From IMG/VR virus record IMGVR_UViG_3300005676_000020, positions 32,001 through 96,000 of that record: a DNA stretch of 64,000 nucleotides. One strand, 5' to 3'. Of the stretch, positions 1 through 64,000 are shown in pieces. Both the position numbers and the translations under genes were made by a program. How positions within the stretch are numbered: the first letter of the stretch is position 1; the number at the start of each line of letters is the position of its first letter. Origin of the DNA: a virus. The notes under the pieces are model-generated. The model ran no database searches. It was not told the DNA's origin and worked only from the letters and a program-made list of their open reading frames with translations.

Positions 1-2
1 GA

Positions 3-530
3 ACCGGTCTTGGTGGACAGGCAAAAGAGTTAAGAGGTGAGCCCAATGCTTTCGGTATAGCTACCAAGAAAAGACCGGCAAACGACACTAACGCCTTCTT
101 TAACGATAAGCAGCTCGAGCAGAACAAGGCTATTATAACCAAAGACATTAACGGTGCCCTGGAAGCTTTCCGTAAAGGAGCTTATGAGCAGATGGTAGTA
201 CTTCCGTTAGGTACAGGTATGGCTCAGCTGGACAAGAAGGCTCCTTTGACCTTTGACTGGCTGCAGCAGGAGCTTAAGCGCCTTGAAATAGAGGTAAATG
301 GCGGACAACTGCCCCCTCCGGGCCAAACACCCCCGGCAGCTCCTCCTCCAACTACACCTCCTCCTCCGGTTACTCCACCGACTCCGGTCCAAGGGACACT
401 GTTTGAAGAAGTAGATGATGATGATCCGTTCTTATCAGATGATGAAATCCGGGCGATGGGCATAAATGTCATCTCTTCTACGGAGGTAGATGATGTATTA
501 AGAGAAAAAGATAAAGGTTGTGAATCATGA
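3..530 (+). CDS. 3' end of a large virion/ejected protein: macrodomain-like region (GGQA..R.EPNA.GI.TK...LGTG.A.L), Pro-rich linker, acidic tail; partial
   Basis: Frame open from nt 3 (TGLGGQAKELRGEPNAFGIATKKRP...) into the 192..530 ORF. Confidence 0.6.
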   Translation, partial: TGLGGQAKELRGEPNAFGIATKKRPANDTNAFFNDKQLEQNKAIITKDINGALEAFRKGAYEQMVVLPLGTGMAQLDKKAPLTFDWLQQELKRLEIEVNGGQLPPPGQTPPAAPPPTTPPPPVTPPTPVQGTLFEEVDDDDPFLSDDEIRAMGINVISSTEVDDVLREKDKGCES

Positions 531-1000
531 TAGACTTAAAAAAAACAGAAAAGGATCTTTTCGGCAAGGTCGCAAATATCCTTGTAGCGTTCATGGTGCT
601 TGCTTTATGGATAAAGACAATGCACCTTTTTGAAGGGTGGTTATTCTCCACCGAACTGATTTCCCAACTGTTTTTCTACCAGTATCAACACCCGCAACTT
701 ATAAATATTTACCTGTTCTGTATAGCGGCGCCGATAGGGGAGGAAGTAGTCTTCAGGCATTTCCCTTTACAGGTGCTGAAGTCCGTAAAGAAACCGGATC
801 TGTATTGGCCGGTAATACTGATGACCTCTGTCATTTTTGGATGGTTACACCAGGGTCACCTGAATATTCTCATCCAGGGTATGATAGGTCTGGTATGTAG
901 TGTTTTGTACATAAAAAATAATCATTGTCTATTGTCTGCCATAGCGTTACATAGCCTATGGAATTTGGCTATCCTGCTAAATTTGTTTAACTTTAACTAA
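527..1000 (+). CDS. CPBP/Abi (CAAX-like) intramembrane glutamic endopeptidase
   Basis: APIGEEVVFR, FGWLH and HSLWN motifs; multiple TM segments. Confidence 0.9.
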   Translation: MIDLKKTEKDLFGKVANILVAFMVLALWIKTMHLFEGWLFSTELISQLFFYQYQHPQLINIYLFCIAAPIGEEVVFRHFPLQVLKSVKKPDLYWPVILMTSVIFGWLHQGHLNILIQGMIGLVCSVLYIKNNHCLLSAIALHSLWNLAILLNLFNFN

Positions 1001-4000
1001 TGGCGAATACGTGTTCAATACTCCGTAATAAAGAGACAGGTGAGATAGAGAAAGTACTGGCCCCAAATGGTCAGGAAAGTATCTTATGGAAAAGTCTCAT
1101 AAGCATAGGGGAGCTTTCTATCAATAAAGAAGATACTTTACGTACCTGGGCGGTTGCCTATACAACAGGGTTTAAAAATGAATTTGGAGACTGGGAGCTT
1201 TTCCAGAAGGCCAGGGAGCTGTCAGGTTCTATAGAAAAAGCTTTCTACAGAGACCTTTTTGAAAATGAACCAGAACAGTTCCTGTTTGAAATGGCTCAAC
1301 AGCTCCGGTCGTCTGATATAGAAGCCCAGGCTGCCAGAAATGTAATGGGCAACGACCTTGCTCAGATAGCTCTACAGTTGTTCCCAAACTCCGTAGTAGG
1401 TTCAAAATACACACCTCAGTTTACCGGTAAGGTAGACAGTAATGGTGAACCTTTATTAGAACATGTTGTCTCTCCCCCAGGTCTCCCTTGGTTTGAAGAC
1501 GCTATACCCTACACTCAAAATTTTGAGGAAATACAGTTCCCGGACCTTGCCAAATACGATGACGAAATCATGCAGCAACTGCCGGTTAAGGTTGGAGCTA
1601 AAAAGCAAGTGATAAAGATAAAGGGGTTGGATGTCACCGAGATGAAAGCCAAACGACCTAAAGAAAAAAAGGCTGTATTTATAGATTCAGACACCTTCCA
1701 GGATATAGGTAAGTTTATAAAAGACGGACCTAAGGACCCTACTGACTTCCGTCATGACATTATACGAATAGGTAATAACATATATGTAAAATCCGGTGAC
1801 AACCTGGCATTCAAGCAGTTTTATCCCTTCCTGGACTTTTCCAAGAAATATAAGGTACGGGGCCGAACCTTTTACTATCTCACCAATAACTTTGTCTACT
1901 CCCCCGGTTCAAGTATCGGCGCTTCCAGGGAGTACAGTATCATGAAAGCCAGGGCTATTAAACAGGGTAAGTTTGGTATAAAACCTATAAAAACAAAACC
2001 CAGGTTGACTAAGAGGGCGAAAGAGGCCATAGAAGCATTTATAGAAAAGAAGAGGAGTTATATACCTTTGATAAAGGAGGAAATAGAAAAGTTTGTTTAT
2101 CAAGTAGATAAGTCCCGACAATCCGCTTCTGACCATTTAAGGTCGATAGCTAACTCATACGAGTCACTGATGGACCCTTCACATAAGGAGGAGTATATAA
2201 AGATATTAGAAAGCCGGTTTCTTAGACAGACCGAAGAGTTTTTTAAAACATATGAGGGTGATGACGGAGAGGATATGATAAAGTCGACAATGAGCACTCT
2301 ATCAAACTATCTTCAAAAATTACCGGCACTGGTATTGTTTAATATGGTACATGACCAACCTGTCTCTGAGTTCTCAGCAATGGAATCTGAGATAGATGAT
2401 GAATTTTCTGAGTTCATATATAGATTTTCTGTTAGTTCAGTCATACCAGAATCGTTTATTTCCGGAGAAAATGGAAGGAGGATAAGTTTAAAAAGTATAT
2501 TTGATACGGTAAATGTAGAAATATTCAGCGACCGGGGCTTACGTGAGAAGTTGACCGCTGACGAAATTATGAAAATATCCAAGTCAGGTATCTTCAGAAA
2601 AGTCGACACGAGTAATTTGAAAAGGACAAAGGCGTTAGCTGTATTTTTGGAAGTTTATGACAGACACGGTCATGTTGCAGCTAATACTTTTTGGTCTGCG
2701 TATCGTAAAAATATAAATACTGCTTCTGCCGAAATCATTCAGAAATATTTTAATAAAAATAAGGGTAGAGAGGAAGATTACAACTCTATAATGGATGATA
2801 TAAGAGATACCCTAAAGGGTGTGGATAAATACTCAGGAGCTTATGTAGATAGTGAGTCTATCGAATACCGAACTTGGTTTTCTAGAATAAGTTCCAGCTT
2901 TGTCCCATTGATCGATATAGCCGAAGGTATATATAAATCAGCTTCTGGGTCCGTAGAACTTCACATACTAAACCGGATGTTGTTAGAAGTTCCTGAACTA
3001 GGTGACGACCCTTACCAAAGATTTAGAAAAATTGTTGACCTAATATTTACCAATGAAGAAGACTTATCAGAAGAAGATAGGTCGGTGTTAGAATATCTCA
3101 AAACTACAAAGGCTAAATCTTTGTTTAACAATATATTGAGAGCTTTCCGTGAGCTACTGAGATTTATCATATACGGTCCAGATTTCCAGTCACGTTCTGC
3201 ATTTGAGGCGTTAAGTGCACAAATGGATAAAGTACATGAATATCTTGCCGGCAGGAATACTGTTTTTTCACTTCAAATCGGAACTGGTGAGCGAAAGGAA
3301 GAAATTGTTGTTAACGATCAAGTAGTAGAGATTAAAAATACGGAAGACCGTGTGAGATATGGGATTTCATCTAATATTGAAGTTGACACTGATGAGAATG
3401 GTGTTTCTGAAACGCTTCTTGAAAGATTTCCGGAAGGCTCTACTCTTCAATATGTTCGGGTGCTTGAGGCTCCTAATCTTAAATCAGTGCCGGTAGATTT
3501 CCGGTTCCCTCATCAGCTCCAAAAATTTATTGCCCCCAATCTAAGCATTCAGGATATACCAGAAGGAGAGTTTAAGTCTTTCCTGTTAAATGAAATGCGT
3601 TATGTTAAGTTAAAGGATTATGAAAAGGAGAGGCTTCGTGAAAAAGGAGGTCTCGGTATGATTTTTAACATTTCATCAGCTGTTTCTAAGTTATACACTT
3701 CCGGTAAACCTAAGTATTCATTTGAGCATAAGGCTCTTTTAAAAACAAATCTAGGTGTCGGGTCTTTACCTATGTACACTCTTGGGGAAAACGGTAGCGT
3801 GTTCAATATCGAATTTGGAGCCGGGGCAAATTCTCCTTTTCCAGAAAGTCTTTATGAAAGATTTAGACTTGACCACGGTCTCAGAAAGTTGTATATAGAT
3901 AAACCTATTGGATGGTTCGGTGGGGTTTATTCAGTAGAAAATAAGACTATATCTGTTACTGAGGTTCAGTCAGACCTTTTACAAAGGTCAAAGACTATCG

Positions 4001-7000
4001 GCGAACTTAGGTCTAAGGTAGAAAATTACTATGACGGTTGGCTTTATGTTTTTACCGGAACTGCAATCAATTTGCTCCTAAATTACTATGAGGATGTAAC
4101 TCATATAAGAATACCGACCTCAGAAACTTACAAAAAGTTCAAAAAAGAAAGTCCTTCTCAATATTATGACAAGATAGCTTCTGTATTCCCGACAACTTTA
4201 TCAGAAGACGGCCGCTGGCATGTTATAAAAGTATCGGATATTTTTGGTAAAATCAGTCCAGATAAAAAATCCCAGTTTGATTTTATGATAAAAGCGGGTG
4301 TCAGAGCTGGGGTTAAGGAGCAAAAAGAGATAACACCAGACCTTCAATCTGACAGGGATAATGCAATGGACATATTGGAAAGTTTAAAAGAAAGTGAGAT
4401 TCTTGGTTCTTACCTGAAAAGCTCCCCTGACCATGTGAGTGAAATAGAAAAATGGATTGAGAGGGAGTTCTCTAATGAGAAACCTATGACCGATGATACT
4501 AAAGGAGGAGAGCTTGTTGGACCGGATGGCGAGGTGATTGAAGAGGATGAAGGTTATGAAGAGACAGATATGGACCGGTTAGTAAGAGAGACAGCTGCTA
4601 ATAAAAAAAGAGAGTATGTTTTCGATCTCGACTGGGCTTTAGATGAGTTGTCTGCGGCTATGAAAAATAACGATACTGCAAGGGTGAATTTTATAAAAAG
4701 GCTTTTGGAAGAACACACGTCAGGTAAAATAAACTTCAACCGTTCTTCTTCAGGTAATTACAAACAAATACTGTCTCTAGATAACCAAAAGATTTTTGAA
4801 GAGCTTATTGCAAAAGGACTTATTACTGAGCGGCGCTGGAATGGTATGTACTTTGTTCCAAAGCAATACCGGGAGCCGTTCAGGAGACCTCCGTTCAGCT
4901 ATCTCAAAAAAGACTTTCGTGATGGTCACTTCCTTGACAAGAACAAGTACGAAGAGTTAAAGGCTATCATAGAGGTTCGTGGACTCAGTTGGCTTGATGT
5001 CAGACCTTCTAATTCAGGAGACTCTTATGTTGTAAGAATATTTCCTACCAGACAAGAGTCTATGCAGACTCGTCTCCATGAGTTTGCTGGCAAAGATGCA
5101 TTCATAAAGATTGCTGACCGCCTGTCTAAGCGACTAGGAGTTCCTTATAAGATTATTGATGCTGAACAGGCCCTGAAGATAACAGAGGACTCACAGATAC
5201 CTTGGAATGGTGAAGGGGCCTTTGCCTATAAAGGTACTGTATATGTTCTGCAGGAAGCGTTGTCTCTGGAGAATGCCGTACACGAATTCTCTCACTTCTT
5301 CATCGAAGCTGTCTCCAAAGAGTCTCCTTACCTGTTCTCAAAACTCTATAAGCAGTTAAAAGATGATCCTTATACCCGGGAGAGATACCTTGACCTGGTA
5401 GAAAGACTATACCCTGACCTATCTGAAGAAGATAAGGTCAAAGAGGTTATGGTTAGGGCGTTAACTGACAAAGCCCTGGGTCTCATAGATGAGCGTGGAA
5501 ATGTTATCTTAGAGGCTATCCGTAAGATTTTCAGAACTCTCGCTAATATCATCCGTACTCTGTTCGGAGTTAGTGTTAAGAACCTGAACGAAAACACCAC
5601 ATTAGACCAGCTGGCAGCAATACTTCTCGGAGAGAATGATGGTGAAGTCCTAGACCTTGGCGACCGTAACACAGGCTTCTTTATGAACCTGTTTCCGATG
5701 TTCAACCGGGACATTGCCAACCAACTGGAAAAGCTTACCGGCTCTACTGTAAAAAGTAGTATAGACTCATTCTTTACTGTTACAGATGCCCACTATCAAA
5801 GGCTTCGTCAGGATAAGGACCTGGAAAAGCTGAAAGAGATACTCAGTAACCAAAAGGGTACTACTCTCGTATCAGATGAGCGTCAGATACTTATGAGAGC
5901 TGCAGACTTTGCCAGAACCCTGGAGGAGAATATGAAAGTCGACCGTGCCGCTCTTATCACCTTTGCAGAGGCTATTGAGGGTCAGGAGGTTATAGCTAAG
6001 AAGATGGCCGATCACGTAGCTTCTGTCGTAACCGATAAGGATATGTCCACTCAGGAAAAGCTGGCTATATTCCGTAAATATAGTTTCATAACCAAAGAGT
6101 GGACTACTGTCGTAGACCTTTTCATGAAGGCTATCAAGGACTCTCCTGTGGGCCGTGGAAGAAATCCCTTGAGCGATTCTATCCAAAACATGATATCAGA
6201 CTATAAGTTTATTGACAACAAGATAAAGGATTTTTACAAAGAGGACGGTCTGCCATCATTGTTCAGAGAAGAGATAGAGGGGAACATCTACTATCAGGCG
6301 GCGATGAAAGAACAGGAGGACAGGATAAAAGAACTGGAAGAAGCCTACAAAAAGGATAAAAACCCGGCTATAAAGAAAAAACTAGACAAGGAGCGCGGAC
6401 TCTTAGAGAGATATAAGCTTACCGACGAAACCCTTGCCAAGTACTTATCAGGTGAGATGGGCGATACCAATCACTATTCAATGTACCTGGAAAGCTACAC
6501 CTCCAATCCAGATCCGATTGTTGGTCACTTCGCTAACTGGTTCATGAAGCACAAGTTCCGTGCTCAGTCAAGAGCTCAGCAGCGCATGACAGCCTTCGAG
6601 AACAAAATCTCAAAGATTTACAAGAAACTAGGCTACAAGCCAAAGGACTTCCAGAAAGTATCAGAGAACCTGGTACAGATAGAGACCTTCTTTGACGGCT
6701 ACCGTAACTTCAAAGGGGAAGAAAGAAAAGCCTGGACGTTCATAAACCAGTATGGTGACGATGCCAACGGCGTCGGCTGGCAGTTTGAATATAACCGTCT
6801 TCTCCAGGAAAGGGAAAGTGCCAAGCAACGGATGCACTCCCCTCTCCGGGCTCCCGGCTATGAGAATATGACCGGTGAAGAAGAGTATCGCCGTAAGAAC
6901 CAGGCCTTTGAGCAGTTTAAGCTTGACTATATGTTTGATGAGGAAGCTGATGTAATCAAAGAAGCAAGGCTTTTCTGGTTCCGTGACGCAAACACCCATA

Positions 7001-10000
7001 AGGCTAAGATGCGCAGGGAAGAGGTCTTAAACGAGATACGGGCACTGGACTATAAGGATTTCTCTAAAGACGAGGCTCTGGAAAAAGTAACGCAGAGTAA
7101 AGCGCTATGGAGAAAGTACCGTCAGCTTGGCTCTATCTATGATGAAATGGGCAACAAAAAGGAGGGTGACGAGCTGGAAATAGCACTTACCATACGCGAA
7201 TACAACGAGAAATACGGTAATTTATACGAATACGTAGAGATTTCAGGGGCTTTTGAGTCTAATCTGAAGTCTCATGAGCAGCAGGTTGCCGATGACCTGA
7301 TGAGTTCTGGTAACTACAAGACAGAAGCAGAAGCCAAGGCTTCTCCGGAGTTCCGGGCGGCCATTCAGAAATGGTACCGTGACAATATCCGTATCACCCT
7401 TACAGAAACCTTCTATAAGGAGCGTTCTGACATTGCTGAAAGGTTAAAAGCCTTTTCAGAAAGCCTTGGTGATCAGAAGATTAAAAAGAATCTGGAAGAA
7501 GTTTCCGAAGCGTGGTCTGAAATAAACCGTATAATCCAGGGTAACCGGGACGATGACCGTCAGCCTATTGGCACCGACCTTTCCGATGAGCAGCGTAAAA
7601 GAGTCCTTGAACTGCAGCAAAAGGTCATGGACCTGAACTCTGCATTTAACCAGGCCAACAACCTGAGCGATGAGGAGGATATTGAGTACGGTCAATATGT
7701 CCTTAAAAATAAGGTGTTCTTCATGGAATTGACTGAGCAAGAGTACGCCAGGATGAAAGAATTGGAAGAAAAGGCCGGTATAAAGCTTACTAAAGACCAG
7801 TACCTGGAAAAAAAGAAGATATTTGATGATTTAAATGCCCTACAATCGAAGATCGCCACGCCCTACTATGTAGACACAGTTAATGATTTCCTGGCCGCAT
7901 CGGGCTCAGAATTGCGTATAACGCCACTCAGCGCTGACGAACTGCTCACGGCTGAGGTAATCCAGCCTATTTTGAGGAAAAACCCAGAATTTAGGAAGTG
8001 GTGGAACGAAAATCACCTGGAAAAACAGATATACGACAAGACTGTCGATGCTGTAGTCCTTAAATATAACAGGTCTTATGTCTGGAACCGGAATGTGCCT
8101 AATGACGAGATGTTCAAGACGCTACTCGATAACGGCGACTACGAAGGGTTGTCAAGGTACAAGTCCCCTTATCTTGAGGTAAAACCGGCCCAGGAGTACT
8201 TTTACCGCCGTCTGAAGCCTGAATTCAGGCATTTCCAGTCCCGGGAAACTCTCTGGATAACCCATGACAACCGCGGAAACTGGCTACCTAAGCCTACAGA
8301 GGCTACTGCCACACCGGCACAGAAGGAGTATATGCTCAAGCATAAGATCCCTTTTGCCAAGCCTCGGTTTGAAAATAAAAAGTATTTGGACCTTCGCGAA
8401 AATAAAAAGGACGAGTTTGAGTTACTTGAAGCCTTTAAACAGTTCCACCTTGAAAGTCAGCAAGATCTGGCCAGGTATGCCCGTCTGGGTCTTGAGGTAC
8501 CACGTCTTCGTAAGAACAGTGTAGAGAACGTAGACCTGTCCAAATTGGCTGATAAACCTAAGGATTGGTGGAATAACATAAAGGGTTGGCTTGGCGCCAT
8601 GTTTATGAAGCGCCAGGATGACTATGAACTGGGTACGGGAAGCTATATAGCGCCGGCTAACCGCGCTCAAACATATGTTCTATCTGACCTTATGGGCGAC
8701 CAGATTAACTCTATACCTATCAAATACATGTCACATGTAGAAACTGACCTGGTTTCTATGGACATTGGCAAAGCTGTAGAGATGTACGCTGTATCTGCAG
8801 AGACCAATAAGGTTCTGCACGAGATAAACCCCATGGCAAATGCCCTTAAAGAAGTGCTTTCTGACCCGGAAAATAAACCAAAGGACCTTACAAAGAAGAG
8901 ACGTAACATCATCAAAATCATCACTGATCCCTTAAAAGGTTCTACCAATAACAACGCAAACAAGAAAGGTAACTATAACAGGCTGAAAATCATAGAAAAC
9001 TTCCTGGAAAGAGAGCTTGAAGGAGAGGTTAACATACAACAGTTTGGACCGTTTATAGAAAAAATCGCCCATGGCCTTATGAAGATAGGTGCCTGGGGTT
9101 CATTAGGTGGTAACATATTTGCCGCGCTAAAGAACGCCGTCGGCGGCCAGATACAGAACAACCTCGAGTCGGTCATGGGTCAGAAGTTCACGCCAAAGAC
9201 CATGATGCAAGCAGATTTGGAATTTGGCAAATTGATGGTCGACCTGATGCGGGACTACTACCAGATAGGCGATAAGTCCCTGTATACGCAGATGTTTATC
9301 CTGTTTGACCCGCTTAACTTCTTTACGCAGAAAGCCGGTTCTAACTTTTCAAAAACTGTAACCCGGGACGCTCTCGACCTGCGCTGGATTATGGGAATGC
9401 AGAAGTTCGGCGAGATCAACATCCAGGGTTCCGCCTGGCTGGCGATGATGCTCCACCAAAAGGTAGCGTTTACTGACCCTCATTCCGGGGTGCAAAAAGA
9501 AATCCCATACCTAGAAGCGTGGGAACTCAAAGATGGTGTACTTTCCTTAAAAAAGGGAGTAGACAGTAAATGGGACAGAGGTAACTCGAACTTTTTGCAA
9601 TTCTCCGCATCGGTACATAAAGTGAATGAGTTAAACCAAGGTGCTTACTCTGAAGAATCCCAACCAGAGATTAACAGATATACTCTTGGTAAATTATTTT
9701 TATTCATGAGAAAATTCTATATACCGGCTTCGGTAAATAGGTTTGCTCCAAAAAGGTATAATGCCGGTCTCGGCTCTTTCCGTCAAGGTTACTGGATGCC
9801 TCTTTTTGAGATGATAAAGAATACGGCTACGGGTCACCCTCTGATGCCTGGTACTGACGATTTCAAGGTGATGTACTCTGCTTCTGAACGTGCTGCGGCT
9901 CTCCGTGCTGCTTCTGAGCTTGCTACTATTGCCCTTATTGGCTTGATGATTAAAGCTCTTGGATTCAACGATTCCGACGATGAAAAATACGATAAGCTGA

Positions 10001-10365
10001 AGGATAACGATTGGTTCCACAACTTCGCCATATACCAGCTGATGCTGATTAAATCTGAGGCTGAAACTTTCATTCCGTTGTTTGGTATGGGCATTAACGA
10101 AACAGTTAGGTTCCTTGGAACCCCTACTATTGCGTTTAACACCGCCCGGAGATGGGTTAAGCTGGCTAACGACTTCGTTTTGTGGACTATCGGCTCCGAC
10201 GCTGCCTTCTATCAGCAGGCTTCAGGTATATATGACGAAGGACAGATAAAGTACCTTGCCGACCTGTACAATATCATCGGCTGGAAGAACTTTGCCTATA
10301 TCACTTCAAATGAAGACCTGCAGAAAGGTATCGTAATGTATTCGGCCATGCAGAAGAGGATATAA
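1000..10365 (+). CDS. Giant virion/ejected (cargo) polyvalent protein, 3121 aa, with zincin-like HExxH domain
   Basis: Size, position, N-terminal APNG.ESIL/FGDW/DSNGEP motifs, HEFSH at 5281-5295, long helical C-terminal region. Confidence 0.75.
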   Translation: MANTCSILRNKETGEIEKVLAPNGQESILWKSLISIGELSINKEDTLRTWAVAYTTGFKNEFGDWELFQKARELSGSIEKAFYRDLFENEPEQFLFEMAQQLRSSDIEAQAARNVMGNDLAQIALQLFPNSVVGSKYTPQFTGKVDSNGEPLLEHVVSPPGLPWFEDAIPYTQNFEEIQFPDLAKYDDEIMQQLPVKVGAKKQVIKIKGLDVTEMKAKRPKEKKAVFIDSDTFQDIGKFIKDGPKDPTDFRHDIIRIGNNIYVKSGDNLAFKQFYPFLDFSKKYKVRGRTFYYLTNNFVYSPGSSIGASREYSIMKARAIKQGKFGIKPIKTKPRLTKRAKEAIEAFIEKKRSYIPLIKEEIEKFVYQVDKSRQSASDHLRSIANSYESLMDPSHKEEYIKILESRFLRQTEEFFKTYEGDDGEDMIKSTMSTLSNYLQKLPALVLFNMVHDQPVSEFSAMESEIDDEFSEFIYRFSVSSVIPESFISGENGRRISLKSIFDTVNVEIFSDRGLREKLTADEIMKISKSGIFRKVDTSNLKRTKALAVFLEVYDRHGHVAANTFWSAYRKNINTASAEIIQKYFNKNKGREEDYNSIMDDIRDTLKGVDKYSGAYVDSESIEYRTWFSRISSSFVPLIDIAEGIYKSASGSVELHILNRMLLEVPELGDDPYQRFRKIVDLIFTNEEDLSEEDRSVLEYLKTTKAKSLFNNILRAFRELLRFIIYGPDFQSRSAFEALSAQMDKVHEYLAGRNTVFSLQIGTGERKEEIVVNDQVVEIKNTEDRVRYGISSNIEVDTDENGVSETLLERFPEGSTLQYVRVLEAPNLKSVPVDFRFPHQLQKFIAPNLSIQDIPEGEFKSFLLNEMRYVKLKDYEKERLREKGGLGMIFNISSAVSKLYTSGKPKYSFEHKALLKTNLGVGSLPMYTLGENGSVFNIEFGAGANSPFPESLYERFRLDHGLRKLYIDKPIGWFGGVYSVENKTISVTEVQSDLLQRSKTIGELRSKVENYYDGWLYVFTGTAINLLLNYYEDVTHIRIPTSETYKKFKKESPSQYYDKIASVFPTTLSEDGRWHVIKVSDIFGKISPDKKSQFDFMIKAGVRAGVKEQKEITPDLQSDRDNAMDILESLKESEILGSYLKSSPDHVSEIEKWIEREFSNEKPMTDDTKGGELVGPDGEVIEEDEGYEETDMDRLVRETAANKKREYVFDLDWALDELSAAMKNNDTARVNFIKRLLEEHTSGKINFNRSSSGNYKQILSLDNQKIFEELIAKGLITERRWNGMYFVPKQYREPFRRPPFSYLKKDFRDGHFLDKNKYEELKAIIEVRGLSWLDVRPSNSGDSYVVRIFPTRQESMQTRLHEFAGKDAFIKIADRLSKRLGVPYKIIDAEQALKITEDSQIPWNGEGAFAYKGTVYVLQEALSLENAVHEFSHFFIEAVSKESPYLFSKLYKQLKDDPYTRERYLDLVERLYPDLSEEDKVKEVMVRALTDKALGLIDERGNVILEAIRKIFRTLANIIRTLFGVSVKNLNENTTLDQLAAILLGENDGEVLDLGDRNTGFFMNLFPMFNRDIANQLEKLTGSTVKSSIDSFFTVTDAHYQRLRQDKDLEKLKEILSNQKGTTLVSDERQILMRAADFARTLEENMKVDRAALITFAEAIEGQEVIAKKMADHVASVVTDKDMSTQEKLAIFRKYSFITKEWTTVVDLFMKAIKDSPVGRGRNPLSDSIQNMISDYKFIDNKIKDFYKEDGLPSLFREEIEGNIYYQAAMKEQEDRIKELEEAYKKDKNPAIKKKLDKERGLLERYKLTDETLAKYLSGEMGDTNHYSMYLESYTSNPDPIVGHFANWFMKHKFRAQSRAQQRMTAFENKISKIYKKLGYKPKDFQKVSENLVQIETFFDGYRNFKGEERKAWTFINQYGDDANGVGWQFEYNRLLQERESAKQRMHSPLRAPGYENMTGEEEYRRKNQAFEQFKLDYMFDEEADVIKEARLFWFRDANTHKAKMRREEVLNEIRALDYKDFSKDEALEKVTQSKALWRKYRQLGSIYDEMGNKKEGDELEIALTIREYNEKYGNLYEYVEISGAFESNLKSHEQQVADDLMSSGNYKTEAEAKASPEFRAAIQKWYRDNIRITLTETFYKERSDIAERLKAFSESLGDQKIKKNLEEVSEAWSEINRIIQGNRDDDRQPIGTDLSDEQRKRVLELQQKVMDLNSAFNQANNLSDEEDIEYGQYVLKNKVFFMELTEQEYARMKELEEKAGIKLTKDQYLEKKKIFDDLNALQSKIATPYYVDTVNDFLAASGSELRITPLSADELLTAEVIQPILRKNPEFRKWWNENHLEKQIYDKTVDAVVLKYNRSYVWNRNVPNDEMFKTLLDNGDYEGLSRYKSPYLEVKPAQEYFYRRLKPEFRHFQSRETLWITHDNRGNWLPKPTEATATPAQKEYMLKHKIPFAKPRFENKKYLDLRENKKDEFELLEAFKQFHLESQQDLARYARLGLEVPRLRKNSVENVDLSKLADKPKDWWNNIKGWLGAMFMKRQDDYELGTGSYIAPANRAQTYVLSDLMGDQINSIPIKYMSHVETDLVSMDIGKAVEMYAVSAETNKVLHEINPMANALKEVLSDPENKPKDLTKKRRNIIKIITDPLKGSTNNNANKKGNYNRLKIIENFLERELEGEVNIQQFGPFIEKIAHGLMKIGAWGSLGGNIFAALKNAVGGQIQNNLESVMGQKFTPKTMMQADLEFGKLMVDLMRDYYQIGDKSLYTQMFILFDPLNFFTQKAGSNFSKTVTRDALDLRWIMGMQKFGEINIQGSAWLAMMLHQKVAFTDPHSGVQKEIPYLEAWELKDGVLSLKKGVDSKWDRGNSNFLQFSASVHKVNELNQGAYSEESQPEINRYTLGKLFLFMRKFYIPASVNRFAPKRYNAGLGSFRQGYWMPLFEMIKNTATGHPLMPGTDDFKVMYSASERAAALRAASELATIALIGLMIKALGFNDSDDEKYDKLKDNDWFHNFAIYQLMLIKSEAETFIPLFGMGINETVRFLGTPTIAFNTARRWVKLANDFVLWTIGSDAAFYQQASGIYDEGQIKYLADLYNIIGWKNFAYITSNEDLQKGIVMYSAMQKRI

Positions 10366-10369
10366 TTTC

Positions 10370-10597
10370 TCATATTTTATGTGTTTCCTGCAGATACAGC
10401 TCTAGCATAGTAAGCAGAAATTCCCTAGCCTGAATCTGACTTCTGAAATATAGAACCTCGGCTTTGAACCCGTATTCCTCGCATATCAACCTTACCCCTC
10501 TCGGAGGTACTCCCGCTTGCTGACCTCCTTTCGGAGCTTCGGGGAACCGTTCGAACCTTACAGTGTTTAATATGTGTTCTGGTAGCATAGTTGTCAT
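10370..10597 (-). CDS. Hypothetical protein, about 75 aa (start MTTMLPEH)
   Basis: ORF with ATG after A-rich leader; last gene of the minus block. Confidence 0.55.
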   Translation of the reverse strand: MTTMLPEHILNTVRFERFPEAPKGGQQAGVPPRGVRLICEEYGFKAEVLYFRSQIQAREFLLTMLELYLQETHKI

Positions 10598-10609
10598 TTT
10601 AAAAAAAAA

Positions 10610-10671
10610 GCGGCGGCAGGGGTCAAGACCTGCGTAACTTCCCAAAGGGTGCGCCAACCTCGCTTCGCCGC
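10610..10671 (-). other. Degenerate tRNA-like cloverleaf followed by U-tract (tRNA remnant or terminator)
   Basis: GCGGCG/CGCCGC closing stem, GCG/CGC D-like arm, GCAGG/CCTGC T-like arm, stunted anticodon arm, T9 downstream. Confidence 0.4.
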
Positions 10672-10703
10672 TATAACTCCAAAAACAAACGTCAGAAAAA
10701 GCT

Positions 10704-11315
10704 TTATAACAATCTCAGCACCTTGATTGAACCTCCTGTGATTTTCGGAAAGACGTCCCATCCGCCAGGGGCTTGATCTGCGGGAATTCTATCCATCTCC
10801 ACTTGTACATCAAACACTCTGGGTTGAGGTAGCAGTTTGTTTATAAGATATTTGAATGCTTTGCCCTTTTCTGCGCCATACTCATTTCTCATCTTTACCT
10901 CATTGAGTTGTTCAGAGTTAATAGAATCCAGGATGTGAATTACATCCTCTTCATTGAACCTCTTCTCATTAAGAGACTGTGCTGTTTTAAAACCTTCGAG
11001 GAAACCGCAATATGCATAGTCATCGAAGTCATTTACTGCATACTCAGCCGCCAACTCCTCAACATCAACCCATCCAATCTTCTTACAATCTTCTTCTGAT
11101 AAAGCAGAGAAGTCTACTGAAGGTAGTTCAGGAATACCTGCTATAATTTTCTTTTGGTTTCTTTCATCAATGTCGTTGAGGTTATCCACTTGCCAAATTG
11201 TCCATTCACCTGTAGTTAGTTTCTCTGCTACATGGTACGGGAAAATGTCTCGTACATCTGGTTCATAACTAACCAGTATCGGCTGTGGTAACATCATTAT
11301 CAATTGTATATTCAT
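10704..11315 (-). CDS. Hypothetical phage protein
   Basis: ORF; likely start MNIQL. Confidence 0.65.
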   Translation of the reverse strand: MNIQLIMMLPQPILVSYEPDVRDIFPYHVAEKLTTGEWTIWQVDNLNDIDERNQKKIIAGIPELPSVDFSALSEEDCKKIGWVDVEELAAEYAVNDFDDYAYCGFLEGFKTAQSLNEKRFNEEDVIHILDSINSEQLNEVKMRNEYGAEKGKAFKYLINKLLPQPRVFDVQVEMDRIPADQAPGGWDVFPKITGGSIKVLRLL

Positions 11316-11597
11316 AGTCTTTTTTTTATTTAGCACCCTCTTGTCTTATATTGTATGTTTAAGCTCAACGCTCTATACACCTTTATAAGAGTAGGGTCAC
11401 GTAGTTAATAGCAGTTAATTACTCTGCATTTATACTCCAATAAAGCAGTAACATTAACTACTTGCTGAGAACTTGTTCATGTTGTAGAGGTAAGTTGCTG
11501 AAGCGACTCTCTTAGCACTCCTTTCTCAAGGGAACAACACGCTACGTCTTACAACGTATATCCAATTTTTAAAGTGGTTTTCGACATTCAGTCCACT

Positions 11598-11629
11598 ATT
11601 GTTTATTCAAACAATATTTTGTATATTTG
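11598..11629 (+). promoter_or_regulatory. Bacteroidota sigma70-type promoter (ATTG-N20-TATATTTG) for GIY-YIG gene
   Basis: TATATTTG at 11622-11629, ATG after a 4-nt spacer. Confidence 0.7.
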
Positions 11630-11633
11630 TAAT

Positions 11634-12173
11634 ATGAACTCTGGCATTTACAAGATAACTAATACTGTAACAGGAGATTTTTATATTGGTTCCTCATGTC
11701 AATTAAACAGACGTAGGAGAAATCATTTTATATCTCTTGAAAGAAACATTAGTCATTCAAAAATATTACAAAGAGCATATAACAAATATGGTAAAGATAA
11801 TTTGTTTTTTGAAGTATTAGCTATATGTCCAAAAGAATATCTACTAAAACTTGAACAATGGTTTATTAATGAACTTAAACCAAAGTACAACATTTGTAAT
11901 ATAAATCCAAATACAACGGAAGGATATAATCATACTAATGAAGATAAAGCAAAAATGAGACAAATAAAATTATCTCAAAATGCTGTAAAATTATATCAGT
12001 ATAATGATAATCAACAACTTATAAAAGTCTGGGATTGTTGTAATGATTATGCTAACTATTACAAAGTATCACCAGCAGCTTTACATAAAGCATGTAGAAA
12101 GGGTCAGAAATGTGCAGGTTTCAAAGTATCTAAAACACCTATTCACCTGCACGATTTCAGTAACCCTCGTTGA
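11634..12173 (+). CDS. GIY-YIG homing endonuclease with probable NUMOD-type C-terminal DNA-binding region
   Basis: SGIYKITN...FYIGSS, LQRAYNKYG, EQWFI, P.YN; AT-rich; opposite strand to its neighbours. Confidence 0.9.
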   Translation: MNSGIYKITNTVTGDFYIGSSCQLNRRRRNHFISLERNISHSKILQRAYNKYGKDNLFFEVLAICPKEYLLKLEQWFINELKPKYNICNINPNTTEGYNHTNEDKAKMRQIKLSQNAVKLYQYNDNQQLIKVWDCCNDYANYYKVSPAALHKACRKGQKCAGFKVSKTPIHLHDFSNPR

Positions 12174-12526
12174 CTTCTTAGTGTGTTGTATTCTTTAAGA
12201 GATTAGCAGCCTCACTGTTCGTAATACCCTCATTGAATTGTACTATCAGTATGTCAACTACGCCCAGTTTATGGATTATCCCGGGCGAAAATCTATTGTG
12301 TTTGGTAGCCGACCTTTCCGCACCTTATCTAACCCCTGATAGCATCTGCATCACTCGGATTAGGGGCTGACCAATAACACGGTACATTTATGGTCATTTA
12401 ACGGATGGGCTTTAAGCGTCTATAAACCCGGACATCTTACCGCCTAAGCGTCCTGTACCACCTCACACAATAGAGTTTTACTGACATCTTGCTGATCCGC
12501 CCCATGTCAGTCTCTTCATATATAAT

Positions 12527-12559
12527 AAAAAACCCCTCCGGAGAGGGGTCTGTTTTTTT
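12527..12559. terminator. Bidirectional intrinsic terminator after RNR
   Basis: ACCCCTC/GAGGGGT stem flanked by A- and T-tracts. Confidence 0.8.
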
Positions 12560-12570
12560 CAAAGTTGATT

Positions 12571-15500
12571 TTAAGAACCGCATACACCGCCTTTGGTAAG
12601 GTCGCATATGTCAAAGAATTCTTCTTCAAACTCCTGCCCTACAGACAGGATAGCTTCCTTGTATGGTACTGGGGTAAGAGGTTGTCCTCCCCTTGCACCA
12701 TCCGGGTAGCAGGTGAACCCACGAAGTCTGTGAGCGTACTTAGCCAGTACTTTGGCGAAGTTTACTATCTCACCTTCGTTGTTCAGGTCACTACCCCAGG
12801 CCGGTAGATTTATCGTAGAACTAATTGACATGTCAACGTAGTCCTGTAAGTCTGCCTGGAACTTTATCCTTCTTTCGTAATCTGATGCAAGGTCGAGAGC
12901 TGTCTCAATCTTGTCAGGGTTTATTCCGAAGTGGTCTATCATTATTCTCGCCGTACCGTCTACGACGTACTGATATACCCACTGACTTCTTCCTTTTAAA
13001 TATCTCCTCTTATAAGCAACTGCTATCAGAGGTTCTGCACTTGTCGTGGTACCGGCCAGGATGCCAATGCTTCCTGTTGGCGCTATGGCCCTGTTAGCTA
13101 CCGGGCGGCTTATTCCAAGCCTGTCAGAGAACGTTCTTGACACATAGTCGGAGTGGTTCTTGTATACTGTCATCCACTCACGGAGTTCGTCTGTCATCTC
13201 GTACTTGTAGTTGCGCTTAAGCAACCACTCGTGAAGACCCATGAGGCCTAATCCTATCCTCCGGTTCTTCTCTCTCACCTTATATACTTTCTCGTAGGGT
13301 AAGTCGGCTACCATCGTCCCGCATATGAGGAACTTCATGGCGAGCTCAACCACTTCTACAAGCTCTTTTTTGCTTTCTATATTGGCAAAGTTCAAGCTGC
13401 CAAGGTTGCATACGTCACTGTCGTCTTCAGAAGTAACCTCTGTACAATTGGATATAACCACCCCTTCGGCCATGAAAGAGTGCTCCTCAACCTTAACGTC
13501 GCAGCAGTATACATCCTGAACTTCTCCAAGAGACAAATCTGTGATTTTGATGCTGCTTTTGCGGTAAGCTTCGTGGTTCTTGACTTTGAGACGGAAAGTT
13601 GGAATCATTTCTGCAAACTTGCCAATATACGATCCCATCACGTTTAAGAAGTAGCATTCCCCTTCTCCAGTATACCCACTTTTTCCACTCCTGTAGATGT
13701 TGGACAGGATGCCGTAGCTTTCCAGAGATCTCCGAACACCTTGTAAAAAATCGTAGTGTTTGGAACAGAGTCTCACCCTATGTTGTTTGTCACAGTAGCT
13801 ACCGTCAGAGTCGAAAAGGCCTGCCAAGAAGCTAGTATTTGTGAGATTATAAGGAAATTGATCTTTTGCCAACCCCAGGAAGGTTTGAGAAGGGACATAC
13901 ATTCTAGTATAACCTCTTGGTGTCAAAGGATTTATTGATCTGAACAGTGTTTGGTCCATCCGGGTTAAGCACTGCTTCTTTTCATCATTACATAGCGACA
14001 GTTCAGCCCCACCATCTTTTCTGAAACTTCCGTCACCGTATATAAACCCTAAGGTGTATGAGTGTTCATCGAACTTCTCCGGATTGCTTTCAGGAAGGGA
14101 TGTATGAACAACATCTCCGATTTTCAGATCCTTTGCTTTAACTCTTTGTATTTCTGCAAGTTTTCGACGATGTCCTTTCCCAGAATATCTTTCAATAAGA
14201 AATTCGTGGTCAAAGTCAGCCTCTATTTCCCTACCGCCGGTCATCTCTACCATAATAGTGTTGACGCTAGACTTCGTTTTGACAAATCTGGTCTTGGCCC
14301 ACCGTTTGCCTGTCCAAACCTCTACTTCTTTTCCTAAGGTGTCTGATATCTGTTTATACCCCTGATTGGTCAGTATCCAAGTTTTTGCACTGACCGGAGC
14401 ATTCCTTAGCGTCTCCTTCTCTTTTTCGTAGAAGTTGAAGCTGAAACCGGGTTCTCCTGTACTAAGTGCCTGTTTAGCGTTCTCGAGGAACACGCTGCCC
14501 ATGTCTCCGGTTCTCTTATAGTTCTCCAGCCATTCAGTATCGTAGTTCACTGAAATATTGGTCATGTCCAGAGGCGCTGGAAAGTTAAAGTCCTTCTCTT
14601 TGAGGTCACCTATGGTAAGGTCTGTTCCAGATACTTTCATATTGTACCAGTCCTTAGCATGTATAAACTCGTGGACGTCAACGTGTTTCCAATTCAGGCT
14701 GGCGTAAATAGCTGAGCGCCTTGAGCCTCCCTGCATCACCTCCCTGCCAATCTCGTTAATCATCTTCATCTTTGGAACAGGCCCAGATGCCAGTCCCCCG
14801 GTTCTGTTAATAACCGAATTCTTAGGTCTGTACACGGAGTAGTCAGAACCTATACCTCCACCTGTCATTAGACAGGACTCCGCCTTCCAGGAGAGGTTAG
14901 CCCAGTCTTCCCGGGAGTCATTCTCACATTTCAGCAGGAAACAGTTATAAGTGTCTATTCCACCATCAATTACAAACCTTTGGTGTACAGGCTCGTACGG
15001 GCAATAAACTTCATCTTCTCCACAAAACTCAATCTTTACAACTTTAAAACCGTAGAAGTTTTCACCCTCTTGGAAGTTCTGCATGAAGATTTCATGTCCT
15101 TCATAAACCTTACCTCCTAAGTCTACGTCCCTGGTTTGGGATCTAAGTTCCCCAGTTATCACTAACCCAGCAAAAGCCGCATGTTTCCTAAACCACTCCA
15201 GGTTTTCTTTCTTTACAGAGAAAAGTTTTCCAGCGCCACCATCGGCAGCTATCCAACCACGTATGAAGGAGGCTATATACTCCACAGATTTGTTTTCTGG
15301 AAGCTCTTTCCATTTCTCTTTTTTATAGCCAAAATATAAGCAAGGGTCTCCATTTGCCGAATCCGGGTAAGTCACTGTACCCTCTGAGGATAAAAGTTCA
15401 AGATACTTTTTATCCTTCTCTGCACAAAGTCTTAGTTGACCGTTCCTGTTCCCGTCCCCAAAAACAAATCCGTGAGCGAATCCTGCGCTGTCAAACCCTG

Positions 15501-16029
15501 CAGAGAATGTATTAGCAGGTACGACGTCACCAACTCTAAGATCGTAGGTATCGGAGCCGTCTATTAACGGCCAGTGGTGAGTTCTGGTGGCTTTGACTTC
15601 CCAAGTATGGTTCTGGTGACCTCTGAAAGAACAAAATGTTATTCTGTTCAATGCTTGTTTTCCATGATTGTGGAATGTTGCCGGGTAATAATTGCCGTCC
15701 ACGGGGGATAGTACATTTAACGTCTTCCCCACCGAAGATTTTAAACTTACCCAACCACTATCTGTCAAAACGTTGGTATCTCCAGACAAACAGTTGTTAA
15801 AGGCTTTAAAAGGCCTTCCTGCGTAGTAAAGGTACCTGCCACCAGGTATGAACTTCATCTCTGTAATAAGGAGTTTAAGGTGCTCCTTTTCACCCCGGGA
15901 CATTTTATCCCGACAAACGTCTTCTACTAGGACATCGGCTAGCTTATCCCATGTCTCACAACCCTCATGTCTGTACTTGTGGTTGAAAATATCTTCTCCA
16001 AACTTGTTCCTAAAGAAAGATTTCTGCAT
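12571..16029 (-). CDS. nrdJ: Class II (B12-dependent) ribonucleotide reductase with two inteins; 552 aa after splicing
   Basis: FIPGGR, NN|C, GEPG, NA|CTE, VCNLGS, IGLGLMG, APTGS, C-terminal Cys pair; no beta subunit nearby. Confidence 0.9.
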   Translation of the reverse strand: MQKSFFRNKFGEDIFNHKYRHEGCETWDKLADVLVEDVCRDKMSRGEKEHLKLLITEMKFIPGGRYLYYAGRPFKAFNNCLSGDTNVLTDSGWVSLKSSVGKTLNVLSPVDGNYYPATFHNHGKQALNRITFCSFRGHQNHTWEVKATRTHHWPLIDGSDTYDLRVGDVVPANTFSAGFDSAGFAHGFVFGDGNRNGQLRLCAEKDKKYLELLSSEGTVTYPDSANGDPCLYFGYKKEKWKELPENKSVEYIASFIRGWIAADGGAGKLFSVKKENLEWFRKHAAFAGLVITGELRSQTRDVDLGGKVYEGHEIFMQNFQEGENFYGFKVVKIEFCGEDEVYCPYEPVHQRFVIDGGIDTYNCFLLKCENDSREDWANLSWKAESCLMTGGGIGSDYSVYRPKNSVINRTGGLASGPVPKMKMINEIGREVMQGGSRRSAIYASLNWKHVDVHEFIHAKDWYNMKVSGTDLTIGDLKEKDFNFPAPLDMTNISVNYDTEWLENYKRTGDMGSVFLENAKQALSTGEPGFSFNFYEKEKETLRNAPVSAKTWILTNQGYKQISDTLGKEVEVWTGKRWAKTRFVKTKSSVNTIMVEMTGGREIEADFDHEFLIERYSGKGHRRKLAEIQRVKAKDLKIGDVVHTSLPESNPEKFDEHSYTLGFIYGDGSFRKDGGAELSLCNDEKKQCLTRMDQTLFRSINPLTPRGYTRMYVPSQTFLGLAKDQFPYNLTNTSFLAGLFDSDGSYCDKQHRVRLCSKHYDFLQGVRRSLESYGILSNIYRSGKSGYTGEGECYFLNVMGSYIGKFAEMIPTFRLKVKNHEAYRKSSIKITDLSLGEVQDVYCCDVKVEEHSFMAEGVVISNCTEVTSEDDSDVCNLGSLNFANIESKKELVEVVELAMKFLICGTMVADLPYEKVYKVREKNRRIGLGLMGLHEWLLKRNYKYEMTDELREWMTVYKNHSDYVSRTFSDRLGISRPVANRAIAPTGSIGILAGTTTSAEPLIAVAYKRRYLKGRSQWVYQYVVDGTARIMIDHFGINPDKIETALDLASDYERRIKFQADLQDYVDMSISSTINLPAWGSDLNNEGEIVNFAKVLAKYAHRLRGFTCYPDGARGGQPLTPVPYKEAILSVGQEFEEEFFDICDLTKGGVCGS
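13447..14397 (-). mobile_element. Intein 2 (317 aa), Pro1, probable class 3, with LAGLIDADG endonuclease
   Basis: NA|PVSAKTWILT...VYC...VISN|CTE; GFIYGDG and LAGLFDSDG motifs. Confidence 0.85.
14944..15792 (-). mobile_element. Intein 1 (283 aa) with LAGLIDADG endonuclease
   Basis: CLSGDT...TRTHHW...VYC...DTYN|C; GFVFGDG and GWIAADG motifs. Confidence 0.9.
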
Positions 16030-16147
16030 ATTGATTTTAGAGGTTTAAAAGTGAAAGATAAGGTAGAGATTATAAGATATGACAGGAAGAGAAGAGGGCA
16101 AAATATGCCCTCAAATCTTCTCTGTTTACCCACCGAATCTTTCTGAT

Positions 16148-16324
16148 TTACTCCACTGCCAGTGGTCTCGGCTGACTGAATTCAGCCTTAATCTTACCGG
16201 CAAGTTCTTCGAGAGCCTCTATTGCATCTGATAACAGCACAACCGGCTCTCCCTTAAAGTTTATAGGTCCAATCATCTTTGAACTTATCTCTTCTATCTG
16301 AGTTTCTAAAAAAGTGTCAATCAT
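16148..16324 (-). CDS. Small hypothetical protein, 58 aa (MIDTFLETQ...)
   Basis: Manually translated ORF filling the gap between dut and nrdJ. Confidence 0.55.
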   Translation of the reverse strand: MIDTFLETQIEEISSKMIGPINFKGEPVVLLSDAIEALEELAGKIKAEFSQPRPLAVE

Positions 16325-16335
16325 AGCTTATTGTT

Positions 16336-16773
16336 TTAACCACTGTGACCGAATCCTTTATCTCCTCGCCCGGTTTCGTCCAGGTCGTCAACCTTTTCCC
16401 AGACGGCCCTGAACCAGGGACAGATGACACCTTGGGCTATTTTGTCACCCTTCCTAACCTCATGGACGACATTTGAGTTGTTCTCCATGATTATCATCAC
16501 CTCGCCGCGATAGTCCGAATCTATCGTCCCGGGTGAATTGGCAATTCTTACTTTTGTCTTAGACGAGAGTCCACTCCTCGGCCGCACCTGTAGTTCAAAG
16601 CCGGGAGGTATCGACACGCAAACTCCGGTTTTTACCATAGTGACAGTAAAGGGGTTAAGAACAACCCCTTCACTAGCCACAAAATCAAATCCCGAAGACC
16701 CTTCCGTTGCGTATGTTGGAACCTCAGCTCCGTCAAGGGTTTTTATCTTGATTGTTATCCTGTTATCTATCAT
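16336..16773 (-). CDS. dut: Trimeric dUTPase
   Basis: SSGFD, RPRSG, GTIDSDYRGE, IAQ, RGDKGFGHSG. Confidence 0.97.
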   Translation of the reverse strand: MIDNRITIKIKTLDGAEVPTYATEGSSGFDFVASEGVVLNPFTVTMVKTGVCVSIPPGFELQVRPRSGLSSKTKVRIANSPGTIDSDYRGEVMIIMENNSNVVHEVRKGDKIAQGVICPWFRAVWEKVDDLDETGRGDKGFGHSG

Positions 16774-17092
16774 AAAATAGTGGTGAATTTTCGTAGATTC
16801 TTACCGGTCTTTCCACCTTGATAATACACTCGTCTCCTACAACTTTACAATCGACGCCCAACGCTGTGAGCTCCTTCAAGAAATTCTTTTCTATGAAGGA
16901 CGGACTACTCGGATTGTCTACCTCAGCAACATATATTTCGTTCGGTTTTAGTACGTAACCGTACTCCGGTATCCATATCTGCTCTAATTGGTTCTTGCCC
17001 TTAGTGTCCAGGGCGTCTACTTCTTTCTTGCCTGTCTTCTGATGCCTTCTTATGTTCTTCGTGTACGTTAAAAGCCTTTCTAATCTTAACAT
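16763..17092 (-). CDS. Degenerate dCTP deaminase-like protein
   Basis: LDTK..N..IPEYGYVLKP..Y and PVRIY resemble Dcd ends; central catalytic motifs not recognisable. Confidence 0.4.
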   Translation of the reverse strand: MLRLERLLTYTKNIRRHQKTGKKEVDALDTKGKNQLEQIWIPEYGYVLKPNEIYVAEVDNPSSPSFIEKNFLKELTALGVDCKVVGDECIIKVERPVRIYENSPLFYDR

Positions 17093-17093
17093 T

Positions 17094-17561
17094 TTACTGC
17101 ATTGTAGTAACTTCACTTTCTTCAGTGCCCACCGGGACACTGTGTCCACTGTCCTCGGAAGCCTTATCACCCATGCTCTCAGGCATACCTGATGTCAAAG
17201 GTGAGCTCTTTTTCAAGGACTCCTCATAAAACTCAAGAAACTGTTCTGAGTTCTCTACAAAATTCTCACAAAACCACCTAATGTCTTTTGGGTCTGAAAG
17301 GTAGAACTCATAGCTGGTTTCTAACCTCACCCTTTCTTGCTTTTCTCTTCGTTGCGGCCCCTTCTCGAGCTGAACCATGCCAAACTCGTCAATCTTAGGA
17401 ACCATCTGAAAACGCTCCTTTACTTCTCGTGTAAGGAGCAGGATAAAATTCTGTTCTGCATAGAACAGACCGTCTGCGTAGGCGGTATCTTTGTGAAGCG
17501 GCATAAAGCCGTAACTTTCCTGGCCTCTAATAGAGGTCTTGTAAGCATAATACTGTTTCAT
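17094..17561 (-). CDS. Hypothetical phage protein
   Basis: ORF in operon. Confidence 0.7.
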   Translation of the reverse strand: MKQYYAYKTSIRGQESYGFMPLHKDTAYADGLFYAEQNFILLLTREVKERFQMVPKIDEFGMVQLEKGPQRREKQERVRLETSYEFYLSDPKDIRWFCENFVENSEQFLEFYEESLKKSSPLTSGMPESMGDKASEDSGHSVPVGTEESEVTTMQ

Positions 17562-17572
17562 AAAAAACTTAT

Positions 17573-18172
17573 TTAACCCAAAGGTAAGCGTTTTCCAGAA
17601 ACAGAACCAACTTTTTTTACAATTTTCAGGGAAGTTGTTTCTTTTGCTACGTTCGGCGGGTCCATCAGCTCTCCAACCTCTTCAAGATTGTCGACGCCGA
17701 TTTCTTCCGATACGAACTCGTAGTATAGCTCGGGGTACAACGACATGTGAATATGCCGCCCCGGTCTCGGGAGCTTATCTGTGGAAGCTCCATGGAAGGT
17801 TAGTATTCTTTTCTTAACACCTTCCGGGAAAAGGGAATATTTTCCTGCTCTGAACTTGGCCACTGTGTCTTTGATAGACGACAGATTAAACACGTATGCC
17901 TTTCCTCCATCTTCAAGTTCATACATGTGTTCATAGTACGGATTCTTTAGCAGGGTATTTCTTTCAAAGGGCTCATACAGGATTGAGTCAGTCCGTAAAT
18001 AGACTACCAAAAGCCTGTTGTTATCGATACTTTCTTCCTCGCCCCACCACATATAAGTAGACGGGGCGAATGGCTGGTCTCTTGATATCCCCAAAAGGGG
18101 AAACAAGTAGTTCAGACTTTTCTGAAAGTATTCACCGTAAAGGTACTTCTGAGGTTTAATCATCTCACTCAC
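17573..18172 (-). CDS. Hypothetical phage protein (YFQKS..YLFPLLG, F..GKYS)
   Basis: ORF in operon. Confidence 0.7.
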   Translation of the reverse strand: MSEMIKPQKYLYGEYFQKSLNYLFPLLGISRDQPFAPSTYMWWGEEESIDNNRLLVVYLRTDSILYEPFERNTLLKNPYYEHMYELEDGGKAYVFNLSSIKDTVAKFRAGKYSLFPEGVKKRILTFHGASTDKLPRPGRHIHMSLYPELYYEFVSEEIGVDNLEEVGELMDPPNVAKETTSLKIVKKVGSVSGKRLPLG

Positions 18173-18488
18173 ATTTTAAAAGTTCACCGTTCAGGTGTTT
18201 CTCCAGAAGCTTTTCGTACAGCTCTCTGGCACCTGGCACCCGGTCGATATCTATCTCGACCTGGGCGTGAACCTCGGGATGAAGCATTATGACATTCCAC
18301 TCGCACCACCTGTACTCTGGAAACCGTGATTTCGGAAGAATATGATGGAAGAATGTGGTCAATGGCTCATCGCCGAGGTATCTGTTCGTAATCTTGCATC
18401 TCCTGTTCGATTTTTCCCAGATTCTCGTGTAAAAGGCTATATCCTTTTGCCACATTTCCTTATTGTATGGTTTCTTCCTTCTTTTCAC
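18165..18488 (-). CDS. HNH-family nuclease (NinG-like)
   Basis: C..T, FHHILPKS, N...L...H. Confidence 0.7.
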   Translation of the reverse strand: MKRRKKPYNKEMWQKDIAFYTRIWEKSNRRCKITNRYLGDEPLTTFFHHILPKSRFPEYRWCEWNVIMLHPEVHAQVEIDIDRVPGARELYEKLLEKHLNGELLKCE

Positions 18489-19461
18489 TCGTTCCTTTTA
18501 ACACCAGTCCCCTTATCTCCTCGTATAGGTCGGGGTTGTTGGTAAGCATTTCGCTTACAGTCCCGATACCTTGCCCTAATCTTGAACCATTGTAATAGTA
18601 CCAAGACCCCTTTACGTCTATGATACCCATTTCGCTTGCAACCTCCGCAAGCTCGGCGATAGTGTCGATTCCTTTTCCAAACACCACATCGAATTCGGCC
18701 TCCTTATAAGGTACGGAGAGTTTGTTCTTTGAAACTATACATGTAGTACGGTTTAGAACCTTAACATCCGATCCCTTTTCTGCCAATACTTTCTTGGAAA
18801 CGTCAACTACCATGTGTGCATAAAACTTGAGCGCATTTCCTCCGGTGCCGGTTACTGGGCTTCCATACATTACCCCCGGTTTTTCCCGAAGTTGGGTTAT
18901 ATAAATGATCAGGCAGTTATGTTGTGCTGCCAGCGTTACAAATTTAGGAAGGCTTGAACTCATCAACCTGGCTTGTAAGGCCATGGATGCTGTTCCTACC
19001 GGGTCCTCTATTTGCTTTTTCGTGATGAGTGAAGTCTGAGAGTCAAAGACCACGACACCTATTGACCCCGATTTAATGAGTAGCTCGGCTATGTTATAGC
19101 AGGTTTCTGCACCATCCTGGTCAAGCTGACGAATAAGAAGTTCGTCAATGTTCACCCCCAAAGCCTTAGCGTACTTTGCGTCGAAAGAGTTCTCGCCGTC
19201 TACAAGAAGGCATTTAACTCCTCTCTTCTGAGCGTTCGCTATAACATTTAGGGCAATAGTGCTCTTACCGCTTGACTGCCAGCCCTTTAATTCAACGACA
19301 GCCCCTCTTGGAAACCCACCTACGCCGGTGGCTAAGTCCAATTTGAGACTGCCGGTGCTAATAACATCCGGTTTCTGCCTGGCTTCGTTACCAAACATAA
19401 CCGAACCCTCGCCAAATTTTTTTTCTACCTCTTCAAGGTATTTTTTAAGTTGTTTATCCAT
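18460..19461 (-). CDS. recA: RecA recombinase (start MDKQLKK)
   Basis: STGSLKLD, GWQSSGKST, QARLMS, QLREKPG, GGNALKFYA, SKNK. Confidence 0.95.
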   Translation of the reverse strand: MDKQLKKYLEEVEKKFGEGSVMFGNEARQKPDVISTGSLKLDLATGVGGFPRGAVVELKGWQSSGKSTIALNVIANAQKRGVKCLLVDGENSFDAKYAKALGVNIDELLIRQLDQDGAETCYNIAELLIKSGSIGVVVFDSQTSLITKKQIEDPVGTASMALQARLMSSSLPKFVTLAAQHNCLIIYITQLREKPGVMYGSPVTGTGGNALKFYAHMVVDVSKKVLAEKGSDVKVLNRTTCIVSKNKLSVPYKEAEFDVVFGKGIDTIAELAEVASEMGIIDVKGSWYYYNGSRLGQGIGTVSEMLTNNPDLYEEIRGLVLKGTSEKKEETIQ

Positions 19462-19474
19462 AAAATAAAGGTAG

Positions 19475-20524
19475 TCAAATTTCCTGGAACAGGGAAACTT
19501 TTCTAACACCTTTATTCTGGAAATCTGTATAGGACATGTTCCAGATTCCGTACGAGGAATGCCATGCAATCTCGTCAAGTATCTGGTTAACCCCTTTATA
19601 TTCTCTTCCGTTACGGGTGAACCCTTTCAGGCCTATTTCGAGGTCCTTCATCGAAGTAGTGTAGATTAACGGCCCTTCCATTACATTCTGGCTTGCTACA
19701 ATGAACTGCATTGGCATAATTTCCAGTCCAGGGTAATGTTCTGCAGCCCAAGCTTTTACAGCTTGGTAGTATATAGACCACTGCAGATAGTACCGGTGTT
19801 TAATCACGTTCACCTCAAAGTTCCAGCCTACCGTCTTAAGGTCGTAGATGTATATCTTCTTCTCTTTCAGGTCTACGATGATAATATCACACATAGCCTT
19901 CATGTCATGACCCTGGTATCGGAACTCGATAGTTTGTTCCCGCAAGACTATCGTATCCTTGTCGCTCCTGCGGTTTACTATATGAGCTGTTACACTATTG
20001 GTTTTCAGCTCGTTGACCGTCATATTGGCAAAGTCGAATGTTCTGAGGTCTATCACCTCCTTGCCATAGTTGTCAACCTTCTCTTGGTAGTAAGGTAAGC
20101 CTTCGTTTCTGAATCTATCATAAACTTCTTCAAACGACTTACCTTTAAATGATACTCTCTCGCCGTTGCGGTCGAACGCAACCTGGTCGAACGCCTCTCT
20201 TACCAAACCCTGATCTGGGTCTCTTACCAGCTCTCCTCCTGTCGCCACTATTTTCCACAGGCTATCCACAAGTTCTTTCATCTGAGGTTTCGGAGTAATA
20301 CCTACTCTCAACGGACAGAATCTGTCGTCGAACTCTTCCGGCGTAAGTAGAAGACAATGAACCACGTCCCCGTAAAGGGTCGATGACTTTTCTTCGTCCT
20401 CTGGTTCCTTCAATATGTACTTCTTGTAAAACTTAAGTCGACTGTCCTCAAAGTCTTTGCAAGCACTGTAGTTAATGTACGGCAGCTTTTTATACTCACT
20501 TCTTGTTCTTTGTACAATTTGCAT
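19475..20524 (-). CDS. PD-(D/E)XK exonuclease (RecE/DUF3799-like)
   Basis: YS..K.F, G..VH..LL, KAMCD..IYDLKT, Y.LQ..Y. Confidence 0.8.
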   Translation of the reverse strand: MQIVQRTRSEYKKLPYINYSACKDFEDSRLKFYKKYILKEPEDEEKSSTLYGDVVHCLLLTPEEFDDRFCPLRVGITPKPQMKELVDSLWKIVATGGELVRDPDQGLVREAFDQVAFDRNGERVSFKGKSFEEVYDRFRNEGLPYYQEKVDNYGKEVIDLRTFDFANMTVNELKTNSVTAHIVNRRSDKDTIVLREQTIEFRYQGHDMKAMCDIIIVDLKEKKIYIYDLKTVGWNFEVNVIKHRYYLQWSIYYQAVKAWAAEHYPGLEIMPMQFIVASQNVMEGPLIYTTSMKDLEIGLKGFTRNGREYKGVNQILDEIAWHSSYGIWNMSYTDFQNKGVRKVSLFQEI

Positions 20525-20528
20525 GACG

Positions 20529-20536
20529 CAAATCTA
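20529..20536 (-). promoter_or_regulatory. TAGATTTG -7 promoter box
   Basis: 4-nt spacer to ATG at 20524. Confidence 0.6.
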
Positions 20537-20785
20537 GGTATTTTCTTCGTAATTTCCAAGAATGGCTCCATTCTTGTTCGCTACACAGTACTGAGCGTAG
20601 CCTTTCATCACGGCTACTGGCTGAGTTTTCTTGCTCTTAGTGAATACTATCTTTTGAGAGAACATGGAGATGTTTGGCACTATGTGGCATTTGCCACGGA
20701 AATGGACAGACCACATAACCTTACCGGCTTTGAGAGATGCCGGTTTATTATAGTGCGCCGTCCATACGTAGTGTCTTCTCTTCAT
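20534..20785 (-). CDS. Hypothetical protein (HYNKP..SVHF.G.C)
   Basis: ORF in operon. Confidence 0.6.
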   Translation of the reverse strand: MKRRHYVWTAHYNKPASLKAGKVMWSVHFRGKCHIVPNISMFSQKIVFTKSKKTQPVAVMKGYAQYCVANKNGAILGNYEENT

Positions 20786-21089
20786 TTTTGGATTTTATCA
20801 TTGCTGAAAAAATAGCCGAATAGCAGGCCAAATCCATAAGGGTGTCATGTACTGACTCGTCCTTTACCTGCAAGGATTTTCCGGCGCTAAAAGACGCTAA
20901 CCTGCTCATTTTGTCCATCATCCTTGTCAGGATTCCGGTTTCTGCAGATATACCCAGACTCTTCACCGACTCAAAGTTGGCAAATGGATTGTCTGAGGTG
21001 TTTGTATAGTCGGAATTTTTAGCCTGTAGCGTATCCAGGCAAGTATCAAAGAAGCTTCCGCAGTGCTTTAAAAAATCGTTTTTATTCAT
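20748..21089 (-). CDS. Nucleotide-modification associated domain 1 (DUF1599, MazG-like) protein
   Basis: KNSDY, F.NF, RMMDKMSRL, DESVHDTLMDLACYS. Confidence 0.8.
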   Translation of the reverse strand: MNKNDFLKHCGSFFDTCLDTLQAKNSDYTNTSDNPFANFESVKSLGISAETGILTRMMDKMSRLASFSAGKSLQVKDESVHDTLMDLACYSAIFSAMIKSKNEEKTLRMDGAL

Positions 21090-21546
21090 GTATTCTACCT
21101 TTAAAAAATCTTAACACATGTCCATTCCAGCTATCGATAAAGATAGCCTTCTCCGTGAAAAGGTAGTGGGTTTCCCAATAAGATAGGCTTTGCCGGTCTT
21201 TACAGAACTTGAGTATGACTCGTTGAAAGCCCTCTGTAGAACCTCTTTTTTTTATGTATTCGAGAAGGGGTTTACAGCTACCCCAGTAATCCTTCCAACC
21301 ACTGTCTTTGTGTTCTACAACCACTCTTTTTCTTGTGCTTTTCCTTGCTTTCTTGCCAAGACGTCTCTTTCTCTTGTGCTGAAAAGCCTTCTTTCCCCAA
21401 TAAGGTATGCCTTTGTCATCTATGATAACGTAGACAAATCCATAGAACCCTTTAGGGGCAACTCTTATCTCTTTCTTCTTGAAAATCCAATTCATAGAAG
21501 GGCGAAGATATTGAATCTCCGCCCTTTTACAAAATTTAAAGTTCAT
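21082..21546 (-). CDS. GIY-YIG-superfamily nuclease
   Basis: YGFVYVI...YWGKK...WKDYWGS...E; true start may be MNWIF. Confidence 0.7.
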   Translation of the reverse strand: MNFKFCKRAEIQYLRPSMNWIFKKKEIRVAPKGFYGFVYVIIDDKGIPYWGKKAFQHKRKRRLGKKARKSTRKRVVVEHKDSGWKDYWGSCKPLLEYIKKRGSTEGFQRVILKFCKDRQSLSYWETHYLFTEKAIFIDSWNGHVLRFFKGRIHE

Positions 21547-22114
21547 CCAATGCTGACTTCAGTAAGTCTTCGATGTATCTCTTCTTCTCGCCTATTGTCC
21601 TGAAAGCTGGCATCTCAGGCTTTCTGGCAAAGGCCCCGGAGATATTCTTCTGAACTCTGATTTCTCCCGGAAGGGAGCTAATCAGCCTTCTCAGCACTGC
21701 ACCCAGGTCTCCTGACAAAGCGTCTGTTTTAACATAGCTCACGGTCAAATCCCTGGTATCTATCCAATCTTCCATTCTTTCGATGTAAAAGACGTCTATT
21801 TGGCCGTCCTTGGTAAGTTCAGCTAAAAGTCCTTTCGCTCCTATGTACGTCTTTTCCTTGTACTTAAAAGCGAAGGGTCTGGAGTACACGTCGATAACTT
21901 CCTCTATTTGAGACCGGGTGAGAGATATTAAGCCGGCACGTTTGCTCGTAGCATAGTACTCGAACTTATTCTCGTTCTCCATAGCCCCTCCCAGAAAATA
22001 GATTGGAAAGTTCACATCAGAATGGTCGAAGTACGTTCCTGAATTTGTCAAGACTGCCCTTTTGACAGCCTCATCAGCATAAGGAACTTGCTTGAATTCT
22101 GCTAACTCAGTCAT
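21536..22114 (-). CDS. Hypothetical protein translationally coupled to E1
   Basis: Overlaps the ThiF stop codon. Confidence 0.7.
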   Translation of the reverse strand: MTELAEFKQVPYADEAVKRAVLTNSGTYFDHSDVNFPIYFLGGAMENENKFEYYATSKRAGLISLTRSQIEEVIDVYSRPFAFKYKEKTYIGAKGLLAELTKDGQIDVFYIERMEDWIDTRDLTVSYVKTDALSGDLGAVLRRLISSLPGEIRVQKNISGAFARKPEMPAFRTIGEKKRYIEDLLKSALDEL

Positions 22115-22832
22115 TGCTGTACATGTTTAGTGGAACCATGTATTCATGGTAAAACGGAAGTTTTCTTATATTCTTCTCCTTTCCTGTGTTAAAAGCCCAG
22201 TTCGTAAGGAACGCCGTCATATGTGAGGCTATCATCGCCGCACAATGCGAAGTCTGCTTAAATGTACAATCCGCCTCCAGAACTTCGTTGTCGCTGAAAA
22301 GGTAATCCTTTTCGTAGCGGTCCATGTTCTCTGTACTGTCACCGGTAATGCTAAGTATTTGCATGGTCTCTGCCAGGAGTCTGCCGTCCATGAACAAGCA
22401 GTTCCTCCTGTCCTTAGGGTCAAGGCTCTCTACGTGCCGTCTCCAGTTCGCAAAGGCCACCTTTCTTGCAACCATGTTATCAAATCCGCAAAGAACCACA
22501 TCGTTCGTAGGCTCATCCTCGGTGTACTTACCAAAACACTCTACCACACAGTCGGGAGATAGCTCATTGATGAGCTCCTTCATAGCTTCTGCCTTATTCT
22601 TACCTAAGGCATTTTGCTTTACAATCTGACCGGTCATATTATGTTCTTCGTATATGTCGTGGTCGTAAAGATAAAGCTCACAGCCGAGACGGCTGACTAA
22701 AAAGGAAAGGTGAGAGCCTATCCCGCCCTGTCCCAAAATCATAACCGGTTTTTTATAGAGTGAAGGGAACCATTCGGCTCCCTTCATTCTTGCATACTGG
22801 CCCGGAACAACCAGTTCTTTTTCTTCTGTCAT
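22107..22832 (-). CDS. ThiF/E1-like ubiquitin-activating adenylyltransferase
   Basis: LGQGGIGS, YDHD..EEHN..GQ, NKAEA, GFDN..AR, DGR, candidate catalytic Cys in EADCTFK. Confidence 0.92.
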   Translation of the reverse strand: MTEEKELVVPGQYARMKGAEWFPSLYKKPVMILGQGGIGSHLSFLVSRLGCELYLYDHDIYEEHNMTGQIVKQNALGKNKAEAMKELINELSPDCVVECFGKYTEDEPTNDVVLCGFDNMVARKVAFANWRRHVESLDPKDRRNCLFMDGRLLAETMQILSITGDSTENMDRYEKDYLFSDNEVLEADCTFKQTSHCAAMIASHMTAFLTNWAFNTGKEKNIRKLPFYHEYMVPLNMYSND

Positions 22833-23830
22833 ACTTCTGAGTCTTGATAATCGTATTTTGCCAGGTCACGGAAACATTCTCCCAGGTCTTCAGTCGCATC
22901 GGCGTTAACCATGTGATAGTTATCTCTCAGAATCCTGGAGGCAGTTTCACAGGTGTTTTTGTAGCGCCTGAGTCCAGGGTCGCTTTCGAACCAGAAGCGG
23001 TAAGCCTCTCCACTCCTCTTTCTTATGCGGTCTTTTACAACCTCTTTCTCCTGCTTGGTTTTATCATCGTACTCGTTCAGGAGTTCGATGATGCTTTTTC
23101 CGCAGTTGACTTCTCCGGAGAGCAGATGTCTGATATAATTATACATTCCTCTCTCAACCTCTGAACCTTTTGGAGTTTTGCTTTTCTTGGTCTCAGAAGC
23201 CGTGCGAAAAAATCCTGAATCGGAAGTACCTCCGGGGGACTTCCTGGCTTTAATCTCCTGGATTCTTCCATTGACGTCGTCAACAGGGACATTTCCTGGT
23301 AAGGTTATGTCGCAATCGTAAACGAAGATATAAGTCTCTCCGTCAGGAACAACTTCCTGTGCGGGTTCGCCTTTTTCGTTCCGATATTCCAGAAGAGAGG
23401 TTTTCCTGACAGCTCTGAAGGCTATTTTAGCCACCATGTCATTGTAGTTGTTCACTATCAGCGACAGGTATATATTGTGGAATTCAGAGTTCGTTTCGAG
23501 CTCATCAGTATCCGTTCCGGAGAAGAACACTGACATTGAATTATGAGAATGAATATGACCTTTGGTAAGACCAAGCAGATGCTTGTTCTCCATCATATGT
23601 TTCACAATATCCGGCCCGTATTCATACTCGGTGTAGCCGGCAGTACCTATATCCATAAGATACAGTTCTTCAGCGCGGCATTTGAAATCCGGGGTTCCAA
23701 AAGAACCTTCGGTCTTATAGAATAGTACACCTGACCATTCTACATTAGGCACCTGCTTGCAGATGTGGCTTATCTGCATCTGCAGTTTTTCTGATATCTC
23801 CAGAGGCACCCGCATTGGAAGAGTTCTCAT
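22829..23830 (-). CDS. JAB/JAMM (MPN+) metalloprotease with C-terminal extension
   Basis: VEWSG plus exact H-x-H-x7-S-x2-D (HSHNSMSVFFSGTD); start could be 23929. Confidence 0.9.
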   Translation of the reverse strand: MRTLPMRVPLEISEKLQMQISHICKQVPNVEWSGVLFYKTEGSFGTPDFKCRAEELYLMDIGTAGYTEYEYGPDIVKHMMENKHLLGLTKGHIHSHNSMSVFFSGTDTDELETNSEFHNIYLSLIVNNYNDMVAKIAFRAVRKTSLLEYRNEKGEPAQEVVPDGETYIFVYDCDITLPGNVPVDDVNGRIQEIKARKSPGGTSDSGFFRTASETKKSKTPKGSEVERGMYNYIRHLLSGEVNCGKSIIELLNEYDDKTKQEKEVVKDRIRKRSGEAYRFWFESDPGLRRYKNTCETASRILRDNYHMVNADATEDLGECFRDLAKYDYQDSEV

Positions 23831-24842
23831 CTCTAACGAGTCTTTTGTAGACCATGCTTTTGATTTCTTCCCGTACGAACTTCGTGATTTCAGGCCTTGG
23901 GTAATAGGCTTGTTCTGATTTTTTTTCATTAATTACGTCTTTTACTATTGGTTTGTAATGGTGTCCTCTGAAGAACACCCCATGTCCGAAAAGCTCAGGG
24001 TTATTAAGAGCACTTTTGCTAAAATCGTTGTTTATTTCAGGTTCGACATATGTACCTGATTCTGTCCTGAAGCATATGTACTTTTTTCCGTAAGCTTCAT
24101 GGAGCTCTTTGCCGAAAACCTTTTCGAAAGGTGTTTTGATGATAACTTCTACGGAAGGAGAAGTTATAAGAGTCAGGTTTTCTTTTAAGTGACCCTTGCA
24201 TTTTGACAGGACTTCTCTAATATTGTGCTTGTCCGCGTCGGAAAGTTCGTTCTCGTGGACAATCGGCTTAACGGCTTGGTCTTGTCTGACGAAACCGCTC
24301 GAGTCTTCGACATTCTCCCACTCTAAGTATGCTTTCAAAGCTACGGCAAAAGCTTGGAATGGAAGTTCCTCAAACTGAGGTTTATGCCATAAAGCGGGTA
24401 TTATCTTAGACAAAGGGCCACTGCCCATACACACACCTTCAAAGTAACCAGATCCTACTCCGTGACCCATGTTGGCATGAGCATCAGGGACGTCAGTAAA
24501 CGTGGTTCTCGCGAAAATCGGAGCTTGATTGAACGTGCCAGTAGCTATGCTCAAACTAAAGTTCACGAATATATCGTTTACAATCTTCACTCGCTGCTCG
24601 TAGTGACAACGAACGATTATTTCATCGTACCGAACTAGTATAGGAAAGCTACCCCCAGGAAACCTTAGGCCTGCGGAAGCGTTGATCCTGATACATTCAT
24701 CGATATTTTCGTTGTAGCCGTTGATAATCTCGTAGTTCTTTCCGAAGCACCTGTCAAGAGTCTTCTCAATCCTGTCCCACAGATTCTTGTCCCTTTTGTC
24801 CCACTGGTTTCTTAGAGACACTTTTGATATTGCCATTAGCAT
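23745..24842 (-). CDS. Prokaryotic E2-like (UBC-fold) protein B
   Basis: ARTTF...HAN...VCMGSGP (HPN-like motif plus Cys); paralog of 24766..25818; operon context. Confidence 0.65.
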   Translation of the reverse strand: MLMAISKVSLRNQWDKRDKNLWDRIEKTLDRCFGKNYEIINGYNENIDECIRINASAGLRFPGGSFPILVRYDEIIVRCHYEQRVKIVNDIFVNFSLSIATGTFNQAPIFARTTFTDVPDAHANMGHGVGSGYFEGVCMGSGPLSKIIPALWHKPQFEELPFQAFAVALKAYLEWENVEDSSGFVRQDQAVKPIVHENELSDADKHNIREVLSKCKGHLKENLTLITSPSVEVIIKTPFEKVFGKELHEAYGKKYICFRTESGTYVEPEINNDFSKSALNNPELFGHGVFFRGHHYKPIVKDVINEKKSEQAYYPRPEITKFVREEIKSMVYKRLVRDENSSNAGASGDIRKTADADKPHLQAGA

Positions 24843-25818
24843 TTAAGTTTTTAGATAATACAACGTCTTCTATTGCACCTACAACCTGTTTAAGAACGTT
24901 CGGGGAAACTACGTAACCACCGGCCCGTAGTAAGTTCTCTGCCTTATCCGAAGCAATGGTCAGATGAACCCTCTGTCCCTTAAAGACAATATACTTATCT
25001 GGAAACACATGACCCTCCCAACTTCCGGGGGTGTCGACTTCCCTACTTTCCTGAACGTAAGTTTTAGTATAAGGGTCTTTAAGCGCTAAGAGATTAAGGA
25101 ACTTCTGAGCACATATATTCCCTAAAACTAACTCAAATGAGGGAGAAGCTATAACCTTCATGGAATCTCCCTCCTGTACCAGATTCAGATATTTCCATGC
25201 TTCGTGGTTTTTGAGCTCTTTAAGAATTTCGGCTAACTGTTCTTTTGTGGCTGAGGCCACTGCAGGAGTTTTGGAGTATCTTTGTATGTTTTCGTACCCC
25301 GGTTCTTCCCATCCAAGGAAGGCCCTCAGTGCAACCAAGAAAGCTTTGAACTTTGGTTCAGTGATGCATCTCCCCTGTTGTACACAACAACTGTCGAAAA
25401 CATCGTTAATAACACCATTTCCGGTACACAAACCATTAAACTTGTGTATTATCTTCGGGGCGTTAGGATGCGAATGAAGGTAACCACTTGTATATTCGTG
25501 GTAAGTAGCTTTCGTCCTGGCCACGTAGAACCTGAGATGCGGCATGAAAAGACCGTCGTTTTTTACAAAGAACCTTACGTATACATCTCGGATGACATGA
25601 CTTCGCTTATGTACGTTTGTAACTTCTATCGAGTCATACCGGACGGTCACCGGTGTCATATTCATACGAGAGGTTACCATTTCCGGATAATGCCGTTGCT
25701 CCGAACGCATTTGACTCCACTCCTCTTCAGTAACTTTCTCAGGGAAGTCAAAGTTCCCCTCTCCGAAGAAATCTTTAAGACATTTAGTTATGATTTCCCG
25801 GGTATTTTTGTTGACCAT
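24766..25818 (-). CDS. Prokaryotic E2-like (UBC-fold) protein A
   Basis: ARTKAT..GYLHSHPN...LCTGNG, F.AF.VAL.A.L.WE; operon context. Confidence 0.7.
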   Translation of the reverse strand: MVNKNTREIITKCLKDFFGEGNFDFPEKVTEEEWSQMRSEQRHYPEMVTSRMNMTPVTVRYDSIEVTNVHKRSHVIRDVYVRFFVKNDGLFMPHLRFYVARTKATYHEYTSGYLHSHPNAPKIIHKFNGLCTGNGVINDVFDSCCVQQGRCITEPKFKAFLVALRAFLGWEEPGYENIQRYSKTPAVASATKEQLAEILKELKNHEAWKYLNLVQEGDSMKVIASPSFELVLGNICAQKFLNLLALKDPYTKTYVQESREVDTPGSWEGHVFPDKYIVFKGQRVHLTIASDKAENLLRAGGYVVSPNVLKQVVGAIEDVVLSKNLNANGNIKSVSKKPVGQKGQESVGQD

Positions 25819-25857
25819 CTTGTTTCTTTTTGTAGATGGAAAAAAAGAAAGGTTGTC

Positions 25858-26145
25858 TTAGACAACCTCTCCACTTTTAACCCTTATCGGGGTAAGGAAA
25901 AGAGTCAGTTCCTGTTCTATGACACTCTCCTCCGTTAACAAATCTTCGTCTCTTTTCAACTCGTTTTGGTTTTCTCCTACCACTACTTTCATACCTTCAT
26001 AGTTAACACCTTGAATGGCAAGCTCTCTTTTGAGTTGACCGAAGGTCTTTGCCGTAGAATCAAAAGATGTTTGGCATGTACCGCTGGTATTATACACGGT
26101 AATTTTCCTTGTTGGTTGCTCTTTCGGAGCGAATTCCTGGGACAT
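25858..26145 (-). CDS. Ubiquitin-like (beta-grasp) modifier precursor ending KSG|EVV
   Basis: RKITVY-strand, TFGQLKREL-helix, L..D..L, LFL..KSG pattern; first gene of the E2-E2-JAB-E1 run. Confidence 0.75.
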   Translation of the reverse strand: MSQEFAPKEQPTRKITVYNTSGTCQTSFDSTAKTFGQLKRELAIQGVNYEGMKVVVGENQNELKRDEDLLTEESVIEQELTLFLTPIRVKSGEVV

Positions 26146-26161
26146 ATATTTCCTTTTTTTA

Positions 26162-26881
26162 TTATTTCCAGTCTATTTGTTGGTGGTCGCTGTGCTTTAC
26201 GATAAAATTCACTTTAGAGAACACTTTTTCATGTTTCCATTTCCTTTCAGCATGAGCGGCAGCGGCCGGATGTTCCGTTTTTATTATATAATGTTGTAAG
26301 GGATTCACATACCTTGCATAATACTGACTTTCCTTCCCGCAAAAGACGAGGGGCAACCCGTTATGTTCTTTAAGCACTTCCTCACAGAAGTACTTCATAA
26401 ACGGTTCCCACAATCTTATCTTTTTGTCCAGAACCCTAACCATAGAATGAGAATTCGGCCGGTTAAGCTCTACAGTAAGTGCAGTATTCAACATCATAAC
26501 TCCCTGACGACACAAGTAACTGAGGTCAGGATTTCGTGACCCTTTAATCTTAAGGTCTTCTTCCATTCCGTCGAAAAACAGCGAAAGAGAAGGTTGCTCC
26601 TCTTTGGTTATCGAACAGGAAAGAGCTATTCCATCGGCCACGTCCAGGTCTCCTTTTCTCCAGGGATACGGGTCCTGTAAGAAAAAGACACATTTAAGTT
26701 TGTCTTTAGGAGTTTCTCTGAAAGCTCTAAAGGTGTTCTGCCATGCCGGCAGAACAATCCTTCCTTGAGAGCTTCTGTTTCTGAGGTGGTCGTATATCCC
26801 GTCGCATGAGGGACTCTCAATGAATTTCTTCAAAGAGGGCCCCCATGTTCCGAGAAACTCACCAAACTCCTGGTAGTCCAT
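26162..26881 (-). CDS. ung: Uracil-DNA glycosylase family 1
   Basis: QDPY, ADGIALS, PSL, QGVMMLNTALT, HPAA. Confidence 0.93.
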   Translation of the reverse strand: MDYQEFGEFLGTWGPSLKKFIESPSCDGIYDHLRNRSSQGRIVLPAWQNTFRAFRETPKDKLKCVFFLQDPYPWRKGDLDVADGIALSCSITKEEQPSLSLFFDGMEEDLKIKGSRNPDLSYLCRQGVMMLNTALTVELNRPNSHSMVRVLDKKIRLWEPFMKYFCEEVLKEHNGLPLVFCGKESQYYARYVNPLQHYIIKTEHPAAAAHAERKWKHEKVFSKVNFIVKHSDHQQIDWK

Positions 26882-27153
26882 TAGTCGAAAACACCAGAAA
26901 TTGTGTTATCGAACGGGTTGAACTCCACCTGACGACCTACGAGCCAGGTACCTTCCTCTACAGGAATAGTATTGTGCTCCGCGTGGCTTTTTGTCAGCGG
27001 GTCGATGTGCGTCAGTTGACCGTTACGGCCTACGCAAATCTCGGAGAGCTGGTCTCCTTCCACGTACTTGATTTCATCTGCTACAAGTACGTGTTCATGG
27101 CGTCCTTCACCTTTCAGGATCAGGAGCTCCTTTGTGGTCTTCATTTTATTCAT
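26881..27153 (-). CDS. Small His-rich cupin-like protein (GE..H.H...H.EH..I..G.W.V.RQ.E)
   Basis: Motif pattern typically found next to DUF6745-like genes. Confidence 0.6.
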   Translation of the reverse strand: MNKMKTTKELLILKGEGRHEHVLVADEIKYVEGDQLSEICVGRNGQLTHIDPLTKSHAEHNTIPVEEGTWLVGRQVEFNPFDNTISGVFD

Positions 27154-27162
27154 AATCGTTGT

Positions 27163-27885
27163 TTAAGATTCCATTACTACTTTTTCGAGATACTCTTTTT
27201 TGCTAAGGTGGCGGAGCTGGCACTTTTCATACTTTCCGCTCTTTGGTTTCACCATAATGCAATCACCTGCACGAATAATCTTGTCGATTTGTCCTGCCGG
27301 CAGTTCTACCTGGATAGTCCAGGCTACAGCGTCAACCGCATCAGGTTTACTTACGCTACGACGTTCTCTTCCGAACGAGTTACGGCTATCCCATATCTCA
27401 GGGACGTAGATAAGATACTCCCTGTCGGTAGACGTACATTTACAGCGCAGGATGTAGAAGTCCTGGGCCCTTCTGAAGCTTCTGTCGGCGTCGCCGGCCA
27501 GCTTTTCACCCTTTACCTTGTACAGTTGGTACCTGTCCATAAAGCTTTCCAGCTTACCTTCTTTGTTCACCCGGGTAGATTTTTCGATGGTCTGGTCATC
27601 TACCAATTCAGGCTTAAGCTCGTTGAAGATTTTTTCGATGCCGATGTACTTGAAGCACAGACGACGGCTTTCCAGGTTCTGGATTGATAACGCCTCGGTC
27701 ACGGTAATCTCACCGGATTTGTCCCAGGCCTCTCTGAGCATTGCCTCAGCCTCTTCGGGGAAGTGAGGAGATGCTTTCAGGAATGATTCAAATGAACCTT
27801 TGTGTTTTGCTTTTACCACCTTGATACCGGTGTCAAAGTCGAATCGACACATCTCGATTCTGAAACTTGGCTTCTGATCGCTCAT
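27163..27885 (-). CDS. DUF6745-like protein
   Basis: N.E.RR, C.ST.REY.IYVP, A.DAVAWT. Confidence 0.65.
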   Translation of the reverse strand: MSDQKPSFRIEMCRFDFDTGIKVVKAKHKGSFESFLKASPHFPEEAEAMLREAWDKSGEITVTEALSIQNLESRRLCFKYIGIEKIFNELKPELVDDQTIEKSTRVNKEGKLESFMDRYQLYKVKGEKLAGDADRSFRRAQDFYILRCKCTSTDREYLIYVPEIWDSRNSFGRERRSVSKPDAVDAVAWTIQVELPAGQIDKIIRAGDCIMVKPKSGKYEKCQLRHLSKKEYLEKVVMES

Positions 27886-27907
27886 AGTTGCTTTTTTTAG
27901 GAGTTTA

Positions 27908-28237
27908 TTAAGTTTTTAGTTTTTCCTTTTCGTAAAATTCCGTCAACGCTTTCACTACGTTAGGAATTTCCTCTAATGGGATTTGTATTCCTACTCCCCC
28001 TGCTAGCTTAGGCGCACCTCTCGTTTGTAAATTCCTTCCAAGACGAAAACCGTCCATCGTAGATAAGCCTACAGTCCTTACAAGAACGGCCTTCATTCCA
28101 ACACTGTCCTCAAATGGATGATGGAACTCTGATTCTTGGAGTTCCAGCCCAAGGCAAACCTTCTTGTTGGTTTTGGCTGACCATACACCCGCCTTGGTAA
28201 ACTGTGCTGGTAACTTATACATTAACCTTTTATTCAT
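27908..28237 (-). CDS. Hypothetical protein
   Basis: ORF coupled to primase stop. Confidence 0.55.
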   Translation of the reverse strand: MNKRLMYKLPAQFTKAGVWSAKTNKKVCLGLELQESEFHHPFEDSVGMKAVLVRTVGLSTMDGFRLGRNLQTRGAPKLAGGVGIQIPLEEIPNVVKALTEFYEKEKLKT

Positions 28238-29196
28238 ATAACTTGTAACGATTTTAAACATTCTTGAACCTTGGACAGACCATGAACCCTGACCATTTCG
28301 GCAAAGTCTTTCTGTTCGCAAGGGAATATGCCTGTAAAGCCAAACTCCTCACATACTTCCTGAGAAGCTCTAGCCCCGGGAATGTCACTGTCAAAAGCCA
28401 CGAATATCGAGCCTCTTGACTGACCTTTCAGCCAGGTGACAGTATCTACAGAAAACGCATGAACCGACTCATTTTGAACGCTGCAGGTGTAAGGATATAG
28501 TAGCTTAAGGCACATCTTATCCTTTTTTGATTTAGTTACTATTATGCTTCGACATTTTGGTATGTCAAAGACCCCGTCTGCAACCTTTAACGGCACGTTA
28601 GAGACCCATTTTCTGGAACCGGTCTCCAATGGCCTGTATATCTTCCAGTATTTATCCTCGTAAAGATAGGCGAAAACCATCTCGTTAGAGCTCATCGGAA
28701 CTTCCGAACGGTTTATGTACCATTTATCCACCGCGAATACTTTCTCTGTACTCAGTTCTGGCAGACCCTGGTAATAAGAACCCCAGTACTCTAACTCACT
28801 CTTGTAAAAATTCCTAGGCTTAACCTGTATGAGAACCTCACTTTTAGGCCTCTCCTCATACTTTACCGGCTCTCTGTCTTGCCGGCTATCTACGGCAAAG
28901 TCGTTGACTATTTTAATCAAAGCTTGCCTGAATGTCATATTGAACATCTGCATTACAAGGTCAAAGCAGTCCCCGGAGTGTTCTTTTACGACAAAGTCGT
29001 AGTGATGAATCCGGTCGCCGTCTTGCCCCATAACAAACGAAGGGTTACGGTCCTTCCTTAACGGGGAACGTATAGCCTTGTCTAACTTAAAATCTTTTCC
29101 TACATAATACCTGTATATCTCCAGTGGAGATACCTTCCTCAAAACATCTTCTTTTGTAAGGAAAATCGTTGCATCCTTCCTTCTTTCAAGGTTCAT
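28234..29196 (-). CDS. DNA primase (TOPRIM), crAss-like
   Basis: SPLRKDRNPSF, GDCF, KIYRP, VTKSKKD, FDSD..G, KDFAE. Confidence 0.88.
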   Translation of the reverse strand: MNLERRKDATIFLTKEDVLRKVSPLEIYRYYVGKDFKLDKAIRSPLRKDRNPSFVMGQDGDRIHHYDFVVKEHSGDCFDLVMQMFNMTFRQALIKIVNDFAVDSRQDREPVKYEERPKSEVLIQVKPRNFYKSELEYWGSYYQGLPELSTEKVFAVDKWYINRSEVPMSSNEMVFAYLYEDKYWKIYRPLETGSRKWVSNVPLKVADGVFDIPKCRSIIVTKSKKDKMCLKLLYPYTCSVQNESVHAFSVDTVTWLKGQSRGSIFVAFDSDIPGARASQEVCEEFGFTGIFPCEQKDFAEMVRVHGLSKVQECLKSLQVI

Positions 29197-29200
29197 GCAA

Positions 29201-29208
29201 CAAATATA
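29201..29208 (-). promoter_or_regulatory. TATATTTG -7 promoter box for primase
   Basis: 4-nt spacer to ATG. Confidence 0.65.
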
Positions 29209-29210
29209 GT

Positions 29211-29248
29211 AAAAACCCCTGACAATCGCCAGGGGTTTCTTTTTTCTT
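29211..29248. terminator. Intrinsic terminator after SSB
   Basis: AAACCCCTG/CAGGGGTTT stem with A/T tracts. Confidence 0.75.
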
Positions 29249-29249
29249 C

Positions 29250-30080
29250 TTAGTATTGAGCTTTTCTTGGAGCTTCACCGACTATCGGTGAGCTATTATC
29301 CTCCGGAACCTCTCCGGGGATGTACTCAGTCAACGGAACCAAACTGAAAAGTTCAGTAGGGCCATATTTGCCCTTAAGGTCCTCGATGAATTTGTCGACC
29401 ATACCAGGTCGCCTCTTGTCAATGTCCTCAAAATAGGTTATACAATAACCTGGGAGAAACTTCTTAGAATACACATTCTGATAGTATCTCATACCATCCG
29501 GGGTATTCTTACTTCTTACCGTGGCAACTGCCACCACCGTTCCTGCAAACTCACTTCTTGCAAGGTCGTTAAGCTCGCGGAAATCTCCTTTGAACAAACG
29601 ATTCATGTCCAGAAGGATGTTATTCCTTGAACCTCCACGCTCAAGATTCAGCTCGATATCTTTGAGCCAGCTACGGAGAAACTCCATAAGTTCTCCCTCG
29701 CCAACAAGAGCCTCTCTGTAAGTAGCAGCTTTAGTAAACCAGTCACTAAGCTCATTTTCAGAGTTTGCATACAGTGTCTTTCCGACAGCGTTAATGTAAC
29801 GTGTCTTTCCATTTTCGGCCTTAGCCACTTCCTTCTGTAGCCAGAAGTTTAACGGCGTTATAAAGCCGGTTCTCACATCCTTTAACAGGACTTCAATCCT
29901 CACACGTGGAACACCTTCAGGTGTTGTACCCACATACTCAGTTTCTTCAGAATCCTCACTCTTTCTTCCGTAGATTCTGTCTTTCTCTTCCTTGGTTAAG
30001 CTGTAGCCTAATACTTGCCATTCAGCTGGACCAATCCTTAATGTTCTTTCTTTTCTTTCTTTTTTCTGATTTATTTCCAT
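29250..30080 (-). CDS. Putative single-stranded DNA-binding protein
   Basis: Between primase and AAA_24; K..YIN..G, R.A..GE..L..FL..W; acidic tail. Confidence 0.65.
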   Translation of the reverse strand: MEINQKKERKERTLRIGPAEWQVLGYSLTKEEKDRIYGRKSEDSEETEYVGTTPEGVPRVRIEVLLKDVRTGFITPLNFWLQKEVAKAENGKTRYINAVGKTLYANSENELSDWFTKAATYREALVGEGELMEFLRSWLKDIELNLERGGSRNNILLDMNRLFKGDFRELNDLARSEFAGTVVAVATVRSKNTPDGMRYYQNVYSKKFLPGYCITYFEDIDKRRPGMVDKFIEDLKGKYGPTELFSLVPLTEYIPGEVPEDNSSPIVGEAPRKAQY

Positions 30081-30089
30081 TCTATTGTT

Positions 30090-30755
30090 TTACGCCTGCC
30101 ATGAATAATACTCTTTCATCTTCGAGAAGATGTACTCTGCATCATTCGGTATAGTATATCCTTTTTCATCAAACATGTCCGGTGGCACTTTCGTACTCGT
30201 ATCCGGAGCCATAGTCCTCAAGAAGTATTTAACTTCGTCGTTCTTCATATCTTTATCGGCATACATGACAACCGTATAGTAAGATTCTATACGACCTTCA
30301 TACATCTTGCCGTGAACTTTAGCTCTTTTCTGCTTAAACCCTTCTATCAGAAGGAGCTCGTCGTGACCGGTTACCAGTATATCCTTCTTTATATCCCGGA
30401 GAAGGTCCAGGAACTGGACAATCTGCTTGTTAAAAGAAGAGTATATGTCGTAACCCTTAAAGTTGGTCTGACACTCCTGATAGAGCATGTCAAAGGCCAT
30501 GCTTTGACTGTCGATGCCAATGGTTTCAATCTCAGACTTAGAACCAAAATCTTCCAGGTTCTTTATGAAACTGTACCAATTAGCGGGTCTTCCGTGATGC
30601 TTAAATCTCTTTCTAAACGGAAGCGGCTTTCTTTCAGCATTGATGAACCCGAAAGTCTCTTCGTTACAGTTCCTAAACATAAATGTCTTTCCGTAACCTG
30701 ACTGCCCGAGAACCAATGCTTTTCCATAATCTATCCTTTCAATGTTCTTACTCAT
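30090..30755 (-). CDS. AAA_24/Sak4-like ATPase
   Basis: GQSGYGKT, KPLPF, IDS, TGH, GK. Confidence 0.85.
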   Translation of the reverse strand: MSKNIERIDYGKALVLGQSGYGKTFMFRNCNEETFGFINAERKPLPFRKRFKHHGRPANWYSFIKNLEDFGSKSEIETIGIDSQSMAFDMLYQECQTNFKGYDIYSSFNKQIVQFLDLLRDIKKDILVTGHDELLLIEGFKQKRAKVHGKMYEGRIESYYTVVMYADKDMKNDEVKYFLRTMAPDTSTKVPPDMFDEKGYTIPNDAEYIFSKMKEYYSWQA

Positions 30756-30759
30756 CGAA

Positions 30760-30767
30760 CAAATGTA
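30760..30767 (-). promoter_or_regulatory. TACATTTG -7 promoter box
   Basis: 4-nt spacer to ATG at 30755. Confidence 0.6.
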
Positions 30768-30775
30768 AGGGTTTT

Positions 30776-31912
30776 TTAGGAATCATGATAAATAATCCTC
30801 CTTTTTTTGTCTAAAATATTTAGAGTTCTGCGAAGATACGTTTCGTCTACTGAGTCTTTACAGACGAACATGTACAGCTCCGGAGCGAGACTTCGCAATC
30901 CTCGCCCGGCCTTTTGAATCCATTCAAGTCCTTCGTCCTTTCCGCTGCTTAGCTGAATCATCACAACCACTTCAATACCTTCAAGATTCATTCCTTCACG
31001 GCCCATCTTGTTCATGTAAATCTGCGTGATACGACCTTCGTTGAAGTCTTTAAGTACTGTAAGGTTATGCTTTTTGCTCCTTTTGGAACTTATGGCCAGG
31101 TCTCCGCCGAGGCTTTGACACTGTTCTACTGACCCTCCATAACATAGGAACTTTCTGTTACCAAGCGTCTTCAGGAACTTTCGGACATGCTCAGTTTTGG
31201 ATTCGGCTATTACCTTCTTTCTTTCACCACCAAGCCGATTTATCTTTACAGATGCAAAGTTGCTGAAACCGTCATCATTCTGTTTCCAGTACTCCATCTG
31301 TTCTTCTAAGTACCGGATATACCTTTTCTCCGTCATCGGATAAGACCCTGACTTATACTTGGCCATATACTTTTTCGTAGTATCATCAAGCCTTGTATAT
31401 ATGACATGTATAGCCGGGTCGGGTAACAGTCCCATTCTAATAGCCTCGTCGAGGCTCATATGAAAGCGGTGAAAGTCGCCAAGAGAATACAACCTGTCAA
31501 GTACTTCATTCGGGACGGTGGCAGAATCAGCTATAATCCGCTCGTAGTCAATCGTTTGAGCAATATCCTCCTTTAAGGAAGATAGCCGGTGAGCTTCATT
31601 AAACCACAGATTCAGTTTACGTCCACGGTATTTTGACAGAGAGGCATAGCATATTATGTCTTCTATCTTCTGTTCATACAGATGAGTGAATCCATGTTTT
31701 GCTATGTCTCTCCGCATATTCTCTATCTGAATGATTTCAGGAACGACCACAAGCCATTTCCTGTCACTCTCAATACGGTCAATGGCCATCATACACAGAC
31801 GACCCTTACCGGAACCTGTGGGTAATTCACACAGGAACATCTTGTTTTGTTTCGCAAGTTCAGAACCTTGTTCCTGAACCTTTTGTCTTATTTGATTCTG
31901 CCTACTAAGCAT
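30776..31912 (-). CDS. Superfamily 2 helicase (Walker B NEAH variant)
   Basis: PTGSGK, NEAH, SAT, EGMN, QKAGRGLR. Confidence 0.85.
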   Translation of the reverse strand: MLSRQNQIRQKVQEQGSELAKQNKMFLCELPTGSGKGRLCMMAIDRIESDRKWLVVVPEIIQIENMRRDIAKHGFTHLYEQKIEDIICYASLSKYRGRKLNLWFNEAHRLSSLKEDIAQTIDYERIIADSATVPNEVLDRLYSLGDFHRFHMSLDEAIRMGLLPDPAIHVIYTRLDDTTKKYMAKYKSGSYPMTEKRYIRYLEEQMEYWKQNDDGFSNFASVKINRLGGERKKVIAESKTEHVRKFLKTLGNRKFLCYGGSVEQCQSLGGDLAISSKRSKKHNLTVLKDFNEGRITQIYMNKMGREGMNLEGIEVVVMIQLSSGKDEGLEWIQKAGRGLRSLAPELYMFVCKDSVDETYLRRTLNILDKKRRIIYHDS

Positions 31913-32231
31913 ATATAAGACTACACCAATACTGGTGTCCCTTCAGGGCCTCCGCCCTTGTGGAGTATCTTTCCACTACGTCGCCACCTAAACCCCCAGT
32001 AAATATACAAGTCTCGTAAAGTTGAGGTTCTCCTTTAAGCCAGTTATGATCTATACCAAGGAATACGGTGCTTATCATAAAGTCACCTTTGCGAAAGACA
32101 CCTACAAACCTCTTCGGATCGTCATAACTGAACTTGGTAGCGAACTCTATCACATCCTCGGTAGGTACGTGATTTCCTTCTTCGTCCAGGTAGTAGTATC
32201 TGAGCTTTACCTGGTCATCATTCTTTTCCAT
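31905..32231 (-). CDS. Phage hypothetical protein (STVFLGIDH...ET..F)
   Basis: Recognisable phage motif; function unknown. Confidence 0.7.
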   Translation of the reverse strand: MEKNDDQVKLRYYYLDEEGNHVPTEDVIEFATKFSYDDPKRFVGVFRKGDFMISTVFLGIDHNWLKGEPQLYETCIFTGGLGGDVVERYSTRAEALKGHQYWCSLIYA

Positions 32232-32240
32232 CTCACTGTT

Positions 32241-33170
32241 TTAATACCCTATAACTTCTTTGATAGACATATTCTCAAAGTCCTCTATGAACCTAATCAT
32301 CAGGTTAGGCTCTGCATTTCTAGACTTTACGATGTGGGCAAACATGTCGTGTTTGTCCACCGGCACTCCGCTTTTACGGTTTCCATAGAAGGAGATGTTG
32401 AACATCGCCGGTCGATTCAGCAGTATCATCGTCTCCGAATACATTGACGTAGCGTCTCCGCCGAATACGTCGCTCTGCTGAGGGTATGCTTTATCTGTAT
32501 AACTTTCCTGCCGGTTTACAAACTCCCGGTTCATCTGTGTAAGAAACAGGAAAATCACATTACTTTCTTTTTTAATATCGTTAGCGGTTCCAAGAAGGTC
32601 CAGGAGCATTGTTACTCTATCCCCTCCGTGGTGTCTTGACATCTTGGCAAGAATCGTGTGGTCAACCCTAACGACCAGGTTTCTCTTTTTCTCGTCTCGA
32701 AAAGACCTTACGATCTTTGCGAATTCGTCGATGGTATTAGGCTTCTCAACATACCATATGGGTAAGTTTTCATACTTACCCCTTAACAGTTCAGAGACCC
32801 TGTGCATTTCTTCGTCTGACAGCGTGTTATTCTGCGCAGAGCACATGTATTTGTAGCTTCTCTTGAAGTCGTTTGACAGGTTTCGCCTAAGGATTACATC
32901 CGGGGACATTTCCCAGGAAAAGTCCAGTATGTCGAAATCCGGTTCGTTATTCTCCAGGAAACCACGTATCATGCACTCACTGAAAGCAGACTTTCCCACA
33001 CTGGGTCTTCCGCCTACGGTTATAGTACTCCCCCACTCGAACCCTCCTATGTTACAAGAGTCGAGTTTAGGGAACCCTGTACGAAGAGATTTGATAAGCC
33101 CTTTTCGTCGCTTATCAATATAGTCTTCTACGCGGCGGCTGACCTTTGATATGTGTATCCAATCACTCAT
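32241..33170 (-). CDS. DnaB-like replicative helicase (C-terminal domain only)
   Basis: TGF..LD, GGRPSVGKS, FSWEM, VDH, QMNR, K.RN. Confidence 0.9.
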   Translation of the reverse strand: MSDWIHISKVSRRVEDYIDKRRKGLIKSLRTGFPKLDSCNIGGFEWGSTITVGGRPSVGKSAFSECMIRGFLENNEPDFDILDFSWEMSPDVILRRNLSNDFKRSYKYMCSAQNNTLSDEEMHRVSELLRGKYENLPIWYVEKPNTIDEFAKIVRSFRDEKKRNLVVRVDHTILAKMSRHHGGDRVTMLLDLLGTANDIKKESNVIFLFLTQMNREFVNRQESYTDKAYPQQSDVFGGDATSMYSETMILLNRPAMFNISFYGNRKSGVPVDKHDMFAHIVKSRNAEPNLMIRFIEDFENMSIKEVIGY

Positions 33171-33610
33171 ACAAGTCTGTGAGTCCCCTCATCATTCTCA
33201 TGGAATTCTTCGTTAAGGACTCTTTCGCACCAGTCTGCAAGGTCGGAGCCTTCTCCAAGCTTGTAGACAAAATAGGAAGCTGTTCTTATAAACTCATATC
33301 CAACACTTTCTGCATGACGGACGTATTGTCTTGCAGCTTCCAATATTACGTCCGGCGGATAGTCGTAGTTCTTTACGAAATATCGCAGTTTCTTTTCAAG
33401 GTCGTTGTAGTTCGACTTGAAGCTCTTGCCTGTGGACAGGCGTCTTGCCGGGAAGAGTTCCCTGAACTCAGTGACGAAGTCGTTGATTTTGACCTCCTGT
33501 ACAAGGCTTTTCTTGACAGTCTGATAAATCTCCCTCGCCAATTCGTCCATGGAACCTTCCCAGGTTCGCATCTTTTCAGCAATTTTTCTTATCACTTCCT
33601 GCTCATTCAT
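33167..33610 (-). CDS. Replication-associated protein (possible helicase partner)
   Basis: FRELFP, A..YV, YF.YK pattern; adjacent to DnaB. Confidence 0.55.
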   Translation of the reverse strand: MNEQEVIRKIAEKMRTWEGSMDELAREIYQTVKKSLVQEVKINDFVTEFRELFPARRLSTGKSFKSNYNDLEKKLRYFVKNYDYPPDVILEAARQYVRHAESVGYEFIRTASYFVYKLGEGSDLADWCERVLNEEFHENDEGTHRLV

Positions 33611-34022
33611 CCTGTAAAGATACGAAAGTTGGCAAAACTGAAAAAGTTATTTTGTAGTAACGTTCTAGCTCTTCCCACATCTTGTCTATACCATCTCTCA
33701 GTAAGGTTTCCAGTAGTTCTCTCATGTTTACAAAAGATGTCAGCTCGCGGCTATAGCATTTGCCGCCTGTATAATGACAGTGAGTAAAAGTTCCAGTAGG
33801 CACTTCTTGGATTTTTTGATACCAATCTTTACCGTCATCATACTCTAGCTTCATCTCCCCCACTGCTTTTTGATTGTCTTCAAAAGGAACTATGGAGTGG
33901 TAGGCGAGATCTAGAGGCTCCGGGCGTACCAGGTTGGCAAATGAGCTTCCTAAGGTGGTCTCGTTGTTGAGCCTATCAAAGGTTCTCTGAAGATACCAAC
34001 CTGTCTTCACGATGAACTCCAC
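33603..34022 (-). CDS. Hypothetical protein
   Basis: ORF in operon. Confidence 0.6.
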   Translation of the reverse strand: MEFIVKTGWYLQRTFDRLNNETTLGSSFANLVRPEPLDLAYHSIVPFEDNQKAVGEMKLEYDDGKDWYQKIQEVPTGTFTHCHYTGGKCYSRELTSFVNMRELLETLLRDGIDKMWEELERYYKITFSVLPTFVSLQDE

Positions 34023-34366
34023 GACCCCGTGCTTTCCTTTAACAGCGAAGTGGAGTTTTGCCGAGCTAATTCCACTACCGTTTGAAAGAGTGAGTTAAGT
34101 ACGGAATCAGCGTACTCTGTTTCGTCCTTATCGGACAAAGGTACGAACCGGTCGCATTCATACACTTGCTTAGCCTCGTGGCCTTCAATGATTTGAATGT
34201 TTTCCAGTTCTTCTATCTCATAACAAGGTACGATTTGTCCATCCTCGTTCCAGCCTTCTCCTTGAGCAATGGCCGTATAGATTTTACCTTCTACCGGCAG
34301 TACTGCTTTTGGGTCAGGGAATCCCCTGTCGCTGCCGTCTATGCATAATACTTTTAGAGGAAACAT
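34007..34366 (-). CDS. Hypothetical protein, paralog of 50746..51048
   Basis: KVLCI...EGKIYT...YE..RF..L.D.DE. Confidence 0.6.
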   Translation of the reverse strand: MFPLKVLCIDGSDRGFPDPKAVLPVEGKIYTAIAQGEGWNEDGQIVPCYEIEELENIQIIEGHEAKQVYECDRFVPLSDKDETEYADSVLNSLFQTVVELARQNSTSLLKESTGSWSSS

Positions 34367-34373
34367 AGCTTTA

Positions 34374-35048
34374 CTATTTATCCGGCCTCAGTCTTACGAA
34401 AGAGGCGCTTTTAAACATTCCTTTTTTAGTGTAACCACCAACCAGTTTAACTTCGATGGTTGTGCCGATATACTTTTCGTCAAAGTACTCCTTTCTTTGC
34501 TGCCGGGTAAGACCTATTCCGACCTTACCCTTTTCAGTGACAAACTCTTTAAGGAGTCCTTTGTGGGACTTTGCCTTACTAGCTACCAAACCGATAACCT
34601 TTACGTCTACCGTCGTTTCCGGCTTTACCTTTACGTAACGGTCTTCTTCTCTGTTGTATAAAACAAGACCTTCAAACCCACTCTCGACGACAGCCGACAT
34701 CACCATGTCTATCGTATCTGGTTCAGGATTTTCCATTCTGGATACGTAAAGACTTGACTGATAAGTTGGACGTATTACGTGTATCTCTTCGGGTTTAATT
34801 CTTCTTCTTGGTGACTTGGAAGCACTTAATATACTCCAAGTCTCTTCCCACGAACCGCAGTAGATTTCAGCGAATTCAAAGCCCGGCTCTATTATTTCAT
34901 CTGGAAGGTTGTATAAAGGCTTTCCGTTTTTAGAGACGATTCGTCCACTTTCATCCATTCTGGCAAGTATACCGTCTAGTTTAAGAGTGACTAACCATTC
35001 ACCTTTAAGAGCTTTTTTGTCCCACTCTTCCACTTTTAGTTGCTTCAT
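34374..35048 (-). CDS. Minimal ATP-dependent DNA ligase
   Basis: KLDG, EGLV, KVK, FVRLRPDK. Confidence 0.9.
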   Translation of the reverse strand: MKQLKVEEWDKKALKGEWLVTLKLDGILARMDESGRIVSKNGKPLYNLPDEIIEPGFEFAEIYCGSWEETWSILSASKSPRRRIKPEEIHVIRPTYQSSLYVSRMENPEPDTIDMVMSAVVESGFEGLVLYNREEDRYVKVKPETTVDVKVIGLVASKAKSHKGLLKEFVTEKGKVGIGLTRQQRKEYFDEKYIGTTIEVKLVGGYTKKGMFKSASFVRLRPDK

Positions 35049-35523
35049 CGAAAAAACTGATTTGTTGCAGTTTCTGACTGCTGATTTTTGTATCGTATTT
35101 TTCGTCTTTCCAGTCAGGTAGAGATTTCAGTTCTTCTATCTCTTCCTCAGTGTATTTTCCTTCAAAGATGTCCTTGGTAAATTCCAAGGAACGTTCCGCC
35201 AATGCCACAATGTCGGGCTCGTCAGATTCTGTTTCTTTGAAGTAAGATAGCACTGCAGCGTGAAGATTCCTGCCTAAGTGTATAGCATCAGAATAGTACA
35301 GACCGCTGACCGGGCTCTTAACTGCAAAGCCGGCGGCTATCTGAAGGTCTTTCTCGTTCAGTCCTTCGTTCTGTAACTGAAGGAAGTCGGCTTCTGTCGC
35401 TTCCCCTGATTCAAGGAGTCTTCTTAGCTCCATGCCAAACTTCTCGGCGCTGGGAAGGGTTGCCCTCCTAGCATCCATTAACTTTTCTACACCTTCTTTC
35501 GTGTAGGTTCTGGTATTCTTCAT
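35005..35523 (-). CDS. Hypothetical protein
   Basis: ORF in operon. Confidence 0.6.
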   Translation of the reverse strand: MKNTRTYTKEGVEKLMDARRATLPSAEKFGMELRRLLESGEATEADFLQLQNEGLNEKDLQIAAGFAVKSPVSGLYYSDAIHLGRNLHAAVLSYFKETESDEPDIVALAERSLEFTKDIFEGKYTEEEIEELKSLPDWKDEKYDTKISSQKLQQISFFDEATKSGRVGQKSS

Positions 35524-35610
35524 GTGTCTAGTTTTACAGAAAAGTGAAAAGATCTGTCGATGGGACGACAGACCCTTTCACGGTCGTAATTAAGCGCTCG
35601 AAAGGCGGCC

Positions 35611-36471
35611 TTACTGAACTTTAGGGACCACTTCCTGGTCTCCCCATAATAATCTTTTAACTTTAGCCCCTTCACGGTAGTAGTTCCAAGCCTTAAGTAC
35701 AAGGGCGTACTTTTCGGCACTTCCTACCTTCTTCTCTTTCATGTTTATCAACCTTTGTCTCAGAACATAGATGGGACTGTCCACGTCATGGGAGATTCCT
35801 TCTCCGCCAGACAGTTTTTCCATGAAGTCAAAGGCCATCTGCCGGTTTTTCCTTGCAAACAGATATGCAAGACCCGCGTAGGTAGATGGAGAGAAGAATC
35901 GGGCTTTCAGATAGCACCTGGAGCCAAGGTCAACGCACTCTTCCATCAGAGACATACTGTGGGTATTTTCCCATTCGGCAATGTCTGTGTTGGTAACCAT
36001 CTTGTTTTTGCTGTAGTTACCGTGTGAAGAGCCCAATGCTTTGCGTTCATAAAGCAGAACCAGCCTCATAGCTCCGGCAATGACGCCGGCGTTTTTGTGC
36101 CCTTTAATGGACATGATGTCGGTTGCTCTCCTGTTAGAACCAGTGTCGATGACCGTAAATACTTCGGGGTCGAGGCCGGTAACTACCATCATTTTCTGCC
36201 TGGTATCTGACTCAATAATAGCTTCAAGCCGGTGCTGACCGTCTAGGAGTTCTCCTGTTCTGGAGAATCTGATACTGTCGCCGCTGTACTTAAACTCCCC
36301 TCTTTTCATCTGCTCTACCAGGTTCTGCAGGTTGGCTCTTTTGATAGCTCTGTTCTTGGTATTATACTGTAACATCTCCTTGGCAATGTGCGGGGTGATA
36401 GTTACTTCCTGGTAAACCTTTCTCGCTTTAAAGTCGCTTTTGATTTCGTCAAAGAATGACATGTTAATCAA
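35611..36471 (-). CDS. ParB/Srx-like DGQHR-domain protein
   Basis: ITP..A, N..NR, LLDGQHRLEAI, ID.G..R. Confidence 0.8.
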   Translation of the reverse strand: MINMSFFDEIKSDFKARKVYQEVTITPHIAKEMLQYNTKNRAIKRANLQNLVEQMKRGEFKYSGDSIRFSRTGELLDGQHRLEAIIESDTRQKMMVVTGLDPEVFTVIDTGSNRRATDIMSIKGHKNAGVIAGAMRLVLLYERKALGSSHGNYSKNKMVTNTDIAEWENTHSMSLMEECVDLGSRCYLKARFFSPSTYAGLAYLFARKNRQMAFDFMEKLSGGEGISHDVDSPIYVLRQRLINMKEKKVGSAEKYALVLKAWNYYREGAKVKRLLWGDQEVVPKVQ

Positions 36472-37073
36472 TTTTGATTGTTAATAAAGATTTTCTTTCG
36501 GCTTTTCAAGAGATTTGAGAACCTCCCTCCTGGTTTTCCACCACCTTGGTATTTGAGAGGTCCTACTACAGGTACTCCGTCGGTTGACCTGATTATTTCG
36601 GACATGTATATCTTCATTCCCCTTTCAGTCTCGAAGTTCACTATTAGAACTTCGGTCCTTTCCAACTTCTCCACGTCTTTCATTGTGGAGACCTCGTCCT
36701 TATGCGCTTCTCTCTTCCAGGCTTCTGTAGCAGTTGCGATGGCAAGCACCTGTAAGTCCTGTCCCTGAAGCTCGTCAATGATTTTTGGGATAATGGTATC
36801 GAACAGTACATCTTTTGAGTCACGACTTACCAGAAATTCACCTATCGGCGCAAGGGCTATTTTCACCGAATCATCTGAAGGGTCTTTCAGAAGGATAGTC
36901 ATTTCGCCATGGCAGCCGTGGATATCGTTAAAGCTCTTTTCGGCGATTCCAGTAACTAACCTTTCGAAAAGTTCGATTACTTCAGTTTCCTCTTTTGGAG
37001 TACTTACCTTCTTATTCGCAAGCTCCATTCCCAACTTATCAATCCTTTGCTGGATGTCTTTTTCTATATTCAT
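36468..37073 (-). CDS. Hypothetical protein (TEAW motif)
   Basis: ORF in operon. Confidence 0.65.
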   Translation of the reverse strand: MNIEKDIQQRIDKLGMELANKKVSTPKEETEVIELFERLVTGIAEKSFNDIHGCHGEMTILLKDPSDDSVKIALAPIGEFLVSRDSKDVLFDTIIPKIIDELQGQDLQVLAIATATEAWKREAHKDEVSTMKDVEKLERTEVLIVNFETERGMKIYMSEIIRSTDGVPVVGPLKYQGGGKPGGRFSNLLKSRKKIFINNQN

Positions 37074-37392
37074 TGTAGTAGAATTTGTAATTTTCCCTTA
37101 GTTTTTGAAGTGTAATATCGTGGAAGCCGCAGAGGAACGCCTCCATTCCAGTGACCGGTCCGAGTTGTTTGGCAAAGCCAAATACGGGATGAGGAATGTC
37201 TATCTTTCCTTCAATGTATATTCTTTGTCGGTGACCGGCTCTACCTGCAAGATAGACAAGGTTTTCATTCAGCGTCTCTACGGGACCAAAACTTAGAGCG
37301 GCTTCATACAAATCTTCAAAGATATCCTGATTTTCGGGTTCAATCATTTCGGCAAGGAGGGCACCATAGCTTTCTCTATCGGCTATTATCAT
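37039..37392 (-). CDS. Hypothetical protein
   Basis: ORF in operon. Confidence 0.6.
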   Translation of the reverse strand: MIIADRESYGALLAEMIEPENQDIFEDLYEAALSFGPVETLNENLVYLAGRAGHRQRIYIEGKIDIPHPVFGFAKQLGPVTGMEAFLCGFHDITLQKLRENYKFYYNEYRKRHPAKD

Positions 37393-37660
37393 AGTACTTT
37401 ACTGCATTTTCAAAGGTGATTGCCCGTATAGGCTTAAATTTTATTCCTTCACCATCCCACTCGACACCGTCGTAAAAACCGTCCGAGTCCCGGTATATAA
37501 TGTTTCTTCCTTTAAGGTCTATTTTTAGTATCTTCTCAAGGTCTAAAAGTACGTTTTCCATGTTGTTTGTCAACGACCTGGCGTTAGGGTCGTTTGCGGA
37601 ATTGTCTTGAAGTACTAACATCCCGTAATGAAAGAAGAAGTTATAGTTACTCTTCAACAT
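37376..37660 (-). CDS. Hypothetical protein (SLTN..E.V, IIYRDSDG..DG)
   Basis: ORF in operon. Confidence 0.65.
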   Translation of the reverse strand: MLKSNYNFFFHYGMLVLQDNSANDPNARSLTNNMENVLLDLEKILKIDLKGRNIIYRDSDGFYDGVEWDGEGIKFKPIRAITFENAVKYYDNSR

Positions 37661-37925
37661 GCTCTTTGATTTTTTCTTTTACGATGAATGTGGGAACTTC
37701 GTCATCCCCGAACATTACTAGGTAAGCTTCGTTGTCGCCGACTTTAAGACTTCCAACTACCTTGCCTTTAGACCCAACCGGGTGGAAATCTCCTTCATCT
37801 CCAAAAGTTTTTACACATGTTGCCCCTAGTGGAATCTCACAATTAGGATCCCCTTCCAGCATCAGCTCTATAAGCGCTGCAGAGTCTTCGTCGAGCTGGT
37901 TATACCCTACTTTAAGATTGCTCAT
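37647..37925 (-). CDS. Hypothetical SH3-like small protein
   Basis: G..G.VVG...YLV.F pattern. Confidence 0.55.
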   Translation of the reverse strand: MSNLKVGYNQLDEDSAALIELMLEGDPNCEIPLGATCVKTFGDEGDFHPVGSKGKVVGSLKVGDNEAYLVMFGDDEVPTFIVKEKIKEHVEE

Positions 37926-37933
37926 AAAAAAGT

Positions 37934-39919
37934 TTAAAAGAGTGATAGTTGGGCAGTGTCCATCTGCCCCTCAAGACGGGACACGATGGCTCTTGCCTTT
38001 TCAATATAGTAATCATAGTTTATGTCGTACTCATGCCAAGGCTTGTGTACTACCGAGTTCATTATGGTAACCAAGTAACCGTCGCATATCTTGGTCATAT
38101 CCGCTCCATTAGACTCTGAGTCTTCATTCTTTATCTTTAGAAGCTTCACACCTTCGTTGGAGACATAGAACCGTATGATTTTCTTATAAACCTCAGCTTC
38201 TCCTTTCCGAGAAACCGTCTCGTAGTGAAAGTCGCTGGTAGACTTCAATCCTATGAAGAAGTCGTAGATGTTCCTTGACTCCTTGATAGTCTTCTCTAAC
38301 GGCACTCCTTCGTAGAAGTACCTCACTATAGCCTTCCTTTCTATCCTGCCAAGGTCTTTGGTGTTATTCTTATTCACCTCACCGTCTGTCGAGAAACGGC
38401 CCTTTACTTTGAGGCTATTATCTTTCTTCTTCACGGCGATGTAGTGTCCACTGGACTCCTGGACAAACTTAGAGAACTCAACGAACTCCAGCTTGCCATC
38501 TACCGTATTCCCTACTATTTCCTCCCAGGTTCTGCAAACCTCGTAATACTTACTTTCCAGGTCTCTGTTATAAAGACAGAGTATGCCATCAGTGTTTGCG
38601 GAGACAACATGAATACCTTCAATCTCCATCATTTCAGCAAGCATCAGGATTTCGAACTGGTTGCCTATAGTACAGGAGAAACCTACCTCAGGCCCATACT
38701 GCCAGTTTGTCTTGTCAATAGTCTTTCCAAAACCTCCTCCATTAAGAGCAAGTTTGTACGTATCTGCGAGACCCTTGTACCGGCGGTTAGTGTGCCCTAG
38801 TTCCTTGAACTCCATTCTTTTACGAATGGTAGCCCTGTAGTTTACAAGCCATTCAGGACCAAGGTGGTCGGGGTATAAACCCCTCTTCGCGATGGTCGTA
38901 GGGTGCTGACTACCGACGTCAGCGTCTTCCAGTTTTTCATGGGGTTTAGGGATGATTATCCGGGGCTTGTCTTTCGTGTGAATACCTCCCCTGGCGATTA
39001 CATAATGTGTACCGTTAAGTTCCACGTGAAACTCCTGTTTGGAAGAATCACTCATTTTTACTTTCTCTGGCTTTACCCTTTCCAGGAAATCCTTGAGAGT
39101 GTCAGTCTTAAACGATACGTAATCAGGGATGCAGTCGCCAAAGGTCAACTTCCGGGTTCCTTTCCGCTGTTTTCTTATAGACATTAGCTGCTTTTCAGTA
39201 ATGCCTTTAATGCTGCAGTAACCTCTTTTGTTAATCTCGTCGCCGATTTTAACGTCAGAGAAGTTGATAGCCTCAGTAGGGAAGCCTAAGCTTTCTATAA
39301 GGTCTAACCGGTCCTGAACCTTGTCTTTTCCTTTGTAGACTTCATTGTCTGTTTCACCTCTTGTATAGAGATAAAACTTGTGAGTATTGCTGATGTCTTT
39401 CCAGCAGTAAGCTATTATCTGTTCCAGCTCTTCGTCGGTAAACTCTATCTGATAATGCGGAAATGGGAGCTCCTCTATATCTTCAGCGTCAATCATGAAA
39501 GCTATCCATTTCAGCGCCGCCCGACGGTGCTTATTGTCGAAGTGATGAATCTTGACAAGGTCTAACTGCTTGAAAAACAGGTCTCTTTCCCTGTACGGAG
39601 ACCATTCTTCATAATCTTGTGCCTCTATGACATCGTTTGAGAAGTCTTTTATCTTCTCAAGAATATCCTTATGAGACAGCTCAGACCAAAACGGGTATTT
39701 TCTTCTTATATGCTCAACAACCTGGGCGTCATACTTCAGATTGTTGAAGCCAACAAACCAATAATCTTTATGGGTTTCAATAAACTTCAGCATCGCAAGC
39801 ACCTCGTCCTTCCTGCGACTAAGCTCAAAACTAAACTTTTCATTTGTTTCGGGGTTCATTGCACAGAATAGGAACATTCCTCCAAAGACCTCGATGTCGT
39901 ATATTATGGGTTTGATCAT
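37934..39919 (-). CDS. Family B DNA polymerase with 3'-5' exonuclease
   Basis: YDIE, GFNN..YD, YC..D, DVGSQHP, KLALN..GFGK, SANTDG, KVKG. Confidence 0.92.
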   Translation of the reverse strand: MIKPIIYDIEVFGGMFLFCAMNPETNEKFSFELSRRKDEVLAMLKFIETHKDYWFVGFNNLKYDAQVVEHIRRKYPFWSELSHKDILEKIKDFSNDVIEAQDYEEWSPYRERDLFFKQLDLVKIHHFDNKHRRAALKWIAFMIDAEDIEELPFPHYQIEFTDEELEQIIAYCWKDISNTHKFYLYTRGETDNEVYKGKDKVQDRLDLIESLGFPTEAINFSDVKIGDEINKRGYCSIKGITEKQLMSIRKQRKGTRKLTFGDCIPDYVSFKTDTLKDFLERVKPEKVKMSDSSKQEFHVELNGTHYVIARGGIHTKDKPRIIIPKPHEKLEDADVGSQHPTTIAKRGLYPDHLGPEWLVNYRATIRKRMEFKELGHTNRRYKGLADTYKLALNGGGFGKTIDKTNWQYGPEVGFSCTIGNQFEILMLAEMMEIEGIHVVSANTDGILCLYNRDLESKYYEVCRTWEEIVGNTVDGKLEFVEFSKFVQESSGHYIAVKKKDNSLKVKGRFSTDGEVNKNNTKDLGRIERKAIVRYFYEGVPLEKTIKESRNIYDFFIGLKSTSDFHYETVSRKGEAEVYKKIIRFYVSNEGVKLLKIKNEDSESNGADMTKICDGYLVTIMNSVVHKPWHEYDINYDYYIEKARAIVSRLEGQMDTAQLSLF

Positions 39920-39925
39920 TTACTA

Positions 39926-39942
39926 CAAAAGTAGTAACTTTA
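39926..39942. promoter_or_regulatory. Divergent -7 boxes (TACTTTTG minus for PolB; TAACTTTA plus)
   Basis: Sequence match in the 26-nt divergent gap. Confidence 0.5.
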
Positions 39943-39945
39943 AGT

Positions 39946-40176
39946 ATGGAAACAATAAAAGCGCTAAAAAGAAATTCGGTGATAAAGGGTATTGACTTTT
40001 CCTCAGGGTTTTATGAGAGACTTTCTTCTCTCTTTATTGAGATAGCAAGCTTAGACGCTGAGCAGTACCAATATCATCTGGAAACTATGGCCATACTTAT
40101 GGCTACTTTGGACGAGGCCGCTGAGAAGCAGGGCCTTGTTGAAAGTGTTGATTTGGACGGTCTTCAAAAAGCTTAG
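39946..40176 (+). CDS. Hypothetical protein, divergent from PolB
   Basis: 76-aa ORF with own promoter-like box. Confidence 0.6.
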   Translation: METIKALKRNSVIKGIDFSSGFYERLSSLFIEIASLDAEQYQYHLETMAILMATLDEAAEKQGLVESVDLDGLQKA

Positions 40177-40648
40177 AGTCAAGAAGTCCGTCCCGAACAA
40201 GGCGTTTAGCTATCATCATCTGGGTTATACCTAAATCTCTGACACTCATTCTGTTAGGCATATCATAGGCGAACGGACAAGGTTCTGAAAACTTCTTTGC
40301 CAGTTCGCTGTTCTTGAACAGACAACACATATCCCTCTGGACGGCAAGGTCTAACACCTCATTCTTTAGCCGGTTTATAGATTTTAAAGCGGCAATTCTT
40401 CTTCTTTCCACCTGCCTTCTTTCCCTCTTGTCCATATGTTCAACCACCTTCTTCGGCAAGCACGACAGTCCGTACATCAACCGGTAAAGGGCTAGGTTTT
40501 GTTCGTAATTCAGTTGGTCTTCAAGGATTCTTACCCTTTTCGGGCGGGACTTGGGAAATCTTATAAAGACTTCCTTCCGGTCGTCCCAGACGGTAACTAC
40601 CCCTTTTTCATCTGTGCTAAAAGAGGTCATTCTTTTTTGACGGTTCAT
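40103..40648 (-). CDS. Hypothetical protein
   Basis: ORF. Confidence 0.65.
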   Translation of the reverse strand: MNRQKRMTSFSTDEKGVVTVWDDRKEVFIRFPKSRPKRVRILEDQLNYEQNLALYRLMYGLSCLPKKVVEHMDKRERRQVERRRIAALKSINRLKNEVLDLAVQRDMCCLFKNSELAKKFSEPCPFAYDMPNRMSVRDLGITQMMIAKRLVRDGLLDSKLFEDRPNQHFQQGPASQRPRPK

Positions 40649-40673
40649 GCAGGCTTGATTTTGGGATTAAGGT

Positions 40674-40701
40674 AAAAAAAGGAGAGGTTTCCCTCTCCTT
40701 T
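40674..40701 (-). terminator. Intrinsic terminator
   Basis: GGAGAGG-GAAA-CCTCTCC followed by T-tract on minus strand. Confidence 0.85.
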
Positions 40702-40704
40702 AGC

Positions 40705-40863
40705 TTAGACTTTTGCTCGCTGCCCGGTCATCCTGAAGTAGTCTGCTGCTGAGATTTTGCCCCTCACAAACAGTGAAGTGGCTCCACCACGACCAGCATC
40801 TTTTCTTTTTTGGCGACCGCACTTGCGGCAACCTTTGACTTTTTGAGTCTGTTTCTGTGCCAT
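40705..40863 (-). CDS. Small basic protein, 52 aa (MAQKQTQKVKGCRKCGRQKRK...)
   Basis: Manually translated; ends just before the terminator. Confidence 0.55.
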   Translation of the reverse strand: MAQKQTQKVKGCRKCGRQKRKDAGRGGATSLFVRGKISAADYFRMTGQRAKV

Positions 40864-40934
40864 TTAAACGGGTAGCACCTGTTTTGTCAGGTACTTACCG
40901 CGTTCGGCATTTTGAGTTGTTCATTGGCTTCATT

Positions 40935-41141
40935 TTAAAAAGATTGAAATAGATACTTTTCGTCATAGATAAGGCAGACAGGGATGTCTCGCCAGTCGAA
41001 TTCGTCCTGGTACTTTCGACGAAAGGCGTCCATCTGCTCAGAGTACAGATCCCAATCGTCGTCGGTCATACCACGTTGAATATCAGACCTTTTAGAATAC
41101 CTTTCCCGACGGACTTTCAGTTTTTTAGGGTCAGATGTCAT
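40935..41141 (-). CDS. Hypothetical protein
   Basis: ORF from MTSDPKK. Confidence 0.55.
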   Translation of the reverse strand: MTSDPKKLKVRRERYSKRSDIQRGMTDDDWDLYSEQMDAFRRKYQDEFDWRDIPVCLIYDEKYLFQSF

Positions 41142-41370
41142 CTCTTTCAGGAATTTCAAAGTCGTCGTCCAGCAGGTCTTCTTCCGATTCGATTTCCTCT
41201 TCTGGAAGTTCGGAACCTCTCCTGGACAGCGCAGAGTTATAGAATGGATTTTCAGGCTCAAAGCCGGCATCAGACGCTTCCAGGTTCTGAAGTTCTTCGT
41301 CTGAGAGATTCATGTACCAAAAGATGTCTACATCTATGGTCTTTCCGTTTTTAAGATTTATGAGTGCCAT
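41131..41370 (-). CDS. Small highly acidic protein
   Basis: 79 aa, D/E-rich C-terminus; upstream TTTG-N20-TAACTTGT promoter variant. Confidence 0.7.
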   Translation of the reverse strand: MALINLKNGKTIDVDIFWYMNLSDEELQNLEASDAGFEPENPFYNSALSRRGSELPEEEIESEEDLLDDDFEIPERDDI

Positions 41371-41517
41371 TATGGCACAAGTTACTGACGATGTGGCAAA
41401 CTGCCAAATTTTCAGAGTACTTTTTTCTGGAACCAGCGACGGAACTTAAAGCCTACATACTTTACTCCTCCGCGGGTTACGGCATACTTTTTCAGGTGTC
41501 TGCATTCTCGCTCCGCA

Positions 41518-41994
41518 TCAATCCATACGGGCAGAATCAGCGCCAGGATTATCGACATCAGGACTACCAGGAGGATCATCTTCTAAGATTTCGAGATTAA
41601 TTTCCTCTACTTGCGTTTCGATTATGGTTCCTTCAAAACCTTCTATTATCGTCTTGTAGTGTTCTGCAGGCACATAGCTTACCTGAACCCCGTAGATAAT
41701 CTTTCCGTTATCTGTTTCAAAAACCGGCGTGTACATTATAGGGTCCTCCTTATAGGAGTTTCTGAAAACCCTTCTTAACACCTGTTTGAACAACGGATTA
41801 CCTTCATGATCAGTATAGTGCTGGTCTAAGTACGCGGTAAAAGCTGTTTCGAAAGTCAGCTTGGTCTTTACGTACTTCGTGCAGGTTGCGAACCCTACAA
41901 CTGAGAGGATATTAGTTTCTTTGTCTAAACGTTTGAGGAGAAAAACCCTTTGTCCAGGTTCGACCCTGAACAAAGGGAGATTTACTTTAAGCAT
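41518..41994 (-). CDS. Hypothetical protein
   Basis: ORF. Confidence 0.6.
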   Translation of the reverse strand: MLKVNLPLFRVEPGQRVFLLKRLDKETNILSVVGFATCTKYVKTKLTFETAFTAYLDQHYTDHEGNPLFKQVLRRVFRNSYKEDPIMYTPVFETDNGKIIYGVQVSYVPAEHYKTIIEGFEGTIIETQVEEINLEILEDDPPGSPDVDNPGADSARMD

Positions 41995-41996
41995 TG

Positions 41997-43460
41997 TTAT
42001 TTCTTCATGTTGAATCCGGCAGAATTCATAGCTGCTACAAACTTAGGAACGGTCAAGGCCTCTTCGTTCTGGAATATCTCCCTGGCAGCAGATACAAGAC
42101 GTTCTGCAGCACTTGGAGCTTTACCTTTCAGAGTAGCCACTTCCATCTGCTTTTTGTAGGACCGGATAGAGTTTATGATATCCTGGCAGGTGACCTTGTT
42201 AGAACCTGAATAGATAAGATGGCTTTTAACCCTGTCGAGGATTTCAGCAATGAAAGCAGGAACAATCTTCTCCTCTTCCATAATCTTAGCCGCAGGCATA
42301 CAATCATCAACCAGCAGGGATTGCTTGTTTTCGTCCAACAGGCTTCTTTCAATCATCTTTTTAGCAGTCTCGGCATCCGGGTGTGTCAGCGTGACAATGG
42401 TACCAATCCTCTTACCTCTTAAGAAGGTAGGGTCGATTTGCTCTATATGATTGGTAGTCAATATAGTTATCACGTTGTTGTGCTTGGTTTCGCCACCGTC
42501 CATAATCACAGAAATCTGGTTTGTCAGGTCTGTTCTTTCGTTCAGAATCCTGTCAATGTCTTCCATGAAGATGACCACTCCCTTACCGTTGTTGCTGAGC
42601 ATATTGGCTACGTCCAGTGCATACAGCGCCTTTTCAGGTGTTGGGCAGTAGACGAAAGACCATCCGTTAAGAACGGCTTTTCTCGCCAACTTAAAGGCGT
42701 ACAGGGTTTTACCGGTTCCGAAGGTACCTTCCAACAGAACGCCAAAACGAAGGTCAATACCTTTCATTTTGCAACGCTCACTGTGTTCAATCCTCGCCTC
42801 AATGGCTTTGGTAGAGAACACGGCGTCCGGTGTAAGGAAAAGCTCCTGACGGTCGATACTGCTCAGGTCGATGAACTGGGGAGACCTTTCTTCGTCGGTT
42901 ATCTTGATAGCCTGGCCCTTGTAGATAGAATCGGTTTCTACCAGTTGCTGGGTTTCTTCGATGATGCGGTCCATCAATCTCACAAACCTTTTCTCGCACT
43001 GACCTGTGAGAAGGAACATTCTTGTCTTAGGGTCGTACTGCATGTCGATGAAAGAATCCTTTCCCAGAGAGGGCAGGTTTATCTGGCCAAACGGAACCTT
43101 CTTGCGGCTACCGTCAGCAAATCTTACGTCTATCATAGACGGCGGATTCGTTCCGGAGATGTTCTTCTCATCCTCCTGTGTGGTGAATCCATGGATGCTT
43201 TCCACGGCCCGGCTAAGAGCATACGCTCCGTCCTCTTTAAAGCATTTGATTTTGTAGTTGAATGCTACAATCCTGGTGGACTCTTTAATCTCGTTCTGAA
43301 CATATTTCAGAATCTCGTCATAGGATTTGTCAGGGTCTTCCAAAACCTTCTGGAGTTTTTCTTTCATCTCCTGGTCGGCTTTGTTGTAATGTTTTAAGGA
43401 CTTCTTTTTCCTTACGGCAACTTCATTTTGTTGCATCGGCTTTTCTAAAGCGTTACTCAT
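41997..43460 (-). CDS. AAA+ ATPase (classic AAA clade) with phage-type N-terminal domain
   Basis: GVLLEGTFGTGKT, IFMEDID, TTNH..IDP.FLR..R. Confidence 0.9.
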   Translation of the reverse strand: MSNALEKPMQQNEVAVRKKKSLKHYNKADQEMKEKLQKVLEDPDKSYDEILKYVQNEIKESTRIVAFNYKIKCFKEDGAYALSRAVESIHGFTTQEDEKNISGTNPPSMIDVRFADGSRKKVPFGQINLPSLGKDSFIDMQYDPKTRMFLLTGQCEKRFVRLMDRIIEETQQLVETDSIYKGQAIKITDEERSPQFIDLSSIDRQELFLTPDAVFSTKAIEARIEHSERCKMKGIDLRFGVLLEGTFGTGKTLYAFKLARKAVLNGWSFVYCPTPEKALYALDVANMLSNNGKGVVIFMEDIDRILNERTDLTNQISVIMDGGETKHNNVITILTTNHIEQIDPTFLRGKRIGTIVTLTHPDAETAKKMIERSLLDENKQSLLVDDCMPAAKIMEEEKIVPAFIAEILDRVKSHLIYSGSNKVTCQDIINSIRSYKKQMEVATLKGKAPSAAERLVSAAREIFQNEEALTVPKFVAAMNSAGFNMKK

Positions 43461-43723
43461 CTGTTTAAGAGTTTGGTTACTTCTATGAATTTTCTGTCAA
43501 ACTGGGTAATTGTCTCTTTAAGACACCCTATGTGAACGAAATGTGAATCCTGCCACATATGGCAGGGCTCGTTCGTGTCACCTCTTATACCGACAACCAG
43601 CTTTTGGCTGCGGTCTAGCATAAACTCCTGGATTTTGGAAAAAAGGACTATCGTCTTTTTTGCAGGACACTCCAGGGTAGAACCTGAGGCTATGACCGCC
43701 TCCCCTCCGAAATTAAACATCAT
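43457..43723 (-). CDS. Hypothetical protein
   Basis: Coupled ORF. Confidence 0.55.
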   Translation of the reverse strand: MMFNFGGEAVIASGSTLECPAKKTIVLFSKIQEFMLDRSQKLVVGIRGDTNEPCHMWQDSHFVHIGCLKETITQFDRKFIEVTKLLNR

Positions 43724-44057
43724 CGCCTTCGCCCTCCGTTCTTTCCTTTAAGCTTTTGAGGAGTTTCCGGTACAGAATCTGATGAAGGCTTTCAAAGTCG
43801 TCTACGACTTCAGCCTCTAACAGCTCAAAAGCCTGTGATATAGGATTGTTGTAGTCTTCCTCGTGAGCGGATAACGTCTTTGCAAATATAAAGCCGGCGG
43901 TATACGTCATCTTATGGTCGTTTCCGTACTTTTCAAAGATTTTCTCAGAAACGTCACGGACGTCGGGATGGAGAGCAGACCATGCAGAAAAGCTGGCAAT
44001 CATGTCAGCTACTTCCTCTTCGGTTATGTCTCCGCCTATTGCTGGATTGTTCATCAT
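43713..44057 (-). CDS. Hypothetical protein
   Basis: Coupled ORF. Confidence 0.6.
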   Translation of the reverse strand: MMNNPAIGGDITEEEVADMIASFSAWSALHPDVRDVSEKIFEKYGNDHKMTYTAGFIFAKTLSAHEEDYNNPISQAFELLEAEVVDDFESLHQILYRKLLKSLKERTEGEGDDV

Positions 44058-44419
44058 GATTCTACGATTGTATTTCTCTGTTTCTGTATTCTCTTCATTA
44101 ACATCTCAGCTAGCTGTTCCTCATTGTCAGGGGAAGCCAGATTTTTCAATGCCACCGCCGACGCCATAAGACCTTTTTGGTTGGAGTCGTATTCGGTTGA
44201 CAGTTTCCCGAAAAGCAACAAGACCATCTCCTTTACGTTTTGCTGGTCCTTATAAGTCTCTTGGATGTAAGATATTAAAGAGGAGTCATCGCAATGCTCT
44301 TTACTGGTTATCTTGAAAGCGGCATGAGCACAGAAGTCAGCCATGATTCTAAAGCTTTCCTCTTCAGACACTCCGAACAGTTCTGAGATTGCCCTTTTGT
44401 TGTGAAATTTCATGTTCAT
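44054..44419 (-). CDS. Hypothetical protein
   Basis: Coupled ORF. Confidence 0.6.
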   Translation of the reverse strand: MNMKFHNKRAISELFGVSEEESFRIMADFCAHAAFKITSKEHCDDSSLISYIQETYKDQQNVKEMVLLLFGKLSTEYDSNQKGLMASAVALKNLASPDNEEQLAEMLMKRIQKQRNTIVES

Positions 44420-44739
44420 AGCTTTTCCTTTGTCACTATGTGAAAGAAGTTCTGGAGTTCGTGGGCTTCGGTAAAGACAACAGATGGTAACTTAGTGTAA
44501 CTGAAACCCTTAACTTTCAGATTGTCATCCGTCACAGACTGCAGCGAGAAGCCGGTAGTCTTATGTGTCCATACACCTTGATGATGTATGAACCCGAGAC
44601 GGTCCTCGAGGAATTCGGAAGTTATGGGCATGGGTTTCGCATTGGGTACCCTTCCTGCATGTATCTCGAACACCTCATGATTGTTTACTCGTCTGGGTAC
44701 ACCGTACCACCTGACGAAATTACCCTTTATCAGCTCCAT
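44416..44739 (-). CDS. Bacteroidota-phage hypothetical protein (EL..GN.V, P.PIT.E.L, HELQN)
   Basis: Motif pattern. Confidence 0.65.
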   Translation of the reverse strand: MELIKGNFVRWYGVPRRVNNHEVFEIHAGRVPNAKPMPITSEFLEDRLGFIHHQGVWTHKTTGFSLQSVTDDNLKVKGFSYTKLPSVVFTEAHELQNFFHIVTKEKL

Positions 44740-45091
44740 TTTCTTCTAGTTGATTTAAAATGTCATCCACTATCTGCTGGATTTCATTGCTGTCCGGCTC
44801 ATCTGGGGAGAAGGTGAACAACTTCATCACCAGTCCGGCGACAATAGCTGAAGCTCCTACCAAAAAGAATGCCTGAACCAGAGATTCCAGTAGTCCTGTA
44901 GACGGCCTGAGTAATGTATATCCTATTGCAAACCAATGAGATATGCAGTAAGGACATGAAAACAAACTACCGAGCCATCTGGATTTCAGGCGTATCCAAC
45001 GTCTCGGCTTTACAAATATTTTCCCTTTGGTAAGGGTGAGTGATGCCGCTGCGATAGCAACCGGCACCACCACCATGTTTATGTATTCCAT
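44720..45091 (-). CDS. DUF1360-like membrane protein
   Basis: IF...R, LFSCPYCISHW, TM helices. Confidence 0.75.
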   Translation of the reverse strand: MEYINMVVVPVAIAAASLTLTKGKIFVKPRRWIRLKSRWLGSLFSCPYCISHWFAIGYTLLRPSTGLLESLVQAFFLVGASAIVAGLVMKLFTFSPDEPDSNEIQQIVDDILNQLEENGADKG

Positions 45092-45279
45092 TAGCAGCCG
45101 CAGTTATCTTTACTGGCCTTTTTTAGTTCCCTCACCCGGTTCTCTACCTCTTTAAGTAGCGACTCAGTAGAGGATCTTTTCTTCTTTTTCATTGGAGTCG
45201 CATCGCTTTTAACGGAACCTTCTGGGTTTAACCCTTTGTCAGGGGGGTTAGTACCCTGCTTTTTCTTTTGCCCAAACAT
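45091..45279 (-). CDS. Small hypothetical protein ending CGC
   Basis: ORF between ARC ATPase and DUF1360. Confidence 0.5.
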   Translation of the reverse strand: MFGQKKKQGTNPPDKGLNPEGSVKSDATPMKKKKRSSTESLLKEVENRVRELKKASKDNCGC

Positions 45280-46849
45280 TATTTAAAGGTTTTTCTTCGT
45301 GTTTAGCCTCGTCGTCTCTTTCCATCATCTTTTGGATGGCGTTTTCGACGTCTGCTGCACTGACACCAAGCGGCTTTTTGTTAGATTTCAGGTCTCTCCG
45401 GATAGCCTCCGAAATCGCCTGGTCAACTAAACCTGCTATCATGGCGCCACTCACAGAATCTTTAAGGCTTGTACTAAATACCATCTCAGCGATGAATTCT
45501 GCCAGCTCCTCATTTTTATCATCCTGGACTTTGGTAGTTTTCAGGTTGATAAGAGCAATGTCTTTAACAGCTGGCTTATCAGGCCTTGCAACCTTTATCT
45601 TGACGTTAATTCTTCCGTCCCTGGTTACTGCCGGGTCAAGAACATCCGCTCGGTTAGTGGCCAAAATGATGAACGCAGAGGAATCTACAAGACCGTCCAT
45701 CTCGGTAAGAAACATCGGCACGATTGTCTTGTCAACGTCAGAAGAAATACCAGTACCTCTCTTGGAGAGGATTGCATCTGCTTCGTCAATAAAGATGGTA
45801 GCAGGGAATCCGGTATCTTCTTTATATTTCCTAGCCCTTTCGAATATCTGGCGGATAGTCTGTTCAGTAACGCCTACGTAAGGGTTCAGTATCTCAGGAC
45901 CCTTTACGTATATAAAGCCACTTTCCGTCAAATTACCGCCATATATTTTGGCCAAGGATGTTGCCACGGCCTTTGCCAAAAGGGTCTTACCGCAGCCCGG
46001 AGGGCCGTACAGAAGGATACCTTTAGCTGGCTTTTTATTGTAAAATTTGAATACTTCAGGTTTAGAGTGAGGAAGTTCGACCATTTCTTTTACCACTTCC
46101 TTGGTTCCTTCAAGACCACCAATCTGTTCCCACTCAACATTCATGGAAGTTTCCACGGTAAAGTCAGTGGTTTTCTGCTTGTTGTTCTTTACAACAATGT
46201 TACCAGACGGGTCAAGAACTACATGGTCTCCTTTCTCAATGGCTTCTACCTTACCTACGAACACTACCCGGGTACGGTCACCTTCGGAGATTTCACAGTA
46301 GCCACCGTCAAGGACTTCCTTGACCACGGCATTCTGACCGTATGGTACAGTGTTTGCAGAGCCTACTACAGCTCCGAATCCGTTAAGGATAACAGTCTCT
46401 CCTTCCTTAACTTCTATGTCGTAAGGTTTTAAAACCTCCTTCAAGGTGCCTCCAGACGAAATGGTTATAGTTTCGACACCTTCCGTTTTAGGCGTTTCAA
46501 GCCTTAAATCGGAGATATGTACGTCCACAGTACCCCCCTGAACAGGGAGTATCCTGACAGTCTCTCTGTCTATTACGTTACGTACTTTTGCGTTCGGATA
46601 GAACAATCCGTACTTTTCCAGGCTGGCAGCGGCCACCTTTACAGAAGTCCCTTTCTTAAAGTCTTCGATTTCCGGGGGGACTTCCCGGGATATTTTGTTC
46701 CCGGTCTTGATTACCACTCCATACGAAAGTGGTACTCCGGTCAACTGTTCAACTTGCTCCTGCAGTTCGCGGTTCTCCTGCTCTAAAGCAAGAATTTCTG
46801 ATTTCAATCTGTCTAACAGACGTGCTTCTCTTTCTGGTGTCATTTCCAT
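45248..46849 (-). CDS. arc: ARC/Mpa-like proteasome-associated AAA+ ATPase
   Basis: N-terminal coiled coil, P.SYG/OB region, KGILLYGPPGCGKT, KGPEILN.YVG.TE, RGTGISSDV..TIVP, VKIKV.RPD. Confidence 0.85.
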   Translation of the reverse strand: MEMTPEREARLLDRLKSEILALEQENRELQEQVEQLTGVPLSYGVVIKTGNKISREVPPEIEDFKKGTSVKVAAASLEKYGLFYPNAKVRNVIDRETVRILPVQGGTVDVHISDLRLETPKTEGVETITISSGGTLKEVLKPYDIEVKEGETVILNGFGAVVGSANTVPYGQNAVVKEVLDGGYCEISEGDRTRVVFVGKVEAIEKGDHVVLDPSGNIVVKNNKQKTTDFTVETSMNVEWEQIGGLEGTKEVVKEMVELPHSKPEVFKFYNKKPAKGILLYGPPGCGKTLLAKAVATSLAKIYGGNLTESGFIYVKGPEILNPYVGVTEQTIRQIFERARKYKEDTGFPATIFIDEADAILSKRGTGISSDVDKTIVPMFLTEMDGLVDSSAFIILATNRADVLDPAVTRDGRINVKIKVARPDKPAVKDIALINLKTTKVQDDKNEELAEFIAEMVFSTSLKDSVSGAMIAGLVDQAISEAIRRDLKSNKKPLGVSAADVENAIQKMMERDDEAKHEEKPLNNVWAKEKAGY

Positions 46850-47196
46850 TTCAGTTTATTATTGTTCGGATAAAACCCCACACCAAACCATGGTAGGTTG
46901 AAGTTCTGGAAGTTGTTTCTCCATTTTATCTGAATCTTGAACTTGCACAGTCCTAACGGGACTGAGATTATGATATGGTCTCTACCTGGTTGGTTTTTGG
47001 TCATGAACTCGTGAACCCAGGTCTGATTGTACTTACCGCAAGGACATTTCATTCCTTCCTTGGTAGGTATCAATATTTGCGATTTCTCGCAGCCGGCTCT
47101 GCCACAGGTGAACGGATGGATGTCCGTCCTTTTCTGGAACCTTCTAAGATTCTTCAGTTCCTTTTCCGTAAAAGGCGCTTTCCTTGTTTCCGACAT
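46840..47196 (-). CDS. Zn-binding hypothetical protein (HPFTC...CPC..Y.Q.W.H)
   Basis: Cys/His pattern. Confidence 0.65.
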   Translation of the reverse strand: MSETRKAPFTEKELKNLRRFQKRTDIHPFTCGRAGCEKSQILIPTKEGMKCPCGKYNQTWVHEFMTKNQPGRDHIIISVPLGLCKFKIQIKWRNNFQNFNLPWFGVGFYPNNNKLKWK

Positions 47197-47659
47197 TCTG
47201 TAAGTTTTTGAGGTCTTCTAAGGTCAGTTCTTTAGTTTCACCTGACAGAACCAGTTTTCCTCTCCTCACATCTTCGTCGAAGGTGATTATCAGTGGAGGA
47301 GCATCTTCCGGTGAGTTCTCAGCTATTACCGCCTGTTCGGACAGATAAGCCATAATTTCCTCGGGAGAAGGGGGTTTGAGAGCTTTAAGTCCAACTCCGT
47401 CTTCTACCCCGGACCTGTTGAGAAGCTCATTCAACAGGTTATCATCGAATACGCCAAGGAACTCTTCGTTAGTGTCAATTAACGCTACCGTCGGCAGCTC
47501 CCACTTTTCCAGCTGTTCCTGGTTTCCTATCCGCATTTCCGCCTTTCCGAACCTCATACGGATATAGAAGAATTCGCCTGTATCAAGGCGCCCCTGGTAT
47601 TGTTCAGGAAGGGCCTCGCAGGTCTTTTTTGCTTCAACTATCTTCTTCATCTTTACCAC
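47144..47659 (-). CDS. Hypothetical protein (TC.A.P.Q..G...YIR.R.G)
   Basis: ORF. Confidence 0.6.
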   Translation of the reverse strand: MVKMKKIVEAKKTCEALPEQYQGRLDTGEFFYIRMRFGKAEMRIGNQEQLEKWELPTVALIDTNEEFLGVFDDNLLNELLNRSGVEDGVGLKALKPPSPEEIMAYLSEQAVIAENSPEDAPPLIITFDEDVRRGKLVLSGETKELTLEDLKNLQNVGNKESAFYGKGTEES

Positions 47660-48020
47660 TTATTGCTTTTCTGATAAGCTCTTCAGCTTGTTTCTGTTTC
47701 CGATGCTCAGCAAACTCCTTTCTAACTATTTCTTTGAGTTCTTCTTTGGTGTTTGCCGAGTTTCCTATCAGCCCGATTATCTGCTCGACGTCGCATTGGC
47801 TGATTTTACCTCTTTCATACAGATTGTAGTCTGCCTGTATTTTTCCCATTACGTATATGGCATAGTCTCTTTCAGCTCCTTGGTACAGGGCGGCCATGTC
47901 GTTTACGTATTTGTTGGCACTGACAGTCTTCTCTGTATGCATTCTCATAGCCAGTTCAGATATAAGCTCGGCAAATATCTCAACGGCCCTATCTGCGGGT
48001 ATGTCAAACGCTATGTTCAT
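47634..48020 (-). CDS. Hypothetical protein
   Basis: ORF. Confidence 0.6.
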   Translation of the reverse strand: MNIAFDIPADRAVEIFAELISELAMRMHTEKTVSANKYVNDMAALYQGAERDYAIYVMGKIQADYNLYERGKISQCDVEQIIGLIGNSANTKEELKEIVRKEFAEHRKQKQAEELIRKAISGKDEEDS

Positions 48021-48023
48021 CCG

Positions 48024-48395
48024 TCAAAGTTTTTGTATTAAGGCATAGTTGTACATGGCAAGAATCGAGAAACACATGATGGCATCTATTAAAACCCATA
48101 TAGTTTTGAACCTTCTGAGCGACTTTATTACGAAAAGCCCTTGCGTCACCGAAACAAATATTATAGACAATACTGCCCAGATATCTGAGCCAAAGAACGC
48201 AAGGAATATCCAACCTACGTAGGTTACCTGACATACTATTATGTATTCTATGAAACCATTTCGCTTGTCTCCTTCTCTCAGATATTCCACCGTCAGCTCT
48301 TTTAGCACCCCTATTTTCTTGTAGTGAATCATGCAGACAACTTCATAAACCATCATCCAAAGAGTCAGGGTGATCATTAGTACGTTGTAGAACAT
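48024..48395 (-). CDS. Hypothetical membrane protein
   Basis: 3-4 hydrophobic segments. Confidence 0.6.
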   Translation of the reverse strand: MFYNVLMITLTLWMMVYEVVCMIHYKKIGVLKELTVEYLREGDKRNGFIEYIIVCQVTYVGWIFLAFFGSDIWAVLSIIFVSVTQGLFVIKSLRRFKTIWVLIDAIMCFSILAMYNYALIQKL

Positions 48396-48396
48396 G

Positions 48397-48585
48397 TTAA
48401 AATTTTGAAAACCAGAGAAGCTTTCTTATTCGGCTTTTCCGGTGGTTAAAATATAGGTTCTTTTTAAACCTCATCTCGCTGCGGCTTGATGGACTCTCCT
48501 GAAAGACGTATTGTGACTTTGTGATCCTTTCGTAAGCCGTCTTCAGGAGAATCTCTTTCAGCCTTACCTCATCATGAGGCTTCAT
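48397..48585 (-). CDS. Hypothetical protein
   Basis: Coupled ORF. Confidence 0.5.
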   Translation of the reverse strand: MKPHDEVRLKEILLKTAYERITKSQYVFQESPSSRSEMRFKKNLYFNHRKSRIRKLLWFSKF

Positions 48586-48920
48586 ATTACTGCAGGAATT
48601 TTTGCAAGGTTAGCTATCCGCGGCCGGTTGAAGTACGAAACCCAGGCAGAAGTCCGGAATTCCTTCATTGACGGTCCGTCAGCAGCGACTTTTAGGAGCT
48701 TTCTCATTGAGAACTTCCGTGCTGTTTCATAACAAGGACGGCTGTCGCTATGCAGGCGGATTTCGGTTGATGTCAGAACAGTCTTTCCGTCTTCAGTGGT
48801 CAACAAACAGACTGTAGTGTGGGGAGGACGGTTCTTTTTTCTTGTCTTACCATCCTTCATTGTCGGGAAGATATACCGCCATTTAATCTGGTAGGTTCTC
48901 CCGTTGAATTCAAATTTCAT
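48582..48920 (-). CDS. Hypothetical protein
   Basis: Coupled ORF. Confidence 0.6.
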   Translation of the reverse strand: MKFEFNGRTYQIKWRYIFPTMKDGKTRKKNRPPHTTVCLLTTEDGKTVLTSTEIRLHSDSRPCYETARKFSMRKLLKVAADGPSMKEFRTSAWVSYFNRPRIANLAKIPAVI

Positions 48921-49407
48921 CGTCTTTTCTTTTTTTTACGATTAATGAATCAATTACTTCTTCTACGATCTCATCGTAAGGTACTTTTCCTTCCGACGCT
49001 TTGCTTACCGCCGTGCGGAGCAGGGCGAAGCATTTTTCCAAGACCATTTCGAATAAAGGGTCCTTTTCCAGCTCAGGTACTTGAGCCAGTATTTTCTTTC
49101 TTATCAGAGCAATGTAGTAGCCCTTCTTCTTTTCGATAGAAAGGTACTGATCCACGGCCCAGTCTCTACTTTCTTCAAGACTTTCCAGTACATCAAAGTA
49201 ATCTCCAGGATGGCTCATTGTCGCCCTGAATATCTCTTTGATTTTTAGCTTTATGCTTACCCGGAGCTTTTGGTTCTTGCTAACTTCCTCTCTTACAAAG
49301 ACGGAGTCCTGTCCGGGAAATGTTCCATACAAAGATTCAACTTGTTCACACACTTTTTTGTATAAAAGGAGCTTGTTTTCTTTGGTTGTAAAGTCAGCCA
49401 TTTCCAA
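48910..49407 (-). CDS. Hypothetical protein
   Basis: ORF; start probably MADFTT. Confidence 0.6.
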   Translation of the reverse strand: MEMADFTTKENKLLLYKKVCEQVESLYGTFPGQDSVFVREEVSKNQKLRVSIKLKIKEIFRATMSHPGDYFDVLESLEESRDWAVDQYLSIEKKKGYYIALIRKKILAQVPELEKDPLFEMVLEKCFALLRTAVSKASEGKVPYDEIVEEVIDSLIVKKRKDDEI

Positions 49408-49521
49408 TTTTTTAAAGGGCCCCTTTCGAGGCCCCTAAGGTTATACTACAAGGCGATCTCACGACGGCGTTTCCGTTTTTCGGCAAGGGTTCTACCCCTC
49501 ACTTGGAAACCGCTTATTGCT

Positions 49522-49713
49522 TCAACCAGTATCGTTGTCGATGCTCGAAACAGCATCGTAATATGTTTCTTCCGGCGTAACTCCTTCATTGACAGACTTT
49601 CTGATAACTTCATTCTTGTCGTTGAGTACGAGCCACCGGTATTTTCCCTGGTTCTTTTTTACGATGATATAGTGATCACGGTAAAAGTACTTTTGATTGA
49701 GTTTTATTTCCAT
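49522..49713 (-). CDS. Hypothetical protein (DUF1508/YegP-like pattern)
   Basis: K...GKYRW.V...N..I..S..G. Confidence 0.5.
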   Translation of the reverse strand: MEIKLNQKYFYRDHYIIVKKNQGKYRWLVLNDKNEVIRKSVNEGVTPEETYYDAVSSIDNDTG

Positions 49714-49948
49714 GTCTTTTACGTTTGCTGAGTATCCTGACAGCGACCACAGATTGATTGGAAGGGACTAAAAGATTTCTGGTTCGTACGATACCCTCTA
49801 TGCCCTCGTCAATTTTCTCGAGGTACAGCTCACGGTGTTTTTCGTCAAACTTACCAATCTCTATGTCCTGTACCTTCTCAAGGTAATGTGTGATTTGCTT
49901 AGTCCATTTCTGTACGGTACTCAGATTTTCTTTTACAACTTGTTCCAT
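49676..49948 (-). CDS. Hypothetical protein
   Basis: ORF. Confidence 0.55.
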   Translation of the reverse strand: MEQVVKENLSTVQKWTKQITHYLEKVQDIEIGKFDEKHRELYLEKIDEGIEGIVRTRNLLVPSNQSVVAVRILSKRKRHGNKTQSKVLLP

Positions 49949-49949
49949 C

Positions 49950-50243
49950 TTATTGATTTGCAGGCATTTGCATCGGTATTTCCGGTGCGGCCATTTTTTC
50001 AGATGTATAGAAAGGATGTTGTCCGGTTAGCATTTCCCCGGTAGCGTCAAGGACGATTTCGGCTTGGCCGTTAGTGTCCAGGAATACGTCAGCTCCATAG
50101 TATAGCACACCAGGGAATTCCTCGCTTTCTTTTACGTCAAAGAAAGGGTCTTCCTTTGGCCCGAAATATCTCAGGAACTGCATCTGTGAAGAGCCTTTAG
50201 CCCCTACGAGCAAGGCCCTTCGGCATTCTAAATGTTTTTTCAT
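49950..50243 (-). CDS. Hypothetical protein
   Basis: ORF. Confidence 0.55.
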   Translation of the reverse strand: MKKHLECRRALLVGAKGSSQMQFLRYFGPKEDPFFDVKESEEFPGVLYYGADVFLDTNGQAEIVLDATGEMLTGQHPFYTSEKMAAPEIPMQMPANQ

Positions 50244-50481
50244 TTCTTCGGTATTGATTTACTCTCCGTTCTATGTTCCACATGCTTGACCAGAGTATCA
50301 GGTTCACAGTAGTATGACCGAAAGGCTTTCCTGTAATGATTTCCAGTATTAGCAGTCCAAGCTGTGTTATTGCAACAGCTGCCGGTGCCCACCAGAGATA
50401 CTTCTTGAGGGTTACCAAGGATATCACCGCTGTCAGTATGAACAGGGTGGACATCAGGCTGATTATAGTTGTTATATGCAT
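50197..50481 (-). CDS. Hypothetical membrane protein
   Basis: TM segments. Confidence 0.55.
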   Translation of the reverse strand: MHITTIISLMSTLFILTAVISLVTLKKYLWWAPAAVAITQLGLLILEIITGKPFGHTTVNLILWSSMWNIERRVNQYRRNEKTFRMPKGLARRG

Positions 50482-50795
50482 TATAGTCTTTCGATTATTA
50501 TGTTATTTCTGGCAAATTTTTTGAATTTGCAGAACCAATAGTATGACGGTATATCAAAGAACCATAGCCAATTCACAAGGTCTCTCTTTTTGGAACGGTG
50601 GATAAAGGAGAATCTCTCGAAGGGTTCTACGTTCCATATCACGGACGCTCCTTCAGGAGATGCGTGGAAGGTATCGAAGCCCATCTCCCGTTCCCCTCTC
50701 TTTAGTCCTGCAAACACTTTAGAGTAGTGGCGAGACCTGTAGATACTAACAAGGTTTATCGCAATCATGACGATTGCCGGTATTATGTCTTGCAT
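50481..50795 (-). CDS. Hypothetical protein with N-terminal TM
   Basis: ORF. Confidence 0.55.
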   Translation of the reverse strand: MQDIIPAIVMIAINLVSIYRSRHYSKVFAGLKRGEREMGFDTFHASPEGASVIWNVEPFERFSFIHRSKKRDLVNWLWFFDIPSYYWFCKFKKFARNNIIIERL

Positions 50796-51048
50796 AGTGT
50801 TCAGCGTTTTTTTCGTTTATGTATTTTTCGGCCATACGTTCCCTTTCGTCAATGTCTGAATCAAGTTCAGAAAAGCAACCTTCTTCGTACCAGTGGTTGA
50901 ACTCACCGTCTTGCGTTTCCTGGAGCATCCAGTAGGTAAATCCTTCATGTTTAGCGGTTCTTATTCCTGTATAGATTGAACCTACCTCCAGCTTTGGAGA
51001 TCTGGGGTCAGTGCTTGTAGGCAGCCTGACGCATAATAGTTTCTTCAT
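50746..51048 (-). CDS. Hypothetical protein (start MKKLLCV), paralog of 34007..34366
   Basis: KLLCV...LEVGSIYT...YE..CF..L..D.DE. Confidence 0.6.
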   Translation of the reverse strand: MKKLLCVRLPTSTDPRSPKLEVGSIYTGIRTAKHEGFTYWMLQETQDGEFNHWYEEGCFSELDSDIDERERMAEKYINEKNAEHYARHNTGNRHDCDKPC

Positions 51049-51355
51049 TACCTGTCCATTTTGAAATTTCTTTAAATCCAGCCTTTTCGACGCGGTACAC
51101 CACTGAGTTTTTAGTGTCCACGATGACATCCCAAACAGATGTACTTCTATAACGACCTCTGTCGTCAGCAGGCTGTACAAACACACTCTGAAACCACGGT
51201 TGGTCTATGGAATTGGTGAGTTGGTAAGCTTCGTCCAAGGTTTGAGCAGCTGAGGCTATGCCAACATAGACATAGTCTTCCGGCCAAACCGGTTCTGTGC
51301 CGTAGCCAAAACCTCCCTTACCAGAAGTGGGGTCATGATGATATACTCTAAACAT
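51008..51355 (-). CDS. YodL-like domain protein
   Basis: L..AY..TN, RSTSVWDVI, Y.V...GF..I. Confidence 0.6.
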   Translation of the reverse strand: MFRVYHHDPTSGKGGFGYGTEPVWPEDYVYVGIASAAQTLDEAYQLTNSIDQPWFQSVFVQPADDRGRYRSTSVWDVIVDTKNSVVYRVEKAGFKEISKWTGNEETIMRQAAYKH

Positions 51356-51356
51356 A

Positions 51357-51737
51357 TTATCTGCTTATTAGAAGTTGAAGTTTGTCCATGTCTAAGAAAC
51401 AGCTCTTGGCCCCATACAGGTTTCTGTACTCATCAGCCAAAGCGGTCATGTCCGTATTCTTCATAAAGGTTTCCACTTCCTCTTTACTCTCAAAAGTCTT
51501 TATTATCAATGTATTGGCCCCTGTCAAATCTTCATTGTAGATTAGGGTACCTTCCATAAAGTGTTGTATTAACTCAGAGAGTGTAAGCTGAAGGAAATTT
51601 TTAAGAGGAAACGGCCTTGCATGTGCTCCAGGTTTGCCTGTTGGAGCTCTGAGGATTAACGCCTTATTTTTTATGGCGAACTCTACGTCCTCGAAATCTC
51701 TCATTTTTTTCATGTCTCGGTCGGTATTTATAGTCAA
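51357..51737 (-). CDS. Hypothetical protein
   Basis: ORF; start probably MKKMRD. Confidence 0.55.
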   Translation of the reverse strand: MTINTDRDMKKMRDFEDVEFAIKNKALILRAPTGKPGAHARPFPLKNFLQLTLSELIQHFMEGTLIYNEDLTGANTLIIKTFESKEEVETFMKNTDMTALADEYRNLYGAKSCFLDMDKLQLLISR

Positions 51738-51785
51738 CGGCCGCCCACATTGCAGTTAAGAGCCCAAGACTTATCATTAGTTCCA

Positions 51786-52061
51786 TTAGTCTTCTATTTT
51801 TATCCACTTACCGGGTTTTATTCCCCAGGTAATTCTGGCGCCTTGCTGAGCCTTTAAGGCATCTTTTGTGGGTTTTCCGTTAATTGTTTTGTGTTTGTTT
51901 TGAACCATGAACCGGATGTCGTCATAGTCAATATAGCGACAGCCGTTCTGTGCTACCCTTACAGGGTATTCTGTGCCGTCTATCACGGCAGCTCTCCATT
52001 TTGGATTGTGAAGCACTTCATGTATGAAGTGATAGTTCGCTTCAACGTTAACTGTTGTCAT
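51786..52061 (-). CDS. Hypothetical protein
   Basis: ORF. Confidence 0.6.
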   Translation of the reverse strand: MTTVNVEANYHFIHEVLHNPKWRAAVIDGTEYPVRVAQNGCRYIDYDDIRFMVQNKHKTINGKPTKDALKAQQGARITWGIKPGKWIKIED

Positions 52062-52773
52062 TTCTCAGAGTTTTAACGATTATTACGCCATCTTCAATAG
52101 TTACATACTCATTATACGGTTCGAACAGGGCGTCTGTGAACCAGTAATGTTTGTTGGCTTTCGTTTTCACTCCGTCAAGTTTGGTGTGACCGACAATCTG
52201 CACTATACCTTCTTTTTGAAAAGGTCTGGCAGCCATCATCAGAGAACGAGGTCTTATCCAAATGCAACTCTCATTCTGAGAATCCCCGTACGGGTTCATA
52301 CCACAATGCATAAAAGCCATTGGCTTATAAAACATCATATCATTGAGAAGGTCAACCATATTTTCTGTCGTCCAACCCTCCTTTCCGAAAACATCGTTCA
52401 GAAACTTAGGAGATATGCCGGCATGAGAGAATATGATGTTTCCCATACGATAAGCTGCTTTGAGTTCAGTTTTGTACAGCCTTAGCTCTGGTTGTATCAG
52501 ATAGTATCCTACTGGTTGGAAACCGGCTATCCCAGAATCACCTACCATGTAGTGGTGATCGTGATTTCCTATAATCATTTCCGTCTCTATCCCAGACTCT
52601 TTCTTAAACTGTATTATGTCCAGGAAATTTCTTACTTGGTCTTCAGTCTCTATGTCAAAGGAGTCGAAATAGTCTCCAAGGAAAATAACTCTGTTAGGAG
52701 ACTCTTTGTTAACAACCTCTTTCCATAGCTGACGACCATGCACATCAGGTATCACCACCGTCTTATCAGTCAT
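52048..52773 (-). CDS. Calcineurin-like metallophosphoesterase
   Basis: DVHG, GDYFD, GNHD, HAG, GHT. Confidence 0.92.
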   Translation of the reverse strand: MTDKTVVIPDVHGRQLWKEVVNKESPNRVIFLGDYFDSFDIETEDQVRNFLDIIQFKKESGIETEMIIGNHDHHYMVGDSGIAGFQPVGYYLIQPELRLYKTELKAAYRMGNIIFSHAGISPKFLNDVFGKEGWTTENMVDLLNDMMFYKPMAFMHCGMNPYGDSQNESCIWIRPRSLMMAARPFQKEGIVQIVGHTKLDGVKTKANKHYWFTDALFEPYNEYVTIEDGVIIVKTLRNDNS

Positions 52774-53107
52774 CCACTTCCTCCTTTATCATTTTAATTC
52801 CGAACCTTTTAAGACTATCTTTCAACTTTAGCCATTGTTTCCTGTATGTTTCTAGGCGGGAGACGAAGAATCCGATTTTGACCGGATTTTCGATGACGTT
52901 TATAAAACTACCATCCACCGTTCCGGGACTTTCGAAATATACTTTCGTCACCGTCTTTTGAGCAAAGGTCTTTTTTCTGAAAAACCCTTTCGTCTCAAGT
53001 TTCTCCTCAACTTCCCATTTGGTGAGCATTATGGGCTCATCATTTTTCATGAGCATACGACCCTTGAACTCTTCAAGAGTCTTTAAAACTTTGTCTGTAG
53101 CTTCCAT
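52766..53107 (-). CDS. Hypothetical protein
   Basis: ORF. Confidence 0.6.
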   Translation of the reverse strand: MEATDKVLKTLEEFKGRMLMKNDEPIMLTKWEVEEKLETKGFFRKKTFAQKTVTKVYFESPGTVDGSFINVIENPVKIGFFVSRLETYRKQWLKLKDSLKRFGIKMIKEEVDD

Positions 53108-53122
53108 GCTTTAAAAGTTTAA

Positions 53123-53147
53123 AGAAGGGGAGTTTTAGCTCCCCTCC
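53123..53147 (-). terminator. Hairpin/terminator
   Basis: GGGGAG/CTCCCC stem. Confidence 0.55.
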
Positions 53148-53163
53148 TGTTTTTCGCCAACAA

Positions 53164-53262
53164 CTATTGAACCGTCTTGAAAAGGTACGGAGGTGTCCCC
53201 TTAGGGTTTCCAGAACAACTTGCCATTAAGGCAGGTATGATAAATAGTAATAACTTTTTCAT
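53164..53262 (-). CDS. Tiny lipoprotein-like peptide, 32 aa (MKKLLLFIIPALMASCSGNPK...)
   Basis: Signal peptide II pattern with lipobox-like MASC. Confidence 0.5.
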   Translation of the reverse strand: MKKLLLFIIPALMASCSGNPKGTPPYLFKTVQ

Positions 53263-53285
53263 ATAAGATTTTTAAGGGTGTAGAT

Positions 53286-53849
53286 TTAGTTTCTGAGTTC
53301 TTCAAGAAAAGAAAGAAAATCTTCCATTTTATAATCATGTTTTGCATAATTTATAAATTGACAGCATAAAACACAATTGTCCACAGTATACCCCTTTGAA
53401 GAATCTTTTCTGTCAAGAGACATTTGTTTTGGTAAACTAAGAGAATAAGTAAAATTCATTGATATTCCTGTATAATAACATAAACCCTTTTGTCTATCCC
53501 ACATTTCTTGTAAATCTTGGTAATTTATCGAGAATTCAAGGTTTCTTCTCTTTGCTCCAAGTTTTAATGCGGAAATCATTAATCTAAAGGGATTGTGTTC
53601 TTTGTAATATTCTTTTCTATCCTTATCTCTTTGATAAATATATTCTTTCTTTCTTTGATAATCTTCTTTACATTTTTCTTTATACTCGTTAGTTTTTTGA
53701 AATTCCTTATATTTGGCTCTTTTTCTTGCAAAAGCATCTGGCTTCAACCACAATTCTTTTCTTTTAGGATTTCCTTCTTTGTGAGAATATGCCCAAAAAA
53801 CTCTGTCCTTTACGGGATGTTTATCCCCTTGTTTGTATCTTTTTTCCAT
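53286..53849 (-). CDS. HNH/His-Me homing endonuclease-like protein
   Basis: GLCYYTG...SLDR.DS.KGY..DN.VLC...N..K; AT-rich; own promoter. Confidence 0.85.
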   Translation of the reverse strand: MEKRYKQGDKHPVKDRVFWAYSHKEGNPKRKELWLKPDAFARKRAKYKEFQKTNEYKEKCKEDYQRKKEYIYQRDKDRKEYYKEHNPFRLMISALKLGAKRRNLEFSINYQDLQEMWDRQKGLCYYTGISMNFTYSLSLPKQMSLDRKDSSKGYTVDNCVLCCQFINYAKHDYKMEDFLSFLEELRN

Positions 53850-53853
53850 AATA

Positions 53854-53885
53854 CAAAGATACAAAATAAGCTACAGAATTCCAAA
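53854..53885 (-). promoter_or_regulatory. Canonical Bacteroidota promoter TTTG-N20-TATCTTTG
   Basis: Full consensus, ATG after a 4-nt spacer. Confidence 0.8.
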
Positions 53886-53892
53886 TAAAATT

Positions 53893-54270
53893 CTATACTA
53901 ATTTTTCTAGAACATACTTAAGTGCAGCTTCTGTGGCTTCTTCTGGGGAATCATAATTATTAGAAGTAATCTGCACATACTCCCCATCTGTCATTTGGAT
54001 GCTATAAGAATATTTAGTATTTGTTGATATTAAAACCCCTATATAATATCCAAAATTCTCTCTTATCCATTTAATAGCAAGAGAGTGGGTAGGTCTTATT
54101 GAGTGAGGGTTATCTTTTTCTTGGTCAAGTGTGTTATAACAACCAACATATTCCCTCAATTCTTTAGTATTATCTAAATAATAACTTTCAGAATATATAT
54201 CAAAACCTTTCTCTTTCAGTAACTTACTCACCTCAAATGAGCAATAATCCTCAGTTATATTGTTATTCAT
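53893..54270 (-). CDS. Bacteroidota-phage hypothetical protein (EDYCSFE.SKLLKEKGF...PT...A.KW.RE)
   Basis: Recognisable motif pattern. Confidence 0.75.
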   Translation of the reverse strand: MNNNITEDYCSFEVSKLLKEKGFDIYSESYYLDNTKELREYVGCYNTLDQEKDNPHSIRPTHSLAIKWIRENFGYYIGVLISTNTKYSYSIQMTDGEYVQITSNNYDSPEEATEAALKYVLEKLV

Positions 54271-54299
54271 GACGAAAGTGTTTAGTGGTTGATTTTATG

Positions 54300-54371
54300 T
54301 TCTGCAGGTAGGAGTCGAACCTACAACCTCCCAGATAAAAGCTAGGGCTCTACCAATTGAGCTACTGCAGA
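54300..54371 (-). tRNA. tRNA-Lys(UUU), no encoded CCA
   Basis: TCTGCAG/CTGCAGA acceptor, GCTC/GAGC D-stem, CCTAG-CTTTTAT-CTGGG anticodon arm, GTAGG-TTCGACT-CCTAC T-arm. Confidence 0.88.
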
Positions 54372-54380
54372 AACCATTAC

Positions 54381-54887
54381 CTACCCAAGGCTCTTTATGT
54401 CAGTTATAAAGAAGTAGCCGTCCTCTCTTTTAGGCTCAGCTTCTGCTTCGTAAGTGACATGATCCAGTTGGGGTACCAGCTTGCTGATACAGGTGAATGG
54501 AAGTTGGTCGAACTTACCCTTCGGCTTCTTTTCCGAATAGATTATTCCGCGGTCTCCGCCGGACATCCAGACACTGTTTTGGTAAGGGTTAAAGAAAATG
54601 CTCCCTTCGCCGTCTAAAGACCAGTAACGCTTTGCGTACTTCTTAAGGTCTTTGACAACCGGGTCAAAGTCTTGTAAGTCAAGGCCTACATGCAAGGTGG
54701 CTCCGCCGCCATGACACAGTATTGTGACTACAGTCGTGTCCTCACCTACAAAGACCCTGGCTTCTTCGTTTTCGAAATGGTACTTCTTAGACCGAACCCA
54801 ACGTTGGTCTTTTACATTTTCGGTTAGCAGGATTACACAATCCTGCGTGGTACAGGCTTCGATTTTGTCTAGTTGGATTATATTCAT
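54381..54887 (-). CDS. Hypothetical protein
   Basis: ORF. Confidence 0.6.
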   Translation of the reverse strand: MNIIQLDKIEACTTQDCVILLTENVKDQRWVRSKKYHFENEEARVFVGEDTTVVTILCHGGGATLHVGLDLQDFDPVVKDLKKYAKRYWSLDGEGSIFFNPYQNSVWMSGGDRGIIYSEKKPKGKFDQLPFTCISKLVPQLDHVTYEAEAEPKREDGYFFITDIKSLG

Positions 54888-55011
54888 TGGTTTAGTTTTT
54901 ACAAAAAACCTTTGTATACTGCCCTTCTGGGCTTTTTTGGTTCACACCCGGTCTTCTTTGAAGGTGTACAGCTGGCTAGCATAGCAGCCAGAACAAGTAC
55001 GAGAATGTATT

Positions 55012-55743
55012 TCATAAAGCTGCTGTTACAAACATGTTCATTGCCGCCTGATGACCGTTACCGAACGTGGTCATGTACCTTTTACTGCCATCGGCGAAAG
55101 TTACGTAGAAGTCACATTTGTCCAGGTCTACTGTCAATGTCTCTATTCCTTCAGGAAACTCATAGCTGGATAAAGCCTTTAAGGTTCCTTCCGTCATCTT
55201 TATCGGACTTCTAGCTATCAGCTTCTCCATCTGAGTGACGTCATAAAGCTTGTAGTTCTGAGTCATCTTCTCCACGTTGCCTTCTGCCATCTTCCTCATC
55301 TTCAGGTACATGGACATGGCGGAAAAGGTTCTCATCTGGGATGACATGAATACCGGCATACCTATCGGCTCCTTATCTTCAAAGTCAAAGTACTCTACCT
55401 TTTCTATATGACCCTTGTTTATAGTAACTTCTATCTCTGCACCACTGGCAAAGACGGACTTTAAGATGCCGTTGAACTCCTCATGTCTGTCAAAGGTTAA
55501 AGGGAATATAGCCTCAGCAAACTGAGTTACTGTCTGTGGCTTTGGAAAAGGAGAAGTTATGAATGCAGCCAAAGAAGCCATAAACCATTGAATTACAAGG
55601 ATCAAAGTCTTTCCTGTACCGTTCTGTCCAACATATATGGTCAAATCTTTTTTGGTGTCAATTTCGAGGTCCATGTTCACAGGACCGTCAAGCTTCAGGA
55701 TGAGGGTATTTAAGTTACCCAGTTTCTTAGTAGTAGTTTCCAT
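55012..55743 (-). CDS. Truncated ABC/AAA_15-21-type ATPase ending just after the signature-like motif
   Basis: LTIYVGQNGTGKT Walker A; C-terminal FGNGHQ; no Walker B. Confidence 0.7.
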   Translation of the reverse strand: METTTKKLGNLNTLILKLDGPVNMDLEIDTKKDLTIYVGQNGTGKTLILVIQWFMASLAAFITSPFPKPQTVTQFAEAIFPLTFDRHEEFNGILKSVFASGAEIEVTINKGHIEKVEYFDFEDKEPIGMPVFMSSQMRTFSAMSMYLKMRKMAEGNVEKMTQNYKLYDVTQMEKLIARSPIKMTEGTLKALSSYEFPEGIETLTVDLDKCDFYVTFADGSKRYMTTFGNGHQAAMNMFVTAAL

Positions 55744-56125
55744 TTCTGTGTTTTTGGAATGATGTCCACAAGGACTCAATGTTTTCAGCTCCCACAGGGT
55801 TGTGAGAGTGGATAAGCACCATAGGTAGCCTATCCGTCCATTTCTCGAGCAGTCTATCTATCATAAACTGCATACAGTGGTAGCCGGTCTTCTCTTTGAA
55901 GTCATTGTAATTGGTTCCGGCAAAGGCGTAATGCTCATCGGCGAGGTCATGGTCGAAAGACACTATATCAGGCATACCTCTTTGGTTTATAGCCTTAACA
56001 AACTCTTCATATGACTTTACGACCACCCATTCGTTATTAGTGTATTCTCCGGCATATTTAGGATGTGCATAAGAAGCCACCTCTCCTGGGCTACGCCGGT
56101 CGTCAAGGAACAAGTTATAACTCAT
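55727..56125 (-). CDS. Cyclic-phosphate-processing receiver-like domain protein
   Basis: LFLDD.R, SYEEF, SFDHDL, TGY, HSHNPVG. Confidence 0.85.
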   Translation of the reverse strand: MSYNLFLDDRRSPGEVASYAHPKYAGEYTNNEWVVVKSYEEFVKAINQRGMPDIVSFDHDLADEHYAFAGTNYNDFKEKTGYHCMQFMIDRLLEKWTDRLPMVLIHSHNPVGAENIESLWTSFQKHRNGNYY

Positions 56126-56142
56126 AAGTTTTCTTTGCTTTT

Positions 56143-56170
56143 AAAAAATACAGGCCGTAGAAACGGCCCG
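56143..56170 (-). terminator. Intrinsic terminator
   Basis: GGCCGT/ACGGCC stem with U-tract on minus strand. Confidence 0.6.
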
Positions 56171-56199
56171 TCTTGCTTGTGTCCATAATCCTAAACCAA

Positions 56200-56397
56200 T
56201 TACCTGAAACCACCACCTATCAATCTTTTACCGACGGCCACTGGCGATTTGTGGTCTCTTTCACATTTTTCTGCAAACTTACAGAAGGCGGCGTTCGTCT
56301 GGATACATCTTCCAAACTTGTTCAGGTAACGGCGGAAACGACTGAACGAATTAACTATCTCCTCAGAGATAGCTGTACTGTAGACAGGCTTTGACAT
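56200..56397 (-). CDS. Small hypothetical protein
   Basis: ORF. Confidence 0.5.
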   Translation of the reverse strand: MSKPVYSTAISEEIVNSFSRFRRYLNKFGRCIQTNAAFCKFAEKCERDHKSPVAVGKRLIGGGFR

Positions 56398-56408
56398 ATG
56401 CTTAGGTT

Positions 56409-56597
56409 TTAGTGATTTGCACAGTTGCCCTTGTGGGTTATTTGACCCTTGTATTCAAGGTACTCACACCCGTCAATGACCTTGACGGTATACCTGACAC
56501 CACTTACATCAGCTTTTTGAGGCTGCATGAAGAGCGCCACTGATATTAAGAATGTCACTATCATGATGAAAATCGTCACCTTATATCTGTTGTTCAT
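56409..56597 (-). CDS. Small membrane-anchored protein (IDGCEY...THKGNC)
   Basis: TM segment plus Cys motif. Confidence 0.65.
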   Translation of the reverse strand: MNNRYKVTIFIMIVTFLISVALFMQPQKADVSGVRYTVKVIDGCEYLEYKGQITHKGNCANH

Positions 56598-56746
56598 ATT
56601 ACTTTGTGGTATTAAAGATTACGGCATCTCTTATCCTTTTGACCCTGAATCCGTAGACGGCCGTGTCCATAAGGTCGGCCAAGTCCCCTGTCCAGAGGTC
56701 TGCAGATACAAAAACAGGAAGGAAATGAAACTTCGGATGGTCTGCT

Positions 56747-57067
56747 TTACATATAATCAACCTCTCTCCCGGAGTCCATCGATGTATCCTTACCCTCGGC
56801 ATCCTTTTTTTTGAGATACTTTCTTGTTTTGACATAAGCCCAATGAAATGCTGTTTTGTAGATGATTTCTTCTGTTCCGTGATTGACACGACCTTCCTCT
56901 ATCCTTATCCAAGTCCTCTCCTCTTCGTAGTTAATTAAGCTGAGCTTAGCAAGCTTCAATTCCCAGAACAGATTAATGAGTATTAGAATAGGCACAACTA
57001 CTATCAGAAAAATCTGATAGAGCAGAGCTGCGGTAAAGAACCAGAGGGGGATAAGAATGTATTTCAT
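56747..57067 (-). CDS. Hypothetical membrane protein
   Basis: Hydrophobic N-terminus. Confidence 0.55.
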   Translation of the reverse strand: MKYILIPLWFFTAALLYQIFLIVVVPILILINLFWELKLAKLSLINYEEERTWIRIEEGRVNHGTEEIIYKTAFHWAYVKTRKYLKKKDAEGKDTSMDSGREVDYM

Positions 57068-57339
57068 AAGAAGTTGTATTTTTCCTCAATAGTGCAGATT
57101 ATCTCAGCCAGGGCTCTCATGCTCATTGCCCGGGCGTGGTAGATGTCTGTTTCTGAACCAGGGCTGTTCTTTAGCAGAGACACTGTATCGCAGGTCTGTT
57201 TGAGCTCTTTGATAATGTCCGATTCACTGGAAGTGACCATGTTGATTAGATGTCTCTTGCAACTCTCCAATAATTCAAGGTTTCCTTCCTTAGTTTGGAG
57301 TGATATTAAATGTTTTGCTATTTCCGACCTTTCCATCAT
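57064..57339 (-). CDS. Hypothetical protein, paralog of 57290..57565
   Basis: Shared C-terminal A..I..IE.KY.L. Confidence 0.6.
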   Translation of the reverse strand: MMERSEIAKHLISLQTKEGNLELLESCKRHLINMVTSSESDIIKELKQTCDTVSLLKNSPGSETDIYHARAMSMRALAEIICTIEEKYNFL

Positions 57340-57565
57340 CTTCTAAAAGTTTATATTTTCTTTCAATTTCTGCTATTAAATCAGCAGCGTGTGATAATCT
57401 TCTGAGTCTTGTCTCTGACAACGGTCTGCTAGAGTCTGTCTTCTTGCAACGCTCTATCAACTCTTCTTTGGAGCAGGTTAAGTCTTTCTCTATCAAGCGT
57501 TTCAAGTAATCTCTGTATTGCAAGGCTTCTTCCCTTGACATCCCTTTTATATGATCCGACAACAT
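57290..57565 (-). CDS. Hypothetical protein, paralog of 57064..57339
   Basis: As above. Confidence 0.6.
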   Translation of the reverse strand: MLSDHIKGMSREEALQYRDYLKRLIEKDLTCSKEELIERCKKTDSSRPLSETRLRRLSHAADLIAEIERKYKLLEDDGKVGNSKTFNITPN

Positions 57566-58064
57566 GTATAAGCGGTATTATTTTTTTGTAAAGATTGTTA
57601 GGTTGAACTCTTACCAGCTTTCCATCTGAAAAGAAGGCGTTAATGGTCATGGATGACTCCTCTATAGGATAGGGTCTCTCAACCCTCTCAACCTCTATGA
57701 CCTTGACTATCTCCTTATCAGCCAAGTAGAATGGCCTTAGAAAGCAGAATGTATCGACTATAGTACCATCCTGATAGAACAGAGTATGGTTATCTAAGAC
57801 GATGATAAAAGACCCTTTAGGACTTGACTCAAGGAACTTGGCAATTCCTCCTCTTGGCTGGGTAATATTTATAACCTTACCCAGGCCTTTTGCAACGTTT
57901 ATAACATCTTCTGTACGGCAACCCTTTTCTGGGTCATTCGTATGCCACATAAATCTGAAAAGAGCTTCGTTATATGCAATGTAGTGAGCTTCGGCTACGG
58001 CCGTCACACAGCAGGTTCCGAATCTGAATCTTATTCGGTTAGGAACTATGGTTATGGATGTCAT
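57429..58064 (-). CDS. Papain-fold (C39-like) peptidase-like protein
   Basis: C.V.A.A ... H....DG...DT pattern. Confidence 0.5.
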   Translation of the reverse strand: MTSITIVPNRIRFRFGTCCVTAVAEAHYIAYNEALFRFMWHTNDPEKGCRTEDVINVAKGLGKVINITQPRGGIAKFLESSPKGSFIIVLDNHTLFYQDGTIVDTFCFLRPFYLADKEIVKVIEVERVERPYPIEESSMTINAFFSDGKLVRVQPNNLYKKIIPLIHVVGSYKRDVKGRSLAIQRLLETLDRERLNLLQRRVDRALQEDRL

Positions 58065-58333
58065 TCCACGTAGATTATGGGTGTTAACTTTCGCCTTAGC
58101 ATTATGTCGCTAAGAACTTTACCATCAGAACCGGCGCTTATCGACTTTTGAATAACCCCTTCCAGAGAAGCTTCCTCCACATACAAACCGCCTTTAAAAA
58201 CGGTTCTGTAGAAAACCCCCCATTTCTGCCAAGTGATACCGTTGCATTTAAGAAACAAAAGGCTCGGTCTGTTAACTTCTTCGAAATATTGGATGCATGT
58301 TGTAGTACTCATCTGATACCAGTTTGCCTTCAA
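58061..58333 (-). CDS. Paralog family member (SLE..., ends IIYVE)
   Basis: Shared motif with neighbours. Confidence 0.55.
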   Translation of the reverse strand: MKANWYQMSTTTCIQYFEEVNRPSLLFLKCNGITWQKWGVFYRTVFKGGLYVEEASLEGVIQKSISAGSDGKVLSDIMLRRKLTPIIYVE

Positions 58334-58598
58334 TTATGATTTCTTCGACTATCGGTCGGTTAGCTTTGGTCACCTCACCTTTCTCCTTTACAATCCTTGA
58401 AGCTTCTTCAAAGCTGCATTTTATAATCTCCGTCACTCCTTGTCTTGTATGGGCAACAAGTTTTCCAGACTCAAAAGAGTACTGGAATATTCCGACTGCA
58501 TAAGCTGTAGAAGTGTCACGCCTCTCATTGAGGGACCAGTAAACCCCATCTACTTCCAGTATGACTGTGTTTACTGTGGTTGTATAATACTTTATCAT
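58272..58598 (-). CDS. Paralog family member (CSFEEASRIV)
   Basis: Shared motif. Confidence 0.6.
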   Translation of the reverse strand: MIKYYTTTVNTVILEVDGVYWSLNERRDTSTAYAVGIFQYSFESGKLVAHTRQGVTEIIKCSFEEASRIVKEKGEVTKANRPIVEEIIIEGKLVSDEYYNMHPIFRRS

Positions 58599-58873
58599 TC
58601 AATGTAGATTACCGGTTTAGCAACTTTTTTCATGGAGAATACTGTGCATGGGCCAGCAGCCCGAACTCTTTCTGAAGCTTCTTCCAGAGTACAACAGACT
58701 TCTCTATTTCCTACCATTCTGAAGTGACCGGTTCCTGTAAAATACTTGTTAATTTTTGTGCCGGGACCATGTTTCGAAAGGAGAACTGTTCTGCCAACTC
58801 TATACCAAACAACCTCATCACATACCAAAAACACAAACCCGTTCCCATCTTCGTAGTGTGGATAAGTTCTCAT
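58595..58873 (-). CDS. Paralog family member (CTLEEASERV)
   Basis: Shared motif. Confidence 0.6.
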   Translation of the reverse strand: MRTYPHYEDGNGFVFLVCDEVVWYRVGRTVLLSKHGPGTKINKYFTGTGHFRMVGNREVCCTLEEASERVRAAGPCTVFSMKKVAKPVIYIE

Positions 58874-59127
58874 TTTACCATCAGGGGTCTATTCTTCATT
58901 ATATAATCAGTGAAATGTTGGGCCACGTGGTGGCCGTTAGAGGGGATTCCGCAGCGATGCTCCAATATAACCTCGAAGAGAAGGCATCCTATGTTGTATA
59001 CCCCTCTTTCAGTCTCAAAACCTGTCATTTTAATCTCAAGGTAAGCTTCCAGGAAGGTATCTGAAACAACAGACCGGTAGCGCCCGTTGAGCTCTTCCCT
59101 TACGAACTTTTGGATGACTTCTTTCAT
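58870..59127 (-). CDS. Hypothetical protein
   Basis: Coupled ORF. Confidence 0.55.
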   Translation of the reverse strand: MKEVIQKFVREELNGRYRSVVSDTFLEAYLEIKMTGFETERGVYNIGCLLFEVILEHRCGIPSNGHHVAQHFTDYIMKNRPLMVK

Positions 59128-59363
59128 AGCTTAGTTATTTTATAGCCGAGTTCCTGAAGACAGTCGTCAAGAGTCTTTAAAGACATTTGACCGACGACAT
59201 ACACATTCTTTAACTGCATTACAACAGCTAAAGAGGGCTGGTCCTCTTTGTCCCCATCCCTCTTTATATGGAGTTCAACAGGGGTCATTTCGACTAAAGA
59301 TGTTTTGTCGGACAGGTCTATCATGCCGGTACCGTGGTCAAAGGTTTTCATGTAAGTTGCCAT
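59124..59363 (-). CDS. Hypothetical protein
   Basis: ORF. Confidence 0.55.
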   Translation of the reverse strand: MATYMKTFDHGTGMIDLSDKTSLVEMTPVELHIKRDGDKEDQPSLAVVMQLKNVYVVGQMSLKTLDDCLQELGYKITKL

Positions 59364-59366
59364 ATC

Positions 59367-59804
59367 TTATTGATTGTCAAGCATTTCAAGTTGTTGTTTA
59401 AACATACCCTCAACCTCACCGTTCTTATCCGGGAGTATGAGTCTTAGCACAGGACGACCAAGCTCTTTAGCCTCAATGAAGTAGGTTTTCAGACCACCCG
59501 CAAGGATATCTGTGTATACCTTACCTGGTTCAAACACCTCACCTCCCTTAATACGGTTGACTATCAGATTGGCTATACCATGTAGGGCGTTTTGATCAGC
59601 AGGAACACAAATCTGAATATCTTTATGCCCAAAGTTCTCCTGGAGACCGTGGGTGTGATAATTAGTTTCGAACGGACATTTAATGTCGTCAAATACGTAG
59701 TGGCCTACCCACCCGTATTTCTCCATGAGCGGCTGCTGGTCTTTACCAGAGTCGCAGGTCATGATACTACCGTCTTTTCTTACAAAAGAGTGTGTCTTTT
59801 CCAT
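59367..59804 (-). CDS. DUF4262-like protein
   Basis: KYGW..HYV, YHT.GL...F.H.DI. Confidence 0.7.
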   Translation of the reverse strand: MEKTHSFVRKDGSIMTCDSGKDQQPLMEKYGWVGHYVFDDIKCPFETNYHTHGLQENFGHKDIQICVPADQNALHGIANLIVNRIKGGEVFEPGKVYTDILAGGLKTYFIEAKELGRPVLRLILPDKNGEVEGMFKQQLEMLDNQ

Positions 59805-59810
59805 TGTTTA

Positions 59811-60036
59811 TCAGTTTACGACAATCACTTCCCTAAGGAGTTTCCTGTCTTTACTATTTAGTTTATGAAATGCCCGGACGCTAGCTTTAGGTCTCATCTT
59901 TTTTACTATCTGCTCAGCCTTTTTGAAGCTGACGTTTCTGAATACTTCTGGGTATTCAAGTCCCTACTAACTCGGCTTCTCCCCAGAACTGTCTTGCGGT
60001 AGCATTGGGATTAGGTCTAACTACAAAATGTATCAT
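59811..60036 (-). pseudogene. Frameshifted/deleted paralog (MIHFVV... then RNVSFKKAEQIV... in another frame)
   Basis: N-terminus like 60046..60399, stop after 26 aa, family motif in shifted frame. Confidence 0.6.
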
Positions 60037-60412
60037 AGAGTTGGTTTATGCTAAAAATACCTCAGATACTATGTCTCTGGCAGTGTAAATGTAGTGGGGA
60101 TGTATTCCTTCCTCTTTTATAGCCGGGTCTGATAATACAAGTTCCTGGGCTTCTTCAAGACTTATATCCGACGCAATAAACACACTGTTACTGAAAAGGG
60201 TTCTTTTTCTACAATCGTATCGGAGAACTCTTAACGTCTTTGCGCTTGACGTCATATACTGCTCTGGACCTTCTCCGGGATATAGTGGAATCAGAACTTT
60301 CCAAAACATGAGGGACGTAAAAGTTCCAACATCTTCTATTTCCGCCATATCTTCACCTTTCGAGTTCTTTCTTCTTCTTGTCACAATAAAATGTACCATA
60401 GAGTTGGTTTAT
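60034..60412. repeat. Direct repeat CATAGAGTTGGTTTAT (60034-60049, 60397-60412) with further flanking similarity; tandem duplication
   Basis: Identical 16-mer spanning stop/leader/start of tandem paralogs. Confidence 0.8.
60046..60399 (-). CDS. Paralog family member (ISLEEAQELV)
   Basis: Similar to 60409 ORF. Confidence 0.65.
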   Translation of the reverse strand: MVHFIVTRRRKNSKGEDMAEIEDVGTFTSLMFWKVLIPLYPGEGPEQYMTSSAKTLRVLRYDCRKRTLFSNSVFIASDISLEEAQELVLSDPAIKEEGIHPHYIYTARDIVSEVFLA

Positions 60413-60640
60413 ACTACAAATATCTCAGAGATAATGTCTTTAGCAGACGCTGTATAGTACTGATAAATCCCTGATTTCTTGCTACATATGTCAGCCAGTA
60501 CAATCTCTTCCGCTTGTTGGATAGTTACATTCTTGGCAATACGTTTTTTATTCCGATACAGTTCTTTAGACTCGTAGTCATATAAGAATATAACTTCCAT
60601 AGAGCCGGTAGCCACCATGTAGAAGCCGTCCGAGGGTGTC
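60409..60640 (-). pseudogene. Paralog whose 5' end is replaced by the gltX fragment
   Basis: C-terminus AKDIISEIFVV versus ARDIVSEVFLA; N-terminus missing. Confidence 0.55.
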
Positions 60641-60820
60641 AAAAATGTATTCTTCTGCACCGGGCACATAGCGGGTCTGGTCAGTATCTTCTATTCTTAC
60701 AATGAAATCTCCGTGATATTTTTTGGCAAACAGGTAGTTGTATAAAACTGTTCTTACACCACCCAGGTGCAAGCCACCGGTAGGACTTGGTGCAAACCGA
60801 ACCCTTACTTTTTTACTCAT
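60578..60820 (-). CDS. gltX: N-terminal fragment (about 62 aa) of glutamyl-tRNA synthetase
   Basis: [45 protein letters not shown]. Confidence 0.9.
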
Positions 60821-60837
60821 AGATAGTGTATTATTGA

Positions 60838-61149
60838 TTATTCCATGAGGTAGGGCACCTCTTTATTACCTGCTTTAAGGTAGTCTTTCTGTTCTTCTGT
60901 CAGTACACGGCGTATATAGGAGATTTGCATCCTTTTCCGAATCGGCACAGACATATCCTGAAGGTCTTCGTCTATCTCCAGGCCAGTGTCCCGGTCGAAT
61001 TCCCAGACACATTTTATCCTGTCCTCGGTTACTTCTGCAACGATAAGGTATACAGGTATGCTAAAAGCCAGCATTCTTTCAATGACGTCGCCGACCTTTA
61101 TGCTGTGAAGAACCTCCTTTGACAGAGGGTTATAAGTTACATTTGCCAT
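60838..61149 (-). CDS. Hypothetical protein (VGD.I.R.L, W.FD..TG.EID)
   Basis: ORF. Confidence 0.65.
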
Positions 61150-61176
61150 AAACTACTATTAATGGTTAGGTTGAGA

Positions 61177-61208
61177 ACAAAAAAGCCCGCTATAGACATA
61201 GCCGGCTA
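61177..61208 (-). terminator. Intrinsic terminator
   Basis: AGCC.GCTAT/ATAGC.GGCT stem, U-tract on minus strand. Confidence 0.6.
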
Positions 61209-61215
61209 AAACTAT

Positions 61216-61494
61216 TCATATGGAAGAAGAAACTATCATTAGTATGGCCACAATACATAGAAGTATGGTATTACGACACGCCTGTAGCTCAATAAGGCGC
61301 TTTTCTTTGCTGTATTTTGTCAGTGGCTTCATAGCCCAGGCATCTAGCCAGAAGCCAGCCATGACCAAAAGAAGGCCTCCTGGGAACATTGTAAGCCACA
61401 AGGTATTCCCAATTAGCTCCTCCATGAAGCCGTTCAACCGGGCTATTGCTGCTATGATGACAGTCAAGCCTAAAATAGCTAATACGTATTTCAT
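61216..61494 (-). CDS. Small membrane protein
   Basis: Three TM segments. Confidence 0.6.
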   Translation of the reverse strand: MKYVLAILGLTVIIAAIARLNGFMEELIGNTLWLTMFPGGLLLVMAGFWLDAWAMKPLTKYSKEKRLIELQACRNTILLCIVAILMIVSSSI

Positions 61495-61495
61495 A

Positions 61496-61702
61496 TCAGT
61501 TTAGTTTTGAAAGGTGATTTACGATGATATAGATAGCCTCAAGCAGGGTGCTGGCCCCAGATACTATCATGATGACAGCATGTACCATTGGATATTCCTT
61601 GGTTACGTCAACACTTATTATGCCTTCCAGCAGTAATAGTATGGAAGCAATAACAAATATCGCCATAAGGGCGATAAGAATAAAAGCTACAGCAGGGTGC
61701 AT
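61496..61702 (-). CDS. Small membrane protein
   Basis: Two TM segments. Confidence 0.6.
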   Translation of the reverse strand: MHPAVAFILIALMAIFVIASILLLLEGIISVDVTKEYPMVHAVIMIVSGASTLLEAIYIIVNHLSKLN

Positions 61703-61851
61703 AATAGAAGATTTACTAATGAGCTGGTAGTTACTATTATCACGAAGAGGTCTTGCCCCTCCGGCAGGGAATATCCTGGGCGGCTTACTACTTCACAGCA
61801 TCCTGTCGATACCAGCACCATTGCCGCGTGAATGTATACCATTTCTATCAT
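61687..61851 (-). CDS. Small hydrophobic protein, 54 aa
   Basis: Manually translated; ATGA-coupled. Confidence 0.4.
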   Translation of the reverse strand: MIEMVYIHAAMVLVSTGCCEVVSRPGYSLPEGQDLFVIIVTTSSLVNLLLCTLL

Positions 61852-62015
61852 TTTCTTAAACCTATTAGCAGTGACACACCAAGGCCTATAGCGATAAAGG
61901 CCGGGAATATGGCGATGAGCAGCTGTGGAACTGTCTTGGCTATAGGCACAAACATTGCCCCGAGCATGGCTCCTATTACTATCATCGACCAGGCGCAGAA
62001 TCTTATTGTTTTCAT
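61848..62015 (-). CDS. Small membrane protein, 55 aa (MKTIRFCAW...)
   Basis: Manually translated; two TM segments. Confidence 0.55.
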   Translation of the reverse strand: MKTIRFCAWSMIVIGAMLGAMFVPIAKTVPQLLIAIFPAFIAIGLGVSLLIGLRK

Positions 62016-62232
62016 TGCTGACAAGTATTTTCGTCTTTAATCTTAGTGTGGATTCGCTTTCTCAATAACTCTAAATCTTCCAGGTCGTTATAGCGAAATG
62101 ATGAAATCAGGGATGCTATTTCCAATACCAGTCGTCTTGACAGGTCAGTAAAAAGACCTAATATGAAAGCTGTTCAATTTATGGCACTAATGTAAGTTTA
62201 TTGGCACAGGAGCCATTATTGGGTACTACCAG

Positions 62233-62553
62233 CTATGATCCCCTAAGCACCAGCTTTGGTGTTCCGGTGCGAAATCCGATAGTACCGTGGGTAAAGTCAA
62301 TACTTTTTTTGTCCTGGAATAGTTCAGGATTGCTTTCAGCGTAAGCCTGAAGTACTTCAAAGGCTTCCTCCTTTTCATCTTGTAGTTTGCTGATGCTTCC
62401 TTCGTACTTTTCTTTTACCGCTGTTATTTCGGTATTCATTTTGCCCTGCTGCACTTCCAGCCGGGATACACATGAGTTATAGCGGGCAAATGCTTCTTCG
62501 GCAGTATCCCGGTTTACCTCTGTGATTAGTTTTTTGCTCTGTCTTGTTGCCAT
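62233..62553 (-). pseudogene. gam: Mu Gam-like host-nuclease inhibitor, C-terminally truncated
   Basis: LQAYAE.N.ELF..KKS..F..G.IGFRTGTPKL then abrupt end. Confidence 0.8.
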
Positions 62554-62581
62554 CTGATTGGTTTTTATATTGATAAAATTG

Positions 62582-62788
62582 TTACATGATCTCAGCCTGC
62601 TTTTGCAGGTAGTGGCTGCTCAGCTCGTCCAGGGCACTGGCCCTTTCTTTTGCATCTGCACTGTGCATAAACTGCTCATTGAACCTGTCCATCATATCAT
62701 GGCATACAATAAGCTGCTCGTTATTAATACAGCTGTCAATACAGCGTAGTATCATTTCTTTGTAAGGGTTAAATAGTTCTTTCTTCAT
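62582..62788 (-). CDS. Mu-like prophage hypothetical protein
   Basis: Coupled ORF next to gam. Confidence 0.55.
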   Translation of the reverse strand: MKKELFNPYKEMILRCIDSCINNEQLIVCHDMMDRFNEQFMHSADAKERASALDELSSHYLQKQAEIM

Positions 62789-63090
62789 GCTGAATATTTT
62801 TGATGTACTGTGTTTAAGGTTTGTTGAATGAGGTTTTGTGTAAACGGGTCAGCCTTGCTGGTATTGAATTTTGAGAAAAACATATAAAAGGCACAGGCTT
62901 CGTCTGCTTCAATACTTATGCTGTATTTCTTTTTCACCTCGATGGCTTTTCGATAAAATTTTTTATATAATCTGAAAAGGGTGCCATGCAATACATGAGC
63001 TTCAATGCCTTTTGGTGTAATGGCTGTACATACATTGGCCAGTAACTGGTATAAGGCTGTAAACTCTGCGTATGTCATTTTCATTTTCAT
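62785..63090 (-). CDS. Mu-like prophage hypothetical protein
   Basis: Coupled ORF. Confidence 0.55.
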   Translation of the reverse strand: MKMKMTYAEFTALYQLLANVCTAITPKGIEAHVLHGTLFRLYKKFYRKAIEVKKKYSISIEADEACAFYMFFSKFNTSKADPFTQNLIQQTLNTVHQKYSA

Positions 63091-63431
63091 TGGTTGATTA
63101 TCTTATTCACCTGTTCGCTGATGGGTGTGTAGTAGGGCATATATAGCTCATCATTGGTATCAATCATATTCTGCACCTTATCCCTGGCATGTAGTACAGT
63201 GGAGTGATCTCTGTTGATGCTGTTACCAATTTCTATACTTGTTTTGCCCGACAGGTTCATTGCAAACCAGCAATAGAGATGCCTGGCAATGATTATTGAA
63301 CTTTTTCTCGGCCCCCTGATAACATCTTCTTTGCTTACCTCACAATTCCTGCAAACAATGTGCATTAGCTGATCAAGGTTTATTTCTTTGAATTTGATGT
63401 TGATGGTTACTTTTATTTTCTTTCGCACCAC
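63087..63431 (-). CDS. DnaA C-terminal-like HTH protein, probably 5'-truncated
   Basis: R....ARH, EIG..INRDHSTVLHA. Confidence 0.75.
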   Translation of the reverse strand: MVRKKIKVTINIKFKEINLDQLMHIVCRNCEVSKEDVIRGPRKSSIIIARHLYCWFAMNLSGKTSIEIGNSINRDHSTVLHARDKVQNMIDTNDELYMPYYTPISEQVNKIINQ

Positions 63432-63453
63432 AGCGGCTATATCATCAATGCAC

Positions 63454-63825
63454 TCAGTAGTGCCACTGCATACGGGTTACACTGTCCTTCAATGCAATCA
63501 TTCTGTCAGCCATGGCAATAGCTTCTTCCGGCTTACCGGCCTTTTTTAGCAGCCGGTAAGCCAGCTTGCTATATATATATTGGTTGGCAAAACTGCTGTC
63601 TCTTTTAGAAAGTTCAATACTTTCCTTGATATAGTTAAGTGCTTCATCAAACCGGTTTTCCTTTTCATAAAGGAGGGCAATTTCCTCATTTATGCTACTT
63701 CCGTTGGTGACCAGGTTTTGTGCCAGCAGAGTTTTTTTAACCGACAAGAGGAAAGCCACTTTCTGTTCCAACGTTTTATCGCCCCAATCCATTTTTAGAA
63801 AACTATGGAGCCAAATAAGGTACAA
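63454..63825 (-). pseudogene. Fragment of a bacterial TPR-containing sensor protein
   Basis: IALLY...RFDEALNY..S, Y..L...G..EEA....LKDS; cut off after LKDSV. Confidence 0.6.
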
Positions 63826-64000
63826 GATAACCGGCTTATTGGCCTGAACAAATCGCAGATACTAATTTCAAATAATCAATGTGGTGCTTTTGCAGGTATC
63901 TTCCTTCGTAGTTGTTTTCTCTGAGTTTCATATTGCTATGCATTTATTGATAAATAACCTGTAGTTGATAATACTTTAAACTCTACCACCCATACCCATG

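Follow-up and report, generated by a model that had tools for sequence, protein, structure and literature searches.

A minus-strand structured RNA gene in a phage genome, probably built of a family core and a lineage-specific 5' extension, with a GIY-YIG endonuclease gene in place of one stem

The intergenic region between the genes for the RNR large subunit and for a 203-aa protein, in a 64,000-nt stretch (hereafter the window; positions 32,001 to 96,000) of the complete 142-kb virus record IMGVR_UViG_3300005676_000020, very likely encodes a minus-strand non-coding RNA composed of a family core and a lineage-specific 5' extension, in which a stem, P0, has been replaced by a GIY-YIG gene. The structure of the RNA, its strand, its family membership and the limits of the insertion are established. 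The 3' part (11330-11558) is a complete family member preceded by a hairpin (11574-11596), and in the mechanism we propose the 5' part (12153-12511) would be the extension. P0, which joins extension to core without gaps in relatives free of the endonuclease, would have lost its place to a free-standing GIY-YIG gene that points in the opposite direction and appears to have its own promoter of the Bacteroidota type. The insertion occupies a peripheral, variable position and leaves every conserved helix of both parts intact. New here are a covarying 5' extension, which makes the extended form about three times as large as the core, a modular RNA design in which conserved helices carry exchangeable inserts, and a homing endonuclease lodged in a non-coding RNA gene without an intron.

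The features of the locus are collected in Table 1. The terminator that follows RNR serves both strands: it ends the RNR gene on the minus strand and, on the plus strand, the mRNA of the endonuclease. From there an ORF-free stretch of about 360 nt extends to the GIY-YIG gene, and another of about 300 nt lies beyond it; the GIY-YIG gene is the sole ORF of at least 60 aa in the RNA region, which bears out the preliminary description of two ORF-free arms. On the RNA strand no sigma-70-like or TAnnTTTG promoter was found above chance. ARAGORN detects no tRNA or tmRNA near the RNA, and the sole tRNA of the window is 43 kb distant. The RNA region matches no Rfam model, either at gathering thresholds or at E values up to 10.

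Several observations concern the surroundings of the locus. In Pfam the RNR protein matches an intein splicing domain (27.3 bits, below the cut-off of 35.8) and a LAGLIDADG endonuclease domain, and its counterpart in the syntenic relative L170 (546-3155) has 869 aa versus 1152 aa in the window; close relatives may differ in the intein content of RNR. An ORF of 3121 aa (1000-10365, plus strand) converges on the locus; with neither a PHROG match nor a DFDxD motif, it cannot readily be taken for a crAss-type virion RNA polymerase. The same phage is also represented by a 28-kb assembly (L163, Logan SRR2082605), which is 100% identical and whose position 1 corresponds to window position 12456. This assembly breaks inside the RNA, at the long-range stem, which may reflect population heterogeneity at the locus.

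Table 1. Features of the RNA locus in the window, in 5' to 3' order along the RNA strand
Feature	Position	Strand	Remark
RNR large subunit, 1152 aa	12571-16029	-	Upstream neighbour of the RNA locus
Bidirectional intrinsic terminator	12530-12551		Also kept in L170
5' hairpin of extension	12480-12511	-	Identical in L170-L173; absent from L164, L180, L181
Domain A, 10-bp long-range stem closing a multi-hairpin domain	12292-12474	-	RNAalifold
Hairpin b, 7-bp stem, conserved loop	12261-12287	-	Five stem versions, all pair
Domain closed by GUUGAC/GUCAAC stem, swappable interior	12169-12258	-	Comparison with relatives
Block c, small conserved hairpin truncated at the endonuclease junction	12153-12168	-	Homology to relatives
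GIY-YIG homing-endonuclease cassette	about 11597-12152	+	Replaces stem P0
GIY-YIG ORF, 179 aa	11634-12173	+	Pfam, PHROG
Upstream hairpin, 4-bp stem, conserved loop type	11574-11596	-	Family-typical
Family core	11330-11558	-	nhmmer and CM R1, full length
P1, GUAA hairpin	11543-11558	-	Core
P2	11535-11541/11478-11484	-	Core; one G-U pair
P2a and invariant loop	11518-11534	-	Core
Pseudoknot	11523-11529/11465-11471	-	Core; strands complementary
P3	11453-11461/11401-11409	-	Core
P4	11384-11396/11336-11350	-	Core
Tail	11330-11335	-	Core
203-aa gene	10707-11315	-	Begins at 11315, about 15 nt past the RNA 3' end

Judged by its sequence, the left arm is a complete and ordinary member of an uncatalogued family of phage RNAs. 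Positions 11330-11461 hold a 17-mer that is invariant in the family, together with P3, the invariant junction, the two-part P4 and the 3' tail. An nhmmer profile of 26 members, spanning the whole 244-position alignment, gives a single match in the window, with an E value of 3.4e-32; it lies at 11541-11329 (minus strand) and covers positions 37-242 of the profile. CM R1, a covariance model of the 5' half built solely from members unrelated to the window, is matched over its full length (model positions 1-118) at 11563-11453 on the minus strand, with 84.4 bits and an E value of 1.3e-15. The genome of the window phage carries one copy, and the core is presumably still made there. Its P1 has a 6-bp stem wholly different in sequence from that of other members, with the GUAA loop retained, a variant carried also by L254. 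Of 88 members, 63 have a motif resembling the hairpin at 11574-11596, placed between 100 and 450 nt upstream of the conserved 17-mer; the hairpin may act as a promoter element or belong to the RNA itself.

The family is widespread and supported by covariation, yet has no name and no entry in Rfam. The 17-mer matches 90 IMG/VR contigs, and all 89 loci checked among them are profile matches, most with the remaining conserved blocks in the same order; the count of at least 90 IMG/VR contigs is one obtained from a single exact 17-mer. The family is absent from Rfam 15, and a literature search found no paper defining it. Among 185,579 prokaryote genomes the RNA occurs on only three MAG contigs (1,958, 5,724 and 100,089 nt), and the family therefore seems to be specific to phages. 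The preliminary description, which had suggested a new RNA class, was thus right in part: there is no Rfam family and the right arm is lineage-specific, while the left arm is no one-off but belongs to a family spread over at least 90 IMG/VR contigs.

Members are about 190-330 nt in size and pseudoknotted. The structure was derived from 26 aligned members, with the window and its kin excluded. P1, a hairpin with a GNRA loop, stands just 5' of P2, a long-range helix that encloses P2a; P2a is a 4-bp stem with an invariant 9-nt loop on top, and this loop forms a 7-bp pseudoknot with the strand following P2. P3, the invariant junction, the two-part P4 and the conserved 3' tail follow. Across these 26 independent members 93.8% of cells pair, compared with 39-47% when partners are slid. 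Covariation among homologues, proposed earlier as a check, is present, with double changes at 19 pairs, and the observed values were reached in none of 500 shuffles. When 86 distinct members are compared, covariation extends to all 17 pairs of the 5' half and 96.6% of cells are paired, in an alignment that leans towards the structure because it was fitted to the model. The pseudoknot is invariant in the main group, preserved by double changes in L204 and L254, and preserved by U-G wobbles in L206 and L210. All nine helices listed in the preliminary description turn out to be perfectly or near-perfectly complementary, and seven of them correspond to helices kept in relatives (the long-range stem, hairpin b, the GUUGAC/GUCAAC stem, the upstream hairpin, P3, P4a and the domain A hairpins); its list lacked, from the left arm, the P1 GNRA hairpin, P2, P2a and the pseudoknot.

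Members reside in many unrelated intergenic contexts with differing flanking genes. This variety of neighbours favours an RNA acting in trans and disfavours a cis-acting leader. We favour a stable and abundant trans-acting RNA, which might be a scaffold or a decoy, or possibly catalytic. Of 60 members examined, about 26 have a tRNA or tmRNA gene somewhere in the locus retrieved, and the RNA is perhaps tied to tRNA and tmRNA biology. That the RNA is a long structured 5' leader, regulating the downstream 203-aa gene in cis, would agree with the distance of only about 15 nt from the RNA end to the start of that gene and with a second association: a family of proteins of about 230 aa, whose N-terminal domain is common with that of the 203-aa protein (hhalign 83%, E 9e-6), is encoded within 4 kb of the RNA in 23-28 of 86 loci, in every case on the same strand (e.g., L182 7296-7979, L185 576-1283). 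Placement of the related protein, however, varies between -3.3 kb and +3.7 kb with respect to the RNA, many members are followed instead by a tRNA or tmRNA gene, an ORF of an unrelated kind or a further RNA module, and more distant homologues of the 203-aa protein have no gap upstream of them at all, so that a leader is quite improbable. The predicted structure of the 203-aa protein (pLDDT 68) has no significant PDB match in Foldseek, with weak hints of a small beta-barrel.

Two further observations were made at family loci. Two copies of the RNA occur in L216, L228, L263, L187, L191, L194, L220, L223, L253 and L281, some of them in tandem and only about 250-350 nt apart. In L186 (about 4165-4205), L220 and L232, sequences resembling the 5' half of a tRNA (acceptor and D arm) begin 5-10 nt past the RNA tail, where ARAGORN makes no tRNA call. 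These could be unusual tRNA-like or tmRNA-like genes, in which case RNase P could define the 3' end of the RNA.

The right arm (12153-12511, minus strand) is shared with only a handful of relatives and, from its distribution, is probably a 5' extension peculiar to a small phage lineage. Homologues of the 203-aa protein led to L164 and, through its 90% cluster, to L170-L175, all of which match both arms and lack the endonuclease. L170, an 81-kb contig, has the gene order of the window: dUTPase, RNR, an 845-nt gap, a 217-aa gene and a giant ORF. Identity between the window and these relatives reaches 94-100% over 110-155 nt of non-coding sequence, compared with 74.5% in the adjoining coding sequence. 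A conserved 24-mer identified four more metagenome versions, L178, L180, L181 and L182, in each of which the element is co-oriented with its flanking genes, although the flanking genes are not the same. None of the other 89 family loci checked contains a match to domain A, a conserved word of domain A gave only a chance hit and no true match in IMG/VR, and exact-pattern scans with two window-specific words found nothing.

Within the extension, helices persist as sequences change. An RNAalifold consensus of the window, L170, L180 and L181 contains 70 pairs over domain A and hairpin b, nine of them compensatory. L164 retains the domain A stem around a different interior, and L181 has two inner domain A hairpins whose stems are wholly different and whose loop is conserved. 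Hairpin b exists in five stem versions (window; L170/L181; L164/L180; L178; L259), with pairing intact in all five. Positions 12169-12258 are 100% identical to L164, and in L170, L178 and L259 the GUUGAC/GUCAAC stem that closes this domain is retained around unrelated interiors, with a C-G to U-A change in L178, L180 and L259. About eight sequences, all highly similar to one another, make up what is known of the extension, and the long-range stem is invariant among them.

The strand of the RNA is evident from folding energies in the relatives that lack the endonuclease. With sense taken as the minus strand of the window, z scores are -5.8 (sense) versus -0.9 (antisense) for L164, and -4.6 versus -2.1 for L170, in agreement with the large structured phage RNA proposed earlier for the minus strand. 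In the window itself, z scores relative to shuffled sequences are modest and clearest for the minus strand of the right arm: -3.05 (minus) versus -1.97 (plus) for the right arm, and -1.3 (minus) versus -2.2 (plus) for the left arm. Numerous G-U pairs occur on the RNA strand in both the family core and domain A.

In every relative without the endonuclease, a stem, P0, lies between block c and P1; it covaries and has a variable tip. Block c, P0 and P1 are consecutive in these relatives, with spacings of 0-5 nt, and no promoter-like element or terminator lies between them. Because there is no room for a promoter or terminator between block c and P1, extension and core look like one RNA, and the whole unit measures about 750-800 nt. 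Block c, moreover, is found exclusively upstream of a core. These observations weigh against the reading in which two independent RNA genes stand side by side, the right arm being a separate lineage-specific structured RNA, the left arm the family RNA, and the endonuclease lying between the two genes rather than within one RNA. In support of two genes, the window core has its own family-typical upstream hairpin, two family copies are present at some loci, and some non-coding islands (L178, L259) contain further RNA-like modules in varying order, so the two arms could be separate RNAs. On balance we regard two genes as possible but doubtful, and treat extension and core as a single RNA gene. 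As to the islands, a second conserved RNA-like module with a terminal closing helix lies downstream of the core in L178 (about 2370-2560); the same module lies upstream of hairpin b in L259, from 700 to 420 nt upstream of the core. Both islands seem to have been assembled from movable RNA modules.

Compared with its relatives, the window locus is a mosaic. Domain A is L170-like (95.7% identity) and the next domain is identical to L164; the stretch from the cassette through P2 is unique, and P4 again resembles L170 and L175. This pattern fits recombination at conserved helices, possibly through co-conversion during homing.

The gene that interrupts the RNA in antisense encodes a GIY-YIG endonuclease by its matches to Pfam PF01541 (E 8e-8; 32.9 bits, cut-off 22.6) and PHROG 314 (E 6e-24). 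The gene is missing from L164, L170-175, L178, L180-182 and L259, and in none of the other 89 family loci checked does a GIY-YIG-like gene come closer to the RNA than about 1.8 kb. From the domain and this patchy presence at homologous loci, a homing enzyme is predicted, which would make the gene a selfish passenger. Along the RNA strand, the place of P0 is taken in the window by the antisense endonuclease, the hairpin at 11574-11596 and the P1 variant. Homology to the relatives enters the 3' end of the ORF by 21 nt, which places the right edge of the insertion at 12152/12153; with that edge, the last six residues and the stop codon (12153-12173) are read from native sequence of the RNA gene, the C-terminal codons being drawn from block c and from the GUCAAC stem strand at 12169-12174. 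The excision proposed earlier, 11601-12143, came close to the cassette limits given in Table 1 without equalling them. Together with the exchangeable inserts, this invasion amounts to a natural insertion map of dispensable parts of the RNA.

A TAnnTTTG motif (11622-11629) lies 4 nt before the ATG of the endonuclease, with no Shine-Dalgarno sequence, and recurs in the closest homologue, L083 (2986-3003), which has 61% identity and is likewise antisense to its neighbours. The motif suggests a promoter of the Bacteroidota type and a near-leaderless mRNA, and hints at a host among the Bacteroidota. Among 80 homologues of the endonuclease in IMG/VR, only coding DNA is common to the window; none has the flanks, and none has the RNA nearby. 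The arms, therefore, are not part of the endonuclease cassette. Beside the endonuclease of L083 there is a 13-nt match, which is probably due to chance. In L083, too, a 12-nt direct repeat (3510-3525, 3691-3706) brackets a non-coding stretch of about 190 nt after the endonuclease, and may be an insertion scar.

An endonuclease gene within a structured RNA beside RNR is the classic setting of a phage group I intron, and the RNA might accordingly be taken for a self-splicing group I or group II intron, or a remnant of one, with the endonuclease as its homing enzyme. We consider this highly improbable. RNR matches its homologues to the last residues and is followed by a terminator ahead of the RNA, and the 203-aa gene is found in full elsewhere; both flanking genes are thus complete, as the preliminary description had it in reporting neither flanking exons nor a group I core. 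The endonuclease is antisense to the RNA, its homologues never carry the arms, no Rfam intron model matches at E<=10, and the RNA occurs in many unrelated intergenic contexts.

A link to a cultured phage comes from the family core. Searched by blastn against 50,697 phage records, the whole RNA region has no match, and the core of a relative matches only Cellulophaga phage phi14:2 (KC821624), weakly (E 0.5); phages whose RNR is related show no synteny with the window and carry neither arm. The phi14:2 homologue is at about 3115-3363 of the record, on the plus strand, and its 5' half scores 87.7 bits with CM R1, a model for which phi14:2 is one of the training rows. According to a preprint on this phage (Drobysheva et al., bioRxiv 10.1101/2020.03.07.982082), two intergenic regions are highly and persistently transcribed, with transcripts that appear early and persist, and an abundant "long non-coding RNA" is described; the preprint gives neither a structure nor a family for it. 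The GenBank record shows a long gap on either side of gp010-gp012: one (2905-3589) contains the family RNA and three tiny antisense ORFs, and the other (about 4102-4601) overlaps a tmRNA (4031-4502). From the gene order, one of the two reported RNAs is very probably the family RNA and the other the tmRNA; equating the "g004-g005 junction" of the preprint with the family homologue depends on the gene order as interpreted here. The family RNA is then probably among the most abundant transcripts of a cultured marine crAss-like phage, and phi14:2 offers a cultured system in which the function of the family can be studied. Of the annotated tiny ORFs, gp012-gp014 overlap the tmRNA (L185 2413-2884), which is called by ARAGORN and matches Rfam with 46 bits (E 2.5e-15), while gp007-gp009, antisense over the family RNA (KC821624 3106-3431; L185 1488-1813), are probably spurious.

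This probable transcript also bears on whether the conserved pairings act in DNA, that is, whether the locus is a replication origin, a packaging site or a recombination hot spot whose inverted repeats mimic RNA helices. Conserved stems with swapped interiors do indicate frequent recombination, and the assembly of the same phage breaks within the region. Against a DNA element, folding energies differ strongly between the two strands, G-U pairs would turn into A-C mismatches on the opposite strand, GNRA loops and a covarying pseudoknot are present, and the region of the phi14:2 homologue very probably corresponds to the abundant transcript described in the preprint. The DNA reading thus has very little to recommend it.

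A bolder version of the RNA gene can be entertained for the relatives without the endonuclease, in which the 750-800-nt unit, from domain A through hairpin b, the swappable domain, block c and P0 to the pseudoknotted core, would form a single ornate RNA and represent a new class, the invariant core being catalytic or binding a ligand or protein, and the conserved helices acting as sockets. We hold this to be rather unlikely. If it were true, interchangeable peripheral modules would explain how a 550-nt endonuclease gene is tolerated, and the family would be a major, abundant player in infections by phages of Bacteroidota. The composite gene described at the outset, with core, extension and a displaced P0, remains the reading we prefer.

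Among known systems, the phi14:2 RNA is closest to that of the window. The two share co-linear blocks, P2, P2a, P3 and P4 with compensatory changes, the invariant loop and the tail, and the phi14:2 RNA has the orientation of its neighbouring genes. Its P1 is a shorter, 3-bp GUGA hairpin. In phi14:2 the core stands by itself, followed by one gene and then the tmRNA, whereas the window has the 5' extension of about 360 nt, the inserted endonuclease, and no tRNA or tmRNA nearby.

ROOL (RF03087) and GOLLD (RF01998) are, like the window RNA, large, multi-domain and phage-borne, and sometimes lie near tRNA genes. The window RNA differs from them in architecture and conserved motifs, and the family core is much smaller. 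The preliminary description had raised a divergent ROOL or GOLLD, which the RNA is not: neither model matches at E<=10 in the window and L164 or at E<=0.1 in L170, L182, L259 and phi14:2. An Infernal search against Rfam, suggested at the same time, likewise gave no family match for the window, L164, L170, L182 or L259; the models for OLE, RNase P, tmRNA and 6S were among those without a match, at E<=10 for the window and L164 and at E<=0.1 for L170, L182 and L259.

T4-like phages carry free-standing GIY-YIG homing endonucleases, the Seg and Mob proteins, such as SegB in a tRNA gene region. The window endonuclease resembles these in being a free-standing GIY-YIG gene with a putative promoter of its own within a non-coding or RNA-gene region, and the mosaic flanks are as co-conversion would predict. 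Unlike Seg and Mob genes, it lies antisense inside a structured RNA gene, and that RNA gene supplies its C-terminus and stop codon.

Follow-up and report, generated by a model that had tools for sequence, protein, structure and literature searches.

A free-standing GIY-YIG homing endonuclease gene probably inserted antisense into a structured-RNA locus of a phage

The window, by which we mean the whole stretch of 64,000 nucleotides that was analysed, is part of a 142-kb virus record. From position 10370 onward nearly all of its genes lie on the minus strand (Table 1). Between the gene of a 210-aa protein and an intein-bearing ribonucleotide reductase gene there is a stretch of 1.2 kb with a single long open reading frame (ORF), open from 11574 to 12173 on the plus strand. 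Structured sequence of the opposite strand lies on both sides of this ORF: a left arm, hereafter motif D, and a right arm made up of a block named B3 and modules B and A. Searches of public phage records with the region (blastn and megablast) returned no match, and neither did a PHROGs search with a neighbouring protein of 3121 aa. When the 210-aa neighbour was used as a marker, the single-protein search was empty and the profile search found three distant loci, none with a non-coding gap upstream. Neither similarity to the arms nor synteny was detected at 80 ribonucleotide-reductase loci. The nearest relative, L082, with 67% identity in the 3121-aa protein, is devoid of the entire 2.2-kb block 10366-12570, and therefore says nothing on the insertion.

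Table 1 Features at and around the endonuclease locus, in window coordinates
Feature	Position	Strand	Remarks
Small GGQ-motif release-factor-like gene	10370-10657		
210-aa gene	10704-11336	minus	Left neighbour of the 1.2-kb stretch
Motif D (left arm)	11330-11565	minus	Structured RNA element, widely conserved
P4 and terminal AGAGGGUGCUAA of motif D	11330-11397	minus	Window-like form; ends just before the gene
P3 of motif D	about 11398-11462	minus	Optional helix, window-like form
UUCUCAG of motif D	11465-11471	minus	Complementary to UUGAGAA of the core loop
P1 3' strand of motif D	11478-11485	minus	ACAACACG, pairs with the start of the core
P2 of motif D		minus	Variable hairpin after the core
Invariant core of motif D	11519-11541	minus	CGUGUUGU-UUCC-CUUGAGAAA-GGAA
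H0 of motif D	11543-11558	minus	Hairpin with GNRA loop
Segment without counterpart in endonuclease-free alleles	11543-12152		610 nt, 27.7% GC; from joints and alignment stops
A/U-rich hairpin TATTGTTT/AAACAATA	11597-11618		8 bp, loop of 4; between the promoter elements
TATATTTG box, TAnnTTTG pattern	11621-11628	plus	5 nt before the ATG; TTG at 11598-11600, 20 nt upstream of the box
GIY-YIG homing endonuclease ORF	11634-12173	plus	179 aa, intact; likely start is the ATG at 11634
Block B3, 5' part (RNA sense ..UCAACGAGGGUUACUGAAAUC)	12153-12176	minus	On the plus strand, endonuclease codons 174-179 and stop
Module B	12243-12277	minus	Hairpin CGCCCGG/CUGGGCG, AUAAUCCAUAAA-type loop, then UAGUUGAC
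Module A	12278-12480	minus	Large 5' domain of the right arm
Two-way terminator-like hairpin	12530-12551	both	After the ribonucleotide reductase gene; terminator scan
Ribonucleotide reductase gene	12571-16029	minus	Intein-bearing; right neighbour of the 1.2-kb stretch

The product of the ORF provided insights into the nature of this gene. A preliminary description of this DNA had recognised an antisense GIY-YIG endonuclease, and the Pfam GIY-YIG domain (PF01541) indeed matched residues 3-86 with 32.1 bits against a cut-off of 22.6 (E 1.4e-7). The catalytic domain of I-TevI (1MK0/1LN0) aligned to residues 1-91 at E 1e-10, and equivalents of all six I-TevI residues Y6, Y17, R27, H31, E75 and N90 are kept. 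PHROG 314, annotated as homing endonuclease, covered residues 1-177 (E 6e-24). No Pfam family matched residues 92-179 at E 0.01; this C-terminal part displays a NUMOD3-like GYNHTNEDK motif, as judged by eye, and an HTH-like end, and PF07453 is present in the precomputed annotation of relatives at 48-51% identity. The protein resembles I-TevI, which is encoded in the td group I intron of T4, in its catalytic domain, its length and a two-part build of catalytic domain, linker and putative DNA-binding end, but no intron surrounds the gene here. The endonuclease is an ordinary member of a well-known family, and its gene is present in a single copy in the genome. The GC content in 200-nt windows is 24-27% over the ORF region and 40-50% in the flanks, which agrees with the AT-rich insert described before. 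The 610-nt segment has 27.7% GC, as against 38-43% in the arms and 43% in the window.

Motif D is found far beyond this genome. An exact 20-mer of its core (11522-11541) occurs in 49 viral contigs and in three contigs of metagenome-assembled genomes (MAGs). These loci have the same order of elements, which in the minus-strand sense of the window is hairpin H0, the core, a variable hairpin, ACAACACG and UUCUCAG. All six pairs of H0 change on both sides, 95.8% of cells are paired as against 31-47% when the partners are slid, and in 500 shuffles neither the covariation score nor the percentage of paired cells came up to the observed value. P3 and P4 have closing helices whose sequence varies from locus to locus without loss of pairing, and the G-U pairs of motif D exist on the minus strand only. 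UUCUCAG and the UUGAGAA of the core loop are both invariant, and these two strands may form a pseudoknot. In other phages motif D lies on the same strand as the adjoining tRNA genes, often in tRNA clusters, and in several of them it starts 2-3 nt after a tRNA. A covariance model (R1) built from 29 motif D loci scored 80.6 bits at 11464-11565, the only copy in the genome. Motif D is clearly a real structured RNA, as opposed to a DNA repeat or a decayed gene.

No Rfam family matched either arm, with both strands and short stretches searched and even at E 10. Likenesses noticed by eye to RNase P, a group I intron, tmRNA, an HDV-like or theta ribozyme and a T-box were considered and rejected; none had an Rfam match, and either the order of elements or the variable parts were wrong. 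When the literature was searched with the core sequence, the only results were chance hits to 16S rRNA and one unrelated paper. Contigs from the RNA library of run X15 contain motif D at high depth; contigs say nothing on transcription, strand or level, and these were left out of the argument.

Meanwhile, conservation of the right arm is limited to close relatives. In the window it retains the 5' part of B3, a conserved block of 26 nt, UCAACGAGGGUUACUGAAAUCCCUGAA. Positions 12153-12176 are identical in three loci without the endonuclease gene (L218, L219 and L220) and have one change in L100/L127; in L100 and L127 this one-base variant of B3 occurs alone, with the motif D core 174 nt downstream. 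In the endonuclease-free loci B3 displays GAAAUC and then CCCUGAA, which can close an AGGG/CCCU hairpin, while in the window GAAAUC runs into the antisense end of the endonuclease ORF. The hairpin of module B has compensatory changes in L218 and L219 (CACUCAG/CUGAGUG) and a G-U pair in L220, and the series of hairpin with conserved loop, UAGUUGA, variable insert and B3 recurs in all three. Module A was seen in two loci only, the window and L220, and positions 4211-4439 of the latter are an 84% identical counterpart of the right arm (12253-12483), including an identical stretch of 57 nt. The minus strand of 12174-12530 folds at a z-score of -3.05. A 20-mer from the most conserved part of the right arm had no match in viral contigs; a 20-mer match in L221 lies inside a bacterial gene and is due to chance.

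Uninterrupted homologues of the locus exist, as the preliminary description had expected. The alleles free of the endonuclease gene are L218, L219, L220 and L100/L127, together with contigs of four sludge runs in which the flanks are joined. In L218, L220 and L100/L127 an intact B3 is followed by a spacer and then by H0 and the core; L219 ends at the contig edge just after B3. The spacers measure approximately 80 nt in L218, 105 nt in L220 and 150 nt in L100, and contain neither an ORF nor an endonuclease gene. They are poorly conserved between loci and have short words after B3 in common, such as ACUGU and CGUAAGG. Overall, the spacer of empty alleles is approximately 100-150 nt, as against 610 nt (11543-12152) in the window. 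The real empty junction reads GGGTTACTGAAATC up to the joint and CCTGAAA after it. This differs from the junction that had been predicted, CGTGCAGGTGAATAGTGGACTG, which had no match in 2.9 million viral contigs. A gapped pattern from the core to B3 within 31 nt likewise had no match in metagenome contigs; the real spacers are approximately 100 nt or longer.

Parts of the stretch were present in 20 sequencing runs, all of them from sludge, bioreactors, wastewater or soil. We compared contigs from three DNA runs and one RNA run, belonging to four studies, and these were read only where they cover the stretch. All four runs had both gene-bearing contigs and contigs joining 11487 or 11542 to 12153, so that filled and empty alleles coexist in the same sludge communities. 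In run X4 one joining contig (2971 nt) extends over part of the 210-aa gene, the GGQ-motif gene and the end of the 3121-aa gene, indicating that it represents this phage lineage in its insert-free state. In run X2 a contig is approximately 99% identical to the window over 11519-12176 only, and both of its flanks are unlike the window; the similarity breaks at 11519, where motif D has its variable hairpin, and at 12173-12176, where the variable insert of module B lies. The gene is therefore polymorphic for presence and absence at one site among related genomes. Alignment coordinates and protein tails suggest that it occupies the same site in other lineages. All gene-bearing alleles have one H0 sequence and all empty alleles another, which fits co-conversion of the flank and also simple divergence of lineages.

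These alleles also defined the borders of the insert. Similarity to L218 and L220 ends at 11542 and restarts exactly at 12153, which puts the right border at 12152/12153 and not at 12139-12143 as previously proposed. The left border lies somewhere from 11543 to about 11633, a range only, because the spacers are too diverged for alignment. The window keeps H0 and, upstream of it, A/U-rich sequence resembling the 3' end of other spacers, hence the foreign DNA begins between 11543 and the ORF. The border formerly set at 11596-11600 falls within this range, which permits no closer placement. The segment without counterpart contains the ORF through codon 173 and 91 nt upstream of it, including the allele's own version of H0. 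Codon 174 begins at 12153, and the RNA gene therefore contributes the TGA and the final six codons of the ORF. Both the stop codon (12171-12173) and these six codons lie in sequence common to the alleles without the endonuclease gene, where the match with the window begins again at 12153, so the earlier placement of the stop codon within the RNA arm was correct. The insert had also been described as bounded by a CTATT repeat. Both copies are present (11596-11600 and 12139-12143), but the boundary zones have eight different 5-mers in common and 99% of shuffles have at least one; the repeat is due to chance and does not mark the borders.

The region just upstream of the ATG was informative as well. 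The TATATTTG box and the TTG upstream of it form a probable promoter, whose mRNA would be leaderless or nearly so. Bacteroidota promoters have TAnnTTTG as their -7 box. The arrangement TAnnTTTG-N4-6-ATG also precedes the resident genes starting at 29196, 30755, 20524 and 39919, and at the first of these the box comes directly after a terminator-like hairpin. It precedes a 61%-identical homologue of the endonuclease in L138 as well. Across the window TAnnTTTG is not enriched, with 47 occurrences seen against 52 expected. In the preliminary description the gene had its own promoter overlapping a hairpin; the promoter-like box stands, and the hairpin is real yet weak (-4.4 kcal/mol, z about -2), since 8 of 200 shuffles fold as well.

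Database relatives of the protein carry traces of the same flank. Protein clusters at 91% and 85% identity, with 23 and 5 members, have the same length and retain the tail HLHDF(S/I)NPR that derives from the flank; its I variant corresponds to the C-to-A change of the B3 block in L100. Relatives at 62% identity or less stop approximately 7 residues earlier. Two cluster members have a different tail, one reads through the stop codon, and two database ORFs consist of the C-terminal 72 residues only, as expected of decaying copies. Motif D was not found beside relatives of the endonuclease at any of 80 viral loci. Conversely, this endonuclease was absent from all 49 motif D loci in viral contigs, as well as from L218-L220 and L222-L224. 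The association between the two is so far limited to sludge populations.

Based on these findings, we postulate, with a probability of about 75%, that a free-standing GIY-YIG homing endonuclease gene of the Seg type invaded a composite structured-RNA locus of the phage. The intact locus of endonuclease-free relatives carries, in the minus-strand sense of the window, optional modules A and B, the 26-nt B3, a poorly conserved spacer and motif D. The cassette, on the opposite strand, would have cut B3 after GAAAUC and replaced most of the spacer, bringing along a promoter-like TAnnTTTG box of the type used by resident genes. It seems to have come without a stop codon of its own, and would read six codons into the RNA gene and use the TGA there. 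The gene appears to be free-standing, as suggested by the lack of a match to intron models and by the box placed before its ATG as in resident genes.

The enzyme would cut endonuclease-free alleles in or beside conserved sequence of the RNA gene. By analogy with SegB of phage T4, the cut most likely falls at one of two candidate places, either the B3 junction of the intact block, which would be destroyed by the insertion, or the H0/core region. In a mixed infection, repair from an endonuclease-bearing genome would then copy the cassette together with its flanks. The hairpin at 12530-12551, if used on the plus strand, would terminate a transcript of the endonuclease gene extending antisense through modules B and A. 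With 610 nt of antisense sequence between them, motif D and the 5' modules would either act as separate pieces or tolerate the insert. The read-through variant, the different tails and the ORFs reduced to the C-terminus are signs of the life cycle of such a gene.

The closest documented case is SegB, a GIY-YIG enzyme encoded in the tRNA gene cluster of T4, whose recognition site includes a conserved tRNA-gene motif and whose flanks are co-inherited (PMC2330249). In both cases an intron-less GIY-YIG gene sits among stable-RNA genes of a phage, and relatives without the gene exist. Nevertheless, the neighbour here is an unclassified structured RNA instead of tRNAs, and the gene is antisense, cuts a conserved block and borrows its last six codons and stop codon from it. 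Homing endonuclease genes are also carried by the group I introns that interrupt rRNA and tRNA genes (PMC3984707). There too a selfish endonuclease gene occupies a conserved RNA gene, but splicing makes it harmless, whereas the gene of the window is antisense and displays no sign of an intron.

The nature of the invaded locus admits two readings. According to the first, to which we give somewhat less than an even chance, two independent RNA genes or elements, namely B3 with the 5' modules and motif D, flank an intergenic spacer that holds the cassette, and nothing but the 3' edge of B3 is interrupted. Motif D occurs in other phages as an independent, self-contained element, conservation of the spacer is poor, and the content of modules A and B differs between loci, all of which argue for two elements. 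Against this, B3 always has motif D downstream and never occurs alone in a complete locus, and the words ACUGU and CGUAAGG recur in the spacers after B3.

According to the second reading, which we regard as rather doubtful, both arms belong to one RNA that is transcribed through the insert and still folds, with the endonuclease gene in a dispensable loop. The order of B3 and motif D is fixed, with 97-174 nt between them, in five endonuclease-free loci (L218, L220, L100, L127 and the contig-cut L219). The spacers, inspected by eye, have no ORF and no terminator-like or promoter-like site, and the loci are non-coding gaps of 630-1200 nt in otherwise gene-dense contigs. The arrangement also recalls the large ornate RNAs GOLLD and ROOL, which lie near tRNA islands, are likewise large non-coding structured phage loci, and have two domains and a variable linker accepting foreign inserts; tRNAs have been reported within the linker between the two domains of GOLLD RNAs (PMC12286853). 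The Rfam models of GOLLD and ROOL, at E up to 10, matched neither the arms of the window nor the uninterrupted locus of L220, while GOLLD as a positive control scored 275-317 bits in L105 and L137 in the same kind of search. This resemblance is one of architecture only, the frequent presence of motif D in tRNA clusters included.

Several observations speak against a single RNA. Most of the 49 viral contigs have motif D without B3 or any sequence like the right arm, and the copies that closely follow a tRNA point in the same direction. Independent occurrence of the arms, which the preliminary description had named as evidence against its own proposal, is thus half borne out. Module A occurs in two loci only. 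Conserved long-range pairing of one arm with the other is lacking: inverted repeats I3 and I23, the candidates in the window, are missing from L218, L219 and L220 and were rejected. Moreover, the insertion did not fill a variable loop, since it cuts the conserved 26-nt B3 at the 5' side of a linker of approximately 100-150 nt between two modules, takes away half of this block and replaces the greater part of the linker. The preliminary description was right in kind and overstated the target as a loop of one RNA.

It is improbable that the endonuclease gene is ancestral at this site and that the empty alleles are deletions. The C-terminal-only ORFs show that decay happens, but the empty alleles have an intact 26-nt B3, conserved spacer words and no scar, and occur in unrelated genome contexts, and the GC content of the cassette is foreign to the locus. 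That the gene is borne by a group I intron, like I-TevI, is very improbable: despite the I-TevI-like catalytic domain and the label of group I intron endonuclease that some database relatives bear from their source, group I and group II models had no match on either strand at E up to 10, no plus-strand gene is interrupted, and the ORF is antisense to the sole transcribed structure around it. This is in line with the intron-less, homing-type gene antisense to a conserved structured RNA locus that had been described at the outset.

An extension of the invasion of the RNA locus by a free-standing gene is more speculative, and we consider it unlikely as a whole. The endonuclease and the RNA may form a travelling pair, in which the enzyme recognises an invariant block of a new modular class of phage RNA (motif D, in at least 49 viral contigs and absent from Rfam) and, by co-conversion of the flanks, moves versions of the 5' hairpin and linker of this RNA between otherwise unrelated phages. 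The mRNA, if it reached the terminator at 12532-12549, would be a perfect antisense of approximately 360 nt to the 5' domain of the RNA. If so, phages carrying the gene would have, in place of one long RNA molecule, a separate motif D and a silenced or duplexed 5' domain.

The interest of the invasion of this locus by a homing endonuclease gene lies in its target, a widespread and unclassified phage RNA motif, and in the coexistence of the alleles. Free-standing homing endonucleases are known beside conserved protein and tRNA genes, while here the neighbour is a large structured non-coding RNA locus. The filled allele, a natural insertion mutant, shows a place at which this RNA can be interrupted, and draws attention to a conserved phage RNA motif not assigned to any family. 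Such an endonuclease would target the kind of sequence represented by the 26-nt B3 and by the core of motif D with its 24 invariant nucleotides. If the cleavage site lies in the core or in B3, the distribution of the RNA could readily be probed with the enzyme, whose activity would be one explanation for the presence of the same RNA modules in unrelated phage genomes.

Motif D, the structured RNA element that forms the left arm of the RNA locus, carries an invariant 24-nt core and was found in at least 49 viral contigs, for which tRNA clusters are a frequent setting. No Rfam family was found for this conserved element. Two forms can be told apart: the short form is flanked by tRNA genes, while the long form ends in AGAGGGUGCUAA and is directly followed by a protein gene. 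Genes for tRNA-Met are frequent near motif D loci.

Within motif D, the end of the core (GAGAAAGGAGUGCUAA) resembles the end of the motif itself (GACAAGAGGGUGCUAA), and several other loci also carry the sequence GUGCUAA, in their variable hairpin. A rearranged core was observed in L220, one of the endonuclease-free alleles. Here, the 5′ strand of P1 is followed by an insert of about 150 nt, and then by a hairpin with a UUGAGA-bearing loop and swapped stem strands (GGAA...UUCC), placed directly before the 3′ strand of P1. This arrangement was not detected by model R1, the covariance model built from 29 motif D loci.

Several tRNA-cluster loci (L089, L105, L109, L111, and L126) displayed tRNA-model matches of 106-156 nt, with normal acceptor, D and T arms and long inserts in the anticodon/variable region. 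The acceptor AGUCAGG/CCUGACU occurs repeatedly among them, and several were not called by ARAGORN.

Coordinates of motif D, associated elements, and promoter-like boxes
Feature	Location	Strand	Remark
Motif D	window 11330-11565	-	also in loci L089-L137, L218, L222, L224
Core end vs motif end	window 11512-11527 vs 11330-11345	-	
Rearranged core	L220:4640-4800		
Long tRNA-model matches	L105:1034-1139; L109:3101-3256		examples
Match to motif D 3′ end	L138:2456-2473	-	13 nt, identical
ORF with zinc-finger-like start	L109 ~2700-2920	-	CRYCGNEF...HEVYC
Gene starts with TAnnTTTG box	29196, 30755, 20524, 39919	-	
TAnnTTTG box and start	11621-11636		same arrangement as the four starts in the row before

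In a different phage (L138), a 13-nt identity with the 3′ end of motif D (AAGACAAGAGGGT) is separated by about 30 nt from the beginning of the endonuclease homologue of 61% identity; nothing else of motif D was detected at this locus. In L109, a short-form motif D is followed at a distance of about 70 nt by an ORF whose zinc-finger-like start is typical of HNH-type homing endonucleases.

The nearest relative among those found (L082:9812-12732, compared with window 10366-16029) lacks an entire 2.2-kb block comprising the GGQ-motif gene, the 210-aa gene, both RNA arms, and the endonuclease. A 139-aa ORF occupies this place, and the ribonucleotide reductase of L082 is without the second intein, which the window has at 13447-14397.

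Several window genes are preceded by a TAnnTTTG box, and at 29196 box and gene start together come immediately behind a terminator-like hairpin. This arrangement, with 4-6 nt between box and start, suggests leaderless or near-leaderless transcripts from predicted Bacteroidota-type promoters.

Follow-up and report, generated by a model that had tools for sequence, protein, structure and literature searches.

Old, diverged tandem copies of a probable tag-transfer enzyme in the ubiquitin-like gene set of a crAss-related phage

Why does a phage keep two diverged copies of one gene inside a gene set that resembles a ubiquitin-like tagging pathway? The locus lies in a window of 64,000 nucleotides, the whole stretch of DNA analysed here, from the 142-kb genome of a crAss-related phage. 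Phages of the crAss type are among the most abundant gut viruses. To our knowledge, the systems characterised to date that combine a ubiquitin-like protein (Ubl) with E1, E2 and JAB proteins (Bil, CBASS and Bub) serve bacteria as defences against phages; the set described here is a phage-owned version of that kind, fixed in the crAss-type replication module. The two genes, termed X1 and X2, are old, diverged copies of its probable tag-transfer enzyme. The features discussed below are as follows.

25858..26145, minus strand: Ubl-like precursor, 95 aa, ending ...LFLTPIRVKSG/EVV (slash, presumed cleavage point); directly upstream of X in all loci
24766..25818, minus strand: X1, the upstream copy, 350 aa; UBC/RWD-like N-domain (residues 1 to about 185, assigned via matches to UBC/UEV/RWD folds) and family-specific C-domain (about 190-330)
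25426..25428, minus strand: TGT codon for X1 Cys131, candidate cysteine of the active site
23745..24842, minus strand: X2, the downstream copy, 365 aa, paralogue of X1
24429..24431, minus strand: TGT codon of X2 Cys138, aligned with X1 C131
22829..23929, minus strand: JAB/JAMM metalloprotease; start uncertain, called in a sister phage from the equivalent of 23752
22107..22832, minus strand: minimal ThiF/MoeB-type E1, 241 aa (Pfam ThiF, 3e-14; NCBIfam ThiF, MoeB and SAMP-E1; E1 part of PADLOC Cap2)
21536..22114, minus strand: 192-aa gene; its first 8 nt overlap the stop of E1

The tandem pair and its cassette

An earlier note on this DNA had described X1 and X2 as tandem, diverged genes of low overall identity that both keep the cysteine. 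This holds: BLASTP aligned the two proteins over 264 columns at 24% identity (E 2e-10), with X1 C131 opposite X2 C138. The shared blocks listed in that note were also reproduced (VRYD.I.V, D..V.F, ART, C.G.G, F.AF.VAL.A.L.WE and F.G), except for SPS..V, which was slightly wrong and reads SPS.E. The two reading frames overlap by 56-77 nt, and a GTG at 24821, the start used in the call of a sister phage, would give an X2 of 358 aa. Exactly two X copies were found by a genome-wide search of all 142 kb. Judging from their sequences, the pair is old, because the paralogues are only about 25% identical.

The pair lies between the Ubl-like precursor and the JAB and E1 genes. About 45 homologues of the precursor have the motif [FL][LM].P..[VT]K[SA]G in common, and the tails behind it range from 1 to about 200 aa; the precursor gave no Pfam match and no PDB sequence match. 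The full JAMM motif of the JAB protein (E64, H127xH129, S137xxD140) is kept in 37-38 of 38 homologues, and the protein weakly matches Prok-JAB, PADLOC JAB and PRTRC_A, as well as phrog_16107 and phrog_21448. In the E1, the residues GxGGxG, D57/D59, K80, D118-N119, R123 and Cys189 are invariant (38/38). In keeping with the earlier note, in which no RING or HECT gene was evident, the Pfam models zf-RING_2 and HECT were without a match in the genome, as were those for UQ_con and Prok-E2_D. The 192-aa gene follows E1 in the window and in the related loci L003, L006, L066, L069 and L071, as well as in L013 and L015-L018, and searches of Pfam, PHROG and NCBIfam assigned it to no family.

About 50 loci were compared, and all those of sufficient length have the order Ubl-X-JAB-E1. 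The cassette sits in the replication module of phage genomes of 90-142 kb, between primase/helicase and UDG/exonuclease genes, and its surroundings include a UDG-like gene, DUF1599 ('nucleotide modification associated'), an exonuclease and RNR. It is also present in cr106_1 and in the cultured phages crAss001 (gp79-76) and Flavobacterium phage FpV4 (gp53-50), in which the single X is gp78 and gp52, respectively, and public records label its genes merely "thiamine biosynthesis protein" and "metalloprotease domain". Our literature search turned up no paper in which a Ubl, E1 or JAB gene is linked to crAss-like phages.

Conservation and predicted fold of the X family

At E <= 1e-3, the X family numbers 1,223 representative clusters, all of them unnamed and from contigs no longer than about 130 kb, and it is without any Pfam, PHROG, NCBIfam or PADLOC model. 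It is so far confined to phages; one narrow, low-sensitivity pattern run over 185,579 species genomes returned no cellular relative. The family cysteine is invariant in all 210 aligned members (60/60 and 150/150), as are a Gly and a Glu, and an HxH motif is nearly so. Nearly all the family-conserved residues are retained by X1 (N68, D78, R101, H115-S-H117, C131, G133, W170-E171, F279 and P306). Its HSH, more than 90% conserved, lies 14-16 residues before C131, in line with the layout expected of an E2, in which a His motif precedes a Cys in the loop after the beta-meander; the position of C131 among the predicted strands and helices is consistent with such a layout.

In the AF2 model of X1 (pLDDT 83; an earlier model from a three-sequence alignment, pLDDT 53, was discarded as too poor), residues 1-185 matched almost only UBC, UEV and RWD folds, with Z scores of 3.5-5.2 that are below the trustworthy level of the tool. 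The matches included the TSG101 UEV (5.2), Ubc13 (4.4), Ube2S (4.4) and BubB (9eav_D, 4.3), these four spanning 115-130 residues, together with UbcH5 and many RWD domains, and overall the alignments covered 110-130 residues at an rmsd of about 4 Å. Foldseek returned nothing from the PDB at E <= 0.001, and the Atlas gave a single lead for the N-domain (score 0.83), to a cluster with 11% Prok-E2_D. Curated E2 models from Pfam, PADLOC and NCBIfam (UQ_con, Prok-E2_A-E, UEV, UFC1, Autophagy_act_C, Cap2 and BilB) did not match X1 or X2, PDB sequence-profile searches (queries A1 and A2) produced chance-level matches only, and hhalign of the N-domain profile against seven plasmid Cap2 E2 domains gave a probability of 0.05%, not exceeding that of the controls. 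Pfam was tallied for 179 family members; as E2 models were not enriched, a lone Autophagy_act_C match (E 0.007) was treated as chance. Another candidate, a cysteine hydrolase of the permuted NlpC/P60 or LRAT-like kind with the His before the Cys, was set aside because that fold was not seen among the structural matches, where UBC and RWD dominate. The label E2-like of the earlier note is weakly supported, at the level of the fold only; no sequence or profile link to any E2 family was detected.

These results bear on whether X is an E2-type carrier at all. It might instead employ the Ubl activated by E1 as a different kind of enzyme, as an acceptor or as a scaffold, for example in a sulfur-carrier pathway of the ThiS/MoaD style or a biosynthetic one connected with nucleotide or DNA metabolism, with X1 and X2 being two such enzymes. 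We regard this alternative as doubtful, if the most serious one. The failure of every E2 profile to match X fits it, as do the minimal ThiF/MoeB-type E1, whose top curated matches are ThiF, and the replication and nucleotide genes around the cassette. The invariant polar residues (N, D, R, HxH, C and E) outnumber the needs of a plain E2 and could build a different type of active site or a metal site, the metal being held by HxH, C and E. However, the N-domain fold matches are nearly all UBC/RWD, and rhodanese, cysteine desulfurase, PP-loop ATPase, ThiG and MoaE are absent beside the cassette in every locus scanned. The phage Ubl, moreover, has a single terminal Gly after KS (KSG, not the GG of ThiS/MoaD) and long removable tails, which is the typical pattern of a conjugated Ubl.

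The long C-terminal domains pointed out in the earlier note are real but not peculiar to the pair, as every member of the family has one, single-copy members included. The domain may be a built-in target selector that predates the duplication. A structural search with it gave weak three-helix rows only (Myb, homeodomain and TnsB-like), which were not trusted, and an Atlas search returned nothing.

Copy number and retention of both copies

The comparison of copy number proposed in the earlier note showed one X in most relatives and two tandem copies in a single clade, made up of the window together with its sisters L003, L006, L069 and L071. In a quick tree, the copies of the pair formed one clade (SH-aLRT 86), with X2 on a long stem branch. 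Searches of 50,697 phage records with X1 (megablast and tblastn) gave no match, single-protein scans of IMG/VR with E1 and with X2 gave nothing, and the pair did not turn up in any cultured phage. The tandem duplication of X is the new element here.

Both copies are under purifying selection, each with a dN/dS of 0.22 against the sister phage (neighbouring genes, 0-0.12), and this, with the homology detected between them, speaks against the pair being unrelated or one copy being inert. X diverges faster than the rest of the cassette, with 26-33% identity in comparisons of phages with E1s that share 61-73%, and the substitutions in X1 and X2 are concentrated at equivalent sites, namely the insert after helix 1 and the loop near residues 260-275. 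The rate of X evolution and the sufficiency of one copy for most relatives would suit a functionally meaningless duplication, with redundant copies or one copy decaying. Such an explanation is nevertheless very improbable, given the age of the pair, the equal constraint on its copies and its retention with intact frames in five or more diverged lineages of phages.

X2 has changed at several near-invariant positions (in X1 numbering, N68 to C, S116 to A, H117 to N, H74 to K and G99 to F). These replacements in the window lineage, together with the long stem branch, raise the idea of a catalytically weakened partner that regulates or positions X1, as the UEV proteins Mms2/Uev1 do for Ubc13; from their overlap, the two genes would surely be co-expressed. 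We consider this unlikely, since X2 keeps the invariant Cys and Gly (C138 and G140) along with the H, W-E, F and P of the family, most downstream-copy orthologues retain HxH, and the dN/dS of X2 is the same as that of X1. Classical UEVs, in addition, are without the cysteine. A complex prediction for X1 and X2 scored 0.02 and was uninformative on binding either way. For the E2-to-E2 relay offered as an alternative in the earlier note, the analysis yielded evidence neither for nor against.

Proposed pathway and comparison with known systems

The reading that we prefer, and to which we give an even chance, is that X1 and X2 are diverged copies of the fourth component of a crAss-type ubiquitin-like cassette acting in the following manner. 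The JAB protein would process the Ubl precursor by cutting behind the conserved ...VKSG, here removing EVV. The ThiF-type E1 would adenylate the exposed glycine and take the Ubl onto its invariant Cys189, and the Ubl would then be handed to the invariant Cys of X (X1 C131 or X2 C138), predicted to lie in the loop after the beta-meander of the UBC/RWD-like domain. X would ligate the Ubl onto target lysines without a separate E3, and its family-specific C-terminal domain and variable insert would select the target. The gene would have been duplicated long ago in one phage clade, with both copies staying functional, and a single Ubl, E1 and JAB supply would most likely serve two target sets, or two roles. 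As most related phages are single-copy, the two-copy clade may aim the tag at two target sets. The analysis establishes the paralogy, the conservation of the cassette, residues of a catalytic type, likeness to UBC at the fold level and purifying selection on both copies, whereas we infer that the Ubl moves as a thioester, that ligation needs no E3 and that X1 and X2 have distinct targets.

A stronger form of this proposal, which we put forward only tentatively and do not expect to hold, is a branched pathway in which two fast-evolving E2/E3 hybrids draw on the same Ubl, E1 and JAB and tag different host or phage proteins. If true, it might be used against host defences, and the variable insert and the loop of the C-domain would be evolving recognition surfaces. 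In either form, the duplication offers a natural experiment on target choice in an E3-free system and on X as a true transfer enzyme. As X1 and X2 share one Ubl, E1 and JAB, a comparison of their conjugates would reveal what sets the target choice.

Among known systems, CBASS combines Cap2, an E2-E1 fusion, with the JAB protein Cap3; it has no free Ubl, and the CD-NTase is the conjugated species. The phage set resembles it in having a JAB partner and an E1 adenylation core that matches Cap2 models (PADLOC, E 5e-10), but differs in its free Ubl and in the lack of profile similarity between X and the Cap2 E2 domain, as described above. Ubc13 with Mms2 or Uev1 pairs an active E2 with a diverged E2-like partner. 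By analogy, two diverged UBC-like paralogues could cooperate here, X2 having drifted at conserved positions; in contrast to the UEVs, X2 keeps its cysteine, and any X1-X2 pairing is putative.

In Type I Bub (BubAB, BubCD and BubE), the JAB of the operon cuts the Ubl precursor after a conserved Gly, and Ubl-E2 and JAB-E1 fusions form serine/tyrosine oxyesters (PMC11601596). The phage set shares the precursor, with a conserved Gly at the presumed cleavage point (K[SA]G), and a minimal, homodimer-type (ThiF/UBA5-like) E1, and BubB, a diverged UBC fold, is among the structural matches of X. In the phage set, however, all genes are separate, the invariant residue of both E1 (C189) and X (C131/C138) is Cys instead of Ser or Tyr, and DUF6527/BubE was not found with Pfam.

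A close parallel in gene content is Bil, a bacterial anti-phage defence composed of BilA (Ubl), BilB (E2), BilC (JAB) and BilD (E1) (PMC10557695; bioRxiv 10.1101/2023.09.04.556158; both as summarised in PMC11601596). Bil is without an E3 gene, and its E2 itself is proposed to choose the targets. The phage set likewise has four separate genes for the same roles (Ubl, E2-type, JAB and E1) and no E3, and cysteine chemistry would be expected in it. Unlike Bil, the phage cassette is located in the replication module of lytic-type phages, and no defence-island context was encountered. Its E1 has 241 aa and one adenylation domain, against the IAD-AAD-CYS arrangement of Bil, and matches PADLOC BilD only at 7e-5 over about 90 residues. 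X, finally, matches neither BilB nor any PADLOC model in sequence, carries an additional C-terminal domain of 150 aa and, in the clade of the window, is duplicated.

Composition of the gene cluster

The two E2-like copies, designated X1 (upstream) and X2 (downstream) after their family, X, belong to a run of six head-to-tail genes in a 142-kb viral record that is rated complete.

Genes of the head-to-tail run at 26145-21536 (minus strand), in order
First, minus: Ubl-like protein, 95 aa
Second, minus, 25818-24766: X1, 350 aa
Third, minus, 24842-23745: X2, 365 aa
Fourth, minus: JAB/JAMM protease
Fifth, minus: ThiF-type E1, 241 aa
Last, minus: 192-aa protein, no function assigned

The cassette genes overlap, X1 and X2 by 56-77 nt according to the start codon chosen for X2 (ATG 24842 or GTG 24821). 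X1 and X2 were aligned with an E-value of 2e-10 and 24% identity, and the alignment displays the shared blocks on which the earlier note had based a tandem diverged pair; the pair is thus real. The genome contains no third X copy. A 239-aa diverged protein of the UDG superfamily (26162-26881; Pfam E 0.002, phrog_12143 E 4e-26) is encoded immediately upstream of the Ubl gene, and a uracil-DNA glycosylase gene also adjoins the cassette in crAss001, cr106_1 and FpV4. The 192-aa gene is directly followed by a SegE-type GIY-YIG homing endonuclease gene (21082-21546; Pfam E 9e-20), found at the same position in the related loci L003, L066, L069 and L071. Precomputed Pfam hits indicate an HNH-containing intein in the RecA gene of the L003 phage (L003:12079-13101).

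Small HMMs were built for five neighbouring genes and run on every fetched locus, including 41 IMG/VR loci, several Logan contigs, crAss001, cr106_1 and FpV4. The order Ubl-like gene, X, JAB, E1 was observed in every sufficiently long locus scanned; the cassette corresponds to gp79-76 of Bacteroides phage crAss001 and gp53-50 of Flavobacterium phage FpV4, and is also present in the uncultured phage cr106_1. The conserved part of the Ubl-like family closes with [FL][LM].P..[VT]K[SA]G, followed by tails of 1 to approximately 200 residues (EVV in the window), as would be expected of a Ubl made as a precursor. The JAB protein keeps the complete E...HxH...S..D motif, and the E1 keeps its adenylation residues and a single invariant cysteine (C189, 38/38 sequences). 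Our literature search found no paper connecting crAss-like phages with a Ubl cassette.

In one IMG/VR phage, two tandem Ubl-like genes (L026:5610-6616), whose conserved parts both end in KAG, precede a single X. A terminal MF.FV motif is common to crAss001 gp79 (L012:33128-33805), where it forms the far end of the long Ubl tail, and a 130-aa cr106_1 ORF directly upstream of X (L011:5174-5566); the latter gave a poor alignment to Ubl family members, and the Ubl HMM matched a different cr106_1 ORF (L011:4291-4638), which ends in KSGKF. In three unrelated loci (L006:8482-10454, L071:1442-2823 and L026, 122 + 321 aa), the JAB gene is broken into two ORFs at nearly the same point of the profile, immediately ahead of the HxH motif; in L006 the two parts are separated by a LAGLIDADG endonuclease ORF on the opposite strand. 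The split could stem from an insertion, intron-like or mobile, at a site that is hit repeatedly.

The X family and its relation to E2 enzymes

Neither X1 nor X2 was matched by Pfam, PHROG, NCBIfam or PADLOC models. When 1.84 billion representative proteins were searched in full with HMMER, 1,223 X clusters were obtained (E ≤ 1e-3). By a second search, all of these are unnamed and are located on phage-sized contigs of approximately 130 kb or less. In a 60-sequence alignment (X1 numbering), C131, G133 and E171 were invariant and N68, D78, R101, H115-S116-H117, W170, F279 and P306 were more than 90% conserved; the cysteine and the second histidine were present without exception in a further 150 members.

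The AlphaFold model of X, built from 60 sequences, was confident (pLDDT 83, pTM 0.75). Foldseek found nothing for it in the PDB. In alignment-based structure searches, nearly all matches to residues 1-185 were UBC, UEV or RWD proteins, with weak scores (TSG101 UEV, Z 5.2; Ubc13, 4.4; Ube2S, 4.4; BubB, 4.3) that, being below 8, can reflect a common arrangement only; many RWD domains, FANCL and kinetochore RWDs were also matched. The alignments covered 110-130 residues at an rmsd of ~4 Å. The predicted element order (helix, three to four strands, HSH loop, cysteine, helices) fits an E2. Pfam searches over 179 members gave no E2 enrichment and a single chance-level Autophagy_act_C match, and the N-domain profile, compared by hhalign with seven plasmid Cap2 E2 domains, performed no better than negative controls. 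The term "E2-like" therefore refers to the weak but consistent fold resemblance and finds no support from sequence methods, and X falls outside the E2 families described so far. Its numerous invariant polar residues would allow an active site of another kind or of greater complexity, and X may possibly be another enzyme or an acceptor rather than a carrier, an alternative that we consider unlikely. X1 reads HSHPN-x11-C (25372-25476) and X2 HAN-x13-C (24423-24491), both with triplets resembling the HPN motif of canonical E2s; as the Asn is unconserved in the family (consensus HSHL), the resemblance is probably due to chance.

Age and maintenance of the duplication

The window carries two X genes, as do its near-identical sisters L066 and L067, and L003, L006, L069 and L071. 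These phages have in common a DUF6915 gene, the UDG-like gene, the 192-aa gene and the SegE-type endonuclease, and thus form one clade. All other loci carry a single X, in a sample biased by being drawn with a pattern from single-copy clades. A quick maximum-likelihood tree united every copy from the two-copy phages in a single group (SH-aLRT 86) and joined the downstream copies with one another (92). The L069 upstream copy was placed among the downstream copies and branches were long, so the tree does not fix the orthology of upstream copies. The pattern is most simply read as a single old duplication. X is fast-evolving: where the E1s of two phages are 61-73% identical, their X orthologues share only 26-33% identity, approximately the same as X1 and X2.

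In comparison with L066, dN/dS was 0.22 for both X1 and X2 and 0 to 0.12 for neighbouring genes; both copies are under purifying selection, looser than that on their neighbours. We regard a neutral duplication as highly improbable. The replacements cluster at equivalent sites of the two proteins, in the insert that separates helix 1 from strand 1 and in a C-terminal-domain loop near residues 260-275, which would suit evolving recognition surfaces. Between the window (22107-25818) and L066:5058-8769, the E1 protein is 100% identical (dS 0.014), and the adjoining X1, X2 and JAB show dS of 0.18-0.29 and 90-93% identity; recombination or strongly unequal rates would explain this mosaic divergence within one operon.

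In X1, almost all residues conserved across the family are retained. X2 retains the counterparts of H115 and of the conserved Cys, Gly, Trp-Glu, Phe and Pro, and is not a pseudogene. Since its counterparts of N68 (to C), S116, H117 (to N), H74 and G99 are changed, X2 may be altered in function. That it serves as a regulatory partner of X1 seems to us rather improbable.

Proposed pathway and comparison with known systems

Pfam models for RING (zf-RING_2), HECT and UQ_con matched nothing in the genome, in agreement with the earlier note, to which no RING or HECT gene had been evident. The reading we consider most likely, at about even confidence, is that JAB would trim the Ubl, E1 would activate it, and either X would accept it on its own cysteine and ligate it to targets picked by its own C-terminal domain, with X1 and X2 serving different targets or roles. 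The duplication is real, conserved and lineage-specific, X is the least understood part of the phage Ubl cassette, and the main value of the X1/X2 pair is the handle it offers on testing target choice.

The phage cassette is similar to Bil in gene content, and its precursor Ubl and minimal E1 recall those of Type I Bub (PMC11601596). It differs from Bub in having cysteines and unfused genes. Unlike both Bil and Bub, it is phage-borne, includes an unclassified two-domain X and, in the clade of the window, carries two X genes.

Follow-up and report, generated by a model that had tools for sequence, protein, structure and literature searches.

The window analysed here, that is, the whole stretch of 64,000 nucleotides, belongs to a complete phage record (142,129 bp; CheckV, 100%) and carries on its minus strand three overlapping genes. 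The first of them is a single ATG-to-stop ORF at positions 45248–46849, which encodes an ARC-like AAA+ ATPase of 533 aa; its translation contains the strings VKGPEILNPYVGVTE, KRGTGISSDVDKTIVP and NVKIKVARPD and terminates with EKAGY. The second gene (45091–45279, minus strand), which encodes a Pup-like mini-protein of 62 aa, hereafter PupL, starts within the 3' end of the ATPase ORF with an overlap of 32 nt, and its stop codon overlaps the ATG of the third gene (TAATG). The latter (44720–45091, minus strand) codes for a DUF1360 membrane protein of 123 aa. The three genes are translationally coupled in this phage. Another AAA gene (phrog_10440) is located 1.8 kb downstream.

The AF2 model of the ATPase (pLDDT 86.6) displayed, in this order, an N-terminal helix (aa 5–37), beta domains (aa 42–117 and 122–222), the AAA+ module (approximately aa 232–495) and a long C-terminal helix (aa 498–532). 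The N-terminal helix (46739–46837, minus strand; AF2 secondary structure) is predicted to form a coiled coil and is followed by a conserved T-x-P-(P/L) hinge; the alignment of this part to the coiled-coil/hinge region of ARC (HMM positions 75–138) was weak, and both the helix and the hinge are kept across the alignment of 40 homologues (A1). The subsequent beta-rich region (aa 42–144; 46418–46726, minus strand; AF2 strands 42–117 and 122–140) shows indel variation across the same alignment and includes an extra insert of approximately 65 residues (aa ~78–144) left unaligned by the canonical-ARC HMM. One relative gave weak MIB_HERC2 and DUF4314 matches in this region. From aa 145 onwards the protein aligned to the ARC interdomain (HMM positions 133–230), which delimits an OB-type beta domain region (aa 145–222; 46184–46417, minus strand). 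The AAA+ module (aa 232–495; 45365–46156, minus strand; PF00004, 1.5e-33) contains Walker A (GPPGCGKT), the pore loop P-Y-V-G, Walker B (IFIDEAD), sensor-1 (N399) and Arg fingers (R410/R413), and its catalytic residues (GPPGCGKT, DEAD, P-Y-V-G, N399, R410/R413) are invariant or nearly so among the 40 homologues.

According to the ARC HMM alignment, the phage ATPase is missing the hairpin that is inserted in the lid of ARC (HMM positions 441–493). The C-terminal beta-grasp domain and the GQYL/HbYX motif are absent as well, as HMM positions 544–593 found no match in the protein, which ends with a helix and a tail terminating in KAGY (aa 498–533; 45251–45358, minus strand; AF2 helix 498–532, with low pLDDT at the end). 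The tails differ among homologues of the clade; canonical ARC proteins end with G[QHT]YL, and the sampled DPANN PAN proteins with MFG. The terminal Tyr varies even among homologues that are 50–61% identical, and its role as a docking signal was rejected because the residue is not conserved.

In profile comparisons, the ATPase scored 296.1 bits (E 4.7e-88) with TIGR03689 versus 199 bits with the CDC48 and 191 bits with the PAN profile, the PAN (TIGR01242) and Cdc48 (TIGR01243) scores spanning 174–199 bits, i.e., below that of ARC. The TIGR03689 match, which reached 279.6 bits in the genome search, covers profile positions 25–380 of 512 and stays under the curated cut-off of this equivalog model (pup_AAA, 504.75 bits). 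The best single-domain sequence match in PDB was Mpa (5kwa, 220 bits), and all the top 30 PDB matches of the structural model in Foldseek were Mpa as well (E 7e-32, 427 columns). BLASTP revealed 38% identity to the Streptomyces ARC over 418 residues, starting from aa 127, while identity to PAN was 35% over the OB2-AAA part. In the IQ-TREE phylogeny, the ATPase fell within a clade of phage and CPR proteins (98/93), sister to canonical ARC (100/98) and joined with it at 100/99; PAN stood apart at 100/100, and Cdc48 D1, Cdc48 D2 and FtsH were also placed outside the grouping of ARC with the phage/CPR clade.

Taken together, these data show that the resemblance of the ATPase to ARC is well above chance, and support its assignment to the ARC type rather than to the PAN or Cdc48 type. 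At the same time, it is not a canonical ARC member, judging by the sub-cut-off score, the absence of the beta-grasp domain and GQYL, the unconserved tail and the insert of about 65 residues. The preliminary description of the locus, made from the sequence, is thus borne out as regards the reality of the gene, the ARC-characteristic strings, all of which were found in the translation, and the succession of coiled coil, OB-like region and AAA domain, which is backed by AF2, PF00004, Foldseek and the ARC HMM, the coiled coil being a predicted one. Its designation of the protein as an actinobacterial-type ARC/Mpa holds for the choice of ARC over PAN and Cdc48 (by scores, fold and tree) and has to be corrected in that the protein belongs to a sister clade outside canonical ARC. 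Likewise, the tail was properly described as being different from the docking tail of ARC, and the terminal Tyr emphasized there turned out to be unconserved.

PupL is predicted to be disordered, with a helix of the DDVLxEIDxAL type. Its N-terminus is basic and rich in Gly and Pro; there follow the helix STESLLKEVENRV and a basic stretch, and the protein ends with CGC. A profile search among 1.84 billion representatives yielded 75 matches at E <= 1e-3, of which 73 were short; the C-terminal Cys motif was present in all 73 (mostly as CGC or CGCW), and none of them had a GGQ/E ending. The LLDEIDxVLE-type helix of Pup is the segment that binds the coiled coil of Mpa (PMC8755798; also established Pup–Mpa structures). 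When the alignment of the 73 PupL sequences was compared by hhalign with that of 18 genuine Pups from canonical loci, the two matched with a probability of 90.3% (E 1.5e-6) over 19 columns situated on this Mpa-binding helix; an earlier PupL alignment of 15 sequences had given 65%. The Pfam Pup model (PF05639) found no match in 15 PupL members. Since the similarity spans only 19 columns and the Pfam Pup model misses PupL, it is possible that PupL and Pup converged on an amphipathic acidic helix. The complex prediction with two copies of aa 1–228 of the ATPase and PupL gave a score of 0.22 (mark, 0.32), which speaks neither for nor against binding.

The third gene product matched PF07098 with 25.5 bits (E 1.4e-5), which exceeds the Pfam gathering threshold of 21 bits, and its relatives scored up to 31.5 bits. 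It comprises three hydrophobic helices, a basic loop, the motif C-x-x-C-x-S-H-W and an acidic C-terminal helix. In the alignment of the family (A4), the invariant columns are C46, C49, S51, H52 and W53; the invariant CxxC-x-SHW immediately precedes the second hydrophobic helix. AF2 produced a helical membrane model of the protein (pLDDT 87), for which Foldseek retrieved nothing from PDB at E <= 0.001. A homologue search with this protein alone returned two relatives only.

The same gene arrangement was observed in other loci as well. A DUF1360 gene was found directly downstream of the ATPase gene in 16 loci (14 in viral records or assemblies and 2 in MAGs), and a small Cys-tailed ORF was situated between the two genes in each of them. 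In all three contigs sampled via the PupL profile alone the order was again ATPase–PupL–DUF1360, and the trio recurs across ATPases of only 36–48% identity. The three genes thus occur together in essentially every phage locus sampled, and the constant partners of the ATPase are the adjacent PupL and DUF1360, not the Ubl operon considered below. Several members of the ATPase clade were found without PupL and DUF1360 (the CPR loci L006 and L025 and the viral loci L017–L019), so the ATPase can work without these partners. In phages related to the one studied, GroES/GroEL and a second and a third AAA gene lie a few kb downstream of the ATPase.

Profile searches across the complete 142-kb phage detected neither the chambered proteases 20S/HslV (PF00227), ClpP (PF00574) and Lon (PF05362) nor the pupylation components PafA/Dop (PF03136) and canonical Pup (PF05639). 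PF00227 was also missing from 15 related viral records. As controls, Corynebacterium glutamicum was positive in the PF03136 search and Bacteroides thetaiotaomicron negative in the PF00227 search; the likely host group has no PF00227 proteins. The view of the ATPase as a standalone unfoldase, put forward in the preliminary description, is therefore in agreement with the absence of 20S/HslV, ClpP and Lon from the entire phage. The companion statement that pup, pafA, dop and prcAB are lacking in the window proved valid for the canonical families over the whole 142,129-bp record, and it overlooked the Pup-like gene at 45091–45279, as well as the DUF1360 gene behind it.

Elsewhere in the window, an operon at 21536–26145 (minus strand) comprises genes for a Ubl, two E2-like proteins, a JAB and an E1, and can be considered as a possible accessory partner only. 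The Ubl gene (25858–26145, minus strand), the product of which ends with KSGEVV, lies 19 kb from the ATPase gene, as was originally reported. The E1 was recognized by PF00899 (3e-14) and by the padloc E1-E2 model (5e-10); the E2-like proteins have HPN..C motifs, and the JAB contains the JAMM motif HIHSHx7SGTD, its match to Prok-JAB being only at E 0.05. An E1 (ThiF) was present in 5 of the 15 other ATPase-bearing viral records, but in only one of the five that are at least 90% complete. Furthermore, three of these five E1s (in the records G002, G005 and G009) reside in a separate ThiF–JAB–QueC cassette with a QueC/GATase fusion and, for this reason, were rejected as representatives of the same Ubl system. 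In the reverse direction, neither the ATPase nor DUF1360 was found in any of the 17 further viral records that carry relatives of this E1, 5 of these records being at least 90% complete. A single-protein search of viral contigs with RecA, aimed at a large-phage control set for ThiF, returned no relatives. The closest viral relative, G001, has both modules with the same spacing of about 25 kb as in this phage. In the phage record G007 (locus L013), the genes for ATPase, PupL, DUF1360, two E2-like proteins, JAB, E1 and Ubl follow one another as overlapping genes on one strand, the DUF1360 stop and the start of the adjoining E2-like gene sharing 4 nt. By BLASTP, the window's E2-like and JAB proteins were not linked to their L013 counterparts, and the two operons are connected only by motifs and by the E1 (25% identity, 5e-19). 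Only about two independent lineages therefore combine the modules. The co-occurrence of the ATPase with the Ubl operon is thereby confirmed for this phage, G001 and L013, and is not a general one; the link is facultative and confined to some lineages.

Considering all these data, we propose, with a probability of roughly 0.6, that the ATPase is a proteasome-independent ARC-like AAA+ unfoldase encoded by the first gene of an ATPase–PupL–DUF1360 cassette and acting as follows. The paired N-terminal helices of the ATPase hexamer would capture the PupL helix, by analogy with the capture of Pup by Mpa, and the basic disordered N-terminus of PupL would enter the pore. PupL itself would presumably not be ligated to lysines, because PafA/Dop are absent and PupL has no C-terminal Gly-Gly-Gln/Glu. 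Instead, on the cytoplasmic side of the membrane, its two C-terminal Cys might be connected with the DUF1360 Cys pair, either by a disulfide or by a metal ion bound by both proteins, so that the motor would be either parked at the membrane or pulling on DUF1360 and whatever DUF1360 holds. This putative junction we infer purely from the conserved residues and the positive-inside topology; an analogy is provided by the 'zinc clasp' of CD4/CD8 and Lck, where CxC of one partner pairs with CxxC of the other. The output of the ATPase would be ATP-driven unfolding or extraction with no degradation, and coupling to the phage Ubl system would be optional, occurring in some lineages only.

Other explanations have to be weighed against this mechanism. 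One could suppose that the ATPase has a general role in the phage as a chaperone, disaggregase or anti-defence unfoldase, acting directly on phage or host proteins, PupL and DUF1360 being merely co-transcribed and having separate jobs. The orphan CPR members of the clade without PupL or DUF1360 would fit this supposition, as would the second and third AAA genes and GroES/GroEL a few kb downstream in close relatives and the phrog_10440 gene 1.8 kb downstream here. However, the genes keep a fixed order, overlap one another and recur as a trio with ATPases of only 36–48% identity, which argues for a joint function, and PupL possesses the Pup helix motif, which in the known system is a ligand of such ATPases; we therefore regard this explanation as unlikely. 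Far less credible is docking of the ATPase on a chambered protease of the host (20S, HslV, ClpP or an FtsH/Lon chamber), which it would feed with substrates as Mpa feeds the 20S core. The overall ARC/PAN-like build and the aromatic last residue of the window protein are in its favour, but the penultimate-aromatic motif (HbYX/GQYL) is missing, the tail is different in every homologue, and the C-terminal beta-grasp region of ARC is lost; moreover, no such protease was found in this phage or the 15 related viral records, and PF00227 is lacking from the likely host group, as exemplified by the negative B. thetaiotaomicron control.

The idea advanced in the preliminary description, namely that the ATPase recognizes proteins tagged by the phage Ubl (21536–26145) and unfolds or segregates them in a viral tag-and-unfold pathway, appears to us rather improbable. 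It agrees with the presence of both modules here and in G001, at a spacing of about 25 kb in each, and with the single-strand cluster of L013, the only case of fused modules, with its 4-nt overlap between the DUF1360 and E2-like genes; the extra beta-rich insert of the ATPase clade could, in addition, bind a partner. The distribution of the genes speaks against it: ThiF is missing from four of the five near-complete viral records with the ATPase, the ThiF of G002, G005 and G009 is part of the different QueC/GATase cassette, all 17 other viral records with E1 relatives are devoid of the ATPase and DUF1360, and only about two independent lineages join the modules, whereas the universal neighbour of the ATPase is PupL, not Ubl.

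ARC/Mpa together with Pup is the textbook actinobacterial system of proteasome-coupled degradation. The sister family described here, which occurs in phages and CPR-like genomes, is well populated: it numbers dozens of ATPases, and its mini-proteins form no fewer than 73 clusters at 50% identity. Ligase, proteasome and docking tail have all been lost from it; the Pup-like recognition helix persists, and a tail ending in Cys has been acquired along with a membrane partner. Should the proposed mechanism prove true, recognition of the Pup type would be older than pupylation or would have outlasted it, phages would be using an unfoldase at the membrane of the host, and DUF1360 would be placed in a functional context for the first time. 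That the ATPase works for the Ubl operon is an appealing notion with weak support, and the link has to be restated as optional and lineage-specific. A broader and more speculative scheme, which we put forward tentatively and consider doubtful as a whole, is that phages and some tiny CPR-type bacteria might possess a Pup system offshoot that dispenses with both ligase and proteasome, in which PupL, Cys-clasped to a membrane protein, would recruit the ARC-like unfoldase for extraction or remodelling of membrane targets, and that in some phages this offshoot could be wired to the E1–E2–JAB Ubl operon, making up a complete viral tag-and-unfold pathway.

Among the known systems, Mpa/ARC (TIGR03689; PDB 5kwa, 5kzf, 7px9–7pxd) shares with the phage ATPase the N-terminal helix and hinge, the OB-type interdomain, the single AAA+ module and the signature strings. 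The phage protein differs in its score (296 versus the 505-bit cut-off), the insert of ~65 residues and the lack of the lid hairpin and beta-grasp/GQYL, and it is found in phages and CPR-type genomes without dop, pafA and prcAB. PupL resembles Pup (PF05639) in its similar size (56–89 aa), predicted disorder, an N-terminal part that in many members is rich in Gly, and the DD(L/V)L(D/x)EID(D/x)(V/A)L helix. Unlike Pup, it ends with CxC after a basic stretch, not with GGQ/GGE, and has no ligase or deamidase; its gene lies between those of the ATPase and the membrane protein, whereas the Pup gene lies between dop and prcB. The layout of coiled coil, OB and AAA is also that of PAN/Rpt (TIGR01242), from which the phage ATPase is distinguished by the 191-bit score and a separate clade, PAN itself having a single OB domain and ending in a motif of the HbYX type (MFG in the sampled DPANN). 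The ARC of Corynebacterium type, with no 20S (L050 Corynebacterium, L033 Demequina, L071 Actinotignum), is likewise proteasome-free and without the GQYL end, but it belongs inside the canonical ARC clade and keeps the pupylation enzymes. Finally, the proposed position of the unfoldase, on the cytoplasmic side of the membrane, would be analogous to that of FtsH and other membrane-tethered AAA+ machines; unlike them, the phage ATPase has no protease domain, and its proposed anchor would be a separate protein reached via an adaptor.

The ATPase gene (45248-46849, minus strand) is an uninterrupted ORF coding for a 533-aa protein with the C-terminus ...EKAGY, and every ARC-characteristic string quoted in the preliminary description was found in its translation. 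The parent viral record, of which the window covers bases 32001-96000, comprises 142,129 bp and is 100% complete according to CheckV. Pfam analysis revealed a single AAA domain at residues 278-420 (1.5e-33), and the catalytic residues are intact. In the AlphaFold2 model (40 homologues as input, pLDDT 86.6) the AAA+ module is preceded by a helix (5-37) and beta-rich domains (42-117 and 122-222) and followed by a long C-terminal helix (498-532).

Among NCBIfam models, the proteasome ATPase ARC/Mpa (TIGR03689) scored highest with 296 bits, as compared with 199 bits for CDC48, 174-191 for PAN and 144 for FtsH. In the PDB sequence search, Mpa (5kwa) was the best single-domain match (220 bits, query 133-455), VAT and p97 being ranked above it solely because the scores of their two domains were summed. 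Foldseek search with the model returned Mpa chains as all 30 best matches (E 7e-32, ~427 aligned columns, 33% identity), followed by Rpt subunits (E 5e-23). The phylogenetic tree of AAA modules (82 rows, 287 columns; IQ-TREE, LG+C20 PMSF) included canonical ARCs of Actinomycetota, Nitrospirota, Poribacteria and others, PANs from DPANN archaea, Cdc48 and FtsH. Canonical ARCs formed one clade (support 100/98), while the phage ATPase fell into a second clade of phage, metagenome and CPR sequences (98/93), within which it belonged to an all-viral group (n=11, 100/99) with a Nomurabacteria group as its sister. The two clades were united at 100/99, with PAN (100/100), Cdc48 D1 and D2, and FtsH outside. 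The proposed ARC-type assignment is upheld against PAN and Cdc48 by tree, scores and fold, but the enzyme represents a sister clade rather than canonical ARC, and its 296 bits lie far under the curated TIGR03689 cut-off of 505.

Directly 3' of the ATPase gene, a DUF1360 gene (44720-45091 in the phage; PF07098, 1.4e-5) was detected by BLASTP and a custom HMM at 14 viral/assembly loci and two MAG loci, and at the loci examined the interval between the two always holds a small ORF of 56-89 aa. In the phage this ORF (45091-45279) encodes a 62-aa Pup-like mini-protein, PupL; it starts within the end of the ATPase gene (32-nt overlap), and its stop runs into the DUF1360 start (TAATG). When 1.84 billion representative proteins were screened (E <= 1e-3) with a profile built from 15 of these ORFs, 75 matched, 73 of them 56-89 aa long; all 73 carry a C-terminal Cys motif, predominantly CGC or CGCW, and none ends in GGQ/E. 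The family consensus is M..(K/R)KK..P.GGGG....(V/I)P.(V/I)DDVL.EID.AL.KA..(basic)..CGC. All three contigs found through the mini-protein alone displayed the order ATPase, mini-protein, DUF1360. Fifty-four genuine Pup genes were taken from canonical ARC loci; in a profile-profile comparison of the 73 mini-proteins with 18 Pups the probability was 90.3% (E 1.5e-6; 65% with 15 mini-protein sequences), 'iddvL~eID~AL' being aligned to 'DdLLDEID~VLE'. The latter Pup helix is the segment that binds the Mpa coiled coil.

The complete cassette was also observed on contigs binned as cellular genomes, namely in a Saccharibacteria MAG and in a MAG labelled Gammaproteobacteria (513-kb contig); these copies may be chromosomal, of prophage origin or due to phage contigs binned wrongly. 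On a Rikenellaceae MAG contig (L024, 6722-6889), a 55-aa ORF behind an ATPase of the phage/CPR clade keeps the helix motif IDDVILEIDTHL; this ORF possesses no Cys tail and is not followed by DUF1360, and the pair may be a decayed cassette.

In the cassette DUF1360 proteins, an invariant C-x-x-C-x-S-H-W, preceded by a strongly basic loop, marks the beginning of the second hydrophobic helix. The DUF1360 model is helical throughout (pLDDT 87) and matched no PDB fold. Literature searches returned neither functional work on DUF1360 nor reports of a phage or CPR ARC/Pup-like module.

The absence of pup, pafA, dop and prcAB, initially noted for the window, was extended to the complete phage genome, which contains no match to Pup (PF05639), Pup ligase/Dop (PF03136), Proteasome/HslV (PF00227), ClpP (PF00574) or Lon_C (PF05362); the lack of PF00227, PF00574 and PF05362 supports the suggested standalone ATPase. 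PF00227 was likewise absent from all 15 other ATPase-carrying viral records and from Bacteroides thetaiotaomicron, taken as a control. The phage host is probably a member of Bacteroidota, which is plausible, not proven: among ORFs of at least 120 aa in the whole phage genome, only 5% have a Shine-Dalgarno core in front of them (background 11%), which fits a host without SD-led initiation, e.g., Bacteroidota, and the nearest relatives of the DNA polymerase are those of crAss-like and Maribacter phages (~29% identity).

The Ubl operon (21536-26145, minus strand; Ubl, two E2-like proteins, JAB and E1), whose tag the ATPase had been proposed to read, is real at least in part. Its E1 is a clear ThiF protein (PF00899, 3e-14; padloc E1-E2, 5e-10). 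The JAMM motif of the JAB is exact, yet its Pfam E is just 0.05, while the two E2-like proteins, with HPN..C motifs, and the 95-aa Ubl, ending in KSGEVV, matched no family. The proposed link is weakly backed. In its favor, the viral record G007 carries on one strand ATPase, mini-protein, DUF1360, two E2-like proteins, JAB (HVHx7SxxD), E1, Ubl ending in RGN and a methyltransferase, with a 4-nt overlap between the DUF1360 and E2-like genes, and the closest viral relative, G001, has the ATPase module and a syntenic Ubl operon spaced as in the window. On the other hand, ThiF was found in five of 15 other ATPase-carrying viral records and in only one of the five with at least 90% completeness, while neither the ATPase (TIGR03689, E <= 1e-20) nor DUF1360 occurred in any of 17 other viral records with relatives of the window E1, five of them at least 90% complete. 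Moreover, three of the five ThiF-positive records (G002 and the near-identical G005/G009) bear a different cassette of E2-like protein, ThiF, JAB, QueC/GATase fusion and second ThiF. The ATPase and Ubl modules are therefore separable, having been united in about two independent lineages. In the jumbo-phage cassette (G002:C1:143000-161000; G005:C1:150000-169000) the GATase+QueC fusion is 563-580 aa long, the E2-like protein has HPN..C and the second ThiF-like protein is short; this may be a nucleotide/DNA-modification system or a different Ubl system.

A second AAA ATPase (41997-43460, minus strand, 487 aa; phrog_10440, 5.6e-59; weak PAN/IetA-like AAA matches) is ~70% identical in the two closest relatives (L004 and L007) but lies outside the wider cassette. 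The gene of a 118-aa Cys-rich protein (HPFTCGRAGCE...CPCGKY; 46840-47196, minus strand; no Pfam match) overlaps the start of the ATPase gene with its stop, and its place directly upstream is conserved in these two relatives only. Past the cassette at L004 (ATPase 61% identical), a few kb further downstream (17708-21192), are genes for GroES, GroEL, a PTH2 peptidyl-tRNA hydrolase and an Acb2/Tad1-hairpin protein, a family of anti-CBASS/Thoeris sponges. A single ORF of 3121 aa (1000-10365, plus strand) is opposite to most genes.

The best-supported reading of these sequence data is that the ATPase would be a proteasome-independent ARC-like unfoldase, acting with its two coupled neighbors. The mini-protein helix would dock onto the ATPase coiled coil and its N-terminus would enter the pore, while the mini-protein CxC and the DUF1360 CxxC might be paired via a metal or disulfide at the cytoplasmic membrane face.

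When aligned to an HMM built from 59 canonical ARCs, ATPase residues 145-439 corresponded to positions 133-440 (278 bits) and residues 462-513 to positions 494-543. Two parts of canonical ARC, the lid hairpin at 441-493 and, at 544-593, the C-terminal beta-grasp/GQYL end, have no equivalent in the phage enzyme, which in turn possesses ~65 additional residues (78-144). These lie in a beta-rich region (aa 42-144; 46418-46726) that follows the hinge and precedes the OB region, and the equivalent region of the G007 homologue gave weak MIB_HERC2 (2.6e-4) and DUF4314 matches. The docking tail is absent from the phage ATPase. The terminal Tyr of KAGY is ruled out as a conserved signal, since each tail in the phage/CPR clade is different, whereas canonical ARCs of proteasome-bearing lineages terminate in G[QHT]YL, and MFG is the end of the PANs sampled.
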